Of a stretch of 64,000 nt of DNA, positions 1 through 64,000 are shown in pieces. The notes beneath the pieces were generated by a model, which saw nothing but the letters and a program-made list of their open reading frames with translations, was not told where the DNA came from and did no database searches. Position 1 is the stretch's first letter. Each line of letters starts with the position of its first letter. A program made the position numbers and the translations under genes. This stretch comes from an uncultured Bacteroidales bacterium (GTDB taxonomy: Bacteria; Bacteroidota; Bacteroidia; Bacteroidales; JAAYJT01). Location: NCBI GenBank assembly GCA_964349765.1, contig CAYGGZ010000010.1, positions 1,277-65,276 on the forward strand. The letters are read 5' to 3'.

Positions 1-1232
1 GTGAAAATAATTTTGGTGTTCTCTCCGGCGCGGGTGATAATAGTTTTAACCTCGTGGGGAGTAAGATTTTGGGCTTCATCAACAATAAAAAAAACATTAG
101 AGATGTTTCGGCCACGGATGTATGCCAAGGGCTGTATCAGTAGTTTTTCGGTTTCGAGCGCTTCGCTGATGGTTCTGTATTCCTTATCCTTCTCGCTAAA
201 CTGATTCTGGATGTATTTCAGGTTGTCGAAAAGAGGTTCCATGTAAGGATTCAATTTCGATTTGATATCGCCTGGCAGGTATCCTAAATCTTTATTGCTG
301 AGCGGCACAACAGGGCGGGAGAGATAAACCTGTTTGTAGTTTCGCTTCTGTTCGAGGGCGCTGGCAAGTGCAAGAAGCGTTTTCCCTGTTCCGGCAACGC
401 CTTGCAGAGTAACAAGTTTCACGTTTGGGTTTAGTAGGGCATGAAGTGCGAACACTTGCTCGGCATTACGCGGGACAATTCGGTAGGCCGGCCGTTTTTC
501 GACCCGTTCGATTTTTTCTGTGATTGGATTATAAAAAGCCAACGCCGAGGTTTTTGAGTTCCTGACAATGTAATAATGGTTAGCAACAGGCTTTATTCCA
601 ATCTGCTGAGGTTCGCAAAACCCATCGGAATAAAGAAGGTCTATCACGGCTTTATCAAGCCCTTCAACAACTGTTTTACCGGAATAAAGCCCTTCAACAT
701 CCAAAATCTTTCCTGTTTTGTAATCCTCGGCAGGGATATTAAGCGATTTGGCTTTCAAACGCAGGTTAATATCCTTTGAAACAAGAATCACCTTGCGATC
801 GGCGTATTCACGCTGCAATACCATGGCGGCATTCAGGATGCGATGATCGGGTTTGTTCTCATCAAAAATTTTTCTGGCATCCGTATGCATGCCTTCAATG
901 TTTTCGTTCATCACAACCTTAAAGCTGCCTTTGCCTGTTCCAAGTCTGACCCAATCCCGCAAAGTCTGGTTCGCAGAGAGTTTATCAATAATCCGTATAA
1001 ACTCACGAGCTTCGAAATTTATAATCTCATTTCCTTTCTTAAAGTCGTCAAGTTCTTCGAGAACCGTAATTGGGATCGCAACATCGTTGTCTTCGAAACT
1101 ATTAATAGAGTTGTGATTGTATAAAATCACCGAAGTGTCGAGTAGAAATATTTTTGACTGTTTTTCAACAACGATTACCTTGCTTTTTTGCCTTGTTTTG
1201 GGTTGTTTTACTGTAGTTTTTCTTTCTGACAT
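1..1232 (-). CDS. PIN-domain PhoH-like ATPase (YlaK-type); C-terminus lies outside the window
   Basis: The minus-strand reading starts at ATG 1232..1230 ([12 protein letters not shown]...). The N-terminal part is PIN-like ([15 protein letters not shown]...PITVLEELD). Walker A [13 protein letters not shown] is at about 401-363, and the PhoH signature [29 protein letters not shown] runs to position 1. It is absent from the ORF track because it runs off the edge. Confidence 0.9.
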   Translation of the reverse strand, partial: [410 protein letters not shown]

Positions 1233-1298
1233 CAATAGGAATGATTTATCTGTTACTGCTTTCGGGTTGGTTTGTGGATATAAGTATGAACTAAAGGT

Positions 1299-1814
1299 TC
1301 ATAGGTCATTGCAATTTTGAACTGTTCGTTTGAGCCGGGTCATATCATAACCCATCTCAGTGAGTTTCGTTGTAAGCTCACTAAAAAGATCTTCATTCAT
1401 AACGGGAGTGCGGCTCAAAATCCAAAGGTATTTGTCGCCTGATGATACAACCGACCATGAATAGTCCGCTGCAAGCATAATGATGTTGTAATCTCCCCTA
1501 AACGGCCAGAAAAATTGCACTTTGAGCCTGGTATTGTTGCTGCCAGGCACTGGAAAAGCCTTTCCTCTAACCTGAGAGAGCCTTCCATCACGGCGGCATC
1601 GGTTAATTACCCGGATATAATCCTTTCCAGTAATAAGATATTCTGCCGTAGTGCAGTAACACCCTCGCTGGAATGAGGCTGGAAATGAGCCTATCTCGTA
1701 CCAGAGCCCAGAATATCTTTCAAGGTTAACATTTCCAACCATGGTGGGCGAACTGCCAGATAAAGAGCAACCTGATAACATTATGCTAATGAATGAAATA
1801 AGTGTAATTTTCAC
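1299..1814 (-). CDS. blc: Bacterial lipocalin (outer-membrane lipoprotein Blc)
   Basis: 171 aa. Lipoprotein signal with lipobox (IMLSGC), the lipocalin motif RYSGLWYEI, and typical size. Confidence 0.85.
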   Translation of the reverse strand: MKITLISFISIMLSGCSLSGSSPTMVGNVNLERYSGLWYEIGSFPASFQRGCYCTTAEYLITGKDYIRVINRCRRDGRLSQVRGKAFPVPGSNNTRLKVQFFWPFRGDYNIIMLAADYSWSVVSSGDKYLWILSRTPVMNEDLFSELTTKLTEMGYDMTRLKRTVQNCNDL

Positions 1815-1910
1815 AAACAGTTTTTTTTGTAAAAGTAGTCAAAACATCTGAAGATTCAATCTCTACAGGTTGGTTTTCGATAAGAAAGTAGCGGCAAACT
1901 AAACCTGAAT

Positions 1911-2011
1911 GCAGATAAACTCAGATTAAGCAATTGACAATGCTTAATTGGGGTTACGCTCATGGAATCAATAGTTCAGCCCTAACTGACTTTCTATTGA
2001 TTAATTCGGGC
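1911..2011. repeat. Modular palindromic intergenic repeat, copy 1 (modules A+B)
   Basis: aaactcagattaagcaattgacaatgcttaa, followed by ctcatggaatcaatagttcagccctaactgactttctattgattaattcggg. Confidence 0.8.
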
Positions 2012-2142
2012 CTATCTGTAATGCTGCAAGATTGTATGTGGATAACTTCCTCTGAAAGTTTGAAACATTTTTTATTAAAGTTGTGTGCGAATCTATTAAA
2101 TAATTATGTAGGTTTGTGCTTCATTTATAACCTCTGATTTAT

Positions 2143-3819
2143 ATGTGCGAACCACACCTTTCAGAACCTGGAGCCGGTGTTATTAGAGGGAAAATTACTC
2201 TGTCGGGCAACCTTGTTGATGTTGTTAACCGCCGCATTTTTATCGGCGAAATAACTATTTCCGGTGGTAAAATTGAAAATATCGTAGCTGTTAGCCATGC
2301 CGATCCGGTTTTTATACTACCAGGACTTATTGATGCACACGTACATGTTGAAAGCAGCATGCTTGTACCCTCCGAATTTGCGCAGGCTGCAGTAATACAT
2401 GGTACTGTTGGAGTGGTAAGCGATCCTCATGAAATTGCAAATGTTTTGGGTAAGGCCGGGGTTCGTTTCATGATCAACAATGGCCAAAGAGTGCCATTTC
2501 GCTTTTGGTTTGGAGCGCCATCGTGCGTACCTGCCACAAGGTTTGAAACCGCCGGTGCCATTCTCGACTCAACTGATGTTGAAGAGATGCTCGACTGGCC
2601 CGAAGTACGGTATTTGTCTGAAATGATGAACTTTCCAGGTGTGATCTTCCACGATCCTGAAGTAATGGCGAAAATTAACTCAGCCATAAAAAGAAACAAG
2701 GTAATTGATGGACATTGCCCGGGTTTGCAAGGAGAGGAGCTTAAAAAATATTTCGCAGCAGGAATATCAACCGATCATGAATGTGTTACACTGGCAGAGG
2801 CTCGTGAAAAAGCCGCAATGGGTATGAAAATCCTGATCCGTGAAGGAAGCGCAGTAAAAAATTTTAATGATATCATCCCACTGCTGAACGAGTTCCCTGA
2901 ATTAGTCATGTTCTGTTCCGACGACAAACACCCCGACGATCTGTTAACGGGCCATATAAATCACCTGATTGCACGAGCTATTCGCGAAGGGTTTAACATT
3001 ATTGATACCATCAGGGCTTGTACATTGAACCCGATAAAACACTACGGCCTGGATTCGGGACTCCTTCAGGCAGGAGATCCGGCCGATTTAACCATTGTAG
3101 ATTCGCTCGAAACAATGAATGTGCGTGAAACCTGGATAAAAGGTGTTAAAGTTGCTGAATCAGGACGGAGTTTGATAAAACCTGTTGAAGTAATGGCTGT
3201 AAACAGATTTATAGCCAGCAAGGTATCGGCTGCCGATTTCAAGCTTTACGCTACCGGCAAGGAGGCTAATGTGATTGAAGTAGTTGATCAACAAATTATT
3301 ACAAAAAGGCTTATTGCACCAGTAACAACTATCGACAGCCAGGTTGTTTCGGATGTGGAATCGGATGTACTTAAGATTGCTGTGATAAACCGCTATCATG
3401 CCAGCCGCCCGTCAATAGGGCTGATTAAGGGCATAGGCTTAAAGATCGGCGCCATGGCTGGTACAATAGCCCACGACAGCCATAATATTATCGTTGTTGG
3501 CACCGATGATGAGTCAATGTGTATGGCTGTAAATAAACTGATTGAAATAGGTGGAGGCATTGCAGTTTCTGATCGCACTAATGTGTATGGTCTCCCTCTG
3601 CCGGTAGCAGGACTTATGTCAATTGAAAGCGCTTCAGAAGTTGCTCAAAGGTACAAATGGCTCGACAGCAAGGTTAAAGAGATGGGAAGCCCTCTTGCTT
3701 CTCCGCTTATGACGCTCTCGTTCATGGCATTGCTCGTGATCCCTGAACTCAAACTGAGCGATAAAGGATTGTTTGATGGAACTAAGTTTGAATTTGTTCC
3801 GCTGTTTTTACCAACATAA
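2143..3819 (+). CDS. ade: Adenine deaminase
   Basis: 558 aa. Amidohydrolase metal-binding motif LPGLIDAHVHVESSML, then GTVGVVSDPHEIANV and DGHCPG, as in Ade-family proteins. Confidence 0.85.
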   Translation: MCEPHLSEPGAGVIRGKITLSGNLVDVVNRRIFIGEITISGGKIENIVAVSHADPVFILPGLIDAHVHVESSMLVPSEFAQAAVIHGTVGVVSDPHEIANVLGKAGVRFMINNGQRVPFRFWFGAPSCVPATRFETAGAILDSTDVEEMLDWPEVRYLSEMMNFPGVIFHDPEVMAKINSAIKRNKVIDGHCPGLQGEELKKYFAAGISTDHECVTLAEAREKAAMGMKILIREGSAVKNFNDIIPLLNEFPELVMFCSDDKHPDDLLTGHINHLIARAIREGFNIIDTIRACTLNPIKHYGLDSGLLQAGDPADLTIVDSLETMNVRETWIKGVKVAESGRSLIKPVEVMAVNRFIASKVSAADFKLYATGKEANVIEVVDQQIITKRLIAPVTTIDSQVVSDVESDVLKIAVINRYHASRPSIGLIKGIGLKIGAMAGTIAHDSHNIIVVGTDDESMCMAVNKLIEIGGGIAVSDRTNVYGLPLPVAGLMSIESASEVAQRYKWLDSKVKEMGSPLASPLMTLSFMALLVIPELKLSDKGLFDGTKFEFVPLFLPT

Positions 3820-3877
3820 AAAATTAACAAATGAGCAAATAAATTTATATATTTATAGGCACCTTATGTATTTTTTG

Positions 3878-3885
3878 TATTTTTG
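3878..3885 (+). promoter_or_regulatory. -7 box (TAttTTTG) upstream of the ArsR-family gene
   Basis: tatttttg lies about 20 nt upstream of ATG 3906. Confidence 0.45.
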
Positions 3886-3905
3886 CACGTTTAAAACATT
3901 TTAAT

Positions 3906-4208
3906 ATGAAAACATTAGCAGAACTTGACGTAGTAAAATTAGAGGCAGCAGCCAGCAAGCTGCGTGCAATGGCGCATCCTATGCGCATAGCTATTATTGA
4001 TCTTCTGAAAGAAGAAAAGAAGATGAGTGTAACGCAGATCTATGAAAAGCTTAATCTCGAACAAGCTGCCACATCACATCATCTTAATATTATGAAAAGT
4101 AAGGGCGTTCTGGTATCGAAAAGAGATGGGAAAAAGATTTTCTACTCCTTGCGCAGCAAAGCCCTCACCGACATAATTTACTGTATTAACAAGTGTCATC
4201 ACGATTAG
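3906..4208 (+). CDS. ArsR/SmtB-family winged-helix transcriptional regulator
   Basis: 100 aa. LRAMAHPMRIAIIDLL...MSVTQIYEKLNLEQAATSHHLNIMKSKGVL is a typical ArsR HTH. Confidence 0.8.
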   Translation: MKTLAELDVVKLEAAASKLRAMAHPMRIAIIDLLKEEKKMSVTQIYEKLNLEQAATSHHLNIMKSKGVLVSKRDGKKIFYSLRSKALTDIIYCINKCHHD

Positions 4209-4261
4209 TCAGGATATCTGACAAGAAGGAATTATATCCTTTTTAGGCCTGTTAATTCATT

Positions 4262-4354
4262 AAACCCAGTTTAAGCATTGTCAAATGCATAAACTGGGTT
4301 ATACTCATGGAATCAATAATTCAGCCCTATCGGACTTTCTATTGATTAATTCGG
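4262..4354. repeat. Modular palindromic intergenic repeat, copy 2 (modules A+B)
   Basis: aacccagtttaagcattgtcaaatgcataaactgggtt forms an 11-bp outer plus 5-bp inner stem. It is followed by ctcatggaatcaataattcagccctatcggactttctattgattaattcggg. The copy lies between convergent genes. Confidence 0.8.
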
Positions 4355-4410
4355 GTCAAAATTGTTTGCTTGTTATGAAATTTGACAGGCGGGGTGGAAG
4401 TGGTATGTAA

Positions 4411-6270
4411 TCACTCTTTAGAGGCGGGCAGCTCAACAGGTTCTTCTATCTTCCAGTTTGCCCTTACCTCGATGCTTCTATGGTGATTATGCACTGCTTC
4501 GGGTTGCCGGCCTGCAAGATAAATGCCACTGTCCCATCGGCCGTTAGCGTTTCGGTCGTAGATAAACCGCAACTTATAAGTTCCTGGCAGCAAGAACGGG
4601 AACTCAACCAATTTGTCTTCCAAAGCTGCACTTGCAGAACTAAGAACCTTTTCCTGTGAGTCCATGAGATGAATAAGCAGTTTTCCTTCTGTAAGCCGAT
4701 GTGTTAGAGTAAGCTGTAAATGGCCATAATCCTCAAGAGAGCGAGTTGTAAAAACTACCTCTAGAGTGTCGTGGCTATGGCCATAGATGCCTGTAAATAC
4801 CGAGTCAGGTATAAAAATCGAATATTCTGTTGCACTCTGCCATGGAAATTCCACCTGTAGCCGTCGCCGGCTTTCCTCATCTGAAAACGATATAACCGGC
4901 ATTACCACTATTGAATCCTGCAGAAGTTTGATCATTCCCGAATCAATGGTTGCAATTGGTTCAGAGAAAAGGAATTCAACTGGTTTGTATAAATGAAAAA
5001 GGCCAGTTCTTGGTATATTTGGTACAATACCAAGCGACGGTTTGGGTTCTCCATCGCCACGTTCGAAAGTTTGGTTGTCAGGCTGCAATATTTCAATAAA
5101 GATCGTATCGGGTGTGTACTTATGACCCGATACTAATAGGTGAACAGAATCGGGCAATGGGAGAGGTAGCCAGCACCAGAGCGTATCACGGTTTCGACTC
5201 CATTCATCAATTCTCTCAAAATCACGCTTTGCCATAATATCGTAAATGCTGACAGAATCTACCGGTGTTCTGAAAGAAAACTCTATCCGGTTTGGATGCG
5301 CGTATGCTGCTCTTTCAATCCGCTGCACCGTGTCGGCCTCCATAAAAAGAAAAAGTTTCAATGGCAGCGTTTCGGCTGCTGCGATTTCATTAACAACCGT
5401 GTCGGTGTAATTCTGGTTGACAATTTGAGACAGCGTTTCAATTATCTGATTATCAGGTTTTAGAAGAGTGTCGTGCCCATGATCGCAGTTGGCGTGGATA
5501 TTTGATATGTGAACCGTATCTCCTGAAGAAAGTGATTCCTTATCAACTCGTTGCATCTCAGTTGGATATAGGAGCGTATCAAGAAAGGCTATCTCCTCAT
5601 TCGGAAGGTCGAACAACATATTGTTGTTTGCATCACGTAGGGCGAATATTTTATAGGGTATATTTCGCAGGTGTGTGAACCGAAAACTGCCATCCTCTCC
5701 GCTACGGGCAACGTAGTACGGCTGATGCTGATAAGGGATAGAGTCGTGATACTGATCGTAAAGCATGATCAGCACACCTTTTTCGGGCTGATGGCTGTAA
5801 GCATTGACAATTTTACCACTGATTTCCATTGAATCAAGTTGAGTGCCGGTCGAAAATACGTATCTGAACTCAGCTAAAGGGTTCGATTCCCTGAAATCCA
5901 CAATGGCGTTTCCAAAATAGAGTGTGTAGGTGGTATTGGGTTTCAGTTCTTCATCAATATTGATTTGCAGCGACTTTCCGCGTATTGTGATATCTGGCAT
6001 CTTAGCAAACGGTGGAGAGCTTAAAAACTGCTGGTGTAGTTCACGAAGAACCACAAATTCGTCAAACCAGATTCTGATATTCTCGGCATGGAAATTAACA
6101 GTTTCATTTTCAGGAACTGCCTGGATAATTACGGGGGGGGTGGTATCGCGGGGACCTCCTGTTGGGGCAACGGGATTGGCACACTGAACAGAAATCAGTG
6201 CGACCACAACCATGACTAACGACCGAAGCAACCATTGGAACGCCTGATTAAGAACCACCATTTCGCACAA
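4411..6270 (-). CDS. Ig-like domain-containing lipoprotein, function unknown
   Basis: 619 aa. Hydrophobic signal ending in Cys (ALISVQC), followed by PTGGPRDTTPPVI, which is typical of Bacteroidota SbsA/Big_5-type Ig-like proteins. The true start may be the internal M (MVVLNQ...). Confidence 0.6.
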   Translation of the reverse strand: MCEMVVLNQAFQWLLRSLVMVVVALISVQCANPVAPTGGPRDTTPPVIIQAVPENETVNFHAENIRIWFDEFVVLRELHQQFLSSPPFAKMPDITIRGKSLQINIDEELKPNTTYTLYFGNAIVDFRESNPLAEFRYVFSTGTQLDSMEISGKIVNAYSHQPEKGVLIMLYDQYHDSIPYQHQPYYVARSGEDGSFRFTHLRNIPYKIFALRDANNNMLFDLPNEEIAFLDTLLYPTEMQRVDKESLSSGDTVHISNIHANCDHGHDTLLKPDNQIIETLSQIVNQNYTDTVVNEIAAAETLPLKLFLFMEADTVQRIERAAYAHPNRIEFSFRTPVDSVSIYDIMAKRDFERIDEWSRNRDTLWCWLPLPLPDSVHLLVSGHKYTPDTIFIEILQPDNQTFERGDGEPKPSLGIVPNIPRTGLFHLYKPVEFLFSEPIATIDSGMIKLLQDSIVVMPVISFSDEESRRRLQVEFPWQSATEYSIFIPDSVFTGIYGHSHDTLEVVFTTRSLEDYGHLQLTLTHRLTEGKLLIHLMDSQEKVLSSASAALEDKLVEFPFLLPGTYKLRFIYDRNANGRWDSGIYLAGRQPEAVHNHHRSIEVRANWKIEEPVELPASKE

Positions 6271-6424
6271 TGTTATAATTTACTTGATAAGTAACTGCAA
6301 ACCTACTTGAAAAATTTTTACCTGTGCATATTTGCAGTGCGCAATTCCAAGTAGGTAACTGCGATATAATTCACTTTCTGCTATCTTTACCCTTGTTATT
6401 AAACAATTAAGAAGCCAATTAATT

Positions 6425-8368
6425 ATGAAACGCCTTTTCATTGTAATTCTTGCATGGCTTGCCGTAAGCTATGAAATCGGTTCGCAGGTAGCAGCGCCAG
6501 ATCTTGCACATAAAAGCTGTGCCTCTGCACGAATAGTGTCACACCACCGCTTAATGAACCATGCAAACATTTCGGGAGAGATGATTGATATTCACTACAA
6601 TCGTTTTGAGTGGCAGATTAATCCCGACACTTTGTTTATTAAAGGATCGGTTACATCATATTTTTACATGATAACAACCACTGATAGCATAAGCTTTGAT
6701 CTTTATTCCGGATTGATCGTAGATTCGATAATGCGCGGGTCGAACCGGATACTATTCCAACACGCCGACGATATCCTTGTCCTTTCGCTGGGAGATGTTG
6801 TGCCTGCAGGAACACGCGATTCTGTAACAATTTACTATCACGGTGTGCCTGCTTACGGAGCTGGGTTTGGTTCTTTTGTTCGTGCGAACCAACCCGATGG
6901 CGCTCCAATCATCTGGACCTTATCGCAACCCTTTGGCTGTTCCGACTGGTGGCCATGTAAAAACAGTCTTACAGATAAAATTGACAGTATTGACATTATC
7001 GTAACCACGCCATTGCCAAACCGCACTGCATCTCTTGGCTTGCTTGTTAGTGAGAAGGTTGAAAACGACCATCGATCTTCCCATTGGCGGCATCGCTATC
7101 CTATTATTCCTTATCTGGTTGCAATTGCAGTTACAGATTACGCAGTATATAGCGAATATATTCCCGTTGGAGTTGATCAGGTGAAAGTGTTGAACTATGT
7201 TTTTCCCGACCAACTGGGGCAAATCCGGTTGCAGACACCAGGATTGGCTCCGGTGATGCAACTTTTTTCGAATCTGTTAGGACCCTATCCATTTTTATCG
7301 GAAAAATATGGACACGCACAATTCAGCCGTGGGGGTGGAATGGAGCATCAGACAATGAGTTTCATGGGCAGCTTCGGACATGAACTGATGGCACATGAGC
7401 TTGCACACCAATGGTTCGGAAATAAAGTTACAACGGCCTCATGGGAAGAAATCTGGATAAACGAAGGGTTTGCCACTTATCTTACAGGCGTTACTTACGA
7501 GCATATGTTCGACGGGTACTTCTGGCCTTACTGGAAGCAACAGAATATAAGTTGGGTAACTTCTTTGCCAGGTGGTTCGGTGCGTGTTACCGACACTAAT
7601 TCGGTTTGGCGGATATTCGATTCGAGGTTGTCGTACAGCAAAGCGGCGCTTTTATTGCATATGCTGCGCTGGAAGGTTGGCGACGAGGTCTTCTGGCAAT
7701 CGCTCAGAACCATACTCACGCATCCAGCCCATGCATGGGGGTTTATAACCACCCACGATATTCGTGGCATATTCGAACAAGCTTCGCAACAGAATTTAGA
7801 ACAATTTATTCAACAATGGTACTATGGCGAAGGGTTTCCAACTTACAGTGTGAATTATCGTATTGTAGATGAAAACAATGGTGTGATCACATTAACGCAA
7901 ACTACCTCACATCCTTCGGTGGAGTTTTTTACTATGCCAGTTCCTTTGCTGTTGTCATCGGCAACAAGAGATACTCTTCTGGTATTTGACCATACTTACA
8001 GCGGCCAGGAGTTTGCTGTTGAACCCGGTTTTATTCCCGACACCATTCTTTTCGACCCCGAGCAGTGGATAATATCATCAGGAAATAAAACAGCTATCGG
8101 AATTGGTTCGCCTGAAACGCATCCTAAAATCAGAGTTTTTCCGAACCCGGCAACCACTTATCTGAACATCGAGGTGTCGGGAGCTATTGAAGAGGTGGCG
8201 TTCATAGCATCGGATGGCGTTATCGTACAAGCTCCAATGTCGGGAGCGCTTGAAAGCGGAAGGATTAGTGCCAACCTGCGGCACCTGAAGCCAGGTATAT
8301 ATCTGCTGCGGATCATCACAGAAGGAGAGTTGATTTACAGCAAGGTGCTGCTAATCGGGAAAGAATAG
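6425..8368 (+). CDS. M1-family zinc aminopeptidase with T9SS C-terminal sorting domain
   Basis: 647 aa. Signal peptide, GGMEH (a GAMEN variant), HELAHQWFGN...WINEGFATY (HEXXH-18-E), and a C-terminal VFPNPATTYLNIE...GIYLLRI Por_Secre_tail-like segment. Confidence 0.85.
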   Translation: MKRLFIVILAWLAVSYEIGSQVAAPDLAHKSCASARIVSHHRLMNHANISGEMIDIHYNRFEWQINPDTLFIKGSVTSYFYMITTTDSISFDLYSGLIVDSIMRGSNRILFQHADDILVLSLGDVVPAGTRDSVTIYYHGVPAYGAGFGSFVRANQPDGAPIIWTLSQPFGCSDWWPCKNSLTDKIDSIDIIVTTPLPNRTASLGLLVSEKVENDHRSSHWRHRYPIIPYLVAIAVTDYAVYSEYIPVGVDQVKVLNYVFPDQLGQIRLQTPGLAPVMQLFSNLLGPYPFLSEKYGHAQFSRGGGMEHQTMSFMGSFGHELMAHELAHQWFGNKVTTASWEEIWINEGFATYLTGVTYEHMFDGYFWPYWKQQNISWVTSLPGGSVRVTDTNSVWRIFDSRLSYSKAALLLHMLRWKVGDEVFWQSLRTILTHPAHAWGFITTHDIRGIFEQASQQNLEQFIQQWYYGEGFPTYSVNYRIVDENNGVITLTQTTSHPSVEFFTMPVPLLLSSATRDTLLVFDHTYSGQEFAVEPGFIPDTILFDPEQWIISSGNKTAIGIGSPETHPKIRVFPNPATTYLNIEVSGAIEEVAFIASDGVIVQAPMSGALESGRISANLRHLKPGIYLLRIITEGELIYSKVLLIGKE

Positions 8369-8818
8369 GAACTGGGGTTGATATAGCCGTCAAAAGATTA
8401 TAACTGATATAATACTACTTTAACAGGCGAGGCAAGAACATTCTCATATTTTATGGGCGTGCTCATCGCCAAGCCTACCCGGAATACTTCAGCTTGATGC
8501 TTTTATCTTGTGATAATATTAGAACCGTTTCAACATAAACGCCATGTTTGATGTGGAAGATATTGTAACTACATTGATGAAAATCAAGCTGATGTGTTTT
8601 ATGAACGTCGCTTTTCTTGCAACTTAACCTACGTAAACCAACTATTGTAATTCATCAGGCGTGATATGTGCTAACCAAAATATGAAGAAAATATATATTT
8701 CAGTTCCGCACAATAAAACTAATTTATGCAAATAATAATAGTCTTCGATTAGTATTCATATGACACTAATGGTTAAACGACACATCATAACGAAATGCAA
8801 GTAAATTGACCGGTTAAT

Positions 8819-9610
8819 TTAATGCACAACTTTAACTCTGATTTGTTTTGTTATGTCAAGTGCAGTAGTAATTGTGGATAGGTCAGTAAACAATTCACCG
8901 GTTTTTCCTGACCAATGGCTATGGCCTACAGGAAGCATTTTGTAATAATCCTGCAAATTGTTCAAGTCGATTTTAACTTTGTAAACAATTGCAGGTTGAC
9001 TTGAGGTCATGTAATGTTCATCACCGGGGTATCTATTGTTATGCCAGTGACGGTTCCAGTCCCACGACTGGTTTATCTCCATCACCAAATAAAAAACATC
9101 AGCAGCTTCATCTCTCAGCGTGGTACGCAATCTGAAGTTGCTCTTCGGGGTTGGGCCGGTAACAGCATCTGGCATTGCACTTTCCGCAGTAGGCAGGTAG
9201 AATCCGTCGTCGGCCCTTATCCCCCTTTTGTGCCCCCAATAAGGCAGTGCAGCCGGCCTTCGGGCGTTACCTGGCAGCCATCGGCCTGTTGAGGCGTCAC
9301 CGTAGCGGAAATAACCTTTAGCTATTGATTCGGCAACATAAACTGTGTGAATATAATTTCCTGTGGTATCCTCAATCCAAAATACCATAAGGGGGTGATT
9401 ATGTGATTTGCCTGCTTCAAATTCAATCACCAACCTCAGCCCTGTCTCACTATTCAGAGTTGTAAATTCCTCAAATGTTACTGGCGCCCTTTGCCGGTGC
9501 CATAATCTCTGAGACATGATCTGACTTGAGAAAAACAAGTTTATCCCAATCAGTAGAACTATGGCTATCATAGATTTTGATGTGTTAGCACTTTCATTCA
9601 TTTTGAGCAA
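8819..9610 (-). CDS. Hypothetical secreted protein downstream of a TonB-dependent receptor
   Basis: 263 aa with an N-terminal hydrophobic anchor (MIAIVLLIGINLFFSS). I recognise no motif. It is co-oriented 142 bp downstream of the receptor gene. Confidence 0.5.
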   Translation of the reverse strand: MLKMNESANTSKSMIAIVLLIGINLFFSSQIMSQRLWHRQRAPVTFEEFTTLNSETGLRLVIEFEAGKSHNHPLMVFWIEDTTGNYIHTVYVAESIAKGYFRYGDASTGRWLPGNARRPAALPYWGHKRGIRADDGFYLPTAESAMPDAVTGPTPKSNFRLRTTLRDEAADVFYLVMEINQSWDWNRHWHNNRYPGDEHYMTSSQPAIVYKVKIDLNNLQDYYKMLPVGHSHWSGKTGELFTDLSTITTALDITKQIRVKVVH

Positions 9611-9752
9611 ATTTCGTTAAAATTTTCATTTGAATGTTTTTCGTTGTCCATATCCGGCCGAACCCGAATGACTATAAAATAGTATTATTATTATTTGAAT
9701 ATGTTATCCCAGAGAGTATTATTTGATAATTATTCATTTTCATTGCATTAAT

Positions 9753-12149
9753 TCAAAACTCCAGCATAATTCCAATTGTTGGAAGCACTGTACCTGTAGG
9801 GTTACTCAGTTCGATAAGCTCATACCGCTCTATTCCATTCTCATCTGTAAAGGGTGGCATATTTTCCTCTCTTAGCACTACCGGAGGTAATTGTGCCTGA
9901 AAGTTATATGCATTCTGGATATCGAGATACAACATCAACGAAAATCTTTCGAAAAAATATTGTTTGTCTATGCGTAGATCAAGCTGATGAAATGAGGGGA
10001 GTCTTTCGGTATTAAACCTTGAATAATCCAGATACCCCCTTCCTTGCAAATCCCATGCATCGGTGCGGCTCGATACATCCATATCAAAAGGTGTAAATGG
10101 GGCACCACCCGAGAAGCGCCACTTGGCTCCGATAAACCAATTGCGCGGTAGGCTGTATGTGGCAGTAAGATTGATTAGATGCCTGCTGTCCCAGGCCGAA
10201 GGTATAAATCCCCCATTCCTGACATCTCTGAATTCACTTCTCACCAAAGTATAGGATAATATCACATTAAGCCCTTCAAACCTTTGTTCGCGGTATAATA
10301 GCTCAAGCCCGTAAGATCTGCCTCGGGCTGTTGATACAACTTCTTCATCTCCAAATATGCCGAAGTCAACTGATTTGCTGCCTATTGCCACAGAATCAAC
10401 TACCGAGAAGGGGTAATTAAAGTAATCCTTGTAAAACCCCTCAAGTGTAATTTTTGTAGCCCGGGTGGGAAAGTATTCTATCCCTCCGACTAAATGATTT
10501 ACCCCTTTGAATTTCAAATTATTTTTACGGTTGCTCAACACTCCCTGATTGTTCCTAAATCCTAAAGTAGTATATGCCGGAAGTTGGAAAAACCTGCCGG
10601 CGCTGAAGTTGAGCGAAAAATTCTCCCTCAGCCTGTATGAACCTGATAATCGTGGCGATAATTGATTTATAGGATTGGCCATTTCGTCGGAGTAATTATT
10701 GGCATCTGTTCTCACTCCTAACGAAAGTGATAGCCTGTCGTTTAAAAACGCTCTGGTTACCTGTCCAAACACACTCCACTTAAACATATCAAACTCTGAA
10801 TTGTAGTCTATCACGCGTGGCTGACCCAGCAGGAAAAGCTCCCTATATGTGTCGTTAAGGTATTTTGCATATTCGCCCCCACCGCCAAACATAAATCTGT
10901 ATGGCCCAGTTTGGATTGTACGCTCGTATCTTACTTTGTTTTCAATTTCATCCGACTCATAATCAAATATTCGGGGTATATCCTCATTATTATCGGGGTG
11001 TTTGAATGAAAAATTGCGGAGCATATTCCGGCTTATTACAAATCTGTCGAACCCGTTGTCTCTGAATCTTCGGTAAACCACACCAATAGCATAATTCCAC
11101 TGCTCATTTACGGGTAAATAATCAAGTATAAACCTTTGCTCCCTTGTTTCATTAGCCTCAAGATTGAGCCTGAATTGATCCAGCGCTCCGATACCTAATA
11201 CTGTTATTTCTGACCTGTCGGAGAGCCTTGTGTCCGTTTTGAATTGAAAGGAATTGTAGGTAGGCAGAAAAGGAAGCCCGATGACGCTAAACAGAAATTG
11301 CAGGTATGACCTTCTGGCCGAGGCTATCAAGGTGGTATTTGCCGACAATGGACCATCAATTGTGAGCCCAAGGTCGCTTGCACCTAAAGTGGTTCTTACA
11401 TTCATCCGCTCAGTATTTCCGCGCACTTGTCTGAACTCAAATACCGAACTCAAGGCATTTCCCCTATTGGCAGGGAAAGCGCTCGAAAACATCTCCACTT
11501 CACGTATAAAATCAACATTTATAATCCCAACAGGTCCGCCGCTTCCCCCCTGAGTGGCAAAGTGATTTAGGTTGGGGATCTCGACTCCATCCAGAAAAAA
11601 CCTGTTTTCATTTGGGCCTCCACCCCTTATGATCACATCATTGCGAAATGCCGGCGTAAAAGCAACTCCGGGCAACGACTGTATTACCCTGGAAATATCC
11701 CGGTTGCTTCCCGGGCTTCTTTCAATCTCTGCAATACCGAGCCGGCGCAGAGAGATTGGACTCTCTTCGTTCCTCTGAAAAGCAGATGCTGCAATTACTA
11801 CTTCACCGAGGTCGATATTTACCTCACGCATTCCGATATCGATATTCGACACTTTGGCGTTGGTTACCATAAATTCTTCAGTTACCTTAGATTCAAAGCC
11901 AACAGCCGAAGCCTGAAGGCGGACAAAACCCGGCTGAAGGCCTGTAAAAATAAAATTACCATCCAGATCAGAGGTGCTGCCGATGTTTGTTCCGAATATT
12001 ACAAGGTTTGTAAAGGGTAGCGGCTCATTGTTCGTTTCATTATATACACGGCCTCTGATGGTGCCGTTTTGAGAAAAGGCAGAAAAGTTAAACAATGTTA
12101 CCATTACTGCAAAAGCATAAATATACTTCAATCTTATTGGTTTTGTCAT
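9753..12149 (-). CDS. TonB-dependent receptor with N-terminal carboxypeptidase-regulatory-like domain
   Basis: 798 aa. Signal peptide, GTIRGRVY...LPFTNLVI (CarboxypepD_reg), plug-like region, and a beta-barrel ending in the aromatic residue ...GIMLEF. Confidence 0.85.
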   Translation of the reverse strand: MTKPIRLKYIYAFAVMVTLFNFSAFSQNGTIRGRVYNETNNEPLPFTNLVIFGTNIGSTSDLDGNFIFTGLQPGFVRLQASAVGFESKVTEEFMVTNAKVSNIDIGMREVNIDLGEVVIAASAFQRNEESPISLRRLGIAEIERSPGSNRDISRVIQSLPGVAFTPAFRNDVIIRGGGPNENRFFLDGVEIPNLNHFATQGGSGGPVGIINVDFIREVEMFSSAFPANRGNALSSVFEFRQVRGNTERMNVRTTLGASDLGLTIDGPLSANTTLIASARRSYLQFLFSVIGLPFLPTYNSFQFKTDTRLSDRSEITVLGIGALDQFRLNLEANETREQRFILDYLPVNEQWNYAIGVVYRRFRDNGFDRFVISRNMLRNFSFKHPDNNEDIPRIFDYESDEIENKVRYERTIQTGPYRFMFGGGGEYAKYLNDTYRELFLLGQPRVIDYNSEFDMFKWSVFGQVTRAFLNDRLSLSLGVRTDANNYSDEMANPINQLSPRLSGSYRLRENFSLNFSAGRFFQLPAYTTLGFRNNQGVLSNRKNNLKFKGVNHLVGGIEYFPTRATKITLEGFYKDYFNYPFSVVDSVAIGSKSVDFGIFGDEEVVSTARGRSYGLELLYREQRFEGLNVILSYTLVRSEFRDVRNGGFIPSAWDSRHLINLTATYSLPRNWFIGAKWRFSGGAPFTPFDMDVSSRTDAWDLQGRGYLDYSRFNTERLPSFHQLDLRIDKQYFFERFSLMLYLDIQNAYNFQAQLPPVVLREENMPPFTDENGIERYELIELSNPTGTVLPTIGIMLEF

Positions 12150-12346
12150 AAATATCGCTACTTTAATTGTAGTTTATGAATCTGAAACAAAATATTTTGA
12201 AAAATGTTTTTGTTTAACGTTTTTTAGAATAAATTAAAAATCCCATAATCCGCTAATGACATATAGAGGGATTCGATGAAAAGGTTGTTCAGAATCAGGA
12301 ACAACTAATGTAAATATTATTTTTACAGTTGCTGCCTCCCTCGATA

Positions 12347-13621
12347 CTATTTCCTGTTGGTTGTGGACGAGTGTTTCAATTTAGAGAACAACCCGAGCTT
12401 ATAAACTGTAAAAAGTAATAAAATCACCGCTAAAGCCACGCCGGATAACACAATAACATTTCCGATTCGTAGCAAAAAATTTGGTTCTGGCCCCCATCCT
12501 GCCAATGGATTTTCTATAACGGCATCTGCATTTTTAATTGATAAAACATCGAATACGGGAGTAGACGGGATTAGTAAGTTATTGGATTTCAAATTGGCAA
12601 TGGAGTCGGTCATTGTGTAATTCGCTGTTGTAATCTGCAGTGGTTTCCATTCCAGAGCATTCAAATCAAATAAGTATGTTGCCAGTACCATTCCAAAAGC
12701 ACCCGTAATGTTTGTCAGGATGCTTTCCATTTCAGGAAAATGATAAAACCTAACATTGTGAATGTAATTGGTTTGGGGTAGCAATTCCTTGAATTCTAAT
12801 GGGTATTGAAGACCATTTTTGGCATTCGCCAGAATAGCTCCTTGTGAGCAAGCTATGGATACAAATGCATTAGGGAATTCATCGTGTGTAAATAATAGAT
12901 GCTGCAATGGTGCGAAAGGAGACTCCAAAAGTGGAAGTTCAAAAGGCATAGTTTGTTCACTTGGAAAAACTGAGTAAAGAGCTTCGCCTCTATGTATCCT
13001 TGCTCTTATTCTTGGATAATGGTTTTGGTTTAAGGCAATTTCATTGATATATTCTATATCCCAATATTCTTGAAAAAGCTTTGATTCCTTAGCCAGTTGC
13101 AATTCTTCTTCTTCGGTTAAGCTAATGATTTGATTGCTGGATGTTAGCTTCGGAAGCTTAACAATTAAAGCCAACAGGTCGTCAAAATTTAACAAACCGG
13201 TAGTTGTTCTGATAATGTAGCTTTTCCCCAAGGAGATAGGGGGAAATTGTTTCATATCCGGATTATTACATATTATGTCGGTGCTTGGGGAAAAAGTTAG
13301 GATTGTGGGTTGATGCTCGAATCTTGCAGTTAAGGCAAAGCTTTTCGAAGCAACAATTACTAAATTTTTGAAGTTGCTATCGATAATGCCTTTCTCGAGC
13401 ATATCGTTATAAACTTTTTCCAACGCTGGCAAACTTTCCAAAACCCGTGACCGGGTTTGAGCAATTGGGGTTACATCTTCATACTGCATTATTAAGGTAA
13501 TATTTCCCTGAGGACTTTTGATTGCTTCAGAAAAAGGTACGGTTGCCTTTAACTGGATAAAGAAGATGAGAATAAGCGCCAAAGAGATTAACGGGATTTT
13601 AAAAAATGTTGGTAAGTTCAT
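12347..13621 (-). CDS. Hypothetical membrane-anchored protein
   Basis: 424 aa with an N-terminal TM (IPLISLALILIFFIQL) and a C-terminal TM (VIVLSGVALAVILLLFTVY). No family recognised. Confidence 0.5.
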   Translation of the reverse strand: MNLPTFFKIPLISLALILIFFIQLKATVPFSEAIKSPQGNITLIMQYEDVTPIAQTRSRVLESLPALEKVYNDMLEKGIIDSNFKNLVIVASKSFALTARFEHQPTILTFSPSTDIICNNPDMKQFPPISLGKSYIIRTTTGLLNFDDLLALIVKLPKLTSSNQIISLTEEEELQLAKESKLFQEYWDIEYINEIALNQNHYPRIRARIHRGEALYSVFPSEQTMPFELPLLESPFAPLQHLLFTHDEFPNAFVSIACSQGAILANAKNGLQYPLEFKELLPQTNYIHNVRFYHFPEMESILTNITGAFGMVLATYLFDLNALEWKPLQITTANYTMTDSIANLKSNNLLIPSTPVFDVLSIKNADAVIENPLAGWGPEPNFLLRIGNVIVLSGVALAVILLLFTVYKLGLFSKLKHSSTTNRK

Positions 13622-14049
13622 ATTCGAGTTTTAAAAGTTTTGGTTGATTAATAAAATAATAGACGTTTTTTACAAATACAAAAGAGACTCTGCCTCGACT
13701 GGCTTAACACCCTAAGCTTGCCGTTCCTTAATACACGTCTGGCTCCACAATAAGCACACGATGTAGCAATGCCCTCAACATTTTGCGGAAACTGCAGTGC
13801 GCTTGATGATAGCTTAGTTAGCAAAACCTGCTTTTCTTTTTCGCTCACCATAGCAAACAGTGGTTCTATCTGTTAAGATGTGTTCATTTTACTTGAAGTT
13901 AGGTTGCAACACAAACGTAACATTTTTATCTGTTATATTTTGGAAAACAGCCAATGGTTTAAACAGATTAATCAATGCAATGTTGTATGATAATCGGACC
14001 ACCAGATTGGTACCGAGCACTATATCATTAATTTATGCTTTAATCCGGA

Positions 14050-14832
14050 TTACGGATTAAATTGCTCTTCAAGAATTTTTTTCAGTTCTGCGGGTGTTAG
14101 GTTGAGTTTTAATTCGCTTCCCTTTGCTAATGCAATATTTCCTGTTTGTTCAGAAACCACAATGGCTATAGCATCAACTCTTTCCGACAGCCCTAAAGCA
14201 GCACGATGCCGCAAACCCAAATATTGGGGCAGTTCGGAATTGTTCGATACCGGCAGAATACAACGTGCGGCAACGATACGATTATTTAGAATTATTACAG
14301 CGCCGTCATGAAGAGGGCTGTTCTTGAAAAAGATGCTCTCAATCAAATGGCTTGAGATGCGTGAATCAATCTTTTCTCCTGTTTCAATATACTCCTCCAG
14401 AACCTGTGTTCCACCAATTACAATAAGCGCGCCTGTGCGACCCGCCGACATGGAGTGGCAGGCCTTAACTAAAGGGTCAATATTCAAAGGCGAATCATTA
14501 CCAATACTAATCCTCCAGAAAAAAAACCTTCGCCGTTGTTTTCTAATAAACGAAGGCGTACCCAACAATAACAGGAATTTCCTGATTTCGGGCTGAAACA
14601 CAACAATAAGAGCAATGAAACCTACGCTGATAAAAGCACCCAGAATTTCGCTGAGCATCTCCATTTCGAGGATTCTTACCAGCCACCAGATTAGAAAAAC
14701 TGTTACGATGCCAATAAAAATACGAATGGCTGCCGTGCCTTTAATCAGGTTGTAGAGTTCAAACATCAGGTAGGCAACCAGTACAATATCAATTATATCG
14801 AGCAGTCGTACAGTTATGAAAAGGTCAATCAT
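14050..14832 (-). CDS. cdaA: Diadenylate cyclase CdaA (c-di-AMP synthase)
   Basis: 260 aa. Three N-terminal TM helices plus a DisA_N domain: GALIVI...PLHDGAVII...RHRAALGLSERVDAIAIVVSEQTGNI. It overlaps folP by 4 nt. Confidence 0.9.
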   Translation of the reverse strand: MIDLFITVRLLDIIDIVLVAYLMFELYNLIKGTAAIRIFIGIVTVFLIWWLVRILEMEMLSEILGAFISVGFIALIVVFQPEIRKFLLLLGTPSFIRKQRRRFFFWRISIGNDSPLNIDPLVKACHSMSAGRTGALIVIGGTQVLEEYIETGEKIDSRISSHLIESIFFKNSPLHDGAVIILNNRIVAARCILPVSNNSELPQYLGLRHRAALGLSERVDAIAIVVSEQTGNIALAKGSELKLNLTPAELKKILEEQFNP

Positions 14833-15677
14833 AATGATAACGTTTTGTTGTTTGAGACAAGAAATTTTTCAACAAGTATAACAGTTTCAACAGCTTCCTT
14901 TACATCGTGAACCCTAAGAAAGGCGGCTCCGTTCAACAATGCAATAGTATGAAGTACGGTTGTTCCATTGAGTGCACCGGCAGGCAAGGTTCCCAACATT
15001 TTATTGATTAGCGATTTACGCGAAACACCAACCATCACAGGATAGCCTGTATCACAAAAATCGGAAAGATTACCAAGTAGCTGGTAATTATGTTCAACGG
15101 TTTTTCCGAATCCGATTCCTGGATCAATAATAATGGTTCCGATATCATATCTGGCTGCTTTAGCAGCCTGCGAAACAAGGAAAGCCTTCACTTCGCCGAC
15201 AACATCGTGATACTGCGGGTTGTTTTGCATCGTAGCGGGAGTTCCCTGCATATGCATCAAAATACAGGCTGCTTTGAATTCCGAAATTACTGCGAACATT
15301 TTATTATCGGCAGCGCCTCCGGTTATATCGTTAATGATATGCGCTCCGGCTTCGAGCGCGGCTCTGGCAACTTCTGAACGATAGGTGTCGGACGAAAGAA
15401 TTACACCGGGAAATGTGCTTCTCAGAACCTTGATGGCTGGAATGAGCCTGTCGAGCTCTTCCTGATGGGATATTTCTGTTGCACCCGGCCGCGACGACAT
15501 TGCCCCAACATCAAGTATCGAAGCTCCCTGCTCAATCATCATAGCCGCTCTTTCAACCAAGGCATCCGTGTCTTCGACCCTGCTGCCCTCAAAAAAAGAG
15601 TCGGCGTTCAGATTCAGGATGCCCATGATCAACGGTCTGCAAAATTCAATCGTTCGGTCTGCGGCTCTTAACACCAT
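14829..15677 (-). CDS. folP: Dihydropteroate synthase
   Basis: 282 aa. GILNLNADSFFEGS, ILDVGAMSSRPG, INDITGG, IIDPGIGFGKT and LVGVSRKS-type motifs. Confidence 0.9.
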   Translation of the reverse strand: MVLRAADRTIEFCRPLIMGILNLNADSFFEGSRVEDTDALVERAAMMIEQGASILDVGAMSSRPGATEISHQEELDRLIPAIKVLRSTFPGVILSSDTYRSEVARAALEAGAHIINDITGGAADNKMFAVISEFKAACILMHMQGTPATMQNNPQYHDVVGEVKAFLVSQAAKAARYDIGTIIIDPGIGFGKTVEHNYQLLGNLSDFCDTGYPVMVGVSRKSLINKMLGTLPAGALNGTTVLHTIALLNGAAFLRVHDVKEAVETVILVEKFLVSNNKTLSL

Positions 15678-15776
15678 TGCATCACAAATAATTTGTATTT
15701 TTAACGCCTGAAGCGAGCAAAATTTACTTTTGCTGTTTCAAAAACAGCAAATAAAAAGTGCTAAATTAGCAACATT

Positions 15777-16343
15777 ATGCAAAGCAATACTTTATTGCAC
15801 TACGACCAGATACTGCAGCAGTGCAGAGAGGTGTTCATTGTTAAGATGCAGGACTACGGCACCGCATGGCGAATTTTGCGAACACAATCGCTCACCGATC
15901 AGATCTTTATCAAAGCAAAACGCATCAGAAGTATTCAGGAAAAAGGAGTTCAACAGGTAGAAGAAGGAATTACTCCGGAATTTATCGGCATGATAAATTA
16001 TTCGATTATGGCTCTGATTCAGCTCGAACTTGGAGCAACCAATGGCAACCCGGAAACAGCCAGTTCAGAATTGATTATCTCAAAGTATGAGTTTTATGGC
16101 AATCAGTGTCGTAAGTTGTTATCGCGCAAAAACCACGACTACGGCGAGGCCTGGCGCGAAATGCGTTTGAGTTCATATATAGATATTATTTTGATGAAGT
16201 TGCTCAGGATAAAACAGATAGAGGACAACCACCGGACTACAATAGTTTCGGAAGGCGTAGATGCAAACTATTTCGACATCATCAATTATTCTGTTTTCGC
16301 TTTAATCAAACTCAACGAATCTGAAGAAACCAAATCAATATAA
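15777..16343 (+). CDS. DUF1599-like protein with two tandem copies of the domain
   Basis: 188 aa. Internal duplication is visible: MQDYGTAWRILRTQSLTDQIFIKAKRIRSIQ versus NHDYGEAWREMRLSSYIDIILMKLLRIKQIE. It is divergent from folP, as is usual in Bacteroidota. Confidence 0.6.
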   Translation: MQSNTLLHYDQILQQCREVFIVKMQDYGTAWRILRTQSLTDQIFIKAKRIRSIQEKGVQQVEEGITPEFIGMINYSIMALIQLELGATNGNPETASSELIISKYEFYGNQCRKLLSRKNHDYGEAWREMRLSSYIDIILMKLLRIKQIEDNHRTTIVSEGVDANYFDIINYSVFALIKLNESEETKSI

Positions 16344-16356
16344 ATTTTTAAGTAAC

Positions 16357-17481
16357 ATGAAACGAGTAGCGTATTTCTTTAGTGTTTTTGTAGGATTAGT
16401 ATTTATCTTTTCTGGATTTGTTAAAGGAGTTGATCCGCTGGGCACTGCCTTTCGCATTGAAGATTATCTTGCAGCTTTCGGGTTCGACTGGCTCCAACCT
16501 GCAGCGCTTTTTTTATCTGTGGCTCTATGTGTGTTTGAGCTTTCGCTCGGTATATTTCTAGTGTTGCGTGTTTACCCCGTAATGTCGTCGTGGGCTTTAC
16601 TGCTTATAATGTCGTTTTTTACTATTCTGACCCTAAATGATGCAATAAACAAACCCGTTGCCGACTGCGGCTGCTTTGGCGACGCTATTAAACTAACACA
16701 TCTGCAAACGTTTTTAAAGAACGTTGTACTGATGGTTCCAACAATAATCATTTTTATATACCGGCGAAAAATAACTCCATGGTTCGGAAAACAGGGGCAG
16801 TTGGCGGTTATGCTGTCTATACCGTTGGTTTTCACAGCTTTTACGGTCTATAATTACCGTAATCTTCCAATGATTGATTTCCTGCAGTGGAAAGTAGGCC
16901 AGCAAATGATGCCCCCACGTGAACTGCCTGTAGAGTTTTATCTTACTTACCGAAATATTATCACTGGCGAAGTTAAAGAGTTTCTATCGCCTCACTTTCC
17001 TTTCGATGATCCTGATTGGCTGAACGAGTGGCATTTTGTTTCGCAAAGAGTTGTAGATCCGAACCCTCCGCCACCTCACGGTTTGGCTATTTTCGACGGC
17101 TATTTAAATAATCTGACGGAACACTTTATCGCTAATCCCGAGTATCAGTTTTTACTCGTAGTTTGGGATGCAGAAACAGCTAATGTTGAAGCGCTCAAGG
17201 AAATGAATTCTTTTTTTCAGCAAACCGAAACCGATGGTCATTCTTTTATTGCAATAGCAGCAAGCCCGACAGATCTCGATTTGCTTCAGCAAAAAGTATC
17301 ACCATTCTACGAGATATATATTGCCGATGATGTTGAGCTTAAAATGATGGTTCGTTCAAACCCGGGGTTAATACTGATGAAGGATGGCATTGTTATCGAA
17401 AAATGGAGTCATCACCGCTTTCCGGAATACGAAGAGGTTGCGGCAAAGTTCCTGAATCCGGATGTGAACGCTACTCCTTGA
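16357..17481 (+). CDS. DoxX-like integral membrane protein with C-terminal soluble domain, uncharacterised
   Basis: 374 aa. About 4 N-terminal TM helices (FFSVFVGLVFIFSGFVKG...) and a CGCFG motif, then a roughly 200-aa hydrophilic C-terminal half. Confidence 0.55.
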   Translation: MKRVAYFFSVFVGLVFIFSGFVKGVDPLGTAFRIEDYLAAFGFDWLQPAALFLSVALCVFELSLGIFLVLRVYPVMSSWALLLIMSFFTILTLNDAINKPVADCGCFGDAIKLTHLQTFLKNVVLMVPTIIIFIYRRKITPWFGKQGQLAVMLSIPLVFTAFTVYNYRNLPMIDFLQWKVGQQMMPPRELPVEFYLTYRNIITGEVKEFLSPHFPFDDPDWLNEWHFVSQRVVDPNPPPPHGLAIFDGYLNNLTEHFIANPEYQFLLVVWDAETANVEALKEMNSFFQQTETDGHSFIAIAASPTDLDLLQQKVSPFYEIYIADDVELKMMVRSNPGLILMKDGIVIEKWSHHRFPEYEEVAAKFLNPDVNATP

Positions 17482-17501
17482 TATAAATAGCAGATTCTGG
17501 T

Positions 17502-18581
17502 ATGGCTTGGTTCGTTGTAAGGAGGTTATATTACGGCTTTTTTGTACTACTGGGTGTGATCACAGTAGTGTTTGTGCTGTTCAAGATTTTGCCTGGCGAT
17601 CCGGCCCGTATGATGCTTGGGCAGCGCGCCGATGTTAGCACGGTCGAAGCTATTAACCGCGATCTCGGTCTCGACCGGCCCGTACTTGTTCAGTACTTTA
17701 ACTTCCTTAACGACCTGTCGCCTATCGCCTGGTTCAACCGTCATGATGCATCTGGATACTGGTATCTCGATCCCACAAAGTACAGCTATACAGTTCTTTT
17801 CAGTACCGGATCATCGGGAGTTGTGGTGTTGAAAGAGCCTTATTTACGCCGCTCGTATCAGAACCAAAGGCCAGTAACTTCAATCATAGCCGAAGCTTTT
17901 CCCAATACGGCCATCCTTGCAATGGTTTCCATGTTATTTGCAATGATAGCTGGCATAGCCATAGGAGTTTTTGCTGCTTTGAACCGCGATAGTTGGATTG
18001 ACAGGCTTTCGATGGTACTTTCAGTTTTTGGAATGTCGTTGCCATCATTTTTTGCCGCTATCCTTATCGCCTGGCTCTTTGCTTTTGTTCTGGCCGATTA
18101 CACCGGGTTGAACATGTCGGGCAGTCTATATAGTGTTGATGATTTCGGACGGGGAAAGTATCTCGACCTGAAGAATCTCATATTGCCAGCCATTACATTG
18201 GGGATAAGACCTTTGGCAGTAGTGTCGGCGCTAACTCGGAATGCTGTGCTCGATGTAATGTCGCAGGATTACATCCGGACAGCTTTTGCCAAAGGATTAA
18301 GCAAAGGGCGAATAATTTGGGTGCATGTAATGCGCAATGCCATGAACCCCGTGGTTACTGCCATTTCGGGCTGGTTTGCATCGCTAATGGCTGGAGCGGT
18401 GTTTGTTGAATATGTGTTTGGCTGGAAGGGGCTGGGGGTGATTATTGTTGATGCCCTCGAAAAATATGACTTCCCGGTGATAATGGGAACTGTCTTGTTT
18501 GTGTCGGTTGTACTGATTATAATCAATATTGCCGTCGACATTGTTTATGGATGGCTCGACCCGAGAGCAAGAGTTGATTGA
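17502..18581 (+). CDS. ABC transporter permease (DppB/OppB-type); no cognate ATPase or binding protein in the window
   Basis: 359 aa. N-terminal LPGDPARMMLG motif, EAA-like loop YIRTAFAKGLSKGRIIWVHVMRNA, and multiple TM segments. Confidence 0.8.
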   Translation: MAWFVVRRLYYGFFVLLGVITVVFVLFKILPGDPARMMLGQRADVSTVEAINRDLGLDRPVLVQYFNFLNDLSPIAWFNRHDASGYWYLDPTKYSYTVLFSTGSSGVVVLKEPYLRRSYQNQRPVTSIIAEAFPNTAILAMVSMLFAMIAGIAIGVFAALNRDSWIDRLSMVLSVFGMSLPSFFAAILIAWLFAFVLADYTGLNMSGSLYSVDDFGRGKYLDLKNLILPAITLGIRPLAVVSALTRNAVLDVMSQDYIRTAFAKGLSKGRIIWVHVMRNAMNPVVTAISGWFASLMAGAVFVEYVFGWKGLGVIIVDALEKYDFPVIMGTVLFVSVVLIIINIAVDIVYGWLDPRARVD

Positions 18582-18606
18582 TTTATAGCAATTTAACAAA
18601 TAATTT

Positions 18607-19371
18607 ATGACAAAACGAACTAAGATTGTTGCAGGCAATTGGAAAATGAACAAGACCTTTCAGGAAGCCGAATCGCTGCTTTCAGAGTTAGCAGAGCGTA
18701 TTAATGCCGAAGATCTCGAAAAAACATTAGTTGTGGTGTTCCCTCCGGCGGTATATCTTGAGTTGGCTAACGATATTTTGCACGGTACAGGCATTTTCCA
18801 CGGCGCTCAGAATATCAGCGACAAACAGGAGGGCGCATTTACAGGAGAAATATCAGCACAAATCGTTGCCTCTGCTGGCGCCAATTTTGTGATTGTAGGA
18901 CATTCTGAACGCCGGACATTTTTTGGCGAAACGGACGAGTTGCTCGCAATCAAAATAAAGACGGCTATCAATAATGGGCTTACTCCTGTATACTGCTGCG
19001 GCGAACGACTGCAGGAGCGTACTGATGGAGTTCACAAGGAAGTGGTTGGCAAACAAATAAATACAGCGCTTTTCGGGTTCGACCCAGACAATTTTGAAAA
19101 GATAATTATTGCTTATGAACCTGTGTGGGCTATTGGAACCGGAGTAAATGCCACACCCGAACAGGCGCAGGAGATGCATGATTGTATCCGCAAATTAGTT
19201 AGTGTAAAATACGGAAAAGAGATTGCCGCCAAAACGGTTATTCTCTACGGCGGAAGCTGTAACTCAAAAAACGCTCCGGTATTGTTTTCGCAGCCTGATG
19301 TTGACGGTGGGCTTATAGGCGGCGCATCGCTAAATGCTGAGGAGTTTGTTAAAATTGTACGATCATTCTGA
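18607..19371 (+). CDS. tpiA: Triosephosphate isomerase
   Basis: 254 aa. VAGNWKMN, VGHSERR, AYEPVWAIGTG and GGASL motifs. Confidence 0.95.
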   Translation: MTKRTKIVAGNWKMNKTFQEAESLLSELAERINAEDLEKTLVVVFPPAVYLELANDILHGTGIFHGAQNISDKQEGAFTGEISAQIVASAGANFVIVGHSERRTFFGETDELLAIKIKTAINNGLTPVYCCGERLQERTDGVHKEVVGKQINTALFGFDPDNFEKIIIAYEPVWAIGTGVNATPEQAQEMHDCIRKLVSVKYGKEIAAKTVILYGGSCNSKNAPVLFSQPDVDGGLIGGASLNAEEFVKIVRSF

Positions 19372-19379
19372 CACTGTAC

Positions 19380-20225
19380 GTGATGGAGCAACTGTACATC
19401 AAAGTGGAACTCACCGCACCAAACAACGAGCAGTTAAGAGAGTTGCTGACCGCTAAGCTCCTGCAATCAGGCTTCGATAGCTTTATGGAAACAGATGAGG
19501 GAATCAATGCATATATCCCTTCGGATGAGTTTGATTCTAATCTGCTTATGAGTGTAATTGCTTCGTTCAACAACGCTGTTCAACTCGTTTCTATAGCGCC
19601 ACAAAAGCAGGAAAACTGGAATATATTGTGGGAAAGCAATTATGAGCCGGTTACAGTTGCAGGAAAATGTCTGGTACGAGCGCCATTTCATCCCCAAATG
19701 CCTGGGTTTGCTTATGAAATTACAATCCTGCCGAAAATGGCCTTCGGAACGGCACACCACGCAACAACAAAACTGATGATTGGTTTATTGCTGCAAAGCC
19801 AGCCAACAGGAAAAAAGGTTCTCGACATCGGATGTGGTACAGGAGTGCTTGCTATTCTGGCTTCAATGATGGGAGCTACCATTGTAACGGCGATAGATAA
19901 CGATGAGTGGGCAGTGAAAAACGCCATTGAAAACAACGAACTCAATGGAACCAATGTTGAGGTGTTTGCAGGCGATGCATCAGCCATTCCTGCCACAGAC
20001 TATGATCTTATTATGGCCAACATCAACCGCAATGTGTTGTTTGAGGATTTTGGAAATTACATAAGTCATCTGAGTAGAAACGGTAAAATTTTCCTTAGCG
20101 GTTTTTATGAGGAGGATATTGCAATAATCCAGGTTGAAGCCGCACGGTATGGCTTTGTGTGCGAATCGAAACATACGCTCGACGACTGGTTTGCTCTTGT
20201 TTTCGTAAAGGATACACAACAATGA
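19380..20225 (+). CDS. prmA: Ribosomal protein L11 methyltransferase
   Basis: 281 aa. AFGTAHHATT and the SAM-binding motif VLDIGCGTGVLAI. Confidence 0.85.
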   Translation: MMEQLYIKVELTAPNNEQLRELLTAKLLQSGFDSFMETDEGINAYIPSDEFDSNLLMSVIASFNNAVQLVSIAPQKQENWNILWESNYEPVTVAGKCLVRAPFHPQMPGFAYEITILPKMAFGTAHHATTKLMIGLLLQSQPTGKKVLDIGCGTGVLAILASMMGATIVTAIDNDEWAVKNAIENNELNGTNVEVFAGDASAIPATDYDLIMANINRNVLFEDFGNYISHLSRNGKIFLSGFYEEDIAIIQVEAARYGFVCESKHTLDDWFALVFVKDTQQ

Positions 20226-23200
20226 AGATCCTGGTTTCTTCAAAACGATACCAGCTCATTAAAGGCGCAGGCATGTTTTTTATGTTTGCGATCGCACAAC
20301 TAACCGTTACCCTGACAAACGGACAACAACACTCGTTCAGCACCAACAAATACTTGCTTGCTACAGAAATTGAATCATTTTTCGGGGAAAGCCAAGGTTT
20401 TCACAGGCAACGGCTGAATGATGTTGCCTCAAACATGCAGCGTTCGCTGGTTGCCGGCCATTTTAGCGATTTTCATGTGGCGGAAATGGCGAAGGTTGCT
20501 AACCGTATGATGAATCTGCAACTTCCTGCTTATCCTACGTTTTATTATTATTTTGGGAACGCATTAGAAATTATAAAATTCAATCAGGCTGAGTCCTTTT
20601 TCAACGATTGGAATTCCGGGGTGCTTGTTTTGCTACAGGAGCCAGTGCGAACCAACCTCGACAAGTTCTTGTTGTTCAGCCACCAGTTTTTTAATCAACG
20701 TACTCTTTATGAAAGCAATTCGGTTAGATGGGATATAAGAAACGGTTCGTGGAAGTTTCAAACAGACTCTATACCACTGCTGATTGTTACCGGAGCTGAT
20801 TTGATCTGTTATGCCGGAGCCGATAGCAGCAGAATAAAAAATGCATCTGGCACATATGACCCCTTCAGTATGAAGTGGACTGGAATTACCGGGCAGGTAA
20901 CCTGGGAAAGGGTATCATTTAGCAGCCACAAGGTGCACGCCTTATTGGGCAGGTATAGTATTCACATGCGATCATCAGGTTTTGAAGCCGATACCGCCTG
21001 GCTTCACTATCCTGAGTTATTATCTGTTCCCATTGCCGGAACGCTTCATGAACAGGCATCTCCAGGAATTACCCCGGCTAATTCAAACTACCCCAAATTT
21101 ACCTCTTTCGAAACTTCATTAAACATTACCAATATCTTCCCAGGAATTGACTTTACCGGTGGAATTGCTCTTGAGGGAAATAGGATGACAGGTTTTGGCG
21201 CTTTCAGAAACGATGCTGTGTTACTCATTCATTATCAGGAAAAACCGGTGGTTAGGCTTGCTTCCCGAAACTTTAACATTCGCAGCGATCGGATTACATC
21301 GCAGAGAGCGGCTACCACGATTTACTTCTGTAACGACTCTATTGTACATCCCGGCCTCGAAATGCGTTACTCAAACTCAAGCAATGAATTAACTCTTTTA
21401 CGGTCAGCAACCGGACTGCCTTCAAGCCCTTTCTTTAGCTCCTATCATGGCGTTGATATATATGTTGAAGCAATTTATTGGAATACCGGCCGTGCGGAAA
21501 TAGAATTCGGCGGTATACGCGGTCTGAAAAGAGAAAGTGAGGCTGTTTTTGAATCACAATACTATTTTACACCAACACGATTTTATCAGTTACAGGGCAT
21601 TGACGAATATCATCCCCTGGTTGCATTAAACGATTATGCACGGCTGATTTCTTCAAACACTTTTTACCATGAAGAACTTGCAACTTTCATGGGAATTAAC
21701 CTTTCGCAGGTTAGCGCAATGTTGATACATCTAACAACAAACGGCTTTGTACTCTACAACCCTGGAAGCGGAAAAGTGGTGGTAAAGGAGAGGTTAAGCC
21801 ACTATCTCGAGGCGTTTAACCATAAAAAAGACCATGACGTTATCCGAATTGTTTCGAGGGTCAACGAAACTGTAAACGCGGTTCTGAACATCGAAAACTG
21901 TAATTTGAGCTTAAGGGGTGTGCCCGAAGCAGTACTAAGTAATACACAACGTGTGAACATTTACCCGGCAGGAGGAGAAATTGTGCTTACAAGAAACCTC
22001 GGAATAGAGTTCACAGGGAATATTCATGCAGGATTTTTCGATTTTTACGTTGGACCTAGCGTTTTTGATTACAATAGCTTCAGTTTGCTCCTGCCTCAGG
22101 TTGACTCGCTCAGCTTTGTAGTTCCGGTAGAAACACCCGGCAAACCAAAAGAGCTTGTAAGAGTGAAAACCGTTATTTCAAATATCAGCGGAGAATTATT
22201 GATTGGCCATCCCCATAACAAGTCGGGAAGATTGAACCAACCTCAATATCCGGCGTTCCGCTCAAAAACCGACTCTTATGTGTATTTCAATCAGACCTAT
22301 GTGCAAAATGGGGTTTACGGAAAAGATCGGTTCTACTACCATGTTTTACCGTTTGAAATTGATAGCCTGCACAGCTTTACAACAGTTGGAATGAGTTTCA
22401 ACGGATATCTTTTTTCGGGAGGTATCATTCCGGAAATTAGCGAGCCACTCAGAGTACAGCCCGACTTTTCGCTTGGCTTTCAAACTTCCTCACCGCTCAA
22501 TAATGCTCCCGTATACAACGGTGCTGCTTCTTTTACAGGATCACTGGCACTAAGTCATAAAGGCTTGATTGGGGCTGGAATTATCAGTTATCTGAACGCT
22601 ACGATGGAAGGAGATTCCTTGCTATTCCATCCCGATTCTCTTATGGCGAACCGGTGCAATTTCCATTTGGCTGAAATCCCCGGATCGCTTGAGTTTCCGG
22701 TTGTACAAGCAGAAAATACCGCAATTGTCTGGCATCCCGGCGAGGGATTGGCTATTCTCACAAACCACCCCTCTTATTCTTTTATGCTTTTCAATCATCA
22801 GATTCAACTGAGCGGGACACTCGAATTCGGCCCCAAAGGTTTATTTGGCGCCGGAACAGCCAGATGGCAACAAGCTGTATGGCAATCTGGCAGATATAGT
22901 TTCACACGCAATTCCCTGTCGGCTGAATGGTGCGATTTTTCCCTGGAGCATCCGTCGCACGGAATAATATTCATGTCAACAGGATATGATTTTGACTTCG
23001 AACTCCTTTCAAGGCAAGGGCAGTTTAACCGAAATGGCGATAACGCTGTTGTTTCGTTTCCCTTTAACAAGTACTCTACCCGTGCCGACGCTTTTAGGTG
23101 GGAGGCCGATTACGACGAGATTCACCTGAACAACGAATATACTGCCGAACGCCTGAGCATCTCAACACTAAACTCTAGCAGGCTTTCACCGTCTGATTTT

Positions 23201-24712
23201 GGGAAGTCGGTTTTGCTTTCGTTGTGCCCCGACCAGGATTCACTTGGGTTTTTCGCCATAACAGCTCAGTACGATATGCGAAACCTCGAACTAAATGCAT
23301 TTGAAGTGCCTTCTGTTCAGATAGCTAATACCGCTGTTATTCCTGTTGATGGCCGTGTTACAATCAGTAACAACGGAACTATCCGCCCTTTGAAAGGTGC
23401 CATGCTATACATTTCTCCTGAGAACCTGATTCACACTTTCTATAATGTTGATATTGAAATTTACAACAGAAATTCTTTTAGTGCGTCGGGATACCTGATG
23501 TTTAACGGCGGTGAGGGATATGAAAGCGAAATACATTTTTCAGAAATTAAAGCCGATTCGCTTGGAATAGCATTCGCCAATGCACAAATACATGGCGCCG
23601 GAATGTTTATTAATCCCTATTTCCGCTTCAAAGGCTCGGTTCATATCGGAAGTGCGGCCAGATATCTGTTCTTAAACGGCTATTACAAGCCAACACAATA
23701 TTTTAAAGGATTTAATCCTAAGTGGGTGCGGTTTGCCTCTGCGCTACAAAGCAATAACATTGTGTTCCCTGCAACCTTTCCGATGAAAGGCGAAGCCGGC
23801 GAAACAATCTATGCCACATTACACTACAATTTAACATCAGGCAAATTGTACCCGGCTTTCTTTGCCTCTAAAACATTTTCGGGCGACACCGCGCTGATTG
23901 TTGCAGAGGGCTTTGTTGGGTATGACACTGTTGGTAAATTCTACTACATCTCAAACACCCCTTATGAACATGGAGGCTCAAACCGTAACATCATACGGTT
24001 CAATACGCAGGAATCGAAAATAAGCGGCAATGGGAAAATCAACTTTGGCCATGAGTTTGGACGCGTAAGCATGCTCCCGGCCGGTTCAATAAAACATTAT
24101 GCTACCGCCGATTCAACAATTTTAGAATTGTTTGCTGCGTTTGATTTTTTCTTTTCAAGAGAGGCATTTGATCTGATAATAAAGAAGTTTGAAAATGCAA
24201 CGTTGCAAAACGTTTCGTTTAAACCCACAGTTGAAGCAGGTATTCATGCGCTTTTCAAGCCTGATGAAGCTGAGCGGTTGATATCGGAGCTCGGCACACG
24301 CGGTTCTCTTCGCAGGCTGCCCGATAATCTTTCGCGCGCCTTGATATTTAACGACTTAACAATGATCTGGAATCATCGAACCAGGTCGTTTACAAGCACA
24401 GGCCCTTTAGGTGTAATGATTATAAACGGACAGCAGGTGAACAAATATGTTGAAGGTCGGGTAGAGATCATTCGTCGTACGGAAGGCGATGCTTTCAATA
24501 TTTACCTCGAACAAGCGCCAAACCAATGGTTCTTTTTTCATTACAGTGCTGGAGTATTGCATGCAGTATCGTCGCTGGATGAGTTTAACTCGGCAATTGC
24601 CAAAATGAGTGAAGAACGCCGCATGCTTCCGGCCCGTAAGCAGGAAGTGCCGTACCGCTTTGTTGCCGGCACTACTCATATGCGAGATGCCTTTGTGCAA
24701 CGAATGCGCTAA
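20222..24712 (+). CDS. Very large (~1496 aa) uncharacterised, probably secreted or envelope protein
   Basis: The long ORF begins at 20159 in the track. I prefer ATG 20222, which forms an ATGA overlap with the prmA stop and gives MKILVSSKRYQLIKGAGMFFMFAIAQL with a signal-like segment. No family recognised. It is rich in N/S/F/Y and looks beta-rich. Confidence 0.6.
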   Translation: MKILVSSKRYQLIKGAGMFFMFAIAQLTVTLTNGQQHSFSTNKYLLATEIESFFGESQGFHRQRLNDVASNMQRSLVAGHFSDFHVAEMAKVANRMMNLQLPAYPTFYYYFGNALEIIKFNQAESFFNDWNSGVLVLLQEPVRTNLDKFLLFSHQFFNQRTLYESNSVRWDIRNGSWKFQTDSIPLLIVTGADLICYAGADSSRIKNASGTYDPFSMKWTGITGQVTWERVSFSSHKVHALLGRYSIHMRSSGFEADTAWLHYPELLSVPIAGTLHEQASPGITPANSNYPKFTSFETSLNITNIFPGIDFTGGIALEGNRMTGFGAFRNDAVLLIHYQEKPVVRLASRNFNIRSDRITSQRAATTIYFCNDSIVHPGLEMRYSNSSNELTLLRSATGLPSSPFFSSYHGVDIYVEAIYWNTGRAEIEFGGIRGLKRESEAVFESQYYFTPTRFYQLQGIDEYHPLVALNDYARLISSNTFYHEELATFMGINLSQVSAMLIHLTTNGFVLYNPGSGKVVVKERLSHYLEAFNHKKDHDVIRIVSRVNETVNAVLNIENCNLSLRGVPEAVLSNTQRVNIYPAGGEIVLTRNLGIEFTGNIHAGFFDFYVGPSVFDYNSFSLLLPQVDSLSFVVPVETPGKPKELVRVKTVISNISGELLIGHPHNKSGRLNQPQYPAFRSKTDSYVYFNQTYVQNGVYGKDRFYYHVLPFEIDSLHSFTTVGMSFNGYLFSGGIIPEISEPLRVQPDFSLGFQTSSPLNNAPVYNGAASFTGSLALSHKGLIGAGIISYLNATMEGDSLLFHPDSLMANRCNFHLAEIPGSLEFPVVQAENTAIVWHPGEGLAILTNHPSYSFMLFNHQIQLSGTLEFGPKGLFGAGTARWQQAVWQSGRYSFTRNSLSAEWCDFSLEHPSHGIIFMSTGYDFDFELLSRQGQFNRNGDNAVVSFPFNKYSTRADAFRWEADYDEIHLNNEYTAERLSISTLNSSRLSPSDFGKSVLLSLCPDQDSLGFFAITAQYDMRNLELNAFEVPSVQIANTAVIPVDGRVTISNNGTIRPLKGAMLYISPENLIHTFYNVDIEIYNRNSFSASGYLMFNGGEGYESEIHFSEIKADSLGIAFANAQIHGAGMFINPYFRFKGSVHIGSAARYLFLNGYYKPTQYFKGFNPKWVRFASALQSNNIVFPATFPMKGEAGETIYATLHYNLTSGKLYPAFFASKTFSGDTALIVAEGFVGYDTVGKFYYISNTPYEHGGSNRNIIRFNTQESKISGNGKINFGHEFGRVSMLPAGSIKHYATADSTILELFAAFDFFFSREAFDLIIKKFENATLQNVSFKPTVEAGIHALFKPDEAERLISELGTRGSLRRLPDNLSRALIFNDLTMIWNHRTRSFTSTGPLGVMIINGQQVNKYVEGRVEIIRRTEGDAFNIYLEQAPNQWFFFHYSAGVLHAVSSLDEFNSAIAKMSEERRMLPARKQEVPYRFVAGTTHMRDAFVQRMR

Positions 24713-24733
24713 TAGGAAAGTTGCAGTAATTGC

Positions 24734-24790
24734 TCCAAGTATTTGGTTCGAATCCAAAAGTTGGATATTAACGATTTTTGTTTTTACTTT
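24734..24790 (+). terminator. Interrupted hairpin plus T-rich tract after the 1496-aa gene; the hairpin mimics a tRNA T-arm/acceptor minihelix
   Basis: tccaa-gta-tttgg-ttcgaat-ccaaa-ag-ttgga, then tattaacgatttttgttttt. Confidence 0.35.
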
Positions 24791-24809
24791 GCCTATGTAA
24801 ATAATTCTC

Positions 24810-24817
24810 TAATTTTG
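24810..24817 (+). promoter_or_regulatory. -7 box (TAatTTTG) upstream of dnaN
   Basis: taattttg lies about 30 nt upstream of ATG 24847. Confidence 0.45.
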
Positions 24818-24846
24818 TTGACCGTTTACCAAGAAATAAGAATGAC

Positions 24847-25974
24847 ATGAAGTTTATTGTATCCAGCAATACTTTGCTAAAAAACCTCCAGGCAATCAGT
24901 GGGTCACTTGGCTCAAGTAGCGCGCTTCCCATCCTTGAGAATTTTCTATTCCGACTTGAGGACAATGTCTTGTATGTTACAGCCAGCGATTTGGAAACCA
25001 CCATGACCGCTTCGGTTCCTCTTTCAATGGCCGATGAGGATGGAGTAGTGGCGGTTCCTGCCAAGATACTGCTCGACACGCTAAAAACTCTGGCCGATAT
25101 ACCACTTACCATCACAATCGACACTTCCTCAAACTATATGGTTGAGCTCTCTACGGGTGAAGGAAAGTATAAGTTGGCTGGATTGAGCGGCGAAAACTAT
25201 CCTCGTGCGCCGGTTATGCTCAACGCAAACGTGCTTGAGATGAGTTCATCGGTGCTTGCTCATGCTATTGCCAAAACCATTATTGCAACCGGCAACGACG
25301 AAATGAGGCCTGTTATGGCAGGAGTGTTTTGCGATTTTACACCCGACGATCTCACATTCGTTGCAACTGATTCGCACCGCCTGGTTCGCTACCGCCGTTT
25401 CGATACTCATGCACAAGCTGCTGTTTCGTTTATCATGCCGAAAAAGCCGCTGCAACAGCTTAAAAACCTTTTGGCGTCAGAAGAAACTACCGTTAAAATG
25501 GAGTTTAATCAAACCAACGCAGCCTATTCATTCCGTAACATCAACCTCATTTGCCGTCTTATCGAAGGAAGATATCCGAACTATGAGGCAGTAATTCCGC
25601 GCGATAATCCGAGAAAACTTATAGTTGACCGCACGATCTTCCTCAATGCTCTTCGACGTGTTTCGATATTCGCCAATCAATCAACATTGCAGGTTCGCCT
25701 GCGTATATCCGGTCAGGAGCTTCAACTGGGTGCTGAAGACATAGATTACGCCAACGAGGCACGTGAGCGCCTTAGCTGCTCCTTTGAAGGCGAAGACATC
25801 GAAATAGGATTCAACAGCCGCTTTCTTGCCGATATGCTGAACAACGTTGATACTGAAGAGGTAATGCTTGAATTGTCGGAACCTAACAAAGCTGGTATCT
25901 TACGGCCAGTAAGCCCTGGCGACGAGACTAAAGAGCTTCTGATGCTTGTGATGCCGGTTATGCTGAACCAATGA
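24847..25974 (+). CDS. dnaN: DNA polymerase III beta subunit (sliding clamp)
   Basis: 375 aa. MKFIVSSNTLLKNLQ...ILENFLF...ATDSHRL...GRYPNYEAVIP, with typical DnaN layout and size. Confidence 0.9.
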   Translation: MKFIVSSNTLLKNLQAISGSLGSSSALPILENFLFRLEDNVLYVTASDLETTMTASVPLSMADEDGVVAVPAKILLDTLKTLADIPLTITIDTSSNYMVELSTGEGKYKLAGLSGENYPRAPVMLNANVLEMSSSVLAHAIAKTIIATGNDEMRPVMAGVFCDFTPDDLTFVATDSHRLVRYRRFDTHAQAAVSFIMPKKPLQQLKNLLASEETTVKMEFNQTNAAYSFRNINLICRLIEGRYPNYEAVIPRDNPRKLIVDRTIFLNALRRVSIFANQSTLQVRLRISGQELQLGAEDIDYANEARERLSCSFEGEDIEIGFNSRFLADMLNNVDTEEVMLELSEPNKAGILRPVSPGDETKELLMLVMPVMLNQ

Positions 25975-26070
25975 TCTAAATAGTAACCAGTTGTTAGAGC
26001 GAATATTCAGGTTTTATGCAAAACAAAACGTCTTTCTTATATAAGCCGGAATATTTACTTCGTATGTTGT

Positions 26071-27699
26071 TTATGAAAGCGACGGGCCTACAGATGCAAG
26101 GCGTTTTCCCAATTCGCTATCGGTGTATTGAGCGAAATTTTCAATGAAACGCTTTGCTAAATCCTGTGCTTTGCGATCCCATTCCTGTGGATCGGCGTAA
26201 GTATTGCACGGATCAAGAATGGCATTGTCAACACCCTCGAGTTCAATGGGAACCTCGAGATTAAAATACCTGATAATTTTTGTTGGGGCATGGTCTATTC
26301 TGCCGTCGAGGATTGCATGAATAATGTTTCTTGTTTCATTTATGGAAATTCGCTTACCCGACCCGTTCCATCCCGTGTTTACAAGATAAGCGGTAGCACC
26401 GGATTTTTGCATTCGTTTGATAAGCTCTATAGCATATTTTGTAGGGTGGAGGGCAAGGAAAGCTTTCCCAAAACATGCCGAAAAGGTTGGTTGCGGCGTT
26501 GTGACACCACATTCCGTACCTGCAAGCTTTGCGGTAAATCCCGACAGAAAATGGTATTTCGTTTGATCAGGAGTTAGCCTTGCCACAGGTGGCAATACTC
26601 CGAAAGCATCGGCGGTAAGAAAAATTACCTTACCAGCATGACCTGCTTTTGATACAGGCTTCACGGTGTTTTTTATATGATAAATTGGATACGAAACACG
26701 TGTGTTTTCGGTTTTGCTTGCATCAGAAAAGTTAATAGAGCCATCAGGCAGAATGACGCAGTTTTCAAGAAGAGCATCGCGGCGGATAGCGTTGTAGATA
26801 TCAGGCTCGCTTTCTTTATTCAGATTGATGCATTTTGCGTAACAACCGCCTTCGAAATTAAACACGCCCTCATCGTCCCAGCCATGTTCGTCATCGCCGA
26901 TCAGCATTTTGTCGGGATCGGTAGAAAGAGTGGTTTTCCCTGTTCCCGAGAGCCCAAAAAAAATGGCTACATCTCCGTTTTTCCCCACATTTGCAGAGCA
27001 ATGCATTGACGCAATCCCTTTTAGCGGAAGATAATAGTTCATCATTGTGAAGATTCCCTTTTTCATCTCGCCACCATACCATGTGCCGCCTATGATTTGC
27101 ATATGTTCTGACATGTTAAACGCCACGAAATTTTCCGAATTCATCCCCATCTCTTTCCATCGCGGGTTTGTAGCCTTTGAAGCATTCAGCAACGTAAAAT
27201 CAGGATTGAAATTTTTTAACTCCTCTTCCGTGGGTCTGATAAACATGTTTTTGCAAAAATGAGCTTGCCAGGCAACCTCAGTCACAAACCGCACGCTTAA
27301 CCTTGTTTCAGGGTTTGCTCCGCAAAAGGCCTCTACAACAAACAACCGTTTCCCCGAGAGCTGTTTCGTTACTATTGTTTTTAAATAGCTCCACGCCTCA
27401 GGAGTAATGGGGCGATTGTCGTTTTTACCAGTTGTGCTCCACCAAACTGTGTTTTCTGTGATACTGTCCATTACTATGTACTTATCCTTCGGCGAACGTC
27501 CGGTAAAAAGACCTGTGTCAACTGCTACAGCTCCGGTGTTGGTTATAAAACCCTTTTCAAATCCAGCCAGGTTAGGATCGGTTTCGTGGCGAAACAAGTC
27601 GTCGTAAGAAGGATTGTGTACAATCTCAACGACATCAGTTATTCCGTGAACAGAAAGATCGGGAAGGCGTAGAGTTTTGGTTGTGTTCAGGTTGCACAT
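26071..27699 (-). CDS. pckA: Phosphoenolpyruvate carboxykinase (ATP)
   Basis: 542 aa. [13 protein letters not shown] kinase-1a motif, IGDDEHGW, and NTGWNG. Confidence 0.95.
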
Positions 27700-27785
27700 G
27701 CTTAAAAAATGCTTTGTGGGTAAGGGAAGTTACTTTTTGGAATTGCAAAAATATAAAATTGTACATACAAGTAATATAAGAAAAA

Positions 27786-27931
27786 ACCCAGATTAAGCAT
27801 TTGACAATGCTTAAACGAATAAGTGTTTGTAATCAGCACAATAAAAATTGAGCTGAACAAACACTAGCTCGGGATTACCCTCATGGAATCAATAGTTCAG
27901 CCCTAACGGACTTTCTATTGATTAATTCGGG
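27786..27931. repeat. Modular palindromic intergenic repeat, copy 3 (modules A+C+B, the fullest copy)
   Basis: aacccagattaagcatttgacaatgcttaaacg, then aataagtgtttgtaatcagcacaat...aacaaacactagctcggg, then attaccctcatggaatcaatagttcagccctaacggactttctattgattaattcggg. Confidence 0.85.
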
Positions 27932-27968
27932 ATAAAAGAAAAGCAGTCGAAAAATCCAACTGCTTTTC
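27931..27968 (-). terminator. Intrinsic terminator of ppdK
   Basis: On the minus strand: gaaaagcag-ttggatttttcga-ctgcttttc (9-bp stem) followed by ttttatc, starting 22 nt after the ppdK stop. Confidence 0.65.
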
Positions 27969-27990
27969 CTTTTAATAACCAATCAGGAGG

Positions 27991-30816
27991 TTACTTGCTT
28001 TTTTTGTCTTTTTTCTTTTGATCCTTCTTTATTTTATCCGAATCTTTATGCGCTTTTTTTGCTGCTTTTTCACGTATAGCTGCCAGTGCGGCTGCCAACC
28101 GTGCAATAGGCACGCGGTAGGGCGAGCAGCTAACGTAATCCATTCCAACCAGATGGCAGAATTCAACTGATGAGGGTTCGCCGCCATGTTCACCACAAAT
28201 ACCAACCTTTAAGTTTGCACGGGTTTGGCGTCCTTTGCGAATTGACATATCAATAAGTTGACCAACACCTTCGCGGTCGAGAATCTGGAAAGGATCGTGT
28301 TTTAAAAGACCTTTTTGCAGATAAATAGGCAGGAATTTTCCTGCGTCGTCGCGTGAGAAACCAAATGTCATTTGTGTGAGGTCGTTGGTTCCAAACGAGA
28401 AAAATTCGGCCGATTCGGCAATACGGTCAGCGATGAGAGATGCGCGAGGCACTTCAATCATTGTTCCAACAAGATACTCAATGCGGTTGTTGCGTTCTGC
28501 AAAAACGGCTTCAGCAGTATCGCGTACAATTTTCTCCTGCAGTTTCATCTCTTCGAGAATACCGGTGAGAGGAATCATGATTTCGGGAATAGCATTGATG
28601 TTGCGCGCTTTCAGGTTTAGTGCGGCTTCGATTATTGCCCGTGCTTGCATTTCGCTGATCTCGGGATATGTGTTGCCTAAACGACAGCCTCTATGACCGA
28701 GCATCGGGTTTACCTCGTGCAGGTCGGCTACTTTAGCACGTATTTCCTCAATGGTGATACCCATCTCATCGGCCATCTCCTTTTGGTTGGCCTCTTCGTG
28801 CGGAACAAATTCATGCAAGGGCGGATCAAGCAAACGAATAGTAACCGGGAGGTCGTGCATCGCTTCAAAAATCCCCTCGAAATCGCTGCGTTGAATGGGT
28901 AATAGTTTATCAAGAGCTTTCCGACGGCCAGTTTCGTCCTTTGCCAGAATCATTTCGCGCATGGCTTTGATTCGTTCGCCTTCGAAGAACATATGTTCGG
29001 TTCGACACAACCCGATTCCCTGAGCTCCAAAATCGCGGGCAATTTTGGCATCGCGGGGCGAGTCGGCGTTTGTTCGAACAGAAAGTCGTGTGTATTTATC
29101 GGCCAGTTTCATCACCTCGCCAAAATCGCCGCTAAGTTCAGGATCTATAGTTTTGATTTGGCCTGAAAACACTTCTCCGGTTGAGCCATTGAGAGAAATA
29201 AAATCGCCCTCTTTATACTTTTTACCTTCAAGAGTCATAGTTCTGTTGCGGTAGTCAATCTGAGCGCTTCCAGCACCGGAGATACAACATTTACCCATAC
29301 CGCGTGCAACAACAGCCGCGTGAGATGTCATTCCTCCACGTGCTGTAAGAATACCCTTTGCTACATTCATGCCACGCAGATCTTCGGGTGAAGTTTCGAT
29401 GCGAACCAAAATAACCTTCTTTCCACTCTCAGCCCATTTTTCGGCGTCGTCGGCAAAGAATACTATTTGGCCGGTGGCAGCGCCTGGAGAAGCAGGCAGA
29501 CCCTTGGCAATAGGTTTAGCTTTTGCAATTGCTTCAGGATCGAAAACAGGATGCAACAACTCGTCTAGTTTATTGGGTTCGACACGAAGCAAGGCCTCCT
29601 TCTTGCTTAACATGCCTTCGCGGAGCATATCCATTGCAATCTTTACCATTGCGGCGCCTGTGCGCTTTCCGTTACGTGTTTGCAATATCCACAGTTTTCC
29701 GTCTTGAATTGTAAATTCGAGATCCTGCATGTCGCGGTAATGCCGGTCGAGCTTTTTCTGATATGCAAACAGCTCTGAATATGCTTTCGGCATTGCCTCT
29801 TCGAGTGATTGATAATTTGAGGCACGTTCCATTTCGCTGATACCAGCCAAAACAGCCCATCTTTTCGAACCTTCAAGAGTGATTTGCAGTGGAGTTCTGA
29901 TTCCTGCTACAACATCTTCGCCTTGTGCATTAATCAGGTACTCTCCATTAAAGAGATTTTCGCCTGTTGCAGCATCACGCGTAAAAGCTACTCCTGTAGC
30001 CGAGTTCAGCCCCATATTGCCGAATACCATTGCTTGTACGTTCACGGCAGTACCCCAGCTTGCCGGGATATTGTGCATCTTGCGATAGTACACAGCACGA
30101 TCGTTCATCCAACTGTCGAATACGGCCATAACCGACCCCCATAGCTGTTCCCAAGGGTCTTCAGGGAAATCGCGACCAGTATTTTTCTTAACAGCATGCT
30201 TGAATCGCTTAACAAGCTCCTTTAGATCGTCGGTATTAAGGTCGGTATCGAGGTCAACTTTTTTTTCAGCTTTCAAATGCTCCAGAATCTCTTCAAACGG
30301 ATCATTTTCCTCTTTTGAGGTTGGTTTAAGGCCAAGCACCACATCGCCAAACATCTGAACAAAGCGTCGGTAAGAATCCCAAACAAAACGTTCATTGTCA
30401 GTTTTTTTAATCAAACCGGCAACAGTGCTCTCATTAAGTCCGAGGTTCAAAACTGTGTCCATCATGCCAGGCATAGATGCACGCGAACCACTTCGAACAG
30501 AGAAAAGACAAGGGTTTTCGGGATTGCCGAATTGGGCACCCATCTCTGCTTCAATCCGTCGCACGTTCTCCTTAACCTCATCCCTTATCAGGTTAACTAC
30601 ATATTCCCTTCCATGGCTGTTATAGAGGGCACACACATCGGTGGTTATAGTAAAACCTGGAGGTACCGGAATGCCAATATTGATCATCTCAGCAAGGTTG
30701 GCTCCTTTGCCACCGAGAAGGTTTTTCATGCTTGCATCGCCATCGGCCTGGCGCCCGCCAAAAAAGTAAACATGCTTTGCGGGACTATGCCTGCTTTCCT
30801 TTTTCGATTTCTTCAT
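27991..30816 (-). CDS. ppdK: Pyruvate, phosphate dikinase, with a Lys-rich C-terminal tail
   Basis: 941 aa. GGKGANLAEM, catalytic-His region GGMTSHAAVVARGMG, and CGEHGGEPSS. The C-terminus is KKAHKDSDKIKKDQKKKDKKSK. Confidence 0.95.
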   Translation of the reverse strand: MKKSKKESRHSPAKHVYFFGGRQADGDASMKNLLGGKGANLAEMINIGIPVPPGFTITTDVCALYNSHGREYVVNLIRDEVKENVRRIEAEMGAQFGNPENPCLFSVRSGSRASMPGMMDTVLNLGLNESTVAGLIKKTDNERFVWDSYRRFVQMFGDVVLGLKPTSKEENDPFEEILEHLKAEKKVDLDTDLNTDDLKELVKRFKHAVKKNTGRDFPEDPWEQLWGSVMAVFDSWMNDRAVYYRKMHNIPASWGTAVNVQAMVFGNMGLNSATGVAFTRDAATGENLFNGEYLINAQGEDVVAGIRTPLQITLEGSKRWAVLAGISEMERASNYQSLEEAMPKAYSELFAYQKKLDRHYRDMQDLEFTIQDGKLWILQTRNGKRTGAAMVKIAMDMLREGMLSKKEALLRVEPNKLDELLHPVFDPEAIAKAKPIAKGLPASPGAATGQIVFFADDAEKWAESGKKVILVRIETSPEDLRGMNVAKGILTARGGMTSHAAVVARGMGKCCISGAGSAQIDYRNRTMTLEGKKYKEGDFISLNGSTGEVFSGQIKTIDPELSGDFGEVMKLADKYTRLSVRTNADSPRDAKIARDFGAQGIGLCRTEHMFFEGERIKAMREMILAKDETGRRKALDKLLPIQRSDFEGIFEAMHDLPVTIRLLDPPLHEFVPHEEANQKEMADEMGITIEEIRAKVADLHEVNPMLGHRGCRLGNTYPEISEMQARAIIEAALNLKARNINAIPEIMIPLTGILEEMKLQEKIVRDTAEAVFAERNNRIEYLVGTMIEVPRASLIADRIAESAEFFSFGTNDLTQMTFGFSRDDAGKFLPIYLQKGLLKHDPFQILDREGVGQLIDMSIRKGRQTRANLKVGICGEHGGEPSSVEFCHLVGMDYVSCSPYRVPIARLAAALAAIREKAAKKAHKDSDKIKKDQKKKDKKSK

Positions 30817-31077
30817 TATTCGATTTATTAGTTTTTAAAAATATATACAATGTTGTTGAATTTTAATTAAATAACCCTGCTTTTGAAAACGAGGTGCAAA
30901 ATTACAAAAAAGATGAATATCGGAATTCTTAAAAAACGATGAGTATTGGTAAAGACAACAAAAAGGTTGAATCTTAGAGCAGGCAATTTTGACAGAAGCT
31001 AATCACCGTTTTCCTGCAACTGGTAAGTGGTCTCAAAATAACCTTGCGCCAAAAACAGCTTCTTGAATGTAAGGTTA

Positions 31078-31173
31078 AACCCAAATTAAGCATTTGACAA
31101 TGCTTAAACGATTAAGTGCTTGTAATCAGCACAATTCTTATGTGGTGATTACAAACACTTAATCTGAGTTTAT
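31078..31173. repeat. Modular palindromic intergenic repeat, copy 4 (modules A+C)
   Basis: aacccaaattaagcatttgacaatgcttaaacg, then attaagtgcttgtaatcagcacaattcttatgtggtgattacaaacacttaatctgagtttat. Module C here is a near-perfect long inverted repeat. Confidence 0.85.
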
Positions 31174-31239
31174 TGCGTTAAGAGTAAAAGTTAGCCCGTG
31201 ATGTTAAAAGCCTGCACAGTTGTTTCGACTACATTTGCG

Positions 31240-31247
31240 GCGCTAAT
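31240..31247 (+). promoter_or_regulatory. -7 box (TAcaTTTG) upstream of the TonB-dependent receptor at 31264
   Basis: tacatttg lies 17 nt before the ATG at 31264. Confidence 0.45.
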
Positions 31248-31263
31248 AATGCAACTTTTCTGA

Positions 31264-33636
31264 ATGATGCTTCTGCTTAAAAGCACTCTTATGAAATATT
31301 TTTCACCAGCTATTATTCTGTTGATATTTCTCGCGGTTCAGCACGATGTTTTTTCCCAGCAATCGCGTTTTACGCTTAGCGGTTTTGTATTTGAGGAGGG
31401 CAGCCGCGAGTCGCTTCCAGGCGTAAATGTTTTTTTTCCTGAAAGCCGCTCGGGAACTTCAAGCAATAATTTCGGATTCTACTCAATCACTTTGCCGGCA
31501 GGGGTTTATCAGGTGGTTTTCTCAAGTGTGGGATTTACTCCACAAGTGTTTGATATAGAGTTGAATAACGATCTGAGATGGGATGTGTTTCTCAAGTCCT
31601 CCATTGAGTTACCGGGTATAGAAGTGACAGGTGAAAGAGTGCCTAATATAACCGAAACGCCTTTGATGAGTGTGATAGAACTTCCGGTGAGGCAGGTTGA
31701 AATGATACCGGCGCTATTAGGCGAGAAAGACGTTCTGAAAGCGATTCAGCTTATGCCCGGTGTTCATAGCGGAACCGAAGGAACGAGCGGTTTTTATGTG
31801 CGAGGCGGCGGAGCCGACCAGAACCTGATTATTCTCGACGATGCCACTGTTTACAATGCCTCGCACCTGTTCGGCTTTTTTTCTATTTTTAATGGCGATG
31901 CCCTGAAAAGCATCCAACTTACCAAAGGCGGCTTTCCTGCCAGATATGGTGGACGACTATCGTCGGTGCTTGAGATGACCATGAAAGACGGGAACATGGA
32001 GCGGTTCACAGGAGAAGGAGGAATAGGGCTGGTGTCGTCGCGCTTAACCCTCGAAGGACCTATCGTTAAGCAAAAGGCTTCTTTCCTGGTTTCTGGCAGG
32101 CGTACTTACATGTTCGACATACTAATCAATCCTTTTATGCCGGAAGATGAAAGATTTGGGTATTACTTTTACGACCTTAACGCAAAAGTAAACTATACGA
32201 TTAATCCTAAAAACCGCCTGTTTGTTAGCGCCTACTCAGGCCGCGACAAGTTTTCGGCAAAATTCAAAGATTTTTTCCAAAGAAGTGAGGTTGGAATGTA
32301 TTGGCAAAATCATACCGCAACTTTGCGTTGGAACCATTTGTTCAATAACCGCTTGTTTTCGAACACATCATTTATTTTCAGCGATTACACAATGAGCATA
32401 TATATGAAAGAAAAGTACCAGCAAAACTGGTTCGAACTTTCATATTTATCGGGAATACGAGATCTATCCCTTAAAACTGATTTCTTTTTCACACCCCATC
32501 CAAATCACACATTTCGTTTTGGTTTTCTAACAACGCTTCACCGGTTTACTCCCAGCGCAGTTGTTCTGAGAGACGATCTCGCAAATGAATTTAAACGGGA
32601 GGTTAACGCTATAAATGTTGTTCAATCGGGCTTGTATATCGAAGACGACATGCGGATCGGCAACCGGATAAAGATGAATGCAGGCATCCGTTTTTCGCAT
32701 TTCATTGATAACGATCGCAATTATTTCAGGCCTGAACCCAGATTAAGCGCCAGCTACATGCTGCGACCCGATTTTGCAGTGAAGGCCTCTTATGCCGAAA
32801 TGAACCAGTATATTCACTTGCTCAGTAATACCGGCCTTGGCCTGCCCACCGATTTGTGGGTTCCAAGTACACGCAATGTACCTCCGCAAACCAGCCGCCA
32901 GGTAGCACTGGGTTTGGCTAAGGATTTGAAAAAGCGAAACCTTGAAGTCTCAATTGAGGGATATTATAAAAAATCTGAAAACACGCTTGGATATACCGAG
33001 GGCGCGAGCTTTTTGCTCATTGGTGATCCTACGGGTGCCGAAGAGGTAAACTGGGAAGAAAACGTTACATCTGGCCAGGCGTGGGCTTATGGCGCCGAAT
33101 TCCTTGTACAACGCAAAACCGGAAGACTCACCGGCTGGATTGGATATACACTTTCCTGGGTGCAGTTGCAGTTCGACGAAGTTAACAACGGAGAAAAGTT
33201 TTTTGCCCGATACGACCGCCGTCACGATATTTCAGTAGTAGCAACCTATGAAATCTCCGACCGGTTGCAGATATCCGGCACATGGGTTTACGGAACCGGA
33301 AATGCCATCACACTCCCGATTGGTGAGTACCCGGTGTTTCCGCACAACAGCTCGTTAAATAACGTTAATGATTATTTTTGGTACCACTTTGTTAACGACT
33401 ATGGAGCGAAAAATAGCTTTCGAATGGCGCCTTACAGCCGCCTCGATTTAGCACTGCAGTTCGTCAGGCAACGCAAACACCATCGCGGCATTTGGGAAAT
33501 AGGCGTTTATAATGCATACAATCGTAAAAATCCATTTTTCTATTTTATGGGATACGACAATTACGAACGGCGTGTATTGAAATACATCACCCTGTTTCCA
33601 ATTATACCTTCCATAACTTATTCGTTCAAATTTTAA
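31264..33636 (+). CDS. TonB-dependent receptor with carboxypeptidase-regulatory-like domain
   Basis: 790 aa. Signal peptide (the real start may be MKYFSP at 31291), FTLSGFVFEEGSRESLPGVNVFF, plug motifs (DVLKAIQLMPGV, FYVRGG), and the terminal ...ITYSFKF. Confidence 0.85.
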   Translation: MMLLLKSTLMKYFSPAIILLIFLAVQHDVFSQQSRFTLSGFVFEEGSRESLPGVNVFFPESRSGTSSNNFGFYSITLPAGVYQVVFSSVGFTPQVFDIELNNDLRWDVFLKSSIELPGIEVTGERVPNITETPLMSVIELPVRQVEMIPALLGEKDVLKAIQLMPGVHSGTEGTSGFYVRGGGADQNLIILDDATVYNASHLFGFFSIFNGDALKSIQLTKGGFPARYGGRLSSVLEMTMKDGNMERFTGEGGIGLVSSRLTLEGPIVKQKASFLVSGRRTYMFDILINPFMPEDERFGYYFYDLNAKVNYTINPKNRLFVSAYSGRDKFSAKFKDFFQRSEVGMYWQNHTATLRWNHLFNNRLFSNTSFIFSDYTMSIYMKEKYQQNWFELSYLSGIRDLSLKTDFFFTPHPNHTFRFGFLTTLHRFTPSAVVLRDDLANEFKREVNAINVVQSGLYIEDDMRIGNRIKMNAGIRFSHFIDNDRNYFRPEPRLSASYMLRPDFAVKASYAEMNQYIHLLSNTGLGLPTDLWVPSTRNVPPQTSRQVALGLAKDLKKRNLEVSIEGYYKKSENTLGYTEGASFLLIGDPTGAEEVNWEENVTSGQAWAYGAEFLVQRKTGRLTGWIGYTLSWVQLQFDEVNNGEKFFARYDRRHDISVVATYEISDRLQISGTWVYGTGNAITLPIGEYPVFPHNSSLNNVNDYFWYHFVNDYGAKNSFRMAPYSRLDLALQFVRQRKHHRGIWEIGVYNAYNRKNPFFYFMGYDNYERRVLKYITLFPIIPSITYSFKF

Positions 33637-33646
33637 TACAAATCAG

Positions 33647-34564
33647 ATGAAGCCATATATCACACCACTTCTTTTCTTCCTTTTAATCACGATTGCCTCT
33701 TGCGAACGTGTGGCATTTGATGCAGATCTGCCTCCCTCCAATCCCAAAGTGGTGATATTTAGTTATATCTCACCGCAGGACGATACCATCAAAGCAAGAA
33801 TTGTTTGGTCAAGACCAATTACTGAGCCTGACTATTCTTGGACACCCAACTGGATTAGCAATGCAGAAGTTATCATACGTCGCGATGACGATTCTGCCTT
33901 AATATTATCGTTCGACCCAAACCTAAAACTATACACGTCTCCTCATCCCAATGGTTTTGTCCGCTCAGGCTCAACATACACGATTGAAGTTACGCCCCAT
34001 GGAGAGAAAACTGTGAAAGCAACAAGCACAGTACCTCCGTTGAACAGCAACCTGCATTTTACACGGCTCGACAGTACTGTGCTGGAATACAGTGTTCGTC
34101 ATCGCTTCAGAATCGAAATAATTGATCCGCCAGGCGAACCCAATTATTACAGGATTATACCGCTGGCAGTAGTAGAAGCTGTATGGAACGGCAATGAACC
34201 GGAGATATTTACTGTTAATGCTGAGATTACGTATGGACAGGAGATGATTTCTTTAGGAGCAAACGATGGTGACACAATTCTAATTGAAGGATCAGTTGAA
34301 ACATACGGGCACGATTACTATTCACAAAACCGTTTGCTTGGGTTTTTCGTTGATCTGTATTCAATTGATGAGCATTACTATCGTTTTTACGATACATATT
34401 ATCGCTACGAAGGCGATAATCCTTTTGCTGAACCTGTAGTTATTTACTCCAACACTGACTACGGACTGGGAATTTTTGCAGCTTACAACAGGTTTTCAAT
34501 GCTTTACCCGGAATTTTTACCTGCAGGCTTTTCAGTGATTACACCGCAGATAGGTATTAAATGA
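33647..34564 (+). CDS. DUF4249-like lipoprotein (usual partner of this receptor type)
   Basis: 305 aa. Lipoprotein signal LITIASC. It starts 10 bp after the receptor gene, and the size and position match the DUF4249 pairing seen in Bacteroidota. Confidence 0.6.
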   Translation: MKPYITPLLFFLLITIASCERVAFDADLPPSNPKVVIFSYISPQDDTIKARIVWSRPITEPDYSWTPNWISNAEVIIRRDDDSALILSFDPNLKLYTSPHPNGFVRSGSTYTIEVTPHGEKTVKATSTVPPLNSNLHFTRLDSTVLEYSVRHRFRIEIIDPPGEPNYYRIIPLAVVEAVWNGNEPEIFTVNAEITYGQEMISLGANDGDTILIEGSVETYGHDYYSQNRLLGFFVDLYSIDEHYYRFYDTYYRYEGDNPFAEPVVIYSNTDYGLGIFAAYNRFSMLYPEFLPAGFSVITPQIGIK

Positions 34565-35020
34565 GAACGGCCAGGAGTGCTTGTCGTCAGCCGGATGATA
34601 TTCGGTGTGAACCAATTGCCAATCAGCCTCATCGTATTCTGGAAAAATAGTATCACCCTCAAAATCAGCCTCCACTTTTGTGAGCATCATTCTGTTGGCT
34701 ATGGGGAGTGCGAGTTTGTAGATTTCTGCTCCACCGGTAATAAACGCTTCCAGATTTGCCGGAATTAAGCTGAGTGCATCAGGCAACGAATGAACAATGG
34801 TTGCGCCCGGGGCGAAGTAATCATGCTGGCGACTAATAACTATCATTTTGCGACCCGGCAGCGGTTTTTCGAACGACTCGAAAGTTTTGCGACCCATAAT
34901 CAGAGCATGACCCATAGTTGTGGTCTTAAAAAAACGTAAATCGGCAGGCAGATGCCAAATCAACTTGTTGTTTTTTCCTATAACCCTGTTTTTTGCTACG
35001 GCTGCTATAATTGTGATCAT
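34532..35020 (-). CDS. folA: Dihydrofolate reductase
   Basis: I take the start at the internal ATG 35020 (MITIIAAVAKNRVIGKNNKLIWHLPADLRFFK...GRKT), giving about 162 aa. The ORF-track start at 35086 would overlap thyA. Confidence 0.9.
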   Translation of the reverse strand: MITIIAAVAKNRVIGKNNKLIWHLPADLRFFKTTTMGHALIMGRKTFESFEKPLPGRKMIVISRQHDYFAPGATIVHSLPDALSLIPANLEAFITGGAEIYKLALPIANRMMLTKVEADFEGDTIFPEYDEADWQLVHTEYHPADDKHSWPFSFNTYLRCNH

Positions 35021-35052
35021 AACATTATTTTTAAACTCGATCAACTGCTGCT

Positions 35053-35844
35053 TTAAACTGCCACCGGGGCTTTGATATGCGGCCAAGGGTCGTAGTCAAT
35101 AAGCGTAAAATCCTCATACCGGAACCCGAAGATGTTTTTTACATCTGGGTTTATAACCATTCGCGGCAATGGGCGAGGCGATCGTGTAAGCTGCAGGTGC
35201 GCCTGTTCAAGGTGGTTAAGATAGAGATGAACATCGCCGAATGTATGGATAAATTCACCGGGTTGAAGGTCGCAAACATGAGCAAGCATAAGTGTAAGCA
35301 ATGAGTAGGAGGCAATATTGAAAGGAACTCCTAAAAATAGGTCGGCACTGCGCTGGTATAACTGGCACGATAATTTACCTTCTGCAACGTAGAACTGAAA
35401 TAAAACATGACATGGTGGCAACGCCATATCATCAAGTTCGCCAACATTCCAGGCACTGACGACGATGCGTCGCGATTGAGGGTTTTCCTTGAGTGTGCGA
35501 ACCGCTTGAGAAATTTGGTCAACGGTTCTGCCACCCGATTCCCAACTGCGCCATTGTTTGCCATACACTGGCCCTAGTTCGCCGGAAGCATTGGCCCACT
35601 CATTCCAGATACTTACTCCGTTGCTTGTAAGAAACCTGATATTTGTTTCGCCTCTCAGAAACCAAAGTAGCTCATACACAATAGATTTGTAATGCAGTTT
35701 CTTGGTTGTGAGTAGCGGAAAGCCTTCTGATAAATCGAAACGCATCTGGTATCCAAAAACGCTCAGCGTCCCCGTTCCTGTCCTGTCGTTTTTATTAATA
35801 CCTTTTGCCAGAACATGTTTCAATAGGTCGTGATATTGTTTCAT
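35053..35844 (-). CDS. thyA: Thymidylate synthase (ThyA)
   Basis: I take the start at ATG 35844 ([12 protein letters not shown]...), giving 263 aa. Motifs DRTGTGT and the active-site LPPCH. Confidence 0.95.
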
Positions 35845-35875
35845 AATTGCAGGGTTCAGGCAGGAATAAACAATG

Positions 35876-37348
35876 TTATCCGAGAATGATACCAATAATT
35901 GTTGCCGAAAATAGCGATGCCAGGGTTCCACCTAACAAGGCACGTATCCCAAATTCAGAGAGTAGTTTACGCTGGTTAGGCGCCAACGATCCAATTCCGC
36001 CAATCTGGATGCCAATTGAAGCAAAGTTGGCAAAACCGCACAGAACATAGGTTGCTATGATAATAGATTTGTTGCAACTGAATGCTCCGGCCTCTTTCAT
36101 CTCCGACAGGCTGATATAACCTATGAATTCGGTCATGATAATTTTTTCGCCCAACAGTTGGCCTACAAGTGTGATATCTGGAGTAGCAACACCGATCAGC
36201 CACATCAAAGGAGCAAATAAATAGCCAAGAATAAACTGAAGCGAAAGTTGCTCATATTGTCCACTCGTGATTGAAGTAATTGCAGCATTTAGATTTGTCA
36301 AATCTCCAATTTTCAGCAGAATATGATTAGCCATTGCAATGAACGCTAAAAATACAAGAAGCATTGCAGCTACATTTATTGCGAGTTTTAGCCCCTCGGT
36401 AGTGCCATTGCTAATGGCATCAAGGATATTACTCCCAATTTTATCCATTGAGATACTGACTTGTTTTTCAATTGTTTCTGTTTGAGGAACGAGAATTTTT
36501 GCTGCAACAATTGCTCCTGGCGCTGCCATCACCGAAGCGGTTATCAAATGTTTGGCGAAAAGCAGTTGCTGTTCAGGATCGGTTCCTCCTAAAAAACTGA
36601 TGTAGGCAGCAAGCACACCGCCAGCCATTGTGGCCATTCCGCCAACCATAACCAAAAATATTTCGCTGCGATTCATTTTGGGCAGATATAACTTGATCAT
36701 CAGAGGAGCTTCGGTTTGCCCCAGAAAAATATTGCCTGCTACTGCAAGACTTTCTGAACCTGAAAGTCGCATGACCCTGGTCATCATCCATGCTAAAGCG
36801 TAAACCAGCTTTTGAATAATGCCAAGATAAAACAAAAGGCTTGTCAGAGCGGAGAAAAAGATAATTGTAGGAAGAACCTGGAAGGCAAATATAAACCCGA
36901 AGGAGTCAACATTCATAAGACCGCCGAGGAGGAATTCACTGCCTGTTTTTGCAAAGTTTAGGATCACAATAAAAATACTTCCAATAAACTCAAACAAATT
37001 CATAACGAACGGCACCTTTAGAACACTAACAGCAAGCAGCGTCTGTATAAAAAGTCCGATGCCAACCACTCTCCAAGGGATAGCTCTGCGGTTAGTGCTG
37101 AAGATAAATGCAAGCGCCAGCAGAACCGCTACGCCCAACAATCCGCGGAGCACGGTTACTATCCTTGATGGGGCTGCCGTTGGTGCATCTAAACTCTTTG
37201 GTTCGGCAGGAGATGTTGCATGAAGTTCAGTTACTTGCTCAACGGTGTCGGCAAAGTTGGTTGATGCAATTGAGTCGTTATGTGAACTCAGCAACAGTGG
37301 AAAAAGAAAAAGTGCAAGCAGGATTAGTGCAGGTAGTTGTTTTGTCAT
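35876..37348 (-). CDS. nupC: Concentrative nucleoside transporter (NupC/NupG family)
   Basis: 490 aa polytopic membrane protein. [31 protein letters not shown] are typical CNT motifs. There is an N-terminal extension with a signal-like segment. Confidence 0.8.
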
Positions 37349-37364
37349 AGCTTAATGTATGAGT

Positions 37365-37973
37365 TTATGTTGTGGTGCCTCGACGTTTACGGAGTTCATC
37401 GCGAATAATTGAGGCCTTTTCGTAATCTTCTGCTTCAACGGCCATTTGCAAAAGCTCCTGAAGTTCTTGCTGCGATAAGGATTCATAGCTTTTAAGTTCT
37501 AAATCATCTTGTTCAGCACCTGCTGCTTCTACAAGATCATCAATATTAAGCCCTGCTTCCTCAAGAATTTCGTCGTAAATGTAAATTGAGCAATTGAAAC
37601 GCAGCGCAATGGCAACGGCATCAGATGTACGCGAATCCACTTCGCGCTCCTTTTTTCCGTCGCTGCATATCAGAACTGCATGGAAAATGCCAGATTCGAA
37701 TTTGTTGATGATTACCTCACGGATAGTGATGCTGTGTGCAATTGCAAAATTTTTAAACAGATCATGCGTCAAAGGGCGTGAAGGTTTTATCTTGTCTAAT
37801 TCCATCGCGATAGAATGCGCTTCAAAGGCTCCGATCACTACCGGAAGCCTGCGCTGACCTCCAACTTCAGCCATCATTAGGGCATATGCTCCGGATTGGG
37901 ATTGGCTGTAGTGCAATCCTTTTACCTCCAGCCTGATTTTATTCTTCATGGGTTTTTTGTTTTCCAGTTTCAC
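37365..37973 (-). CDS. Bifunctional nuclease family protein (DUF151) with C-terminal UVR motif
   Basis: 202 aa. RLPVVIGAFEAHSIA...RPLTHDL...DSRTSDAVAIALR, then a C-terminal ...EDYEKASIIRDELRKR (UvrB/C-like). Confidence 0.75.
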   Translation of the reverse strand: MKLENKKPMKNKIRLEVKGLHYSQSQSGAYALMMAEVGGQRRLPVVIGAFEAHSIAMELDKIKPSRPLTHDLFKNFAIAHSITIREVIINKFESGIFHAVLICSDGKKEREVDSRTSDAVAIALRFNCSIYIYDEILEEAGLNIDDLVEAAGAEQDDLELKSYESLSQQELQELLQMAVEAEDYEKASIIRDELRKRRGTTT

Positions 37974-38226
37974 AACTTAAACTGTTCTGTATATCAGAAC
38001 AATAGTGCTTGTGAGGTTGCGTATTAAATGTGGTCGCGGCTCAGAAATATTTTTGTAAAATTAGAAATTATTGAGTTCGTTATTACGATTTAGAGTGGTT
38101 TTTGAACCGTTTTAATTGCTTTCTTAATGATTGGGGAAACAACCCTTCAAGGTTGTGTGCCTGAAACGATTAAAATGGTTTTGAAAACAGTCAATATTTC
38201 CAACTTTGCCACATGGAATACTTTTA

Positions 38227-38234
38227 TAAATTTG
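38227..38234 (+). promoter_or_regulatory. -7 box (TAaaTTTG) upstream of hppA
   Basis: taaatttg lies about 115 nt upstream of ATG 38350. Confidence 0.4.
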
Positions 38235-38349
38235 CCCGATCATTGGTGCAATCGTTTGCTCCGCATGAGAATTGAAAAACTAATTGTTAAATTACTGAAA
38301 ATTAGACCAATGCTAAAATATGTCGTCACACTAACCCAAAATCAACTTT

Positions 38350-40659
38350 ATGCTTAAAAAAACGCTTGCTTTTCTTACTATCAGCTTGTTGACACCATTC
38401 GCCCTGCTTGCGGATAACGCTGAGCCTGCCAAAAGGTTAGATCTGATGTACCTGATTGCTCTCGGGTCAATTGTTGCTTTAGTATTTGCATGGATTCTCA
38501 CACGCAATGTGCTGAAAAAAAGTCCCGGAAATCAGCAAATGAAGGAAATCTCGCAATATATTCAGGAAGGTGCCATGGCCTACCTAAGGCAGCAATACAA
38601 AGTTGTAGGAATATTTTTCTTTGTGCTCTTTGTACTGTTAGGTTTCATATCATGGATTTTGCCTTTATATACAGGCGAGCTATGGCTTTCACCATTTGTT
38701 CCTGTTGCGTTTATAACCGGAGGTTTCTTTTCCGGTTTAACGGGTTACATAGGGATGTGGGTTGCAACCAAAGCTAATTGCCGAACTGCACAGGCTGCCA
38801 GTGAAAGTTTGAACTCAGGGCTTAGAGTTGCTTTTAATTCTGGTACTGTGATGGGAATGACGGTGGTTGGCCTTGCCTTGCTCGATCTTGCGATCTGGTA
38901 TATCCTTCTACGCTATGTTTTTGTGGTTCCGATAGCTGAAATTCCTCCTATTATGATAACCTTTGGAATGGGCGCATCTGCAATGGCGCTGTTTGCGCGA
39001 CTTGGAGGGGGAATATATACCAAAGCTGCTGATGTAGGTGCCGACCTGGTGGGTAAGGTTGAAACAGGCATTCCGGAAGATGACCCGCGTAATCCTGCTA
39101 CAATTGCCGATAATGTTGGTGATAATGTTGGCGACGTAGCCGGAATGGGAGCCGACCTGTATGAAAGCTATGTGGGCTCAATTGTTGCCACAATGGCGCT
39201 TGGAGCTGTAGGAGCGCTTAGTATGGGCGCCGAACACATGGTGTACAGGTACATCGAATTGCCGGCTATGATTGCGGTTGTTGGTGTGCTGGCTTCGATT
39301 GCAGGGACTTTCTTTGTTAGAGCCAAGGAAGATGCATCGCAAAAAACATTACTCAAAGCACTGCGTTCCGGCATTTACAGCTCTACTGCAATCATTGCGG
39401 TTGCTTCCTTTTTTATTGTGAGGTGGCTTTTAGGAATTGAACAAATAGGACTCTGGGGATCAATGATGGTTGGATTGATCGCAGGGAATGTAATAGGCTA
39501 TTTTACAGAATATTACACATCCGACAATTACAAACCCACACAACGTCTTTCTGGAATGGCTAAAACCGGACCTGCCACTATAATCATAGGAGGTATCGCG
39601 CTTGGCATGAAGTCGACCGCTGTTCCGGTGCTAACTATTGTTATTGCAACATTAGGTGCTTACTTCCTGGCCGGTGGTGGAATGTTTGGCTTGTATGGAA
39701 TTGGATTGGCGGCCGTGGGAATGCTGAGTACCTTAGGAATCACACTCGCAACTGATGCATACGGTCCTGTGGCCGATAATGCAGGAGGAATTGCTGAAAT
39801 GGCCAAGTTAGATCCCAAAGTACGCAAGCGGACTGATGCGCTTGATGCTCTTGGAAACACAACTGCTGCAACTGGAAAAGGATTTGCTATTGGAAGCGCC
39901 GCACTTACTGCTCTGGCCTTACTCGCCGAATACGGCCACAAAATCCTTGACACACTTCACCTCGACATCGGAAGCAAAGCTAAATGGGACGAATCGTTCG
40001 CAACCGCCCAGGCAACAGGTTATGATTCATTTCTGGTGTTTAGCGAAGGACTTTACAGGCTTTCAGTTAATATTATTGATCCACTTGTTCTTATTGGGCT
40101 TTTCATAGGAGCGGCGCTTCCGTTTGTGTTCTCATCAATGTCGATGGGTGCAGTTGGAAGAGCTGCCCAGGCTATGGTTGAGGAGGTGCGACGGCAATTC
40201 AGAGAGTTTCCAGGAATCCTCAAAGGCACAGAAAAACCTGATTATGCACGTTGTGTAGAAATCAGCACAAAAGGCGCACAGCGCGAAATGCTGCTCCCTT
40301 CACTCCTGGCTGTGATCGTACCTGTTGTTGTGGGTATATTGCTCGGTCCGGCCTCGGTAGTTGCTCTGCTTGGAGGTTCTCTTGTCAGCGGTTTCGTGCT
40401 TGCAATTATGATGGCCAACTCGGGAGGAGCATGGGACAATGCTAAAAAACATATCGAAGGCGGCGCTCACGGTGGAAAAGGTAGCGATACACACAAAGCA
40501 GCAATTGTTGGAGATACCGTTGGCGACCCGTTTAAAGACACATCCGGCCCAAGTATCAACATCCTTATCAAGCTCATGAGCATGGTGAGTATTGTTTTCG
40601 TTGGAACCACAATCGGTTTGAATAAACTTATAGTTTCCCTGCTGCAGAGCATTTTTTGA
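38350..40659 (+). CDS. hppA: Membrane-bound pyrophosphatase, K+-dependent type (ion specificity not assignable from sequence alone)
   Basis: 769 aa. DNVGDNVGDVAGMGADL, GNTTAATGKGFAIGSAAL (Ala, not Lys, at the K+-dependence position), and GDTVGDPFKDTSGPS. Confidence 0.9.
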   Translation: MLKKTLAFLTISLLTPFALLADNAEPAKRLDLMYLIALGSIVALVFAWILTRNVLKKSPGNQQMKEISQYIQEGAMAYLRQQYKVVGIFFFVLFVLLGFISWILPLYTGELWLSPFVPVAFITGGFFSGLTGYIGMWVATKANCRTAQAASESLNSGLRVAFNSGTVMGMTVVGLALLDLAIWYILLRYVFVVPIAEIPPIMITFGMGASAMALFARLGGGIYTKAADVGADLVGKVETGIPEDDPRNPATIADNVGDNVGDVAGMGADLYESYVGSIVATMALGAVGALSMGAEHMVYRYIELPAMIAVVGVLASIAGTFFVRAKEDASQKTLLKALRSGIYSSTAIIAVASFFIVRWLLGIEQIGLWGSMMVGLIAGNVIGYFTEYYTSDNYKPTQRLSGMAKTGPATIIIGGIALGMKSTAVPVLTIVIATLGAYFLAGGGMFGLYGIGLAAVGMLSTLGITLATDAYGPVADNAGGIAEMAKLDPKVRKRTDALDALGNTTAATGKGFAIGSAALTALALLAEYGHKILDTLHLDIGSKAKWDESFATAQATGYDSFLVFSEGLYRLSVNIIDPLVLIGLFIGAALPFVFSSMSMGAVGRAAQAMVEEVRRQFREFPGILKGTEKPDYARCVEISTKGAQREMLLPSLLAVIVPVVVGILLGPASVVALLGGSLVSGFVLAIMMANSGGAWDNAKKHIEGGAHGGKGSDTHKAAIVGDTVGDPFKDTSGPSINILIKLMSMVSIVFVGTTIGLNKLIVSLLQSIF

Positions 40660-40787
40660 TCCATTGTGAACCCAGCCGAACGGAGAATTATACAGATCAG
40701 TGCAGCTTGAATAACGCATTTTAAAGCTATGACCACCAAATCCTTGGAAAACTAAATATTAAACACAAACGCATTAAATAGCATACA

Positions 40788-43664
40788 ATGTTAACGAACA
40801 ACTTTCTTAAGCGGCATAATGGACCAAATGTGAAAGATGTAGAAACGATGCTGGGGTACATGGGACTTGATTCTGTTGATCAGTTGATTGACCAGATTGT
40901 GCCTACATCAATACGGCTAAATCAGGAGTTAAAGCTTCCGGCGGGTCAAAACGAATTCGAGTTGAGTAACCATCTACGCGATTTAGCCTCGCATAACAAG
41001 GTTTACCGAACCTTCATTGGTCTTGGATATTACAATTCCATAATGCCAGGTGTAATCCAAAGGAATATTCTTGAGAACCCAGGATGGTACACCTCCTACA
41101 CTCCTTATCAGGCCGAAATATCGCAAGGGCGGCTTGAAGCGCTTCTGCTGTTTCAAACAGTGATCAGTGATCTTACCGCTTTGCCTGTTGCCAACGCATC
41201 ATTGCTTGATGAAGGCACCGCTGCCGCCGAAGCTATGATAATGCTGTATAATGCCCGATCCAGAGATAAAAGCAACGCCAACTTGTTCCTCGTTTCGGAT
41301 AGAATGTTTCCGCAAACATTAGCAGTTTTAATAACGAGGGCTAACCCTCTTGGAATCAAAATTAAGGTTTGCGATCACAACACCTTTGAACCCGACGCGT
41401 CAGTGTTTGGTATGATGGTTCAATACCCAGACGATAGAGGAGCCATTCATGATTACAGCCCGATGGTAAAAAAAGCCTCCGACCACAAAATTCCGATTGC
41501 TGTAGCTGCCGATTTACTTAGTCTTGCCCTTCTAACACCTCCGGGTGAATGGGGAGCCGATGTTGTTGTGGGTTCAACGCAACGCTTTGGATTGCCCATG
41601 GCTTACGGAGGGCCTCATGCAGGCTATTTTGCAACCAAGGAGCATTACAAACGGTTCATACCAGGCCGCATCATAGGTGTTTCAGTTGATGCCAGAGGCA
41701 ACAGGGCATTACGTATGGCATTGCAAACTCGCGAACAGCACATAAAACGCGAAAAGGCAACATCAAACATCTGCACTGCCCAGGCATTACTCGCAATAAT
41801 GTCGGGGATTTGGGCTGCTTATCATGGCCCAAAAGGAGTGTTTGATATCGCACGCCACATCAATATTCTGGCGGGTGTGCTTAGCAAGGAGGCCATTAAA
41901 TATGATTTTAAACAGTTGAATAACCAGTTTTTCGATACACTCTGTTTTCGCATTCCTGATAACAAATCCATCGAAACGGTTCGAACCCAGGCGTTGGCAA
42001 AAAAGATGAATTTTCGTTATATTGATAATAATCATTTGGGAATCAGCATTGATGAAACAACATCACTTCACGATATCAACGAAATTCTTGAAATATTTGC
42101 ATCAGTTTCTGGCAGGTCATTTTCAGCTTTTATTTGCGATCCGCAGGAGTGCCGCAAAATTGAAACGTTTTCATCGCAATTAAAACGCACCAGCAGCTAT
42201 CTCTCACACAGCGACTTCAACACATATCACAGCGAAACAGACATGATGCGGTTCCTTAAAAGGCTCGAAAATCGGGACCTGGCCCTTAACCGCACAATGA
42301 TTCCGCTCGGCTCATGCACAATGAAGCTAACTGCCGCCGCCGAAATGTTTCCGTTAAGCTGGCCGGAATGGGGAGCGATACATCCTTTCGCACCTGAAGA
42401 CCAAGCAAGAGGATACCATATGCTTATCGAACAATTAGAAAAGGATCTGTGCGAGATTACTGGTTTTGCCCGAATGTCGTTTCAGCCAAATTCAGGAGCA
42501 TCGGGTGAATACGCTGGCTTATTGGCGATTAAAGAATATCTTAACTCGAAAGGGGAGGGGCATCGGAACATTTGCCTGATTCCGGCTTCGGCTCATGGAA
42601 CTAATCCCGCAAGCAGCACAATGGCGGGAATGGAGGTGGTTGTTGTAAAAACCGATTCTCTTGGAAATATCGATCTAAACGATTTACGGTTGAAGGCCGA
42701 AAAACACCGCGAACAGCTTGCAGCAGTTATGATCACCTATCCGTCGACACATGGTGTGTATGAGGAAGGAATTTTGGACGCTATTAAAACAATTCACGAC
42801 AATGGCGGGCAAGTTTACTTAGATGGGGCAAACATGAATGCACAGGTGGGTTTAACCAATCCAGCGCTGCTTGGTGCTGATATTTGTCATTTGAATCTTC
42901 ACAAAACATTTGCCATTCCACATGGCGGTGGCGGGCCGGGTGCCGGTCCTATCGGTGTGGCTCCACACCTTGCTCCTTATTTGCCTACTCATCCATTGGT
43001 TAAAACCGGTGGCGATCTGACAGATATTGTCGTCTCTTCAGCTCCATTCGGAAGCGCGATGATACTTACGATATCCTACGCCTACATCCGCCTCATGGGC
43101 GCTAAAGGGCTCGCGCAAGCAACAAAACTCGCCCTGCTGAATGCAAATTACATCAAAGCAAGGCTCGAAGGAGATTACAAGATTCTTTACACGGGCAAGA
43201 ACGGATGGGTTGCACACGAAATGATAATTGACTGCTCCTGCTTTGGCCGGTCGGGCGGTGCAAACGCCGTAGATATTGCAAAGCGGCTTATGGACTACGG
43301 TTTTCATGCACCTACGGTTTCTTTTCCGGTTATCGGCACATTAATGGTTGAACCTACCGAAAGCGAACCCCTCTCAGAACTTGACCGTTTTTGCGATGCT
43401 ATGCTTTCGATCCGTAGCGAAATGCGTGAAATTGAAGAAGGAACTGTTTTGCTTCTCGATAGTCCGGTTAAAAACGCTCCGCACACATGCGAAATGGTAG
43501 TTTCCGACGAATGGCCATACTCATACTCGCGCGAAAAGGCAGCATTTCCGCTGGGTTATATGCGCCGTGATAAATACTGGCCTTTTGTAACAAGGATTGA
43601 TGATGCCTCCGGCGACCGCAATTTGGTTTGTACCTGTTATGCTGCGACAGAAGAAGCCGAATAG
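40788..43664 (+). CDS. gcvP: Glycine dehydrogenase (decarboxylating), glycine cleavage P protein
   Basis: 958 aa single-chain P protein. SYTPYQAEISQGRLE, and NLHKTFAIPHGGGGPG (PLP-Lys). Confidence 0.95.
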   Translation: MLTNNFLKRHNGPNVKDVETMLGYMGLDSVDQLIDQIVPTSIRLNQELKLPAGQNEFELSNHLRDLASHNKVYRTFIGLGYYNSIMPGVIQRNILENPGWYTSYTPYQAEISQGRLEALLLFQTVISDLTALPVANASLLDEGTAAAEAMIMLYNARSRDKSNANLFLVSDRMFPQTLAVLITRANPLGIKIKVCDHNTFEPDASVFGMMVQYPDDRGAIHDYSPMVKKASDHKIPIAVAADLLSLALLTPPGEWGADVVVGSTQRFGLPMAYGGPHAGYFATKEHYKRFIPGRIIGVSVDARGNRALRMALQTREQHIKREKATSNICTAQALLAIMSGIWAAYHGPKGVFDIARHINILAGVLSKEAIKYDFKQLNNQFFDTLCFRIPDNKSIETVRTQALAKKMNFRYIDNNHLGISIDETTSLHDINEILEIFASVSGRSFSAFICDPQECRKIETFSSQLKRTSSYLSHSDFNTYHSETDMMRFLKRLENRDLALNRTMIPLGSCTMKLTAAAEMFPLSWPEWGAIHPFAPEDQARGYHMLIEQLEKDLCEITGFARMSFQPNSGASGEYAGLLAIKEYLNSKGEGHRNICLIPASAHGTNPASSTMAGMEVVVVKTDSLGNIDLNDLRLKAEKHREQLAAVMITYPSTHGVYEEGILDAIKTIHDNGGQVYLDGANMNAQVGLTNPALLGADICHLNLHKTFAIPHGGGGPGAGPIGVAPHLAPYLPTHPLVKTGGDLTDIVVSSAPFGSAMILTISYAYIRLMGAKGLAQATKLALLNANYIKARLEGDYKILYTGKNGWVAHEMIIDCSCFGRSGGANAVDIAKRLMDYGFHAPTVSFPVIGTLMVEPTESEPLSELDRFCDAMLSIRSEMREIEEGTVLLLDSPVKNAPHTCEMVVSDEWPYSYSREKAAFPLGYMRRDKYWPFVTRIDDASGDRNLVCTCYAATEEAE

Positions 43665-43714
43665 CAGAACTCACTGTTGATAATATTTGAAATACGGGTA
43701 GCGAAAAAGAAAAA

Positions 43715-43745
43715 GCAGAAAATCCTGAACAATCAGGTTTTCTGC
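43715..43745. terminator. Bidirectional hairpin between convergent gcvP and the 416-aa gene
   Basis: gcagaaaatcctga-acaa-tcaggttttctgc (13 bp with one bulge), flanked by A-runs upstream and T-runs downstream. The 3' arm overlaps the last codons of the minus-strand gene. Confidence 0.6.
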
Positions 43746-44983
43746 TTTTTCTTTCGTGCTGCAGGAAAGAGCACGTTATTCAGAATCAGCCGGTAACCCG
43801 GCGAATTTGGATGCAGGTTGAGATTGGTTGGGGGATCGCCAACGAAATGTTTGTAGTCCTCGGGATCGTGGCCACCAAAGAAAGTAAATGTGCCTTTGCC
43901 GAAAGTTCCATGAATGTATCGCGCTTCGCCCCAGGCTTTGTTTTCGCCAAGGATAACAACAGTGGGTTTTATTGTTTCGCGGCGAAATGCTGTTGATTGC
44001 CCCATAAATCCCTCTATAATTGTTTCATGATTTTGGTTGAGCATTGTGGGTACAGGATCCCACTTAGCAGAAAACTCAAACAGGGTAAAATGATCCAACG
44101 CTTGATTACGACCGGTTTTGGGAACGTCGATACTTGATTTTGCGTATTCGTAGGGATTCATCACAAGTTGGAAATTATGAAAAGCAAAGGTTCGACTAAA
44201 GTCAAGGTTTTCTTGTGCGTTTGGATCAGCCGGATCGCCGTCGAACATAGCTTCGACTATATCAACTCCTTCGGCTGCAAGGGCAATATCAAGACTTTCG
44301 GGTGCTGAGCACATGGCAAAAAGGTAGCCTCCACCCGCAACAAATTCCTGAATGTTTTTTGCAACAGCTAATTTTAATTGCGAAACTGTTCCAAATCCAA
44401 GCCTGTCGGCCATTTCATTCAAAATTCTTTCCTCCTGCTGATACCAGGGTGCATTGCGATATGCTGCATAAAATTTTCCGAACTGACCAGTGAAGTCTTC
44501 ATGGTGAAGATGAAGCCAATCGTACATGGGCAAAACGCCTTTGATAATTTCTTCGTTGTAGATAATATCATAGGGTATTTCGGCATAGGTGAGAGCCAGA
44601 GTTACTGCATCGTTCCATGGCTGGGTGAGAGGGGGAATATAAACAGCAATCCTTGGAGCTTTGTGCAGTTTTACCACCTCCATGTTTACCGAAGGGGAGG
44701 AGATATACTGAAGAATACCTGCAGCCTGTGTCTCAGATATTACCTGGTATGATATATCACGAACTATGCATTCATTTTCAAATTGCTGATGGTGGTCGAA
44801 CATAAAACTTCCGCCCCGATAGTTCAACAGCCAACTTACCTCAACGTCATACGTAAGAACGTAGTAAGCAATTCCATACGCTTTTAGGTGGTTGCGCTGC
44901 GTGTTGTCCATTGGAATGAGGATATGGGCTGCCTTGAGGTTAAATGAGATCAGAACCAGGATCAGAAGCAATATGTTTTTCAT
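43733..44983 (-). CDS. Conserved hypothetical secreted protein
   Basis: 416 aa. Signal peptide MKNILLLILVLISFNLKA. No catalytic motif recognised. Confidence 0.5.
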   Translation of the reverse strand: MKNILLLILVLISFNLKAAHILIPMDNTQRNHLKAYGIAYYVLTYDVEVSWLLNYRGGSFMFDHHQQFENECIVRDISYQVISETQAAGILQYISSPSVNMEVVKLHKAPRIAVYIPPLTQPWNDAVTLALTYAEIPYDIIYNEEIIKGVLPMYDWLHLHHEDFTGQFGKFYAAYRNAPWYQQEERILNEMADRLGFGTVSQLKLAVAKNIQEFVAGGGYLFAMCSAPESLDIALAAEGVDIVEAMFDGDPADPNAQENLDFSRTFAFHNFQLVMNPYEYAKSSIDVPKTGRNQALDHFTLFEFSAKWDPVPTMLNQNHETIIEGFMGQSTAFRRETIKPTVVILGENKAWGEARYIHGTFGKGTFTFFGGHDPEDYKHFVGDPPTNLNLHPNSPGYRLILNNVLFPAARKKKQKT

Positions 44984-45007
44984 GATATCGAAGGAGTTTG
45001 GCCAAAT

Positions 45008-46543
45008 TTAAAAAGGTGGGCTGTCTTTATCATCCTCGCCGGTTTCTTCATTGAACTTTGATTGACGGGTAACGGTTCCAACAGCACTTGTTTGCCCTGG
45101 TTCTGACGCTCCGCCGTACGGAGCTTGTGCCAGATCATCGGTAAACATTGCAAAGCGATCAAAAAACCTGAGCCAGATATCTTTAAGTGCTCCGTTTCTA
45201 TGCTTTGCGATACTCAATTGAGCCATACCCTTGATATTTTCCTGTCGCTCATTTTTATCAATGCCATAGTATTCCGGACGATAGATGAAAAGAACCAGAT
45301 CGGCGTCTTGTTCTATGGCGCCGGATTCACGCAAATCGGAGAGAATTGGCTTTTTCGACCCCCCTCTGACCTCTACTGCCCGGCTTAGCTGTGAAATTGC
45401 AATTATAGGAATATTAAGTTCTTTTGCAAGGCTTTTAAGCGAACGGGAAATGTTACTTATTTCCTGTTCGCGGTTACCTCTTGATTCGCCTCCACCCGAC
45501 ATCAGTTGCAGATAGTCGATGATCACCATATCAATATTGTGCTGTGCTTTTAGGCGACGGCATTTTGCACGTAATTCGAAAATGGTTAGTGCCGGAGTAT
45601 CATCAATGAAGAGTTTGGCATCTTCGAGTTTTTTGATTTTTGCATTCAACAGGTGCCACTCATGGTCTTTAAGTGCTCCTTTACGCAATGTGTCGGCCGG
45701 AATTTGGGTTTCAGAACTGATAAGTCTTGTAACTAACTGAATTGCTGACATTTCGAGCGAAAAGAAGGCGATAGATCTTTCCAAATCAACCGCCGCTCGT
45801 CGGGCCATTGAAAGCACCAAAGCGGTTTTACCCATACCCGGGCGGGCGGCAATGATAATGAGATCTGAGGGCTGCCAGCCACCTGTTATACCATCAAGTT
45901 CTGTGAATCCGGAGGGAACGCCGCTCAGGCCTCCATCCTTACTCCTGGCCTTACCGATATTTGTTATGGCCTCCTTCAACAGCGAACCCATCTCCTGAAC
46001 ATTGCGACGCGTATTGGTATCGCTTAATGAAAATAAATTTCGCTCGGCTTTATCGAGAACATCAAACACATCAGATCTATCTTCGAATGATTCATTGATG
46101 ATTTCGCTTGAAAGCCTGATCAACTCTCGCTGTATGAATTTTTGAAGAATTATGTGAGTGTGATATTCAACATTAGCCGATGAGGCTACTTTATTTGTAA
46201 GCTGAGTGACATAGTATGCTCCTCCAACAACTTCAAGCTCGCCTCTTTTCTTAAGTTCAGCCGTTACGGTCAGGATATCAACCGGTTCAGCCTTGCTGAA
46301 AAGGTAAAGAATGGCAGCAAATATCAGTTGGTGAGAATCCTTATAAAAAATCTCTGGTTTGAGCTTATCAATTACCGATGCGAGGGCATCCTTTTCGAGC
46401 ATTATGGCTCCGAGTATTGCCTCTTCGAGTTCGGTTGCCTGAGGTTGAAGCCTTCCGTGGTCAGCAAGGTTTAACGCGGCTGGAATTGGTTTCAGGAGCG
46501 ACCGGCGTGTTTTTTCTACAACTTTGTTTTTGATTTCATCCAT
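45008..46543 (-). CDS. dnaB: Replicative DNA helicase DnaB
   Basis: 511 aa. Walker A ARPGMGKTA, IIDYLQLM, and SQLSRAVE motifs. Confidence 0.95.
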   Translation of the reverse strand: MDEIKNKVVEKTRRSLLKPIPAALNLADHGRLQPQATELEEAILGAIMLEKDALASVIDKLKPEIFYKDSHQLIFAAILYLFSKAEPVDILTVTAELKKRGELEVVGGAYYVTQLTNKVASSANVEYHTHIILQKFIQRELIRLSSEIINESFEDRSDVFDVLDKAERNLFSLSDTNTRRNVQEMGSLLKEAITNIGKARSKDGGLSGVPSGFTELDGITGGWQPSDLIIIAARPGMGKTALVLSMARRAAVDLERSIAFFSLEMSAIQLVTRLISSETQIPADTLRKGALKDHEWHLLNAKIKKLEDAKLFIDDTPALTIFELRAKCRRLKAQHNIDMVIIDYLQLMSGGGESRGNREQEISNISRSLKSLAKELNIPIIAISQLSRAVEVRGGSKKPILSDLRESGAIEQDADLVLFIYRPEYYGIDKNERQENIKGMAQLSIAKHRNGALKDIWLRFFDRFAMFTDDLAQAPYGGASEPGQTSAVGTVTRQSKFNEETGEDDKDSPPF

Positions 46544-46618
46544 GAGTCAAAAATAACGATTAAATAACTGCGATTGGTACCGAACGGCAGAGAAAATTTA
46601 TCAACAAAAAAACAATTG

Positions 46619-48652
46619 TCAGGTTTTGACGCTCTCTTCGTCAACCAGAATCATTACTGAACGGGCGGGAATAAGGATTTTTGTGCGGAAAATACCTCCA
46701 TAGCCCTGATTACGTACTCCAGCTTCGTTTACTTCGTATTTATTCGCCACAACCTTCCAGTTACGGGCGGGAAGTTGTTGCATCACCGAAACGGAGTGGG
46801 CGTTGTAGTAAACTATGATCTCTTTCCATGAATCGTTGTTGGCATAACCGCTAATCCTGAATCCAACAAGCAATTCATCGCCGGTTTCGATAAATGATAA
46901 ATGTTTCGAAAGCATCTCAGAACTTGTCATTCTGAAGGCAGGATGGTTTTTTCTGAGGGCAATCAGATCACGATAATGACAGAAAACATCATAATACAAC
47001 GCTTTATTTGTCCATAAAAGCTGGTTTACAGAATCTGGCAGGTTGTAGGAGTTGTGTTCTCCAATTTTGGTTCTCACTATCTCTTCTCCGGCATGAAGAA
47101 ACGAAATTCCCTGGCAAGTGAGCGTTATGGCATTGGCAAGTTTCTGGATGTCAAGTTTATCTTGTTGGCTGCATTCTCTGCACGTGTAAACAATTTTGTC
47201 CCACAAACAGGGGTTATCGTGGCAGGTTACATAGGTTATTGTTTGCAAAGGATTGCCGGCCCATGGTGCGTTTGAATAGTTCACCTTTTTGTAGTTAATC
47301 TGTGGATGATTAGTTGAAGCAATCACGCCAGACCTGATGCTTTCGGCAAACCCTCTTTTGCCAGCCATAAAGCCCGAATCCTCAGTATGAGCCCAATGAC
47401 CGCGAATTGCATCGCGTATATCGTCACTGAAGACTGCTATTCGGTTCAAATGTTTTGTGTGAGATTTTAAGGCACGCTTTTCTAAAGGAAGCGGGCTTTC
47501 GCCGGCAGTCCAACCTTCGCCATAAAGGAAAATCGTGGGATCAATCTTATCTAACTCTTCTCTGATAAGATTCATGGTTTCGATATCATGCAACCCCATC
47601 AGGTCGAACCGAAATCCATCAATATGGTACTCTGAAGCCCAATATTTTAGCGATTCGATAATGTATTTTCGCACCATTGGCCGCTCAGAGGCAGTTTCAT
47701 TAGCGCAACCGGAACCGTTGCTAAAGGTGCCGTCGGGGTTCGTCCTAAAAAAATACCCTGGCACAAGATGTTCGAAATGCGATTCAGCAGCGTTATGAAC
47801 GTGATTATAAACTACATCCATAATAACTCTGATTCCATGGCGATGCAGAGCCTGCACCATTTGTTTAAACTCCCTGATGCGGACAGTACCGTTGTAAGGA
47901 TCAGTGGAATAAGAGCCTTCGGGAACATTATAGTTGAGTGGGTCGTAACCCCAGTTATATTGAGGTTCATGTAGTTTGGTTTCGTCAATTGTTGCAAAAT
48001 CAAACACAGGTAGCAGGTGCACGTGCGTTACACCCAACTCCCTTATGTGGTCAATACCGGTGCTAAGCCCATTCGCACTGCGTGTTCCGGTTTCGGTGAA
48101 TGCAAGATATTTGCCTGCGTTCTTAATGCCGCTGCTTGCATGAATTGAGAAATCGCGCAGATGCACTTCCCAGATTATAATATCGCTAAAGCAATGAAGT
48201 GGAGGGCGGATATCTGATTCCCATCCTTCAGGATTTGTGTCTGCAAGATCAACAATCATGCTCCGCATTCCGTTAACACCAACGGCTCTTGCATAAGGGT
48301 CGGCAACCTCGTTTTTCCAGTTTCCGTTAATATTGGCAAGCAGAGTATAGTAAAAATTCTTCCAATCTCCTTCCAGACTGCAAATCCAGGTTCCATAGGT
48401 ATCCTTCCTTAGTAACTCCTCACGTACCACCACCCCTCCGTTACCGTTTTCGTAAAGTCGCACCTTTATGCTTTCTGCCGTAGGAGCCCACACTCTCAGG
48501 GTTGTTGCTTCCGGCGTATAGGTTGCTCCCAGATCAGAACCCTCATAAACAGGATAATCCTCCCAGCGATCGTAGTTGGTTCGTTCGCTGCAACAGTTCA
48601 GCAAAGTAGAAATTGCGAGCATAACTAGATAAATTACAGGTTTTTGCATCAC
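46619..48652 (-). CDS. pulA: Type I pullulanase (GH13)
   Basis: 677 aa. Signal peptide, the YNWGYDP pullulanase signature, GIRVIMDVVYNH, GFRFDLMG and YGEGW. Confidence 0.85.
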   Translation of the reverse strand: MMQKPVIYLVMLAISTLLNCCSERTNYDRWEDYPVYEGSDLGATYTPEATTLRVWAPTAESIKVRLYENGNGGVVVREELLRKDTYGTWICSLEGDWKNFYYTLLANINGNWKNEVADPYARAVGVNGMRSMIVDLADTNPEGWESDIRPPLHCFSDIIIWEVHLRDFSIHASSGIKNAGKYLAFTETGTRSANGLSTGIDHIRELGVTHVHLLPVFDFATIDETKLHEPQYNWGYDPLNYNVPEGSYSTDPYNGTVRIREFKQMVQALHRHGIRVIMDVVYNHVHNAAESHFEHLVPGYFFRTNPDGTFSNGSGCANETASERPMVRKYIIESLKYWASEYHIDGFRFDLMGLHDIETMNLIREELDKIDPTIFLYGEGWTAGESPLPLEKRALKSHTKHLNRIAVFSDDIRDAIRGHWAHTEDSGFMAGKRGFAESIRSGVIASTNHPQINYKKVNYSNAPWAGNPLQTITYVTCHDNPCLWDKIVYTCRECSQQDKLDIQKLANAITLTCQGISFLHAGEEIVRTKIGEHNSYNLPDSVNQLLWTNKALYYDVFCHYRDLIALRKNHPAFRMTSSEMLSKHLSFIETGDELLVGFRISGYANNDSWKEIIVYYNAHSVSVMQQLPARNWKVVANKYEVNEAGVRNQGYGGIFRTKILIPARSVMILVDEESVKT

Positions 48653-48899
48653 TTCAGAGTGTTGCTGCCTAAATGACTATCTTGACAGTCATTCAGCCCG
48701 AAACAGGTTTTCGACAATCAAAGGATCGAAAAAACACCAGCGCCCAACAATCGGGCTGCGAAAATAGTAAATCCTAATCTGATATGGCAAGTTGGTATTG
48801 TACCAATAGTTTTTGTAAACTTGTCGGCCGAAACCAACAATTGTAAATTAACTTTCCCAAAACAAAAAACGTTACGCAATATCCTTAAAAAAACAGGCA

Positions 48900-50141
48900 A
48901 TGCTAAAAATTCAAAAAAACCTCTCCAATGCTTTTTATTTGATACTCGGGCTGCCTTCAACAGCCATGGGTTTTGGTCTATCTGTTCAGATCGCGGCTTT
49001 GAGTTGGATTCTGCGAACCCAATACGACCTGGCAATCTATGAGATAGGGATAGTATGGGCGGCCGGGCCGCTTGCCGGAATTATCGGACAACCTATAGTA
49101 GGCTTGATAAGCGATAAACTATGGTTTTGGGGCGGGCGCAGAAGACCGTTCATTTTGATAGGAGGTGTAATAGCTGCGATGTCAATATTTGCCCTGCCAT
49201 ATATCGGTGCCATCAACAGCGCACTCGGCATCGGAAGCATTATGGCTGTGGCTATCGCTATTGCGCTTACACTTGACCTGGCCATAAACATAAGTTTCAA
49301 TCCGGCCCGCTCTATCATAGCCGATGTTACACCCGAAGGAACTCCCAGAACAAAAGGATATACATGGATGCAATCTGTTTCCAACCTTTTTGGAAGTCTG
49401 GCTTACCTTACAGCAGCTCTCCTTGGCAATTATGTGCTTATCTTTGTTGGCTCTGGAATCATCCTGCTGTTTTCAATTGTTCCTGTGTTCTTCATCAAAG
49501 AACCGAGAGTACTGGAACCTGCTACCACCGATAATGCTAAGCCTGAAGCAACTACTACCCACTGGGGAGATCTTTTTAAGATTTATATCGCTCACGGATT
49601 TTCCTGGCTGGGAATACAAACAATGTTTATCTATGCCATAATTTTTGTTGAGGCTAAATTAAATCCAGCTACCGATCTGATTACCGGGCAAATAATCGGA
49701 TGGTCGTTTTTTTTACTTAATGCAATTGGAAGTATTTTCCCAATTTTTGTTCTCGAACCACTTGCCCGACGGATCGGACGTGTAAACACACATACCATCG
49801 CAGTTTCAGTTATGGCGCTGGGTTACCTGGGAATAGCATTATTCGCACGCAATCAGATTGAATTCTATATCCTGATGGCTATATTAAGCTTCGGTTGGGC
49901 AGCAGTGGTTTCCCTTCCATTCGCAATTATGAGCGAAAAAGTTGACAAGTCGAGAATGGGATTTTTTATGGGGATTTTCAATCTTTCAGTTGTACTACCC
50001 CAACTGGTGGCAAGTTTCGCAATTGGCTTCCTGATAAACGCAATTGCCAACAAAAGCAGCATTTTTATCATCAGTGCAATCAGCCTTGCCGTTTCTGCAA
50101 TGCTATGGACGCTTGTGAAAGAAGTGAGACCAGGCAAATAA
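48900..50141 (+). CDS. MFS/GPH-type sugar:cation symporter (SLC45/sucrose-maltose transporter-like)
   Basis: 413 aa, about 12 TM. LSDKLWFWGGRRRPFIL motif. It lies between the pullulanase and GH97 genes. Confidence 0.7.
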   Translation: MLKIQKNLSNAFYLILGLPSTAMGFGLSVQIAALSWILRTQYDLAIYEIGIVWAAGPLAGIIGQPIVGLISDKLWFWGGRRRPFILIGGVIAAMSIFALPYIGAINSALGIGSIMAVAIAIALTLDLAINISFNPARSIIADVTPEGTPRTKGYTWMQSVSNLFGSLAYLTAALLGNYVLIFVGSGIILLFSIVPVFFIKEPRVLEPATTDNAKPEATTTHWGDLFKIYIAHGFSWLGIQTMFIYAIIFVEAKLNPATDLITGQIIGWSFFLLNAIGSIFPIFVLEPLARRIGRVNTHTIAVSVMALGYLGIALFARNQIEFYILMAILSFGWAAVVSLPFAIMSEKVDKSRMGFFMGIFNLSVVLPQLVASFAIGFLINAIANKSSIFIISAISLAVSAMLWTLVKEVRPGK

Positions 50142-50208
50142 TACCCAACTGCAAATCACTTCCAGATTTCGTTGATTTGCATCACGTAAATAAATTAATA
50201 TAACGCAT

Positions 50209-52356
50209 ATGATTACAAAAATAATTTTCCTGTTAAGCGTAATCGTTTCCATAAATCATGTTATGAGCCAAACCATATACTCTCCAAACGAAAACCTTCG
50301 GCTAACGTTTGAATTATTACCCGATGGAACGCCAACCTATCATCTTAGTTCCGGTAATATGCAGGTACTGTTGCAAAGCAGGCTTGGTATTGAGTTAAAG
50401 GACCATGAAGACTTTATATCGGGTTTTGTCGTAGAAAGCGTTGACACGGTTACATTTGATGAAACCTGGGAAACAGTATGGGGCGAAGAACGCTTTATTC
50501 GCAATCACCACAAGGAAATGGCTGTTACTCTGATGCAACCGGGCGTTGGCAACCGCCGTCTGGTGATTCGATTCCGCTTGTTCGACGACGGTTTGGGGTT
50601 TAGATACGAATTTCCTGCACAAGGGAATCTCCATTCGTTTATTGTAACCGGCGAATCAACCCAGTTCAGGCTTACAGGCAATCATACAGCATTTTGGATT
50701 CCAGGCGATTACGACACCAACGAGTATCCTTACAACATAACACCACTCAGCCAGATTGATGCATTCAAAGCTTCGGAAGAGGCAATAGAAATTTTCACAC
50801 GAAAACCATTTCATCCTCATGGTGTTCAAACCCCATTGTTGCTTAAGACCGCCACAGGACATTACATACTTATCCACGAAGCCGCTCTCCATGATTACCC
50901 TGCAATGCAGTTGGTGGTAAACAAGGAAGAATTCCTGCTTACATCTCATCTTGTTCCGGACGCTGTTGGAAATAAAGCATATTTGCAAACGCCTTGTCAT
51001 ACACCATGGCGCACGGTGATTGTAAGCAACAAAGCCGCCGGAATCCTTGCTTCACGATTAATTCTTAACCTCAACGAGCCAAGCATTCTCGAAGATGTGA
51101 GCTGGATAAAACCTCAAAAGTATATTGGAATCTGGTGGGAGATGCATGTTGGTATTTCGTCATGGAATTATGCCGACACGTCGAACGTAAAACTTGCCGA
51201 AACCGACTGGAACAATCTTATTCCTAATAACCGGCACGGAGCTACAACTGAGCGAACAAAACGTTACATTGATTTCGCTGCCGATCACGGCTTCCACGGA
51301 GTGCTTGTAGAAGGATGGAATATTGGCTGGGAGGACTGGTTCGGACAATGGAAGGAGGAGGTTTTCGATTTTGTTACACCATATCCGGATTTTGATATTG
51401 AGTATGTGAACAGATATGCTGCTTCACGGGGAGTTAAGCTGGTAATGCACCACGAAACATCAGGCTCGGTTACTAACTATGAACGAAGGCTTGATACCGC
51501 ATTCCGTTTGATGAAACATTTTGGGTATGATGTTGTTAAAACCGGCTATGTAGGATGGATCATTCCTCGCGGCGAACATCACGACGGACAGTGGATGGTG
51601 AATCACTACCGGCGTGTAGCCGGGAAAGCTGCGAAATACCGCATAATGGTGAACGCACACGAGCAGGTGCGTCCTACGGGGTTGCACCGAACATTCCCAA
51701 ACTGGTTCACTGCTGAAGCAGCACGTGGAAATGAATTCAACGCATGGAGCCGTGGTAACCCACCCGCACATGAGACCATTCTTCCGTTTACCAGACTTAT
51801 GGGTGGTCCGATGGATTATACTCCGGGCATTTTTCAGATAACACTTGATTATTACAATATTGGCAAGACCGAACAGGTTCGCACAACTCTGGCAAAACAA
51901 CTTGCCCTTTATGTAACAATGTATAGCCCATTGCAAATGGCTGCCGACCTGCCAGAGAATTACGAACGTTTTCCTGATGCGTTTCAGTTTATCAAAGATG
52001 TTCCGGTTGACTGGGAAAAATCGCTATATGTTGAAGCCAATCCTGGCCATTATCTTACAATTGCCCGCCAGGAGAGGTCGGGTGATGACTGGTTTATCGG
52101 CTCAATTACAGGCGATAGTGCTCGCCTGTCGACAATTCCGCTAAGCTTTCTCGATAAGGGTCAGATGTACCTGGCAACCATTTATTCCGATGCACCCGAC
52201 GCACATTACAGGCACAATCCAATGGCTTATAAAATCGAACAGTACCTGGTTAATAGCAGCGATGTTCTGCGGCTTCAAATCCAGGAAGGTGGGGGAGCTG
52301 CCGTTAAACTCAGTAAAGCCGACAAAACTATCAGAGGGGTAAGACGCTACAGGTAA
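50209..52356 (+). CDS. Glycoside hydrolase family 97 alpha-glucosidase (SusB-like)
   Basis: 715 aa. Signal peptide, then LVEGWN, VKLVMHHETSG, GYVG and VNAHE blocks as in GH97. Confidence 0.8.
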   Translation: MITKIIFLLSVIVSINHVMSQTIYSPNENLRLTFELLPDGTPTYHLSSGNMQVLLQSRLGIELKDHEDFISGFVVESVDTVTFDETWETVWGEERFIRNHHKEMAVTLMQPGVGNRRLVIRFRLFDDGLGFRYEFPAQGNLHSFIVTGESTQFRLTGNHTAFWIPGDYDTNEYPYNITPLSQIDAFKASEEAIEIFTRKPFHPHGVQTPLLLKTATGHYILIHEAALHDYPAMQLVVNKEEFLLTSHLVPDAVGNKAYLQTPCHTPWRTVIVSNKAAGILASRLILNLNEPSILEDVSWIKPQKYIGIWWEMHVGISSWNYADTSNVKLAETDWNNLIPNNRHGATTERTKRYIDFAADHGFHGVLVEGWNIGWEDWFGQWKEEVFDFVTPYPDFDIEYVNRYAASRGVKLVMHHETSGSVTNYERRLDTAFRLMKHFGYDVVKTGYVGWIIPRGEHHDGQWMVNHYRRVAGKAAKYRIMVNAHEQVRPTGLHRTFPNWFTAEAARGNEFNAWSRGNPPAHETILPFTRLMGGPMDYTPGIFQITLDYYNIGKTEQVRTTLAKQLALYVTMYSPLQMAADLPENYERFPDAFQFIKDVPVDWEKSLYVEANPGHYLTIARQERSGDDWFIGSITGDSARLSTIPLSFLDKGQMYLATIYSDAPDAHYRHNPMAYKIEQYLVNSSDVLRLQIQEGGGAAVKLSKADKTIRGVRRYR

Positions 52357-52385
52357 TCAAAAGCCTGAGAACGATCCCTAATATT

Positions 52386-52461
52386 TATCCCATGAGGGTA
52401 ACCCCGATTTAGTGTTTATTGAGCGCAATTTTTATTGTGCTGATTACAAACACTTAATCGG
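52386..52461. repeat. Modular intergenic repeat, copy 5 (module C plus the start of B, inverted orientation)
   Basis: cccatgagggtaaccccgatttagtgtttattgagcgcaatttttattgtgctgattacaaacacttaatcgggg closely matches the reverse complement of 27815-27886. Confidence 0.8.
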
Positions 52462-52504
52462 GGATTATTGTGATTGCTCAATACTTTTCTTCATTGAAAA
52501 CGAA

Positions 52505-52512
52505 TATATTTG
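52505..52512 (+). promoter_or_regulatory. Bacteroidota sigma-A -7 box (TAnnTTTG) upstream of paralogue 1
   Basis: tatatttg lies within gaaaacgaatatatttgtagttcacaaa, a block shared with paralogues 2 and 3. It implies a leader of about 240 nt. Confidence 0.5.
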
Positions 52513-52751
52513 TAGTTCACAAAAAAATACCTATTTTAGCCTGATTAATTCATAAATATCTATATTTTAGTGAAATTTAGTGCTTTGGTGTCTTTGTGGC
52601 GAAAAGTTCTTTCCCCCTAAGTCGCTAATATACAAAGGAAACACTAAGTTTATGAATTAAGCAGGTTAGCACTAATTAATGGGTGTAATTGTCTGAACAC
52701 GGCACATCACAAGAAAGGATAAATTATAAAGCCAAAAAGAAAGGATCGGTT

Positions 52752-54851
52752 ATGAGAACACATTTACTGTTACAGATTCTATTGCTGGCTGCGGTAATAA
52801 CCGCCCATAACCATCTATTTGCGCAGTCAGATTGGTTCTGGCAGAATCCTCTACCCACGGGGAGTTCTCTCGTTAGAGTCTCATTCATCGACGCCAACAG
52901 AGGAACGGCGGTGGGAGAGGCTGGCACAATTCTTAGCACCACCAATGGCGGCTTAAACTGGATAAGCCAGTCAAGCGGAACGACGAAGTGGTTAGTAGGC
53001 GTCTGTTTCACTGACGCCAACACAGGAACGGCGGTAGGAGAGGGGGGCACAATTCTTCGTACCACCGATGGCGGCTTAAACTGGATAAGCCAGTCAAGCG
53101 GAACGACAAATAATCTCAGGAGTGTCTCCTTCACCGACGCCAGCACTGGAACGGTGGTGGGAGATGCTGGCATAATTCTTCGCACCACCGATGGCGGCGC
53201 AAGCTGGATAAGGCAGACAAGTGGAACTACGGAGCATCTTGAGAGCGTCTCCTTCACCGACGCCAACACCGGAACGGCGGTGGGATGGGGTGGAACAATT
53301 CTTCGCACCAGCAATGGCGGCGCAAGCTGGATAAGCCAGTCAAGTGGAACAACAGGGTGGCTCTTTGGCGTCTCCTTCACCGACGCCAACACAGGAACGG
53401 TGGTGGGAAGTGATGGCACAATTCTTAGCACCACCAATGGCGGCGCAAGCTGGATAAGCCAATCAAGCGGAACCATGCGTGATCTCTATGACGTCTCCTT
53501 CACCGACGCCAACACAGGAATGGCGGTGGGATGGGGTGGCACAATTCTTCGCACCACCAATGGCGGCGCAAGCTGGATAAGCCAGTCAAGCGGAACGACG
53601 AGGTGGCTCATAGGCGTCTGCTTTACAGACGCCAACACAGGAACGGCGGTGGGAGACTTTGGCGCAATTCTTCGCACCACCAATGGCGGCGCAAGCTGGA
53701 TAAGCCAGTCAAGCGGAATACAACATGATCTCTTTGGCGTCTTCTTCACCGACGCCAATAGAGGAACAGCGGTGGGATGGGGTGGGACAATTCTTCGCAC
53801 CACCAATGGCGGCTTAAACTGGATAATCCAGACATGCGGAACGACGCAGCATCTCTGGGGCGTCTCCTTCACCGACGCTTACACAGGAACTGCGGTGGGG
53901 GAGGGTGGCACAATTCTTCGCACCACCGATGGCGGCTCAACTTGGATAAGCCAGACAAGCGGAACGACGCGACATTTCTATGCCCTCTGCTTCACCGACG
54001 CCAACACAGGAACGGCGGTGGGAGACTTTGGCACAATTCTTCGCACCACCAATGGCGGCTTAAGCTGGACAAGCCAGTTAAGCGGAACGACGAATTGGCT
54101 CTTTGCCGTCTGCTTCACCGACGCCAACACAGGAACGGCGGTGGGAGACTTTGGCACAATTCATCGCACCACCAATGGCGGCTCTAGCTGGACAAGTCAG
54201 TCAAGCGGAACGACGGCGTCTCTCTATGGCGTCTCCTTCACCGACGCCAACACAGGAACGGCGGTGGGATGGGGTGGCACAATTCTTCGCACCACCAATG
54301 GCGGCTTAAACTGGATACGCCAGTCAAGTGGAACGACGGTGCCACTCTATGGCGTCTCCTTTACCGATGCCAACATAGGAACGGTGGTGGGAAGCTATGG
54401 CACAATTCTTCGCACCACCGATGGCGGTGCAAGTTGGAAAATTCAGACAATCGGAACGATGCAGCATCTCTTTGGCGTCTCCTTCACCGACGCCAACACA
54501 GGAACGGCGGTGGGATTGGGTGGCACAATTCTTCGCACCACCACTGGAGGCGTTGGAATTAGGGAAGACTTTCTCTCCATTAACCCATCAGGTTTTTCGT
54601 TAATGCAGAACTTCCCTAATCCCTTTTACCCAAGTACCACAATACGGTTTTCTGTTCCCAGGTCAGGATTCGTCTCCCTTACGGTTTACGATCAGCTTTG
54701 GCGGGAAGTTGCTGTTTTGGTAAGTGGAGAGAGACCGGAGGGCACATATACGGTTGTGTGGGATGCAGCAGCACTAACCGGTGGCTTATATTTTTACCGC
54801 CTTCAGGGTACCGAATTCTCCGAAACGAAAAAAATGATATTGCTCAGATAA
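52752..54851 (+). CDS. Paralogue 1: secreted 14-blade Asp-box (BNR/Ycf48-like) repeat protein with T9SS type-A sorting domain
   Basis: Start taken at ATG 52752 (MRTHLLLQILLLAAVITAHNHLFAQ signal). There are 14 units of the form GTILRTTNGGxxWISQSSGTTxxLxxVSFTDANTGTAVGxx. The CTD is QNFPNPFYPSTTIRF...GGLYFYRL...KKMILLR. Confidence 0.85.
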   Translation: MRTHLLLQILLLAAVITAHNHLFAQSDWFWQNPLPTGSSLVRVSFIDANRGTAVGEAGTILSTTNGGLNWISQSSGTTKWLVGVCFTDANTGTAVGEGGTILRTTDGGLNWISQSSGTTNNLRSVSFTDASTGTVVGDAGIILRTTDGGASWIRQTSGTTEHLESVSFTDANTGTAVGWGGTILRTSNGGASWISQSSGTTGWLFGVSFTDANTGTVVGSDGTILSTTNGGASWISQSSGTMRDLYDVSFTDANTGMAVGWGGTILRTTNGGASWISQSSGTTRWLIGVCFTDANTGTAVGDFGAILRTTNGGASWISQSSGIQHDLFGVFFTDANRGTAVGWGGTILRTTNGGLNWIIQTCGTTQHLWGVSFTDAYTGTAVGEGGTILRTTDGGSTWISQTSGTTRHFYALCFTDANTGTAVGDFGTILRTTNGGLSWTSQLSGTTNWLFAVCFTDANTGTAVGDFGTIHRTTNGGSSWTSQSSGTTASLYGVSFTDANTGTAVGWGGTILRTTNGGLNWIRQSSGTTVPLYGVSFTDANIGTVVGSYGTILRTTDGGASWKIQTIGTMQHLFGVSFTDANTGTAVGLGGTILRTTTGGVGIREDFLSINPSGFSLMQNFPNPFYPSTTIRFSVPRSGFVSLTVYDQLWREVAVLVSGERPEGTYTVVWDAAALTGGLYFYRLQGTEFSETKKMILLR
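52860..54550 (+). repeat. 14 tandem 123-bp (41-codon) coding repeats inside paralogue 1
   Basis: The core ggcacaattcttcgcaccacc...ggcggc..agctggataagccagtcaagcggaacgacg...gtctccttcaccgacgccaacacaggaacggcggtggga recurs with period 123 bp. Confidence 0.9.
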
Positions 54852-54960
54852 GGGGCAATAGCAACTAACACGGCAAACTCTGACGCTTTCTTTGCCTTCC
54901 TGCCTGCCGAAGGCACTTCGGAACGTCGGTTGATAGGGTTCTGGTAAAGAACAGGAAAGA

Positions 54961-55010
54961 AATTAGACCGAATTAATCGTTTAAGCATTGTCAAATGCTG
55001 AATTTGGGTT
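54961..55010. repeat. Modular intergenic repeat, copy 6 (module A, inverted) between paralogues 1 and 2
   Basis: aattagaccgaattaatcgtttaagcattgtcaaatgctgaatttgggtt is the reverse complement of the aacccaaatt.agcatttgacaatgcttaaacgattaattcgg type. Confidence 0.8.
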
Positions 55011-55031
55011 CACGGAAAACGAATATATTTG
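55003..55031 (+). promoter_or_regulatory. Putative -33 (TTTG) and -7 (TAtaTTTG) promoter of paralogue 2
   Basis: TTTG is at 55003-55006, inside the end of repeat copy 6. tatatttg is at 55024-55031, giving a 17-nt spacer and a leader of about 88 nt. Confidence 0.5.
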
Positions 55032-55119
55032 TAGTTCACAAAGCATTGTGTGTGTTTTTGCTAGACGCTTTAGTTGCATTTGTTACTTGAATAAACCAAA
55101 CAAAAAGAAAAGAACACTT

Positions 55120-57222
55120 ATGAAAACACATTTACTGTTGCGCCTTCTATTACTTACTGCGGTAATAACCGCCCATAACCATCTATTTGCGCAGTCAGGT
55201 TGGTTCTACCAGAATCCGCTGCCCCAGGGAAATCCTCTTTATGGCGTCTCCTTCACCGATGCCAACACAGGAACGGCGGTTGGAGCAATGGGCACAATTA
55301 TTCGCACCACCGATGGCGGCTTAAACTGGATAATCCAGTCAAGCGGAGCAGAGGAGTGTCTTTATGGCGTCTCCTTCACAGACGCCAACACAGGAACGGC
55401 GGTGGGAGACTGGGGCACAATTCTTCGTACCACCGATGGCGGCTTAAACTGGATAAGCCAGTCAAGCGGAACGACAAATAATCTCAGGAGTGTCTCCTTC
55501 ACCGACGCCAGCACTGGAACGGTGGTGGGAGAGGGTGGCACAATTCTTCGCACCACCGATGGTGGCTCAAGCTGGATAAGTCAGTGGAGCGGAACGATGG
55601 AGTGGCTCTTGGGCGTCTCCTTCACCGACGTTAACAGAGGAACGGTGGTGGGATTGGGTGGCACAATTCTTCGCACCACCAATGGCGGCGCAAGCTGGAT
55701 TAGCCAGACAAGCGGAACGAAGTATGATCTCCATAGCGTCTGCTTCACCGACGCCAACAGAGGAACGGCGGTGGGAGGCTGGGGCACAATTCTTCGCACC
55801 ACCAATGGCGGCGCAAGCTGGATAAGCCAGACAAGCGGAACGACGCAGTGGCTCTGGAGCGTCTGCTTCACCGACGTCAACACAGGAACGGCGGTGGGAG
55901 ACTTGGGCGCAATTCTTCGCACCACAAACGGCGGCGCAAGCTGGATAAGCCAGTCAAGCGGAACAACGTATAATCTCCATAGCGTCTCCTTCACCGACGC
56001 CAACACCGGAACGGTGGTGGGACAGGCTGGCACAATTCTTCGCACCACCGATGGCGGCGCAAGCTGGATAAGCCAGTTAAGCGGTACGACGGAGGGGCTC
56101 TTTGGCGTCTGCTTCACTGACGCCAACACCGGAACGGCGGTGGGAAATTGGGGCACAATTCTTCGCACCACCAATGGAGGCTCAAGCTGGATAAGCCAGT
56201 CAAGCGGAACGACGCAGGTACTCTATGGCGTCTCCTTCACCGACGCCAACACAGGAACTGTGGTGGGAAGCTGGGGCACAATTCTTCGCACCACCAATGG
56301 CGGCGCAAGCTGGATAAGCCAGTCAAGCGGAACGACGCAGTTGCTCTTAGGCGTCTCCTTCACCGACGCCAACACAGGGACTGCGGTGGGAGAGGGTGGC
56401 ACAATTCTTCGCACCACCAATGGCGGTTCAAGCTGGGTAAGCCAGTCAAGCGGAACGACGCAGTGGCTCTGGAGCATCTGCTTCACCGATGCCAACACAG
56501 GAACGGCGGTGGGAGAATGGGGCACAATTCTTCGCACCACCGATGGCGGCTCAAGCTGGATCAGCCAGTCAAGCGGAACGACGAATTCTCTCCGTGCCGT
56601 CTCCTTCACCGACGCCAACACCGGAACGGTGGTGGGAGACTTGGGCACAATTCTTCGCACCACCAATGGCGGCGCAAGCTGGATAAGCCAGTCAAGCGGA
56701 ACGTGGGCGTTGCTCATTGGCGTTTCCTTCACCGACGCCAATACAGGAATGGCGGTGGGAACAGGTGGCACAATTCTTCGCACCACCAATGGTGGCTCAA
56801 GCTGGATAAGCCAGTCAAGCGGAACGATGCAGCATCTCTATGGCGTCACCTTTACCGACACCAACATAGGAACGGTGGTGGGAGACTTCGGCACAATTCT
56901 TCGCACAAACACAGGAGGTGTTGTGGGAATTAGGGAAGACTTTCTCTCCATTAACCCATCAGGTTTTTCGTTAATGCAGAACTTCCCTAATCCCTTTTAC
57001 CCAAGTACCACAATACGGTTTTCTGTTCCCAGGTCAGGATTCGTCTCCCTTACGGTTTACGATCAGCTTTGGCGGGAAGTTGCTGTTTTGGTAAGTGGAG
57101 AGAGACCGGAGGGCACATATACGGTTGTGTGGGATGCAGCAGCACTAACCGGTGGCTTATATTTTTACCGCCTTCAGGGTACCGAATTCTCCGAAACGAA
57201 AAAAATGATATTGCTCAGATAA
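55120..57222 (+). CDS. Paralogue 2: secreted 14-blade Asp-box repeat protein with T9SS sorting domain
   Basis: Start at ATG 55120 (MKTHLLLRLLLLTAVITAHNHLFAQ). It has 14 blades. The CTD-coding DNA appears identical by eye to that of paralogue 1. Confidence 0.85.
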   Translation: MKTHLLLRLLLLTAVITAHNHLFAQSGWFYQNPLPQGNPLYGVSFTDANTGTAVGAMGTIIRTTDGGLNWIIQSSGAEECLYGVSFTDANTGTAVGDWGTILRTTDGGLNWISQSSGTTNNLRSVSFTDASTGTVVGEGGTILRTTDGGSSWISQWSGTMEWLLGVSFTDVNRGTVVGLGGTILRTTNGGASWISQTSGTKYDLHSVCFTDANRGTAVGGWGTILRTTNGGASWISQTSGTTQWLWSVCFTDVNTGTAVGDLGAILRTTNGGASWISQSSGTTYNLHSVSFTDANTGTVVGQAGTILRTTDGGASWISQLSGTTEGLFGVCFTDANTGTAVGNWGTILRTTNGGSSWISQSSGTTQVLYGVSFTDANTGTVVGSWGTILRTTNGGASWISQSSGTTQLLLGVSFTDANTGTAVGEGGTILRTTNGGSSWVSQSSGTTQWLWSICFTDANTGTAVGEWGTILRTTDGGSSWISQSSGTTNSLRAVSFTDANTGTVVGDLGTILRTTNGGASWISQSSGTWALLIGVSFTDANTGMAVGTGGTILRTTNGGSSWISQSSGTMQHLYGVTFTDTNIGTVVGDFGTILRTNTGGVVGIREDFLSINPSGFSLMQNFPNPFYPSTTIRFSVPRSGFVSLTVYDQLWREVAVLVSGERPEGTYTVVWDAAALTGGLYFYRLQGTEFSETKKMILLR
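55230..56915 (+). repeat. 14 tandem 123-bp coding repeats inside paralogue 2
   Basis: Same repeat core and the same 123-bp period. Confidence 0.9.
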
Positions 57223-57271
57223 GGGGCAATAGCAACTAACACGGCAAACACCGACGCTTTCTTTGCCTTCC

Positions 57272-57298
57272 TGCGTGCCGAAGTGCCTTCGGCACGCA
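57272..57298 (+). terminator. Perfect 12-bp hairpin in the 3' flank of paralogue 2; degenerate versions follow paralogues 1, 3 and 4
   Basis: tgcgtgccgaag-tgc-cttcggcacgca. Copies at about 54905-54925, 59640-59660 and 62200-62222 keep only ccgaag-gca-cttcgg. No U-tract follows. Confidence 0.45.
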
Positions 57299-57331
57299 TG
57301 TGAATTGGGCTATGGTAAAGAACAGGAAAGA

Positions 57332-57381
57332 AATTAGACCGAATTAATCGTTTATGCATTGTCAAATGCTGAATTTGGGTT
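57332..57381. repeat. Modular intergenic repeat, copy 7 (module A, inverted) between paralogues 2 and 3
   Basis: Same as copy 6 with one substitution (tttatgcatt). Confidence 0.8.
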
Positions 57382-57402
57382 CACGGAAAACGAATATATT
57401 TG
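57374..57402 (+). promoter_or_regulatory. Putative -33/-7 promoter of paralogue 3
   Basis: Same sequence block as for paralogue 2, with tatatttg at 57395-57402. Confidence 0.5.
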
Positions 57403-57490
57403 TAGTTCACAAAGCATTGTGTGTGTTTTTGCTAGACGCTTTAGTTGCATTTGTTACTTGAATAAACCAAACAAAAAGAAAAGAACACTT

Positions 57491-59587
57491 ATGAAAACAC
57501 ATTTACTGTTGCGCCTTCTATTATTTACTGCGGTAATGACCGCCCATAACCATCTATTTGCGCAGTCAGGTTGGTTCTACCAAAATCCGCTGCCCACAGG
57601 GAATATTCTCTGGGGCGTCTCCTTCACCGATTCCAACACAGGGACAACGGTGGGAGGGAATGGCACAATTCTTCGCACCACCGATGGCGGCTTAAACTGG
57701 ATAATCCAGTCAAGCGGAACGAAGGAGCATCTCTATGGCGTCTGCTTCACCGACGCCCAAACAGGAACCGTGGTGGGAGATAATGGCACAATTCTTCGCA
57801 CCACCGATGGCGGCTCAAGCTGGATAAGCCAGTCAAGCGGAACGACAAATAATCTCAGGAGTGTCTCCTTCACGGACGCCAGCACAGGAACGGCGGTGGG
57901 AGAATGGGGTACAATTCTTCGCACCACCGATGGGGGCTCAAGTTGGATAAGTCGGTGGAGCGGAACGATGGAGTGGCTCTTGGGCGTCTACTTCACCGAC
58001 GTTAACAGAGGAACGGTGGTGGGAGCATGGGGCACAATTCTTAGCACCACCAATGGCGGCTCAAGCTGGATAAGCCAGTCAAGCGGAACAACGCTTGCTC
58101 TCTATGGCGTCTCCTTCTCCGACGCCAGCAGAGGAACGGCGGTGGGATCAGGTGGCACAATTCTTCGCACCACCAATGGCGGCTCAAGCTGGATAAGCCA
58201 GTCAAGCGGAACAACGCGTGCTCTCTATGGCGTCTCCTTCACCGACGCCAACACAGGAACGGCGGTGGGAGAATGGGGCACAATTCTTCGCACCACCGAT
58301 GGCGGCACAAGCTGGATAAGCCAGTCAAGCGGAACGACGTGGAGTCTCAATGGTGTCTCATTCACCGGTGACACCACCGGAACAGCGGTGGGAGGTTCTG
58401 GCACAATTCTTTGCACCACCAATGGCGGCTTAAACTGGGTAAACCAGTCAAGTGGAACAACGCATAATCTCTATGACGTCTTCTTTACCGACGCCACCAC
58501 CGGAACAGCGGTGGGAGGTTCTGGCACAATTCTTCGCACCACCAATGGCGGCTTAAACTGGGTAAACCAGCCAAGCGGAACAACGCTTAATCTCTATGAC
58601 GTCTTCTTTACCGACGCCAGCACAGGAACGGTTGTCGGAATGGATGGCACAATTCTTCGCACAACCGATGGCGGCTTAAGCTGGATAAGCCAGTCAAGCG
58701 GAACGTCGGAGTTTCTCTATGGAGTCTCCTTCACCGACGCCAACACTGGAACGGTGGTGGGCTCGGATGGCACAATTCTTCGCACCACCGATGGCGGCTT
58801 AAGGTGGATAAGCCAGTCAAGCGGAACGATGAATTCTCTCCGTGCCGTCTCCTTCACCGACGCCAACACAGGAACGGCAGTGGGATGGGCTGGCACAATT
58901 CTTCGCACCACCGATGGCGGCTCAAGCTGGATCAGCCAGTCAAGCGGAACGACGAATCCTCTCCGTGCCGTCTCCTTCACCGACGCCAACAGAGGAACGG
59001 CGGTGGGAGCATTGGGCACAATTCTTCGCACCACCGATGGCGGCTTAAACTGGATAAGCCAGTCAAGCGGAACGACGCAGTGGCTCTATGGCGTCTTCTT
59101 CACCGATGCCAACACAGGAACAGCAGTGGGATGGGCTGGCACAATTCTTCGCACCACCGATGGCGGCACAAGCTGGATAAGGCAGTCAAGCGTAACAACG
59201 GTGTCTCTCTTGAGCGTCTCCTTCACCGACGCCAACACAGGAACGGCGGTGGGAGAATGGGGCACAATTATTCGCACTCTACCCGTTACGGGAATTAGGG
59301 AAGACTTTTTTTCCACCAACCCATCAGGTTTTTCGTTAATGCAGAACTTCCCTAATCCCTTTTACCCAAGTACCACAATACGGTTTTCTGTTCCCAGGTC
59401 AGGATTCGTCTCCCTTACGGTTTACGATCAGCTTTGGCGGGAAGTTGCTGTTTTGGTAAGTGGAGAGAGACCGGAGGGCACATATACGGTTGTGTGGGAT
59501 GCAGCAGCACTAACCGGTGGCTTATATTTTTACCGCCTTCAGGGTACCGAATTCTCCGAAACGAAAAAAATGATATTGCTCAGATAA
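57491..59587 (+). CDS. Paralogue 3: secreted 14-blade Asp-box repeat protein with T9SS sorting domain
   Basis: Start at ATG 57491 (MKTHLLLRLLLFTAVMTAHNHLFAQ). It has 14 blades. The CTD is nearly identical to those of paralogues 1 and 2. Confidence 0.85.
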   Translation: MKTHLLLRLLLFTAVMTAHNHLFAQSGWFYQNPLPTGNILWGVSFTDSNTGTTVGGNGTILRTTDGGLNWIIQSSGTKEHLYGVCFTDAQTGTVVGDNGTILRTTDGGSSWISQSSGTTNNLRSVSFTDASTGTAVGEWGTILRTTDGGSSWISRWSGTMEWLLGVYFTDVNRGTVVGAWGTILSTTNGGSSWISQSSGTTLALYGVSFSDASRGTAVGSGGTILRTTNGGSSWISQSSGTTRALYGVSFTDANTGTAVGEWGTILRTTDGGTSWISQSSGTTWSLNGVSFTGDTTGTAVGGSGTILCTTNGGLNWVNQSSGTTHNLYDVFFTDATTGTAVGGSGTILRTTNGGLNWVNQPSGTTLNLYDVFFTDASTGTVVGMDGTILRTTDGGLSWISQSSGTSEFLYGVSFTDANTGTVVGSDGTILRTTDGGLRWISQSSGTMNSLRAVSFTDANTGTAVGWAGTILRTTDGGSSWISQSSGTTNPLRAVSFTDANRGTAVGALGTILRTTDGGLNWISQSSGTTQWLYGVFFTDANTGTAVGWAGTILRTTDGGTSWIRQSSVTTVSLLSVSFTDANTGTAVGEWGTIIRTLPVTGIREDFFSTNPSGFSLMQNFPNPFYPSTTIRFSVPRSGFVSLTVYDQLWREVAVLVSGERPEGTYTVVWDAAALTGGLYFYRLQGTEFSETKKMILLR
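57600..59280 (+). repeat. 14 tandem 123-bp coding repeats inside paralogue 3
   Basis: Same repeat core and the same 123-bp period. Confidence 0.9.
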
Positions 59588-59752
59588 GGGGCAATAGCAA
59601 CTAACACGGCAAACACCGACGCTTTCTTTGCCTTCCTGCGTACCGAAGGCACTTCGGAACGTCGGTTGATAGGGTTCTGGTTATGCTCAGGAAAGAAATT
59701 ATTGTGGCTGCTCCGCTCTCATTTTGGCGGGCAACATGTTCTGGCATTTCAA

Positions 59753-59760
59753 TATATTTG
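59753..59760 (+). promoter_or_regulatory. -7 box (TAtaTTTG) upstream of paralogue 4
   Basis: tatatttg within ttcaatatatttgtccatg. It implies a leader of about 285 nt. Confidence 0.4.
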
Positions 59761-60044
59761 TCCATGCATTTTTACCCCAAAATCAAACTATTAATTACAG
59801 ATGTAAAATATTGGATGGGTGGGGTGGAAACGATTAAACATTATAGTGCCATGCAAGTGATAAGTAACTATATGTAACTTGACTGAAAAAGTGTTTTTTT
59901 GATATAAAACTCAATAAATTGTTTATGTTTGTTCCTGCATTGAATGAATCGATAAACGGGTTCTCCGATGTTATCAAATCAATAAGAAAAAATGAATTTT
60001 TAGGACCCCCCAACAATTTTAAAAACAAAAAGAAAGGATCACTT

Positions 60045-62150
60045 ATGAAAACACACTTATTGTTGCAAATTCTATTGCTGACTGTGGTAATAACCGCCCA
60101 TAACCGTCTATATGCCCAGCAAGGTTGGTTTTGGCAGAATCCGCTGCCCACAGGGAATATTCTCTGGGGTGTCTCCTTCACCGATTCCAACACAGGGACA
60201 GCGGTGGGAGGGAATGGCACAATTCTTCGCACCACCGATGGCGGCTTAAACTGGATAAGCCAGTCAAGCGGGGCGTGGCAGGATCTCAGGTGCGTCTCCT
60301 TCACCGACGCCAACACAGGAACGGCAGTGGGAACAAGTGGCACAATTCTTCGCACCACCAATGGCGGCTCAAGCTGGATACGCCAGACAAGCGGAACGGT
60401 TGACTGGCTCTATTGCGTGTTTTTCACCGACGCCAACACAGGAACGGTAGTGGGAGAGGGTGGCACAATTCTTCGCACCATCAATGGTGGCTCAAGCTGG
60501 ATAAGCCTGTCAAGCGGAACGACGAATCATCTCAATGGCGTCTTCTTCACCGACGCCAACACAGGAACCGTGGTGGGAAATAATGGCATAATTCTTCGCA
60601 CCACCAATGGCGGATTAAGCTGGATAAGCCAGTCAAGCGGAGAGGGGTATGATCTCCATGACGTTTACTTCACCGACGCCAACAGAGGAACGGTGGTGGG
60701 ATCAGGTGGCACAATTCTTCACACCACCGATGGAGGCTTAAGCTGGGTAAGCCAGTCAAGCGGAGTGGGGTCGTCTTTCTATAGCGTCTCCTTTTCCGAC
60801 GCCAACACCGGAACGGCGGTGGGAACTGGTGGAAGAATCCTTCGCACGACCAATGGCGGCTCAAGCTGGACAAGCCAGTCAAGCGGAACAACAGAATTGC
60901 TCTTGGACGTCTATTTTACTGGCGCAAACACAGGAACGGCGGTGGGATGGGATGGTACAATTCTTCGCACAACCAATGGCGGCACAAGCTGGACAAGCCA
61001 GTCAAGCGGAACATGGCAGGATCTCTCTAGTGTATCCTTCATCGACGCCCACACTGGAACGGTTGTGGGAAATGGTGGCACAATTCTTCACACCACCAAT
61101 GGCGGCTCAAGCTGGATAAGCCAGTCAAGCGGAACAACGCATCATCTCTATGACGTCTCCCTCACCGACTCCAACACAGGAACGGTGGTCGGAATGGATG
61201 GCACAATTCTTCGCACAACCGATGGCGGCTCAACCTGGATAAGCCAGTCAAGCGGAACGACACAGTGGCTCTATGGCGTCTTCTTTACCGACTTCAATAC
61301 AGGAACGGCGGTGGGAAGCTGGGGCACAATTCTTCGCACCACCGATGGCGGCTCAAGCTGGATAAGCCAGTCAAGCGGAACGTCGGAGTTTCTCTATGGA
61401 GTCTACTTCACCGACGCCAACACTGGAACGGTGGTGGGAAGCTGGGGCACAATTCTTCGCACCACCGATGGCGGTTCAAGCTGGATAAGCCAGTCAAGCG
61501 GAACGACGGACCATCTCGAGAGCGTCTCCTTCACTGACGCCAATAGAGGAATGGTGGTGGGAGCGGATGGCACATTTCTTCGCACCACCAATGGCGGCTT
61601 AAGCTGGATAAGCCAGTCAAGCGGAACGGGGCAGGATCTCAAGAGCGTCTCCTTCGCCGACGCCAACACAGGAATGGCGGTTGGAAACTACGGCACAGTT
61701 CTTCGCACCACCAATGGTGGCTTAAGCTGGAAAAGCCAGTCATGCGGAACAACGGAGCATCTTTATGGCGTCTCCTTCACCAACGCCAACACCGGAACGG
61801 TGGTGGGAAAATTCGGAATAATTCTTCGCACCAACACAGGAGGTATTGTGGGAATTAGGGAAGACTTTCTCTCCATCAACCCGTCAGGATTCTCTTTGAT
61901 GCAGAACTACCCAAATCCGTTTTACTCCAATACCACCATACAATTTACTATCCCCCGGTCAGGATACGTCTCCCTTACTGTTTATGATCAGCAATTGCGA
62001 AAAGTTGCAGTGTTGGTAAGTGGAGAGAGATCGGCAGGGACATATTCTGTAGTGTGGGATGCTCCCCCATCACTGGCAGGTGGCTTGTATTTTTACCGCA
62101 TTCAGAGTAGCGAATTCTTCGAAACGAAAAAAATGATATTGCTCAGATAA
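60045..62150 (+). CDS. Paralogue 4: secreted 14-blade Asp-box repeat protein with a diverged T9SS sorting domain
   Basis: Start at ATG 60045 (MKTHLLLQILLLTVVITAHNRLYAQ). It has 14 blades. The CTD QNYPNPFYSNTTIQF...GGLYFYRIQ...KKMILLR differs from 1-3 at many nucleotides. Confidence 0.85.
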   Translation: MKTHLLLQILLLTVVITAHNRLYAQQGWFWQNPLPTGNILWGVSFTDSNTGTAVGGNGTILRTTDGGLNWISQSSGAWQDLRCVSFTDANTGTAVGTSGTILRTTNGGSSWIRQTSGTVDWLYCVFFTDANTGTVVGEGGTILRTINGGSSWISLSSGTTNHLNGVFFTDANTGTVVGNNGIILRTTNGGLSWISQSSGEGYDLHDVYFTDANRGTVVGSGGTILHTTDGGLSWVSQSSGVGSSFYSVSFSDANTGTAVGTGGRILRTTNGGSSWTSQSSGTTELLLDVYFTGANTGTAVGWDGTILRTTNGGTSWTSQSSGTWQDLSSVSFIDAHTGTVVGNGGTILHTTNGGSSWISQSSGTTHHLYDVSLTDSNTGTVVGMDGTILRTTDGGSTWISQSSGTTQWLYGVFFTDFNTGTAVGSWGTILRTTDGGSSWISQSSGTSEFLYGVYFTDANTGTVVGSWGTILRTTDGGSSWISQSSGTTDHLESVSFTDANRGMVVGADGTFLRTTNGGLSWISQSSGTGQDLKSVSFADANTGMAVGNYGTVLRTTNGGLSWKSQSCGTTEHLYGVSFTNANTGTVVGKFGIILRTNTGGIVGIREDFLSINPSGFSLMQNYPNPFYSNTTIQFTIPRSGYVSLTVYDQQLRKVAVLVSGERSAGTYSVVWDAPPSLAGGLYFYRIQSSEFFETKKMILLR
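60155..61845 (+). repeat. 14 tandem 123-bp coding repeats inside paralogue 4
   Basis: Same repeat core, with somewhat more substitutions than in paralogues 1-3. Confidence 0.9.
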
Positions 62151-62259
62151 GGGGCAATAGCAACTAACACGGCAAACTCTGACGCTTTCTTTGCCTTCCT
62201 GCCTGCCGAAGGCACTTCGGAACGTCGGTTGATAGGGTTCTGGTAAAGAACAGGAAAGA

Positions 62260-62283
62260 AATTAGACCGAATTAATCTGGGTT
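62260..62283. repeat. Collapsed copy 8: only the two element ends, joined
   Basis: aattagaccgaattaatctgggtt. Its reverse complement, aacccagattaattcggtctaatt, joins the left end (aacccagattaa) directly to the right end (attaattcgg), with no internal hairpins. Confidence 0.6.
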
Positions 62284-62325
62284 TATTACTTGATCTAAGT
62301 TTCAACACCGCTTGTTGTCTGTAAT

Positions 62326-63261
62326 TCACAAAGCATTCCTAAAATACTCAATTGTTTTTTTCAATCCTTCTTCAAGAGGAATTATGGGTTCCCAATTAAG
62401 TAGTTTTCGTGCCATAGCTATTTCGGGCCGGCGTTGCATCGGGTCGTCGGAAGGAAGTGGGTGAAACACGAGTTGAGACATCGAACCGGTAAGTTGTATC
62501 ACCATACTGGCTAACTGAAGGATTGTGAATTCGCCGGGGTTCCCAAGGTTAACAGGGCCTGTTATTTCGTCGCTGGTGTTCATAAACCTGATCATCCCTT
62601 CAACGAGATCGTCAACATAGCAGAAACTGCGTGTCTGCGAACCATCGCCATAGATTGTGATGGGCTTATTTTGCAACGCCTGAACGATAAAGTTTGAAAC
62701 CACCCTGCCATCGCTGGGGTGCATACGTGGGCCGTAAGTATTGAAGATTCGTATAATCTTTATGCAAACTTTGTTCTGTTTGTGGTAGTTTACAAAAAGT
62801 GTTTCAGCAGCTCTTTTTCCCTCATCGTAGCAAGCTCTTTCGCCAATAGGGTTCACATGGCCCCAGTATTCTTCGGGTTGGGGGTGTATCTGCGGATCGC
62901 CATATACTTCGCTTGTGGAGGCCTGAAGAATCTTTGCTTTAATTCTTTTGGCAAGTCCAAGCATATTTATGGCCCCCATCACCGATGTTTTTATTGTTTT
63001 AATTGGATTATACTGATAATGAACGGGCGAAGCCGGACAAGCGAGGTTATAAATCTCGTCTACTTCGATATAGAAGGATTGGGTAACGTCGTGCCGTACA
63101 AGTTCGAAGTAAGGATTGTTTAAAAGATGCACTACATTTTTTTTCTGCCCGGTAAAGTAGTTATCCAAACACACCACTTCGTTGCCCTCATTCAGAAGGC
63201 GCTCGCAAAGATGCGAACCCAGAAAACCGGCGCCGCCAGTAACAAGTATACGCTTTTTCAT
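62326..63261 (-). CDS. UDP-glucuronate decarboxylase (UDP-xylose synthase), SDR family
   Basis: 311 aa. [23 protein letters not shown], and the typical UXS length. Confidence 0.85.
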
Positions 63262-63276
63262 TTGCTTGCCCTACAC

Positions 63277-64000
63277 TTACAAACTGTTTGGCATTGGAGG
63301 AATACCGATGCATTCGTAATGAAAGCCTGATGCAGCCATCTCGTTTCGATCGTAAATATTGCGTCCATCGAAGATTACAGGCGACTTCATAAGTTTCTTC
63401 ATTACTTTAGTGTTTGGGAAACGGAATTCTGTCCATTCGGTAATAAGCAGGAGGCAGTCGGCTTCAATCAGTGCGTCGTACATATCTTTTGAGAAAGTTA
63501 CTTTATCGCCAATACGGCGCTGCGCTTCGTGCATGGCAACAGGATCGTAAACCTTGATCTCGCACCCCGCTTTTAAAAGGTGTTCTATCAGAACCAGCGA
63601 AGGTGCTTCTCGCATATCGTCGGTTTGCGGTTTGAATGATAACCCCCAAACAGCAACTGTTAATCCTTTGAGGTTGCCATTAAAAAATCGGAGCATCTTC
63701 TTAAACAACACAGCTTTTTGGTCGTCGTTAACTTCTTCAACTGCCTTCAACACCCTCAATGGATAATTGTTTTGCTCCGCCGTTTTTATCAGGGCTTTAA
63801 CATCTTTTGGGAAGCACGACCCACCATAGCCAACACCTGGGTAAATAAAACGTGGTCCAATTCTGGAATCGCTTCCAATGCCTTTGCGAACCATATTCAC
63901 ATCGGCTCCTAATAACTCGCACAGGTTGGCGATATCATTAATAAAACTGATTTTCGTGGCAAGCATTCCATTTGCTGCGTATTTGGTCATTTCGGCCGAC
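63277..64000 (-). CDS. ugd: UDP-glucose 6-dehydrogenase, C-terminal two thirds (N-terminus outside the window)
   Basis: The frame stays open to position 64000 (...[28 protein letters not shown]). It includes [10 protein letters not shown] (catalytic Cys) and the C-terminal UDP-binding domain. Confidence 0.9.

Follow-up and report, generated by a model that had tools for sequence, protein, structure and literature searches.

Four tandem genes of a Bacteroidales bacterium encode predicted double-propeller proteins with a type IX secretion domain and a putative diversifying binding face

An array of four long, related genes lies in a 64,000-nucleotide stretch of DNA (the window) from an uncultured Bacteroidales bacterium, and raises the question of what these highly repetitive genes encode, how they evolve and which role their products could play. 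The whole array extends over positions 52496..62277 of the plus strand, on which all the features described below are located. As delimited by cassette alignment and exact repeats, it is composed of four cassettes, each containing a promoter-like module, a gene and a conserved 3' module. The genes are g1 (52752..54851; 699 aa), g2 (55120..57222; 700 aa), g3 (57491..59587; 698 aa) and g4 (60045..62150; 701 aa), the latter being the most divergent paralog, with CTD-encoding DNA 82-83% identical to that of g1-g3. When re-derived, the gene starts and their spacings (2368, 2371 and 2554 bp) are identical to those of the initial annotation.

The four products share the plan that had been proposed for them, i.e., a signal peptide of the form M(K/R)THLLL...AHN(H/R)L(F/Y)AQ, a WF(W/Y)QNPLP motif, a series of 41-aa units, a GIREDF linker and a C-terminal domain of about 85 aa. 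In g1, this corresponds to a signal peptide of 25 residues (52752-52826), an N-terminal WFWQNPLP strand (about 52830-52862), 13 complete units and a truncated one (52863-54545) and, downstream of the linker, a type IX secretion system (T9SS) CTD (about 54585-54848); g2 and g3 have the same architecture. The Asp-box motif (S/T-x-D/N-G-G-x-x-W) is periodic, GGxxW being found in 13 units per gene with an exact 41-aa period (residues 66+41n). In each gene, the 14th unit is shortened (about 28 aa) and the W strand is missing from it; the g3 copy is the most degenerate (RTLPVTGIREDF). The count of exactly 14 units made in the initial annotation is thus right for 13 complete units, the last one being incomplete. 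The N-terminal W28, in WFWQ, is nearly invariant, and its strand is probably the source of the Trp strand missing from the truncated unit. Within genes, the mean pairwise identity of units is 0.68-0.75, above the 60% internal blade identity of highly repetitive propellers (PMC9218822).

Each gene is preceded by a -7 box of the TAnnTTTG type, as initially annotated. The promoter-like module of g1 (GAAAACGAATATATTTGTAGTTCACAAA; 52496..52523), with its -7 box TATATTTG at 52505, is common to g2 (55015..55042; box at 55024) and g3 (57386..57413; box at 57395). In g2, the box is located 96 nt upstream of the ATG, with a TTTG at a -33-like spacing, and in g1 the module is located 247 nt upstream of the ATG, because the g1 leader has about 150 extra nt. 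The DNA upstream of the g2 and g3 start codons is 89-100% identical in 100-nt windows and includes a 168-nt exact repeat (54985/57356). g4 is preceded by a longer, unrelated intergenic region with two candidate boxes, TATATTTG at 59753 and TATGTTTG at 59924 (59753..59931). On the other side, each of the four stop codons is followed by a conserved module of some 127 nt, containing a GC-rich hairpin and located at 54852..54978 for g1, 57223..57349 for g2, 59588..59701 for g3, where it diverges beyond about 114 nt, and 62151..62277 for g4. The g2 module contains the strongest hairpin (TGCGTGCCGAAG/CTTCGGCACGCA at 57272-57298), and that of g4, which marks the right boundary of the array, is the same as that of g1 (158-nt exact repeat, 54821/62120). 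The downstream hairpins that had been attributed to each gene are therefore present, but they have no U-tract and are not called by a generic terminator scan.

Short-read assembly fails on repeats whose internal conservation is high (PMC12222747), and the regular arrangement of four genes with 14 units each could result from mis-assembly, the true locus having fewer genes or other unit numbers. Short-read assemblies of the same strain contain between 2 and 4 genes, the products of which range from 247 to 701 aa, and every one of these assemblies drops whole 123-nt units, at differing places. These whole-unit differences, one of which is a deletion on a 61-nt exact repeat, may themselves be short-read artefacts. 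The CTDs of the window also look homogenised: exact repeats of 297-324 nt extend across those of g1-g3, whereas four independent MEGAHIT assemblies of the same strain, which are mutually exact, show 13, 2 and 7 differences from the window in these CTDs. The perfect g1-g3 CTD identity in the window is thus probably due to homogenisation during assembly or polishing. The identity profile of the cassettes is a mosaic, which could partly be an artefact, as the array sequence is assembly-dependent. Two independent assemblies (L081 and L082) nevertheless each recover all four genes in an unchanged order, with retained units 98-100% identical to those of the window, and intact, 14-unit g1, g2 and g4 are each found in at least one other assembly. 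Moreover, homologs from unrelated genomes have the same 14-unit, approximately 700-aa plan, and all four window genes have the unit count demanded by the fold predicted below. It is highly unlikely, given these points, that the organisation of the array is an artefact as a whole. More generally, long reads are needed in metagenomics before the number of repeats or the identity of paralogs in such genes can be relied upon.

To which fold and family do these proteins belong? The profile searches and the structure prediction with Foldseek comparison that the initial annotation had suggested give matches to PSII_BNR and TIGR04183, and a model with two seven-bladed propellers, as it had proposed. 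The alignment-based AlphaFold model (mean pLDDT 87.9) contains 14 four-stranded blades, an N-terminal strand (residues 28-30) and, at the C-terminus, a beta-sandwich with six strands within residues 629-699 (pLDDT about 82-89). In Foldseek, the top full-length matches to this model are without exception 7+7 double propellers (2YMU, GH74 enzymes, Aip1, PorZ and UTP-type WD40 proteins), at only 13-16% identity. The double-propeller fold is thus confidently predicted.

All four proteins match Pfam PSII_BNR (PF14870) at 169-210 bits (E 2e-49 to 5e-62), for a cutoff of 27. They belong to a family of PSII_BNR, or "YCF48-related", T9SS cargos, of which 266,629 cluster representatives are found and the direct homologs, annotated as 'YCF48-related' or 'T9SS type A sorting domain-containing', reach identities of 61-66%. 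These are placeholder names, as the family has no characterised member of this type, and a published adhesin survey classes a PSII_BNR cluster as of 'ambiguous function'. In the FCB group, 'YCF48-related' members of about 700-800 aa share the signal peptide, WFWQNPLP, the 14 units and the CTD, and tandem arrays also exist among them (L085 and L086). Most of the surveyed members, however, occur as single genes at their locus in species-representative genomes and have an internal unit identity of just 0.2-0.5 (about 0.70 in this array); many are longer, with Ig-like spacers. The extra domains of homologs are Ig-like, fn3, PKD, FlgD_ig, dockerin or cohesin spacers, and no catalytic domain is found among them. 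PADLOC anti-phage defence models give no match for g1, g4 and the unannotated neighbours.

Export by the T9SS, also put forward in the initial annotation, is supported by several features, with the marginal scores of TIGR04183 (T9SS type A CTD) being at or above the cutoff of 23 in all four proteins (23.0, 23.3, 24.1 and 28.4 bits) and those of the Pfam CTD model PF18962 (18-22 bits) falling under its gathering threshold of 27. The modelled C-terminal beta-sandwich is consistent with such a domain, and NxPNPF and a C-terminal KKMILLR, which we take to be the usual T9SS CTD motifs, are readable in the sequences. A second CTD-containing cargo is encoded in the window, an M1 peptidase (6425-8368) matching PF18962 at 29.3 bits, above the threshold of 27, which backs the use of a T9SS by this organism; no gene of the T9SS machinery is seen in the 64-kb window. 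At the other end of the proteins, the signal peptide, read from the sequence as M(K/R)THLLL, a hydrophobic core and FAQ or YAQ, has no lipobox Cys, and Q25 is nearly invariant among homologs.

The name of the family could suggest a housekeeping role, either as a Ycf48-type assembly chaperone or as a PorZ-type T9SS accessory, escorting a membrane protein or a lipopolysaccharide. Ycf48/HCF136 (PSII_BNR; 2XBG, 5OJR, 8AM5) has the same blade type, with F-D-x-N-x-G ... T-T-D-G-G-x-x-W motifs, and is the closest sequence relative with a solved structure (E 1e-36 to 6e-38, across 7 units); each half of the model superposes on it (Foldseek TMt 0.72-0.77), with a TMt of about 0.75 and an rmsd of 3.3-3.5 for one half. 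It is, however, a lumenal lipoprotein of about 330 aa with one seven-bladed propeller, found in oxygenic phototrophs, where it binds the D1 protein, whereas the array proteins have two propellers, a T9SS CTD, a non-phototrophic host, four paralogs and a hypervariable face (see below). A bona fide Ycf48 is rejected on the basis of the NCBIfam equivalog NF010237 (194-219 bits, below the cutoff of 326), the double propeller of about 700 aa with a CTD, and the absence of photosystem genes in the window. The sole named cluster-mate of a protein encoded near the array, moreover, comes from a Bacteroidales MAG. PorZ (PG1604, 5M11) of Porphyromonas gingivalis shares the overall architecture, with a T9SS CTD-type beta-sandwich downstream of its two beta-propellers, and is located at the surface of a member of the Bacteroidota; its Foldseek alignment covers 815 columns (TMq 0.55). 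Its identity is nevertheless only 12%, no regular 41-aa Asp-box repeat is evident in the fold-search match, and PorZ is described as a conserved, essential T9SS component that binds A-LPS, and not as a diversifying multi-copy cargo. Four paralogs with a hypervariable face are ill-suited to a conserved, single-copy machine part. A chaperone or PorZ-type role is extremely improbable.

An enzymatic role, with a GH74-like or sialidase-like active site in the inter-propeller cleft or on the top face and a polysaccharide substrate, is suggested by both structure and context. GH74 xyloglucanases (2CN2, 5FKQ, 6P2O) combine two seven-bladed Asp-box propellers within a single chain (about 730 aa) and are matched by Foldseek over about 715-750 columns (TMq 0.52-0.54), and the family profile matches the GH74 enzyme 2CN2 with an E value of 7e-11. 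The array also adjoins alpha-glucan genes, encoding a GH13 pullulanase, an MFS transporter and a GH97 enzyme; these had been described as a starch-utilisation cluster, but they do not form a canonical SusC/D locus, and related loci are not syntenic with glycan genes. The GH74 sequence match is partial (residues 507-693 of the 2CN2 chain). In GH74 enzymes, the blades are differentiated and two conserved Asp residues are located in a catalytic cleft, whereas the blades of the array proteins are near-identical, and in an alignment of 32 homologs no acidic or His column is conserved at 90% or more, the invariant columns being Gly, Thr and Trp in the propeller and Asn, Pro, Thr, Gly, Tyr and Lys in the CTD. 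This alignment leads us to reject a catalytic Asp pair of the GH74 type. Furthermore, the faces that could carry an active site are the hypervariable ones, and the paralogs disagree at nearly all face residues. A glycoside hydrolase is thus very unlikely. The absence of a catalytic domain and the preference for a binding or surface-variation role, as initially annotated, agree both with this lack of conserved acidic or His columns and with the variable residues predicted to lie on one face, rich in Trp, Tyr, Gly and Asp.

The distribution of variation among units is indeed highly uneven. All 52 complete units form a single pool, with a nucleotide identity of 88% in framework codons and 46% in hypervariable ones. 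The entropy reaches about 3 bits at unit positions 1, 2, 4, 19 and 20, the framework being nearly invariant. At these five positions pN is 0.61-0.69, about 3 times the global pS of 0.21, and at positions 5, 31 and 41 it is about 2 times the synonymous rate. The dN/dS ratio of the hypervariable class is 1.4-2.6 in 10 of 10 comparisons, compared to 0.37-0.56 for the framework. With the exception of position 31, the fast positions would be placed in the D-A and B-C loops, which form the canonical binding face; this one-face placement, like the velcro closure proposed below, is derived from blade topology and the secondary-structure string, not from model coordinates. Counted over seven face positions, Trp is enriched 7.3-fold among the hypervariable residues, and Lys, Ile, Val, Leu and Pro are depleted. 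In the independent tandem arrays L085 and L086, positions 1, 4, 19 and 20 are also among the most variable, as is position 2 in L085. These patterns point to positive selection at a few positions of a topologically defined binding face.

The framework, for its part, appears to undergo concerted evolution of units across paralogs. Its dS (0.16-0.25) is equal within and between genes, nearest-neighbour units are intermixed across genes and unit indices, and 23 of the 34 framework codons are the same codon in at least 80% of the units. GC3 is raised in the repeats alone (0.60-0.64), where it matches that of the consensus unit (0.66), and is near the genome level in the signal-peptide and CTD parts. 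Composition thus gives no support to a foreign block, or to the accessory block proposed in the initial annotation. A target of a diversity-generating retroelement is rejected, as the ORFs of 150 aa or more that were scanned in the window, those of the array excepted, include no reverse transcriptase, and is also disfavoured by the spread of variation across 56 units instead of one variable region.

Comparable modes of evolution are found in other propellers. WRAP/Npun_R6612 (2YMU), the top Foldseek match (E 3e-19), has 14 near-identical blades that form two seven-bladed propellers and result from recent amplification; it differs in being of the WD40 and not of the Asp-box type, intracellular and fused to a STAND ATPase. 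In the fungal HNWD, HET-E and HET-D WD40 proteins (PMC1805685, PMC2873952), repeats of about 41-42 aa are kept near-identical by concerted evolution, with exchange between paralogs, and positive selection at few binding-face positions and failure of short-read assembly are further likenesses; their repeat-number instability may be another. These are, however, eukaryotic, intracellular NLR receptors of the WD40 lineage that cause cell death, whereas the array proteins would be secreted, are bacterial and have no signalling domain. A survey of highly repetitive propellers already includes Asp-box/PSII-like examples (Pereira & Lupas, 2022; PMC9218822), the PSII-like lineage being treated there without T9SS display, hypervariable positions or tandem paralog arrays. 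The novelty here is the evolutionary mode.

What could this variation be for? One possibility is a variable surface coat or decoy without any ligand of its own, the face of which would be selected to evade phages, predators, host immunity or the toxins of competitors, with switching or mixing of the four paralogs, which would be transcribed independently. The excess of dN over dS at exposed positions on a framework under concerted evolution would be expected in this case as well, and so would a promoter-like module for each gene, unit content that varies among same-strain assemblies and the recurrence of tandem arrays at other loci. However, repeats of the invertible-promoter kind are not above chance and no recombinase is found nearby, the promoter orientation is identical in all colinear assemblies, and the inter-assembly unit differences may be artefacts. 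A strong Trp/Tyr enrichment on a single face is, in addition, expected at binding sites more typically than on neutral decoy surfaces. We regard such a coat as an unlikely, though not negligible, alternative. Fast evolution of surface loops, taken as such, fits escape from recognition as well as binding.

We rather favour, as the probable explanation, that the products of the four genes are binding proteins without catalytic activity, exposed on the outside of the cell, which diversify by unit shuffling and positive selection. We infer secretion and anchoring, velcro closure and binding by the variable face as follows. The precursor would cross the inner membrane by means of its Sec signal peptide, cleaved before the conserved Gln, and would fold into two seven-bladed, Ycf48-like Asp-box propellers, the WFWQ strand closing the split 14th blade in a velcro style. 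The type A CTD would then direct passage of the outer membrane through the T9SS. In the T9SS organisms that have been studied, the cargo subsequently loses its CTD and becomes attached to lipopolysaccharide at the surface. Each blade would present about 6-7 hypervariable residues, at positions 41, 1 and 2 (D-A loop), 4 and 5 (start of strand A) and 19 and 20 (B-C turn), all on the 'top' face according to blade topology. Four double propellers with hypervariable top faces would thus display eight distinct surfaces, rich in Trp, Tyr, Gly and Asp, on one rigid scaffold. Recombination or gene conversion at the level of units would keep framework codons near-identical, diversifying selection acting on the face residues. 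Our leading guesses for the ligands are glycans, or else surfaces belonging to other cells or particles.

This locus is an unusually clean example of its kind, with a near-frozen framework and a few one-face residues evolving about 3 times faster than synonymous sites. It yields a concrete hypothesis that can be tested, namely that the binding face diversifies, as well as a natural consensus scaffold on which structural and binding studies, or binder engineering, could be based. A bolder proposal, which we find possible but doubtful, regards the array as the extracellular equivalent, in bacteria, of the fungal HNWD and cyanobacterial WRAP proteins, i.e., a germline-encoded recognition repertoire on a T9SS-displayed Asp-box double-propeller scaffold. 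Unit shuffling and selection on about 45 face residues per propeller would make new specificities, and the unit-number differences within the strain would reflect real, rapid recombination. Environmental genomes of the Bacteroidota, Ignavibacteriota, Calditrichota and KSB1 contain T9SS cargos of the PSII_BNR type in extremely large numbers. If this proposal were true, the 'YCF48-related' T9SS cargos would be programmable surface binders, forming a major class that has gone unrecognised in Bacteroidota, Ignavibacteriota and related phyla.

The four tandem paralogs, g1 to g4, are all encoded on the + strand (52752–54851, 55120–57222, 57491–59587 and 60045–62150). Direct re-reading places their ATG codons at 52752, 55120, 57491 and 60045, with spacings of 2368, 2371 and 2554 bp, and their products are 699, 700, 698 and 701 aa long. 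As described in the initial annotation, all four proteins start with M(K/R)THLLL...AHN(H/R)L(F/Y)AQ, followed by WF(W/Y)QNPLP, 41-aa Asp-box units and GIREDF, and they share a C-terminal domain of ~85 aa ending in KKMILLR. The count of exactly 14 Asp-box units has to be qualified: there are indeed 14 units or blades, but the GGxxW motif is found in only 13 of them, with an exact 41-residue period from residue 66 to residue 558, the 14th being truncated. This last unit ends after ~28 residues (…TTGGV-GIREDF; in g3, …RTLPVTGIREDF), without the Trp-bearing fourth strand. The most economical reading is that of 14 blades, the last of which would be made up from both ends of the propeller region in a velcro closure, since the N-terminal W28-F-W-Q-N-P-L-P is similar to the absent W-I-S-Q-S-S-G-T piece, W28 is nearly invariant in a 32-homolog alignment, and the AlphaFold model of g4 has an N-terminal strand at residues 28–30.

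Profile searches assign the four proteins to Pfam PSII_BNR (E 2e-49 to 5e-62) and, marginally, the C-terminal domain to NCBIfam TIGR04183 (23.0–28.4 bits for a cutoff of 23). As a single-sequence AlphaFold prediction of g1 was too weak (pLDDT 59), an alignment-based run was used instead, and the resulting g4 model has a mean pLDDT of 87.9, with 90–98 over most blades. It consists of the N-terminal strand, 14 four-stranded blades and a C-terminal beta-sandwich, and its confidence dips at the 7/8 junction. The best full-length Foldseek matches are all tandem 7+7 propellers (2YMU, GH74 enzymes, Aip1, PorZ and UTP-type WD40 proteins, up to TMq 0.67), which supports the predicted organization in two seven-bladed propellers; 2YMU, a "highly repetitive propeller", shares the tandem 7+7 arrangement of the model, and PorZ the plan of two propellers plus a T9SS C-terminal domain (CTD). 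Ycf48 fits one half of the model (TMt about 0.75, rmsd about 3.4) and is the solved structure closest to the profile of 32 homologs (E about 1e-37 across seven units), followed by GH74 (7e-11). A housekeeping role like that of Ycf48 or PorZ nevertheless fails on family cutoffs, the NCBIfam Ycf48 equivalog scoring 194–219 bits, far under its cutoff of 326, as well as on sequence identity and copy number. A GH74-like enzyme, which the fold matches bring to mind, is improbable: among the 32 aligned homologs, conservation of 90% or more is not reached by any acidic or His column, in keeping with the initial view that no catalytic-looking domain is present, and the candidate active faces coincide with the hypervariable ones.

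This hypervariability is confined to a few positions of the 41-aa (123-nt) unit. The framework hardly varies among the 52 complete units, whereas positions 1, 2, 4, 19 and 20 reach ~3 bits of entropy; intermediate values are found at positions 5 (about 2 bits), 41 (about 1.9) and 31 (about 1.8). Between units, nucleotide identity is 88% at framework codons versus 46% at hypervariable codons, and 23 of 34 framework codons are the same in at least 80% of the units. Framework dS is low, and no different between paralogs (0.16–0.24) than between units within a gene (0.19–0.25). Sharing an index makes units of different paralogs scarcely more similar than random unit pairs, the nearest neighbour of the 52 units being of the same index in 13 cases, of the same gene in 17 and neither in 22, and the cassettes form a mosaic of identity along their length. 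The units have thus undergone either concerted evolution or a recent amplification with subsequent shuffling. The hypervariable positions behave differently: pN is 0.61–0.69 at each of positions 1, 2, 4, 19 and 20, versus a global pS of 0.21, and the dN/dS of this class is 1.4–2.6 in 10 of 10 comparisons, even against the dS of its own codons. A threefold excess over the synonymous rate is beyond what neutral loops can show, so diversity has been selected at these sites. In two independent tandem arrays on contigs of other metagenomes, L085 and L086, the units are more diverged (0.47–0.49 identity), and positions 1, 4, 19 and 20, as well as 2 in L085, are again among the most variable. The hypervariable residues are enriched in Trp (7.3-fold) and in Gly, Tyr, His and Asp, and depleted in Lys, Ile, Val, Leu and Pro, a composition that looks paratope-like or carbohydrate-binding-like.

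In a four-stranded antiparallel blade, the D-A and B-C loops open onto one face of the propeller, the canonical ligand-binding "top". According to the secondary structure of the model, positions 41, 1 and 2 fall within the D-A loop, strand A begins with positions 4 and 5, and the B-C turn contains 19 and 20. Established propeller topology would therefore place all seven on the top face, and the Asp-box (C-D loop) and the TDANTG motif (A-B loop) on the opposite one; position 31, inside the Asp-box, is by the same topology the sole elevated position off the top face. The best-supported reading is that g1–g4 are non-catalytic binding proteins, predicted to be displayed at the cell surface via the T9SS. 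The overall interpretation of the initial annotation was essentially right, and the feature is real and well described. An alternative is a variable coat or decoy, in which selection would act for escape from recognition and not for binding. It has most of its steps in common with the binding-protein reading and is the less likely of the two. In the scans of the window, no inverton, recombinase, diversity-generating retroelement or defence-system signal points to a dedicated switching mechanism.

To what extent the array is correctly assembled could be judged from other assemblies. Ten contigs examined in the public collection encode a GH97 protein identical to the one next to the array. Four of these, L081 to L084, are short-read MEGAHIT assemblies of different ENA samples (ERZ27247823, ERZ27247798, ERZ27247803 and ERZ27247794) and have flanks 100% identical to the window from 40209 up to the array, and therefore represent the same strain. 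Four genes in unchanged order are present in both L081 and L082, each retained unit being 98–100% identical to the window, which confirms both the copy number of four and the gene order. Whole 123-nt units are nevertheless missing from all four assemblies, at differing places. In L081, g2 is without units 10–12 and g3 without unit 8; in L082, g3 is without units 8 and 11 and g4 without unit 11. L083 and L084 have chimeric or fused genes, unit g1.01 being joined straight onto unit g3.13 in the former and g1 to g2 units in the latter. The L081 deletion in g2 coincides with a 61-nt exact repeat and could have arisen by a low-k assembly jump as well as by real recombination. More generally, the disagreement inside the array could reflect either unreliable assemblies at this place or real, rapid repeat variation; the same short-read trouble has been reported for fungal repeats of similar type (PMC12222747). 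A fast-evolving extracellular recognition repertoire with real variation in unit number is a possibility that we put forward only tentatively.

In the window, exact repeats of 297–324 nt run across the CTDs of g1–g3. In these regions L081–L084 match one another exactly, and set against the window they show 13 (g1), 2 (g2) and 7 (g3) differing positions, so that the perfect identity in the window probably results from homogenization by the assembler or polishing, very recent gene conversion being less likely. An exact look-up of the g1–g4 proteins in the protein collection gave no match, which fits these CTD differences or different start-codon calls.

As initially proposed, each gene has its own promoter-like box, of the Bacteroidota TAnnTTTG type. 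The module GAAAACGAATATATTTGTAGTTCACAAA is common to the upstream regions of g1, g2 and g3, 96 nt from the ATG in g2 and g3 and 247 nt in g1, whose leader is longer by ~150 nt; upstream of g4 the spacer is longer and unrelated, and two candidate boxes lie in it. The extra ~150 nt of g1 contain a 20-nt inverted repeat (52537–52556/52649–52668, 90% complementary, 92 nt apart), which is perhaps a small inserted element, or else a g1-specific leader structure. The hairpin described after each gene does exist, GC-rich and within a conserved ~127-nt 3' module at all four stops, but it has no U-tract. The module after g4 sets the right edge of the array at ~62277. On the left, a 16-nt inverted repeat ~45 nt past the GH97 stop (52402–52417/52448–52463, 94% complementary, 30-nt loop) is probably the GH97 terminator and the array boundary. 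Generic sigma-70 promoter and intrinsic-terminator scans gave fewer sites than shuffled controls and are uninformative here, the weak sigma-70 outcome being expected for Bacteroidota-type promoters; an Rfam search of leaders and 3' modules gave zero matches at E up to 0.1. Invertible promoters and phase variation were rejected, as the promoter-flanking inverted repeats (13–24 nt, 71–85% complementarity) are at chance level by our own estimate. No recombinase lies nearby, and promoter orientation is identical in all colinear assemblies.

The array has a GC content of 0.50–0.53, versus 0.42–0.45. The GC3 excess is limited to the repeat regions (g1: 52863–54545, and equivalents in g2–g4), at 0.60–0.64, and matches the consensus unit (0.66), the signal-peptide and CTD parts being at 0.44–0.51 and neighbouring genes at 0.41–0.46. 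The view of an accessory or foreign block is thus not borne out by composition, and horizontal transfer is rejected as an explanation of the GC content. The excess fits the amplified unit's own codon choice, "frozen" on amplification; GC-biased gene conversion as a further contributor is speculation. The flanking genes correspond in outline to the starch-utilisation and UDP-sugar sides initially described: the array is preceded by a GH13 pullulanase, an MFS transporter and GH97, and followed by UDP-xylose-synthase-like and UDP-glucose dehydrogenase genes. They do not form a canonical SusC/D locus. Two TonB-dependent receptors are encoded in the window, one with CarboxypepD_reg and followed by a DUF4249 protein (31264–34564, +), the other at 9753–12149 (−); no SusD-like partner was identified in the scans run. 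An M1-family peptidase (6425–8368, +) carries a T9SS CTD (PF18962, 29.3 bits, above cutoff); this second predicted cargo supports use of the T9SS route by the organism. A 1517-aa ORF between prmA and dnaN (20159–24712, +) encodes a large protein without Pfam or NCBIfam match, and three − strand ORFs of 416, 424 and 263 aa (43733–44983, between gcvP and dnaB; 12347–13621; 8819–9610) match nothing in Pfam, NCBIfam or PADLOC. No reverse transcriptase of a diversity-generating retroelement was found among the window ORFs of at least 150 aa scanned outside the array, and PADLOC matched no known defence system in g1, g4 or the unannotated neighbours.

The genes g1–g4 add new members to a very large family which, although annotated, has no functional characterisation. 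A search gave 266,629 representative clusters at E up to 1e-3, of which 16,548 remain at E up to 1e-30. The family occurs chiefly in MAGs of Ignavibacteria, Bacteroidota, Calditrichia, KSB1 and Zixibacteria, under names such as "YCF48-related protein", "T9SS type A sorting domain-containing protein" or "photosystem II stability/assembly factor-like". Members of 700–800 aa have a common plan (signal peptide, WFWQNPLP, 14 units and CTD), and longer ones carry extra Ig-like, fn3, PKD, FlgD_ig, dockerin or cohesin modules and no catalytic domain. No neighbours in common with the window were found at any of 80 related genome loci. The closest genome match, L002 (MAG Bacteroidetes WY2.bin74, JAKAGZ010000013.1, 8636–10780), is 66% identical, single-copy and in a non-syntenic context. 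Its units 1–4 barely differ from one another, even where the window is hypervariable (NPLYS...DY repeated); L002 resembles a younger amplification, still undiversified, and offers a useful comparison point. The organism that carries g1–g4 itself probably belongs to the Bacteroidales. Five consecutive PSII_BNR plus T9SS-CTD genes in L085 (3733–20192) and at least six in L086 (1–16344) indicate that tandem expansion is a recurring trait of the family. In L085, a Wzy_C/TPR (O-antigen ligase-like) gene comes next after the array.

Literature searches turned up no functional work on this subfamily. A fibrillar-adhesin survey placed its PSII_BNR cluster under "ambiguous function", and in the work of Pereira & Lupas on highly repetitive propellers (PMC9218822) Asp-box/PSII-like cases make up ~5% of the dataset, term searches of its text returning no mention of secretion or hypervariable positions. 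The evolutionary mode of g1–g4 is known from the WD40 repeats of fungal HNWD proteins (PMC1805685, PMC2873952), and the literature ties the WD40 propellers of cyanobacterial WRAP proteins to blades amplified recently, genes that turn over rapidly and a possible part in innate immunity; we found no description of the HNWD-type mode for secreted Asp-box propellers. What g1–g4 add to their family is clear evidence of concerted evolution and of diversifying selection on one propeller face. Unit shuffling and positive selection would generate differing faces, and the array would thereby present eight distinct propeller faces on one scaffold.

Follow-up and report, generated by a model that had tools for sequence, protein, structure and literature searches.

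The locus examined here raises the question of how 56 coding repeat units can stay alike down to their synonymous sites while a few fixed codon positions differ widely, and whether that diversity is kept by selection or generated by a targeted process. The earlier note on this DNA left the latter choice undecided. Our overall reading, to which we give a probability of about 0.7, is that the locus carries a repertoire of surface binders that evolve in concert and whose loops are under diversifying selection.

Architecture and fold of the four genes

In the window (the whole 64,000-nucleotide stretch analysed, from an uncultured Bacteroidales bacterium), four tandem genes, g0 to g3, occupy positions 52752-62150 of the + strand and code for secreted double beta-propellers. 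Each consists of a signal peptide, 14 gap-free Ycf48-like (PSII_BNR, Asp-box) blades of 41 aa and a T9SS sorting domain. In g0 (52752-54851, an ORF translating to 699 aa; Pfam PSII_BNR E=2.4e-49), the signal peptide (52752-52826) is followed by an N-terminal closing strand, a repeat array at 52878-54593 with 13 full 123-bp units (52878-54476) and a truncated 14th, and a T9SS type A C-terminal sorting domain (CTD, 54594-54848) that matches Por_Secre_tail under the Pfam cut-off. The same architecture was found in the ORFs g1 (55120-57222, 700 aa; array 55246-56964, full units 55246-56844), g2 (57491-59587, 698 aa, by translation; array 57617-59329, full units 57617-59215) and g3 (60045-62150, 701 aa, PSII_BNR E=7.5e-62, with more divergent termini; array 60171-61889, full units 60171-61769), each array again ending in a truncated 14th unit. 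The CTDs of g1 (56965-57219) and g3 (61890-62147) exceed the NCBIfam TIGR04183 cut-off of 23 with 23.3 and 28.4 bits, and that of g2 lies at 59330-59584. The count of 56 units given in the earlier note was borne out: both register extraction and TRF return a period of exactly 123 bp (41 aa) with zero indels, and each of the four genes holds 13 full units and one C-terminally truncated unit, 52 of the 56 being full.

Pfam PSII_BNR (PF14870) scores the array proteins at 168-210 bits. The AlphaFold2 model of g1 has a pLDDT of 89.5 and its best structural match is 2ymu, a highly repetitive double propeller; further fold matches are GH74 and the photosystem II assembly factor Ycf48/HCF136 (PDB 2xbg, 5ojr; TMt 0.72-0.76). 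Each of the four proteins comprises two seven-bladed Asp-box (Ycf48-like) beta-propellers in tandem. Judged by their terminal domains, they are probably Sec-exported and T9SS-sorted for surface display or release. Ycf48 has PF14870 blades and a seven-bladed fold as well, but orthology was rejected, with NCBIfam equivalog scores of 205-218 below the cut-off of 326. Unlike Ycf48, g0-g3 are double propellers of idealised blades that end in a T9SS tail, and no photosynthesis genes were seen in the window.

Homogeneity of the blade scaffold

The 21-mer GGCACAATTCTTCGCACCACC, said in the earlier note to recur verbatim or with one substitution in nearly every blade, indeed has no mismatch in 29 of the 56 units, one in 20 and two in 4. 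These 53 matches with at most two mismatches, against 0 expected from shuffles, all fall within g0-g3. Two other blocks had been described as behaving the same way and do not: 0-2 mismatches were counted in 31/52 and 29/52 units, and up to 7 in others. Near-invariance of the DNA, third positions included, was likewise overstated, because 10.5% of scaffold sites and 15% of third positions differ between units, but the underlying point stands, as the scaffold pS of 0.186 is far below the 0.69 expected for synonymous codons taken from host usage. These and the following diversity statistics are drawn from the 52 full units.

The scaffold distance stays at about 10.5% in all comparisons, be they within a gene, between genes or between units of the same position; no site diagnostic for any one gene was found across the g0-g3 arrays; and the array pS is lower than that of the N- and C-terminal parts of the genes (0.35-0.40, g1 versus g3). 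For these three reasons we read the blades as homogenised, in agreement with the earlier suggestion, and the 56 blades would form a single concertedly evolving pool. In the mechanism proposed here, unequal homologous recombination and gene conversion would work within and between the four genes, keeping the structural scaffold alike, synonymous sites included, and would also delete, duplicate and reshuffle units.

Two observations are unexplained. The codon usage of the arrays is foreign to the host (GC3 of 0.62 versus 0.44), and the scaffold DNA is common to the window arrays and another Bacteroidota genome, a conservation between genomes that simple concerted evolution does not account for.

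Variation among per-sample assemblies

The unit sequences were re-found in five independent per-sample assemblies, identical apart from one SNP, while unit copy number and order per gene vary. Units b7 and b10 of g2 are missing in some assemblies, and a b9/b10 hybrid unit of g3 is present in two samples. The comparison across samples proposed in the earlier note thus returned one point difference together with whole-unit losses and clean hybrid units, with the crossover in the identical central scaffold (60 nt). This suggests unit shuffling, assembler error being the alternative. The unit-loss variants were seen in k141 assemblies of short reads, in which the assembler may have taken a wrong path; the shortness of the stretches shared at the junctions (33-61 nt) makes such errors less likely.

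The more general concern is that the array itself is chimeric or mis-joined, so that the pattern would not be genomic. The per-sample MEGAHIT assemblies do conflict in how many units they give each gene. Also, the CTDs of g0 and g1 are identical in the window and that of g2 differs at 4/290 nt, while those of g0, g1 and g2 are 10-13/290 nt apart in the per-sample assemblies, and the g0 CTD has 8 differences from assembly L098 in its last 290 nt. Since the window CTDs are more alike than the per-sample ones, some of the homogenisation that we see may have been introduced during assembly or polishing. On the other hand, every unit was re-found with 0 differences and in matching order in independent assemblies; exact in-register matches between two different units reach at most 121 nt, which is below k=141 and makes the arrays resolvable; and L003, an independent genome, repeats both the 14 x 41 architecture and the variation pattern. 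We regard an artefactual array as highly improbable. Any uncertainty is confined at most to copy number and order, and the pattern per unit is firm.

Location and diversity of the variable codons

The earlier note placed nearly all amino-acid differences in three patches, and the amino-acid entropy per codon there is 3.19 and 2.95 bits at codons 14 and 15 (the pair preceding GTILRT), 3.28, 3.15, 2.92 and 1.87 bits at codons 37, 38, 40 and 41 around the conserved Leu39, and 1.79 and 1.10 bits at the two variable residues of GGxxW (codons 26 and 27). It missed codons 36 (1.94 bits) and 2 (S/C/F/Y, 1.54 bits) and the dimorphic codons 11 (A/V), 23 (N/D) and 8 (T/R). An example of patch A lies at 52917-52922 (codons 14-15, unit nt 40-45), and one of patch B, which surrounds the fixed Leu39, at 52983-53006 (codons 36-41 together with codons 1-2 of the unit that follows), both on the + strand and recurring every 123 bp in the arrays. 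Codons 14, 15, 37, 38 and 40, called hypervariable below, are also the most variable among 31 homologues of other lineages, and diversity is thus retained at defined positions as proposed.

In the g1 model, codons 14-15 belong to the B-C loop and codons 36-38 to the D-A loop, from which patch B extends into the start of strand A, and the Asp-box is located between strands C and D. By strand topology the variable residues are therefore predicted to cluster on one face, opposite the Asp-box loops, a placement derived from the blade topology of the model and not from measured distances. Relative to NNK expectation, hypervariable residues are enriched in W (3.8x), Y (3.0x), N (2.9x) and D (2.7x), and depleted in P, C and T (5-8x; P 0.12x) and in V, I and K (about 4x).

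Selection or other sources of diversity

Substitutions are uneven along the unit. The pN of the hypervariable codons, 0.631, exceeds the scaffold pS of 0.186 by a factor of 3.4 (bootstrap 2.9-4.0), as obtained from pairwise counts on recombining repeats and not from a recombination-aware site model. When only scaffold-nearest pairs are considered, the values are 0.636 and 0.097 and the ratio rises to 6.6; in L003, where the pattern recurs, it is about 7. Recent amplification from one unit followed by relaxed constraint, with the loop positions drifting neutrally, would fit the fact that the same positions are least conserved family-wide, as surface loops should be, and the ordinary purifying selection elsewhere (scaffold dN/dS = 0.38). 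However, neutral sites cannot outpace synonymous sites in divergence, synonymous sites within the hypervariable codons are as conserved as elsewhere, and residue usage is skewed. We consider this explanation unlikely, although it is the least unlikely of the alternatives.

Somewhat less likely again is that the patches are old and saturated, short gene-conversion tracts being bounded by identical scaffold DNA and stopping at the mismatched patches. Differences in the scaffold would then be removed repeatedly, and those in the patches would persist with no selection at work. The crossovers do fall in the identical central scaffold, and all three positions of codon 14 are saturated. Codon 14 is however the exception, since the other four hypervariable codons have a nearly fixed third base next to randomised bases 1-2. 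At codons 15, 37, 38 and 40, diversity among codons for the same amino acid is 0.06-0.12 against 0.69 expected; the third base of Leu39 is C in 48/52 units; and both Leu39 and the hypervariable third positions are less diverged than the hypervariable first and second positions. Codon 15 is NNT in 36 units of the window, NNG in 15 and NNC in 1, while it is NNG in 13/13 units of L003. A third base that is specific to each genome implies that diversification started after each founder unit, and with bases 1-2 varying it points to independent diversification in the window and L003.

Random bases 1-2 with a fixed third base also superficially resemble AAY-templated variation, in which a diversity-generating retroelement (DGR) or another site-directed mutator would copy a master template into the loop codons; such a template would explain a uniform scaffold common to two genomes. 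As in DGR targets, variation is limited to a few binding-surface codons with the third base kept. Unlike DGR targets, g0-g3 have 56 variable modules in place of one C-terminal VR, and their units are the same across the five samples except for the single SNP. No reverse transcriptase or template repeat was found among the window ORFs scanned (a subset, with neighbours such as GH97, MFS, pullulanase, DnaB and an epimerase), all 21-mer matches being internal to g0-g3. Adenines are not preferentially variable in the scaffold (A 6.2%, C 8.7%, G 4.7%, T 2.7%), and TGG, GAG and CAG, which adenine mutagenesis of AAT cannot reach, are common at hypervariable codons. Targeted hypermutation is in our judgement very improbable.

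Selection is favoured over a targeted process because each lineage keeps its own third base beside randomised bases 1-2, and because there is no adenine-specific spectrum, no RT in the scanned ORFs and only one point difference between samples. Local mutation is disfavoured by the same-amino-acid synonymous diversity, which is 0.160 in hypervariable codons and 0.152 in the scaffold. From these sequence comparisons, about five loop residues per blade appear to vary under diversifying selection. Selection on amino-acid identity would act on codons 14, 15, 37, 38 and 40 and, less strongly, on 2, 26, 36 and 41, residues of the B-C and D-A loops and the central channel mouth on the face opposite the Asp-boxes. 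The outcome would be eight propeller faces with differing surfaces rich in aromatics and Asp/Asn/Glu/His, which looks like a repertoire of ligand-binding specificities; that the ligands are glycans is a guess.

Comparison with known systems

The likening of the array to LRR or ankyrin binders in the earlier note holds as a design analogy, although the family is not the same. PRDM9 zinc-finger minisatellites and TAL-effector repeats are likewise tandem, near-identical coding repeats with diversity at a few ligand-contacting residues, in which new alleles arise by unit shuffling. They are DNA-binding folds of eukaryotes and plant pathogens, with no structural or evolutionary kinship to g0-g3. 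PRDM9 also features in PMC8925151.

The g0-g3 repertoire may be regarded as analogous to recently amplified propellers and to fungal HNWD WD40 repeats. Amplified propellers, including WRAP of Npun_R6612 (PDB 2ymu), were surveyed in PMC9218822, with cases among Asp-box 'PSII-like' propellers and Bacteroidetes, and diverse 'hotspot' sites within otherwise conserved repeats were described for repetitive prokaryotic WD40s (PMC5587647). The median blade identity of 68-76% exceeds the survey's 60% criterion (PMC9218822), 14 blades form two seven-bladed propellers as in 2ymu, and L003 has array-specific fixed nucleotides, matching the survey's test for independent amplification. Unlike WRAP, which lacks synonymous changes, the blades are not pristine (scaffold pS 0.19); and unlike amplified propellers, four paralogous genes draw on one unit pool, with dN > dS at defined codons quantified. 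No such analysis for Asp-box propellers was found in the literature searched; on that basis the pattern, known from other repeat families, has not been described for Asp-box/Ycf48-like propellers.

The 'high internal conservation' of the Podospora anserina HNWD/het-d/het-e WD40 repeats and of fungal NLR ANK/TPR repeats (PMC1805685, PMC2873952, PMC4986451) offers the other parallel. As in HNWD, propeller blades are near-identical in DNA within and between paralogous genes, repeats appear to be swapped between loci with polymorphic repeat number, and a few codons per repeat, on the propeller interaction face, seem to be under positive diversifying selection. Unlike HNWD, g0-g3 are Asp-box/Ycf48-like and not WD40, carry no NOD/STAND or effector domain and show no RIP; they belong to a bacterial host, and are tandem genes for T9SS-secreted proteins where HNWD has dispersed genes for a cytoplasmic receptor.

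Locus anatomy and domain assignment

The region 52689-62150 is occupied by four + strand ORFs, which run from their ATG codons at 52752-54851 (g0), 55120-57222 (g1), 57491-59587 (g2) and 60045-62150 (g3). These propeller genes share one layout, consisting of a signal peptide, the N-terminal strand WFWQNPLP, the blades and a C-terminal T9SS sorting domain. Each contains 13 full 41-residue units and a last unit truncated at its C-terminus, and the 123-bp register is perfect, with 0 indels. By direct reading of the sequence, the N-terminal signal peptide (MKTHLLL...LFAQ) is of the Sec type, MKTHLLLRLLLLTAVITAHNHLFA before QS.

Against Pfam PF14870 (PSII_BNR/Ycf48) the repeats score 168.7 and 209.7 bits, where the curated cut-off is 27. 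The C-termini pass NCBIfam TIGR04183 (T9SS type A sorting domain; 23.3 and 28.4 bits, cut-off 23), and they are marginal on Pfam PF18962 (18-22 bits, cut-off 27). With this sorting domain and the signal peptide, the products of g0-g3 are predicted to be T9SS type A cargo. They could also be taken for Ycf48 proper, the photosystem II assembly factor, but the equivalog model NF010237 gives 205.6 and 218.5 bits, below its cut-off of 326, and there is no photosynthetic context, the upstream neighbours being DnaB, a pullulanase, an MFS transporter and GH97. Downstream lie an epimerase and a UDP-glucose dehydrogenase, and by its neighbours the genomic setting of the four genes is chromosomal.

Variation among the repeat units

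From the per-codon entropy, the three variable patches described in the earlier note were recovered. They are the two codons before GTILRT (unit codons 14 and 15; 3.19 and 2.95 bits), those around the fixed Leu39 (codons 37, 38, 40 and 41; 3.28, 3.15, 2.92 and 1.87 bits) and the GGxxW pair (codons 26 and 27; 1.79 and 1.10 bits). Two further positions had been overlooked, codon 36 (1.94 bits) and codon 2 (1.54 bits). The same note called the DNA of the blades frozen, which is too strong: the scaffold, that is, the near-constant remainder of the unit, differs at 10.5% of its nucleotide sites and has a pS of 0.186, which is low but not zero. A quoted 21-mer, said to recur verbatim or with one substitution in nearly every blade, is exact in 29 of the 56 blades and has one mismatch in another 20 of the 56, with 0 matches in shuffled sequences. 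The diversity of codons for the same amino acid is 0.152, about a quarter of the 0.69 expected for unrelated codon choice.

The dN/dS comparison proposed earlier gave a clear excess at the hypervariable (hv) codons 14, 15, 37, 38 and 40. Their pN of 0.631 is 3.4 times the scaffold pS (bootstrap 2.9-4.0), or 6.5-fold with the Jukes-Cantor correction. In the 47 pairs of units with the nearest scaffolds, the scaffold pS goes down to 0.097 and the hv pN is still 0.636, a ratio of 6.6; these ratios were obtained by counting methods only. Where two units encode the same amino acid, their codons disagree in 6-12% of pairs for codons 15, 37, 38 and 40 and in 15% for Leu39; the synonymous sites of the patches are therefore not elevated. 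An hv pN above the scaffold pS, with patch synonymous sites at this level, rules out neutral drift.

The hv codons have their first and second bases randomised, while the third base is almost constant. For codon 15, the window has 36 units with NNT, 15 with NNG and 1 with NNC; at codons 38 and 40, at least 94% of units have T or G as the third base; NNA accounts for 51 of 52 units at codon 26, and TNC for 47 of 52 at codon 2. Two further accounts were ruled out with these data. If the patches were old and saturated behind a barrier to conversion, neither the near-constant third bases nor the low same-amino-acid codon diversity would be explained, and a local hypermutator that ignores codon position would not spare the third base alone. 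Templated mutagenesis by a diversity-generating retroelement (DGR) was rejected as well. In contrast to DGR targets, g0-g3 are accompanied by no reverse transcriptase among the window ORFs scanned and no template or extra repeat copy outside the four genes, and adenine bias is absent, as scaffold adenines are not more variable than other bases; furthermore, the W, E and Q codons TGG, GAG and CAG are frequent at hv sites.

Some regularities of codon use were also observed. The third base at codons 15, 37, 38 and 40 is nearly always T or G, an 'NNK-like' pattern, both in the window and in L003 (5147-6745), the array gene of another Bacteroidota MAG. Pyrimidine-ending hv codons take T (AAT 23 vs AAC 1), whereas the scaffold favours C (GGC 165 vs GGT 12). 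Codon 14 is the sole hv codon saturated at all three positions.

The hv residues are enriched in W, Y, N, D, E and H and depleted in P, C, T, V, I and K. This composition is typical of binding sites, and especially of carbohydrate-binding sites.

Structural location of the variable residues

An AlphaFold2 model built from a 30-sequence alignment has a pLDDT of 89.5 and four strands per 41 residues. In the model, strand A takes positions 39-41 of the previous unit and then 1-3, and strands B, C and D take positions 9-13, 18-21 and 29-31, respectively. The Asp-box T-T-D/N-G-G-x-x-W, a SxDxGxTW-like motif by the definition in PMC9218822, is found at positions 21-28, in the C-D loop. Foldseek returned Ycf48 (TMt 0.72-0.76, E ~1e-14), and also 2ymu, the highly repetitive WRAP double propeller, and two-propeller GH74 enzymes. 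By profile, seven-bladed fold and the place of the Asp-box, the blades belong to the PSII_BNR/Ycf48-like Asp-box propellers.

According to DSSP, codons 14-15 of the modelled unit are placed in the B-C loop, codons 36-38 in the D-A loop, and codons 40, 41 and 2 where the innermost strand begins. The antiparallel arrangement of a four-stranded blade forces the B-C and D-A loops onto one face, with the A-B and C-D loops opposite; in sialidases and WD40 proteins, the active or binding site is on the propeller face with the B-C and D-A loops. The selected residues are thereby predicted to cluster on one face, and this would be the interaction face; the assignment is made by DSSP strand topology.

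Homogenisation and variation among samples

The repeats are homogenised between the paralogous loci. The scaffold distance is 0.105 within a gene, 0.097 between genes at the same position and 0.106 between genes at other positions, and no gene-diagnostic nucleotide was found for any of g0-g3. The termini of g1 and g3 differ with a pS of 0.35-0.40, whereas the arrays (the repeat parts) of these two genes are as alike as any others and have a lower pS.

The same locus was recovered from five per-sample ENA assemblies by exact-protein look-up with GH97 and the epimerase; look-up gave no exact-protein match for g3. The flanks are identical to the window, and every unit is nucleotide-identical to a window unit, in the same order. 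A single point difference was seen across the samples, Ser to Gly at hv codon 14. All other differences are whole-unit losses joined via clean hybrid units. Each hybrid unit takes its 5' part, with codons 14-15 (patch A), from one unit and its 3' part, with patch B (codons 36-41 and codons 1-2 of the next unit, around Leu39), from another, and the crossover sits in the identical central scaffold. The hybrid of blades 9 and 10 of g3 was found in two samples. As the stretches shared at the junctions (33-61 nt) are well under k=141, real unequal recombination is plausible from these assemblies, assembler error being possible too.

The last 290 nt of g0, g1 and g2 in the window (54562-54851, 56933-57222 and 59298-59587) are identical between g0 and g1, and g2 differs at 4 positions. 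In the per-sample assemblies, the same stretches differ mutually by 10-13 nt. We account for the likeness of these C-terminal domains (CTDs) in the window either by recent conversion in that strain or by an assembly or polishing effect.

Relatives of the array and its codon usage

The family has more than 6,900 matches in the FCB group (Ignavibacteria, Bacteroidota, Calditrichota and KSB1), annotated merely as 'YCF48-related' or 'T9SS sorting domain' proteins, and within 31 homologues variability is highest at the five hv positions. In two independent high-identity homologues with skewed composition, P0020 (GC3 0.86) and P0119 (GC3 0.28), the same positions are hypervariable; recent amplification is not established there, given a scaffold pS of 0.35-0.38 and that composition.

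At the DNA level, the repeat is shared with only one genome in the species collection, the Bacteroidota MAG carrying L003. L003 is one gene of 723 aa, again of 14 x 41 design, and its consensus unit differs from the window consensus unit by one synonymous change, at codons 29-30 and at the hv codons. In L003 itself, the ratio of hv to scaffold is about 7. Array-specific fixed sites occur (nt 24 is G in 13 of 13 units), and codon 15 is NNG in 13 of 13 units; therefore, its diversification restarted from a separate founder unit. We rejected the MAG as the same or a sister genome: the flanks are unlike the window save for a weak T9SS-CTD-like tblastx match (~43%), the neighbouring gene has a GC3 of 0.62, and the MAG is not among the top 80 DnaB/PEPCK relatives, though an incomplete MAG may miss a gene. 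Between the window and L003 the scaffold pS is 0.17 (0.04 for consensus against consensus), compared to 0.56-0.60 for the CTD and 0.42-0.51 for the N-terminus.

The arrays (52878-61889) have a GC3 of 0.60-0.65, compared to 0.44 (range 0.37-0.50) for 22 other window genes. Their own CTD has a GC3 of 0.46, and their own N-termini and CTDs together span 0.44-0.51. The repeats, and only they, have a codon usage that looks foreign to the host. GC-biased gene conversion was considered as the source of the high array GC3, but it fails on the identical codon choice in two genomes, and the low-frequency scaffold variants are mostly C>T and G>A. Our best guess is that the array DNA was horizontally exchanged from a GC-richer lineage. 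Of all the findings, the cross-genome likeness and the anomalous codon usage most deserve follow-up.

A metagenome scan with the 21-mer gave no second multi-copy array beyond L003. Its single or double matches are related arrays of 80-89% identity, namely L013/L015, L012, L006, L011 and L016, compared with the window consensus. L013 (Ga0082335_1005222) and L015 (ORJL011597260.1) come from different datasets and contain the identical blades ...YFGTILRTTNGGASWTRQSSGTTNRLYY and ...DGGTILRTTNGGASWTSQSSGTTNDLNS, which, at 79-89% identity to the window consensus, are members of the same repeat family at the DNA level. The shared blades of L015 are at the N-terminus of a much longer protein of 1096 aa.

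Comparison with known systems and interpretation

Highly repetitive or recently amplified propellers have been delimited by a median blade identity above 60% (PMC9218822). The median is 0.68-0.76 in g0-g3 and 0.83 in L003, and by blade identity and the few synonymous differences g0-g3 fit the highly repetitive or recently amplified propellers. Continuous propeller amplification, including Asp-box 'PSII-like' and Bacteroidetes cases, was described by Pereira and Lupas (PMC9218822), and diverse hotspot sites in highly repetitive prokaryotic WD40s by Hu et al. (PMC5587647). In fungal NLR repeats, concerted evolution was found together with positive selection at a few residues of one face (Paoletti et al., PMC1805685; Dyrka et al., PMC4986451). 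When compared with the HNWD-type HIC repeats, g0-g3 likewise show homogenisation, few codons with dN > dS and the face location; as to repeat-number polymorphism between individuals, the per-sample assemblies have unit losses and hybrid units, which may be assembler errors. On the other hand, an NLR/STAND architecture (NOD plus effector) was not found in the propeller genes, for which the profiles gave PSII_BNR and the T9SS tail only; g0-g3 are therefore alike in working and not a member of that class. Fungal NLR WD40, ANK and TPR repeats and recently amplified propellers are known to combine an idealised scaffold with contact residues that are hypervariable and selected; the present case extends that design to a secreted bacterial Asp-box propeller. 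Our literature search found no paper tying Ycf48-like propellers to T9SS.

One reading, to which we give a probability of only about 15%, is that the arrays are a horizontally exchanged, self-homogenising cassette that provides FCB-group bacteria with a repertoire of surface receptors made by combination. Blade shuffling among the ~56 units would yield new binding faces on ecological timescales, a step suggested by the hybrid units and the unit losses between samples. Lineages would exchange the array DNA separately from the signal peptide and sorting domain that belong to the genes themselves, as suggested by the codon usage foreign to the host and the scaffold common to another genome. If true, bacteria would here have a propeller-based equivalent of receptor or antigenic variation by cassettes.

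If the variable face binds ligands, the more than 6,900 relatives would make up a large class of variable surface binders in environmental bacteria that is still uncharacterised. As a concrete test system for recognition, the locus has four genes with eight propeller faces in all and defined positions, and for protein engineering it offers a natural consensus scaffold with library-like positions. Foreign codon usage and cross-genome conservation of array DNA also make horizontal repeat-array exchange a testable question.

Host and neighbourhood

The DnaB and PEPCK of the contig are 62-64% and 75-76% identical to their nearest species representatives, all Bacteroidota, and therefore the host is an uncultured, poorly represented lineage of that phylum. 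An M1-family peptidase (6425-8368) bears a T9SS sorting domain (Por_Secre_tail, 29.3 bits), which is separate, indirect sequence evidence for T9SS protein export by the organism. Pfam at E<=1e-4 gave no match for three sizeable ORFs, 20159-24712 (1517 aa), 12347-13621 (424 aa) and 43733-44983 (416 aa).

Upstream of g0, an intergenic 20-nt inverted repeat (52537-52556 / 52649-52668), 90% complementary and with 92 nt between its arms, could flank an invertible or regulatory element; its orientation is identical in all assemblies. Past the right end of the window lies a 707-aa gene, which is not a fifth paralogue. About 5 kb past the same end, at 5279-5425 of L106, there is a 77-bp intergenic tandem repeat, whose copy number apparently varies among the five sample assemblies, since gene coordinates move by 77-bp steps.
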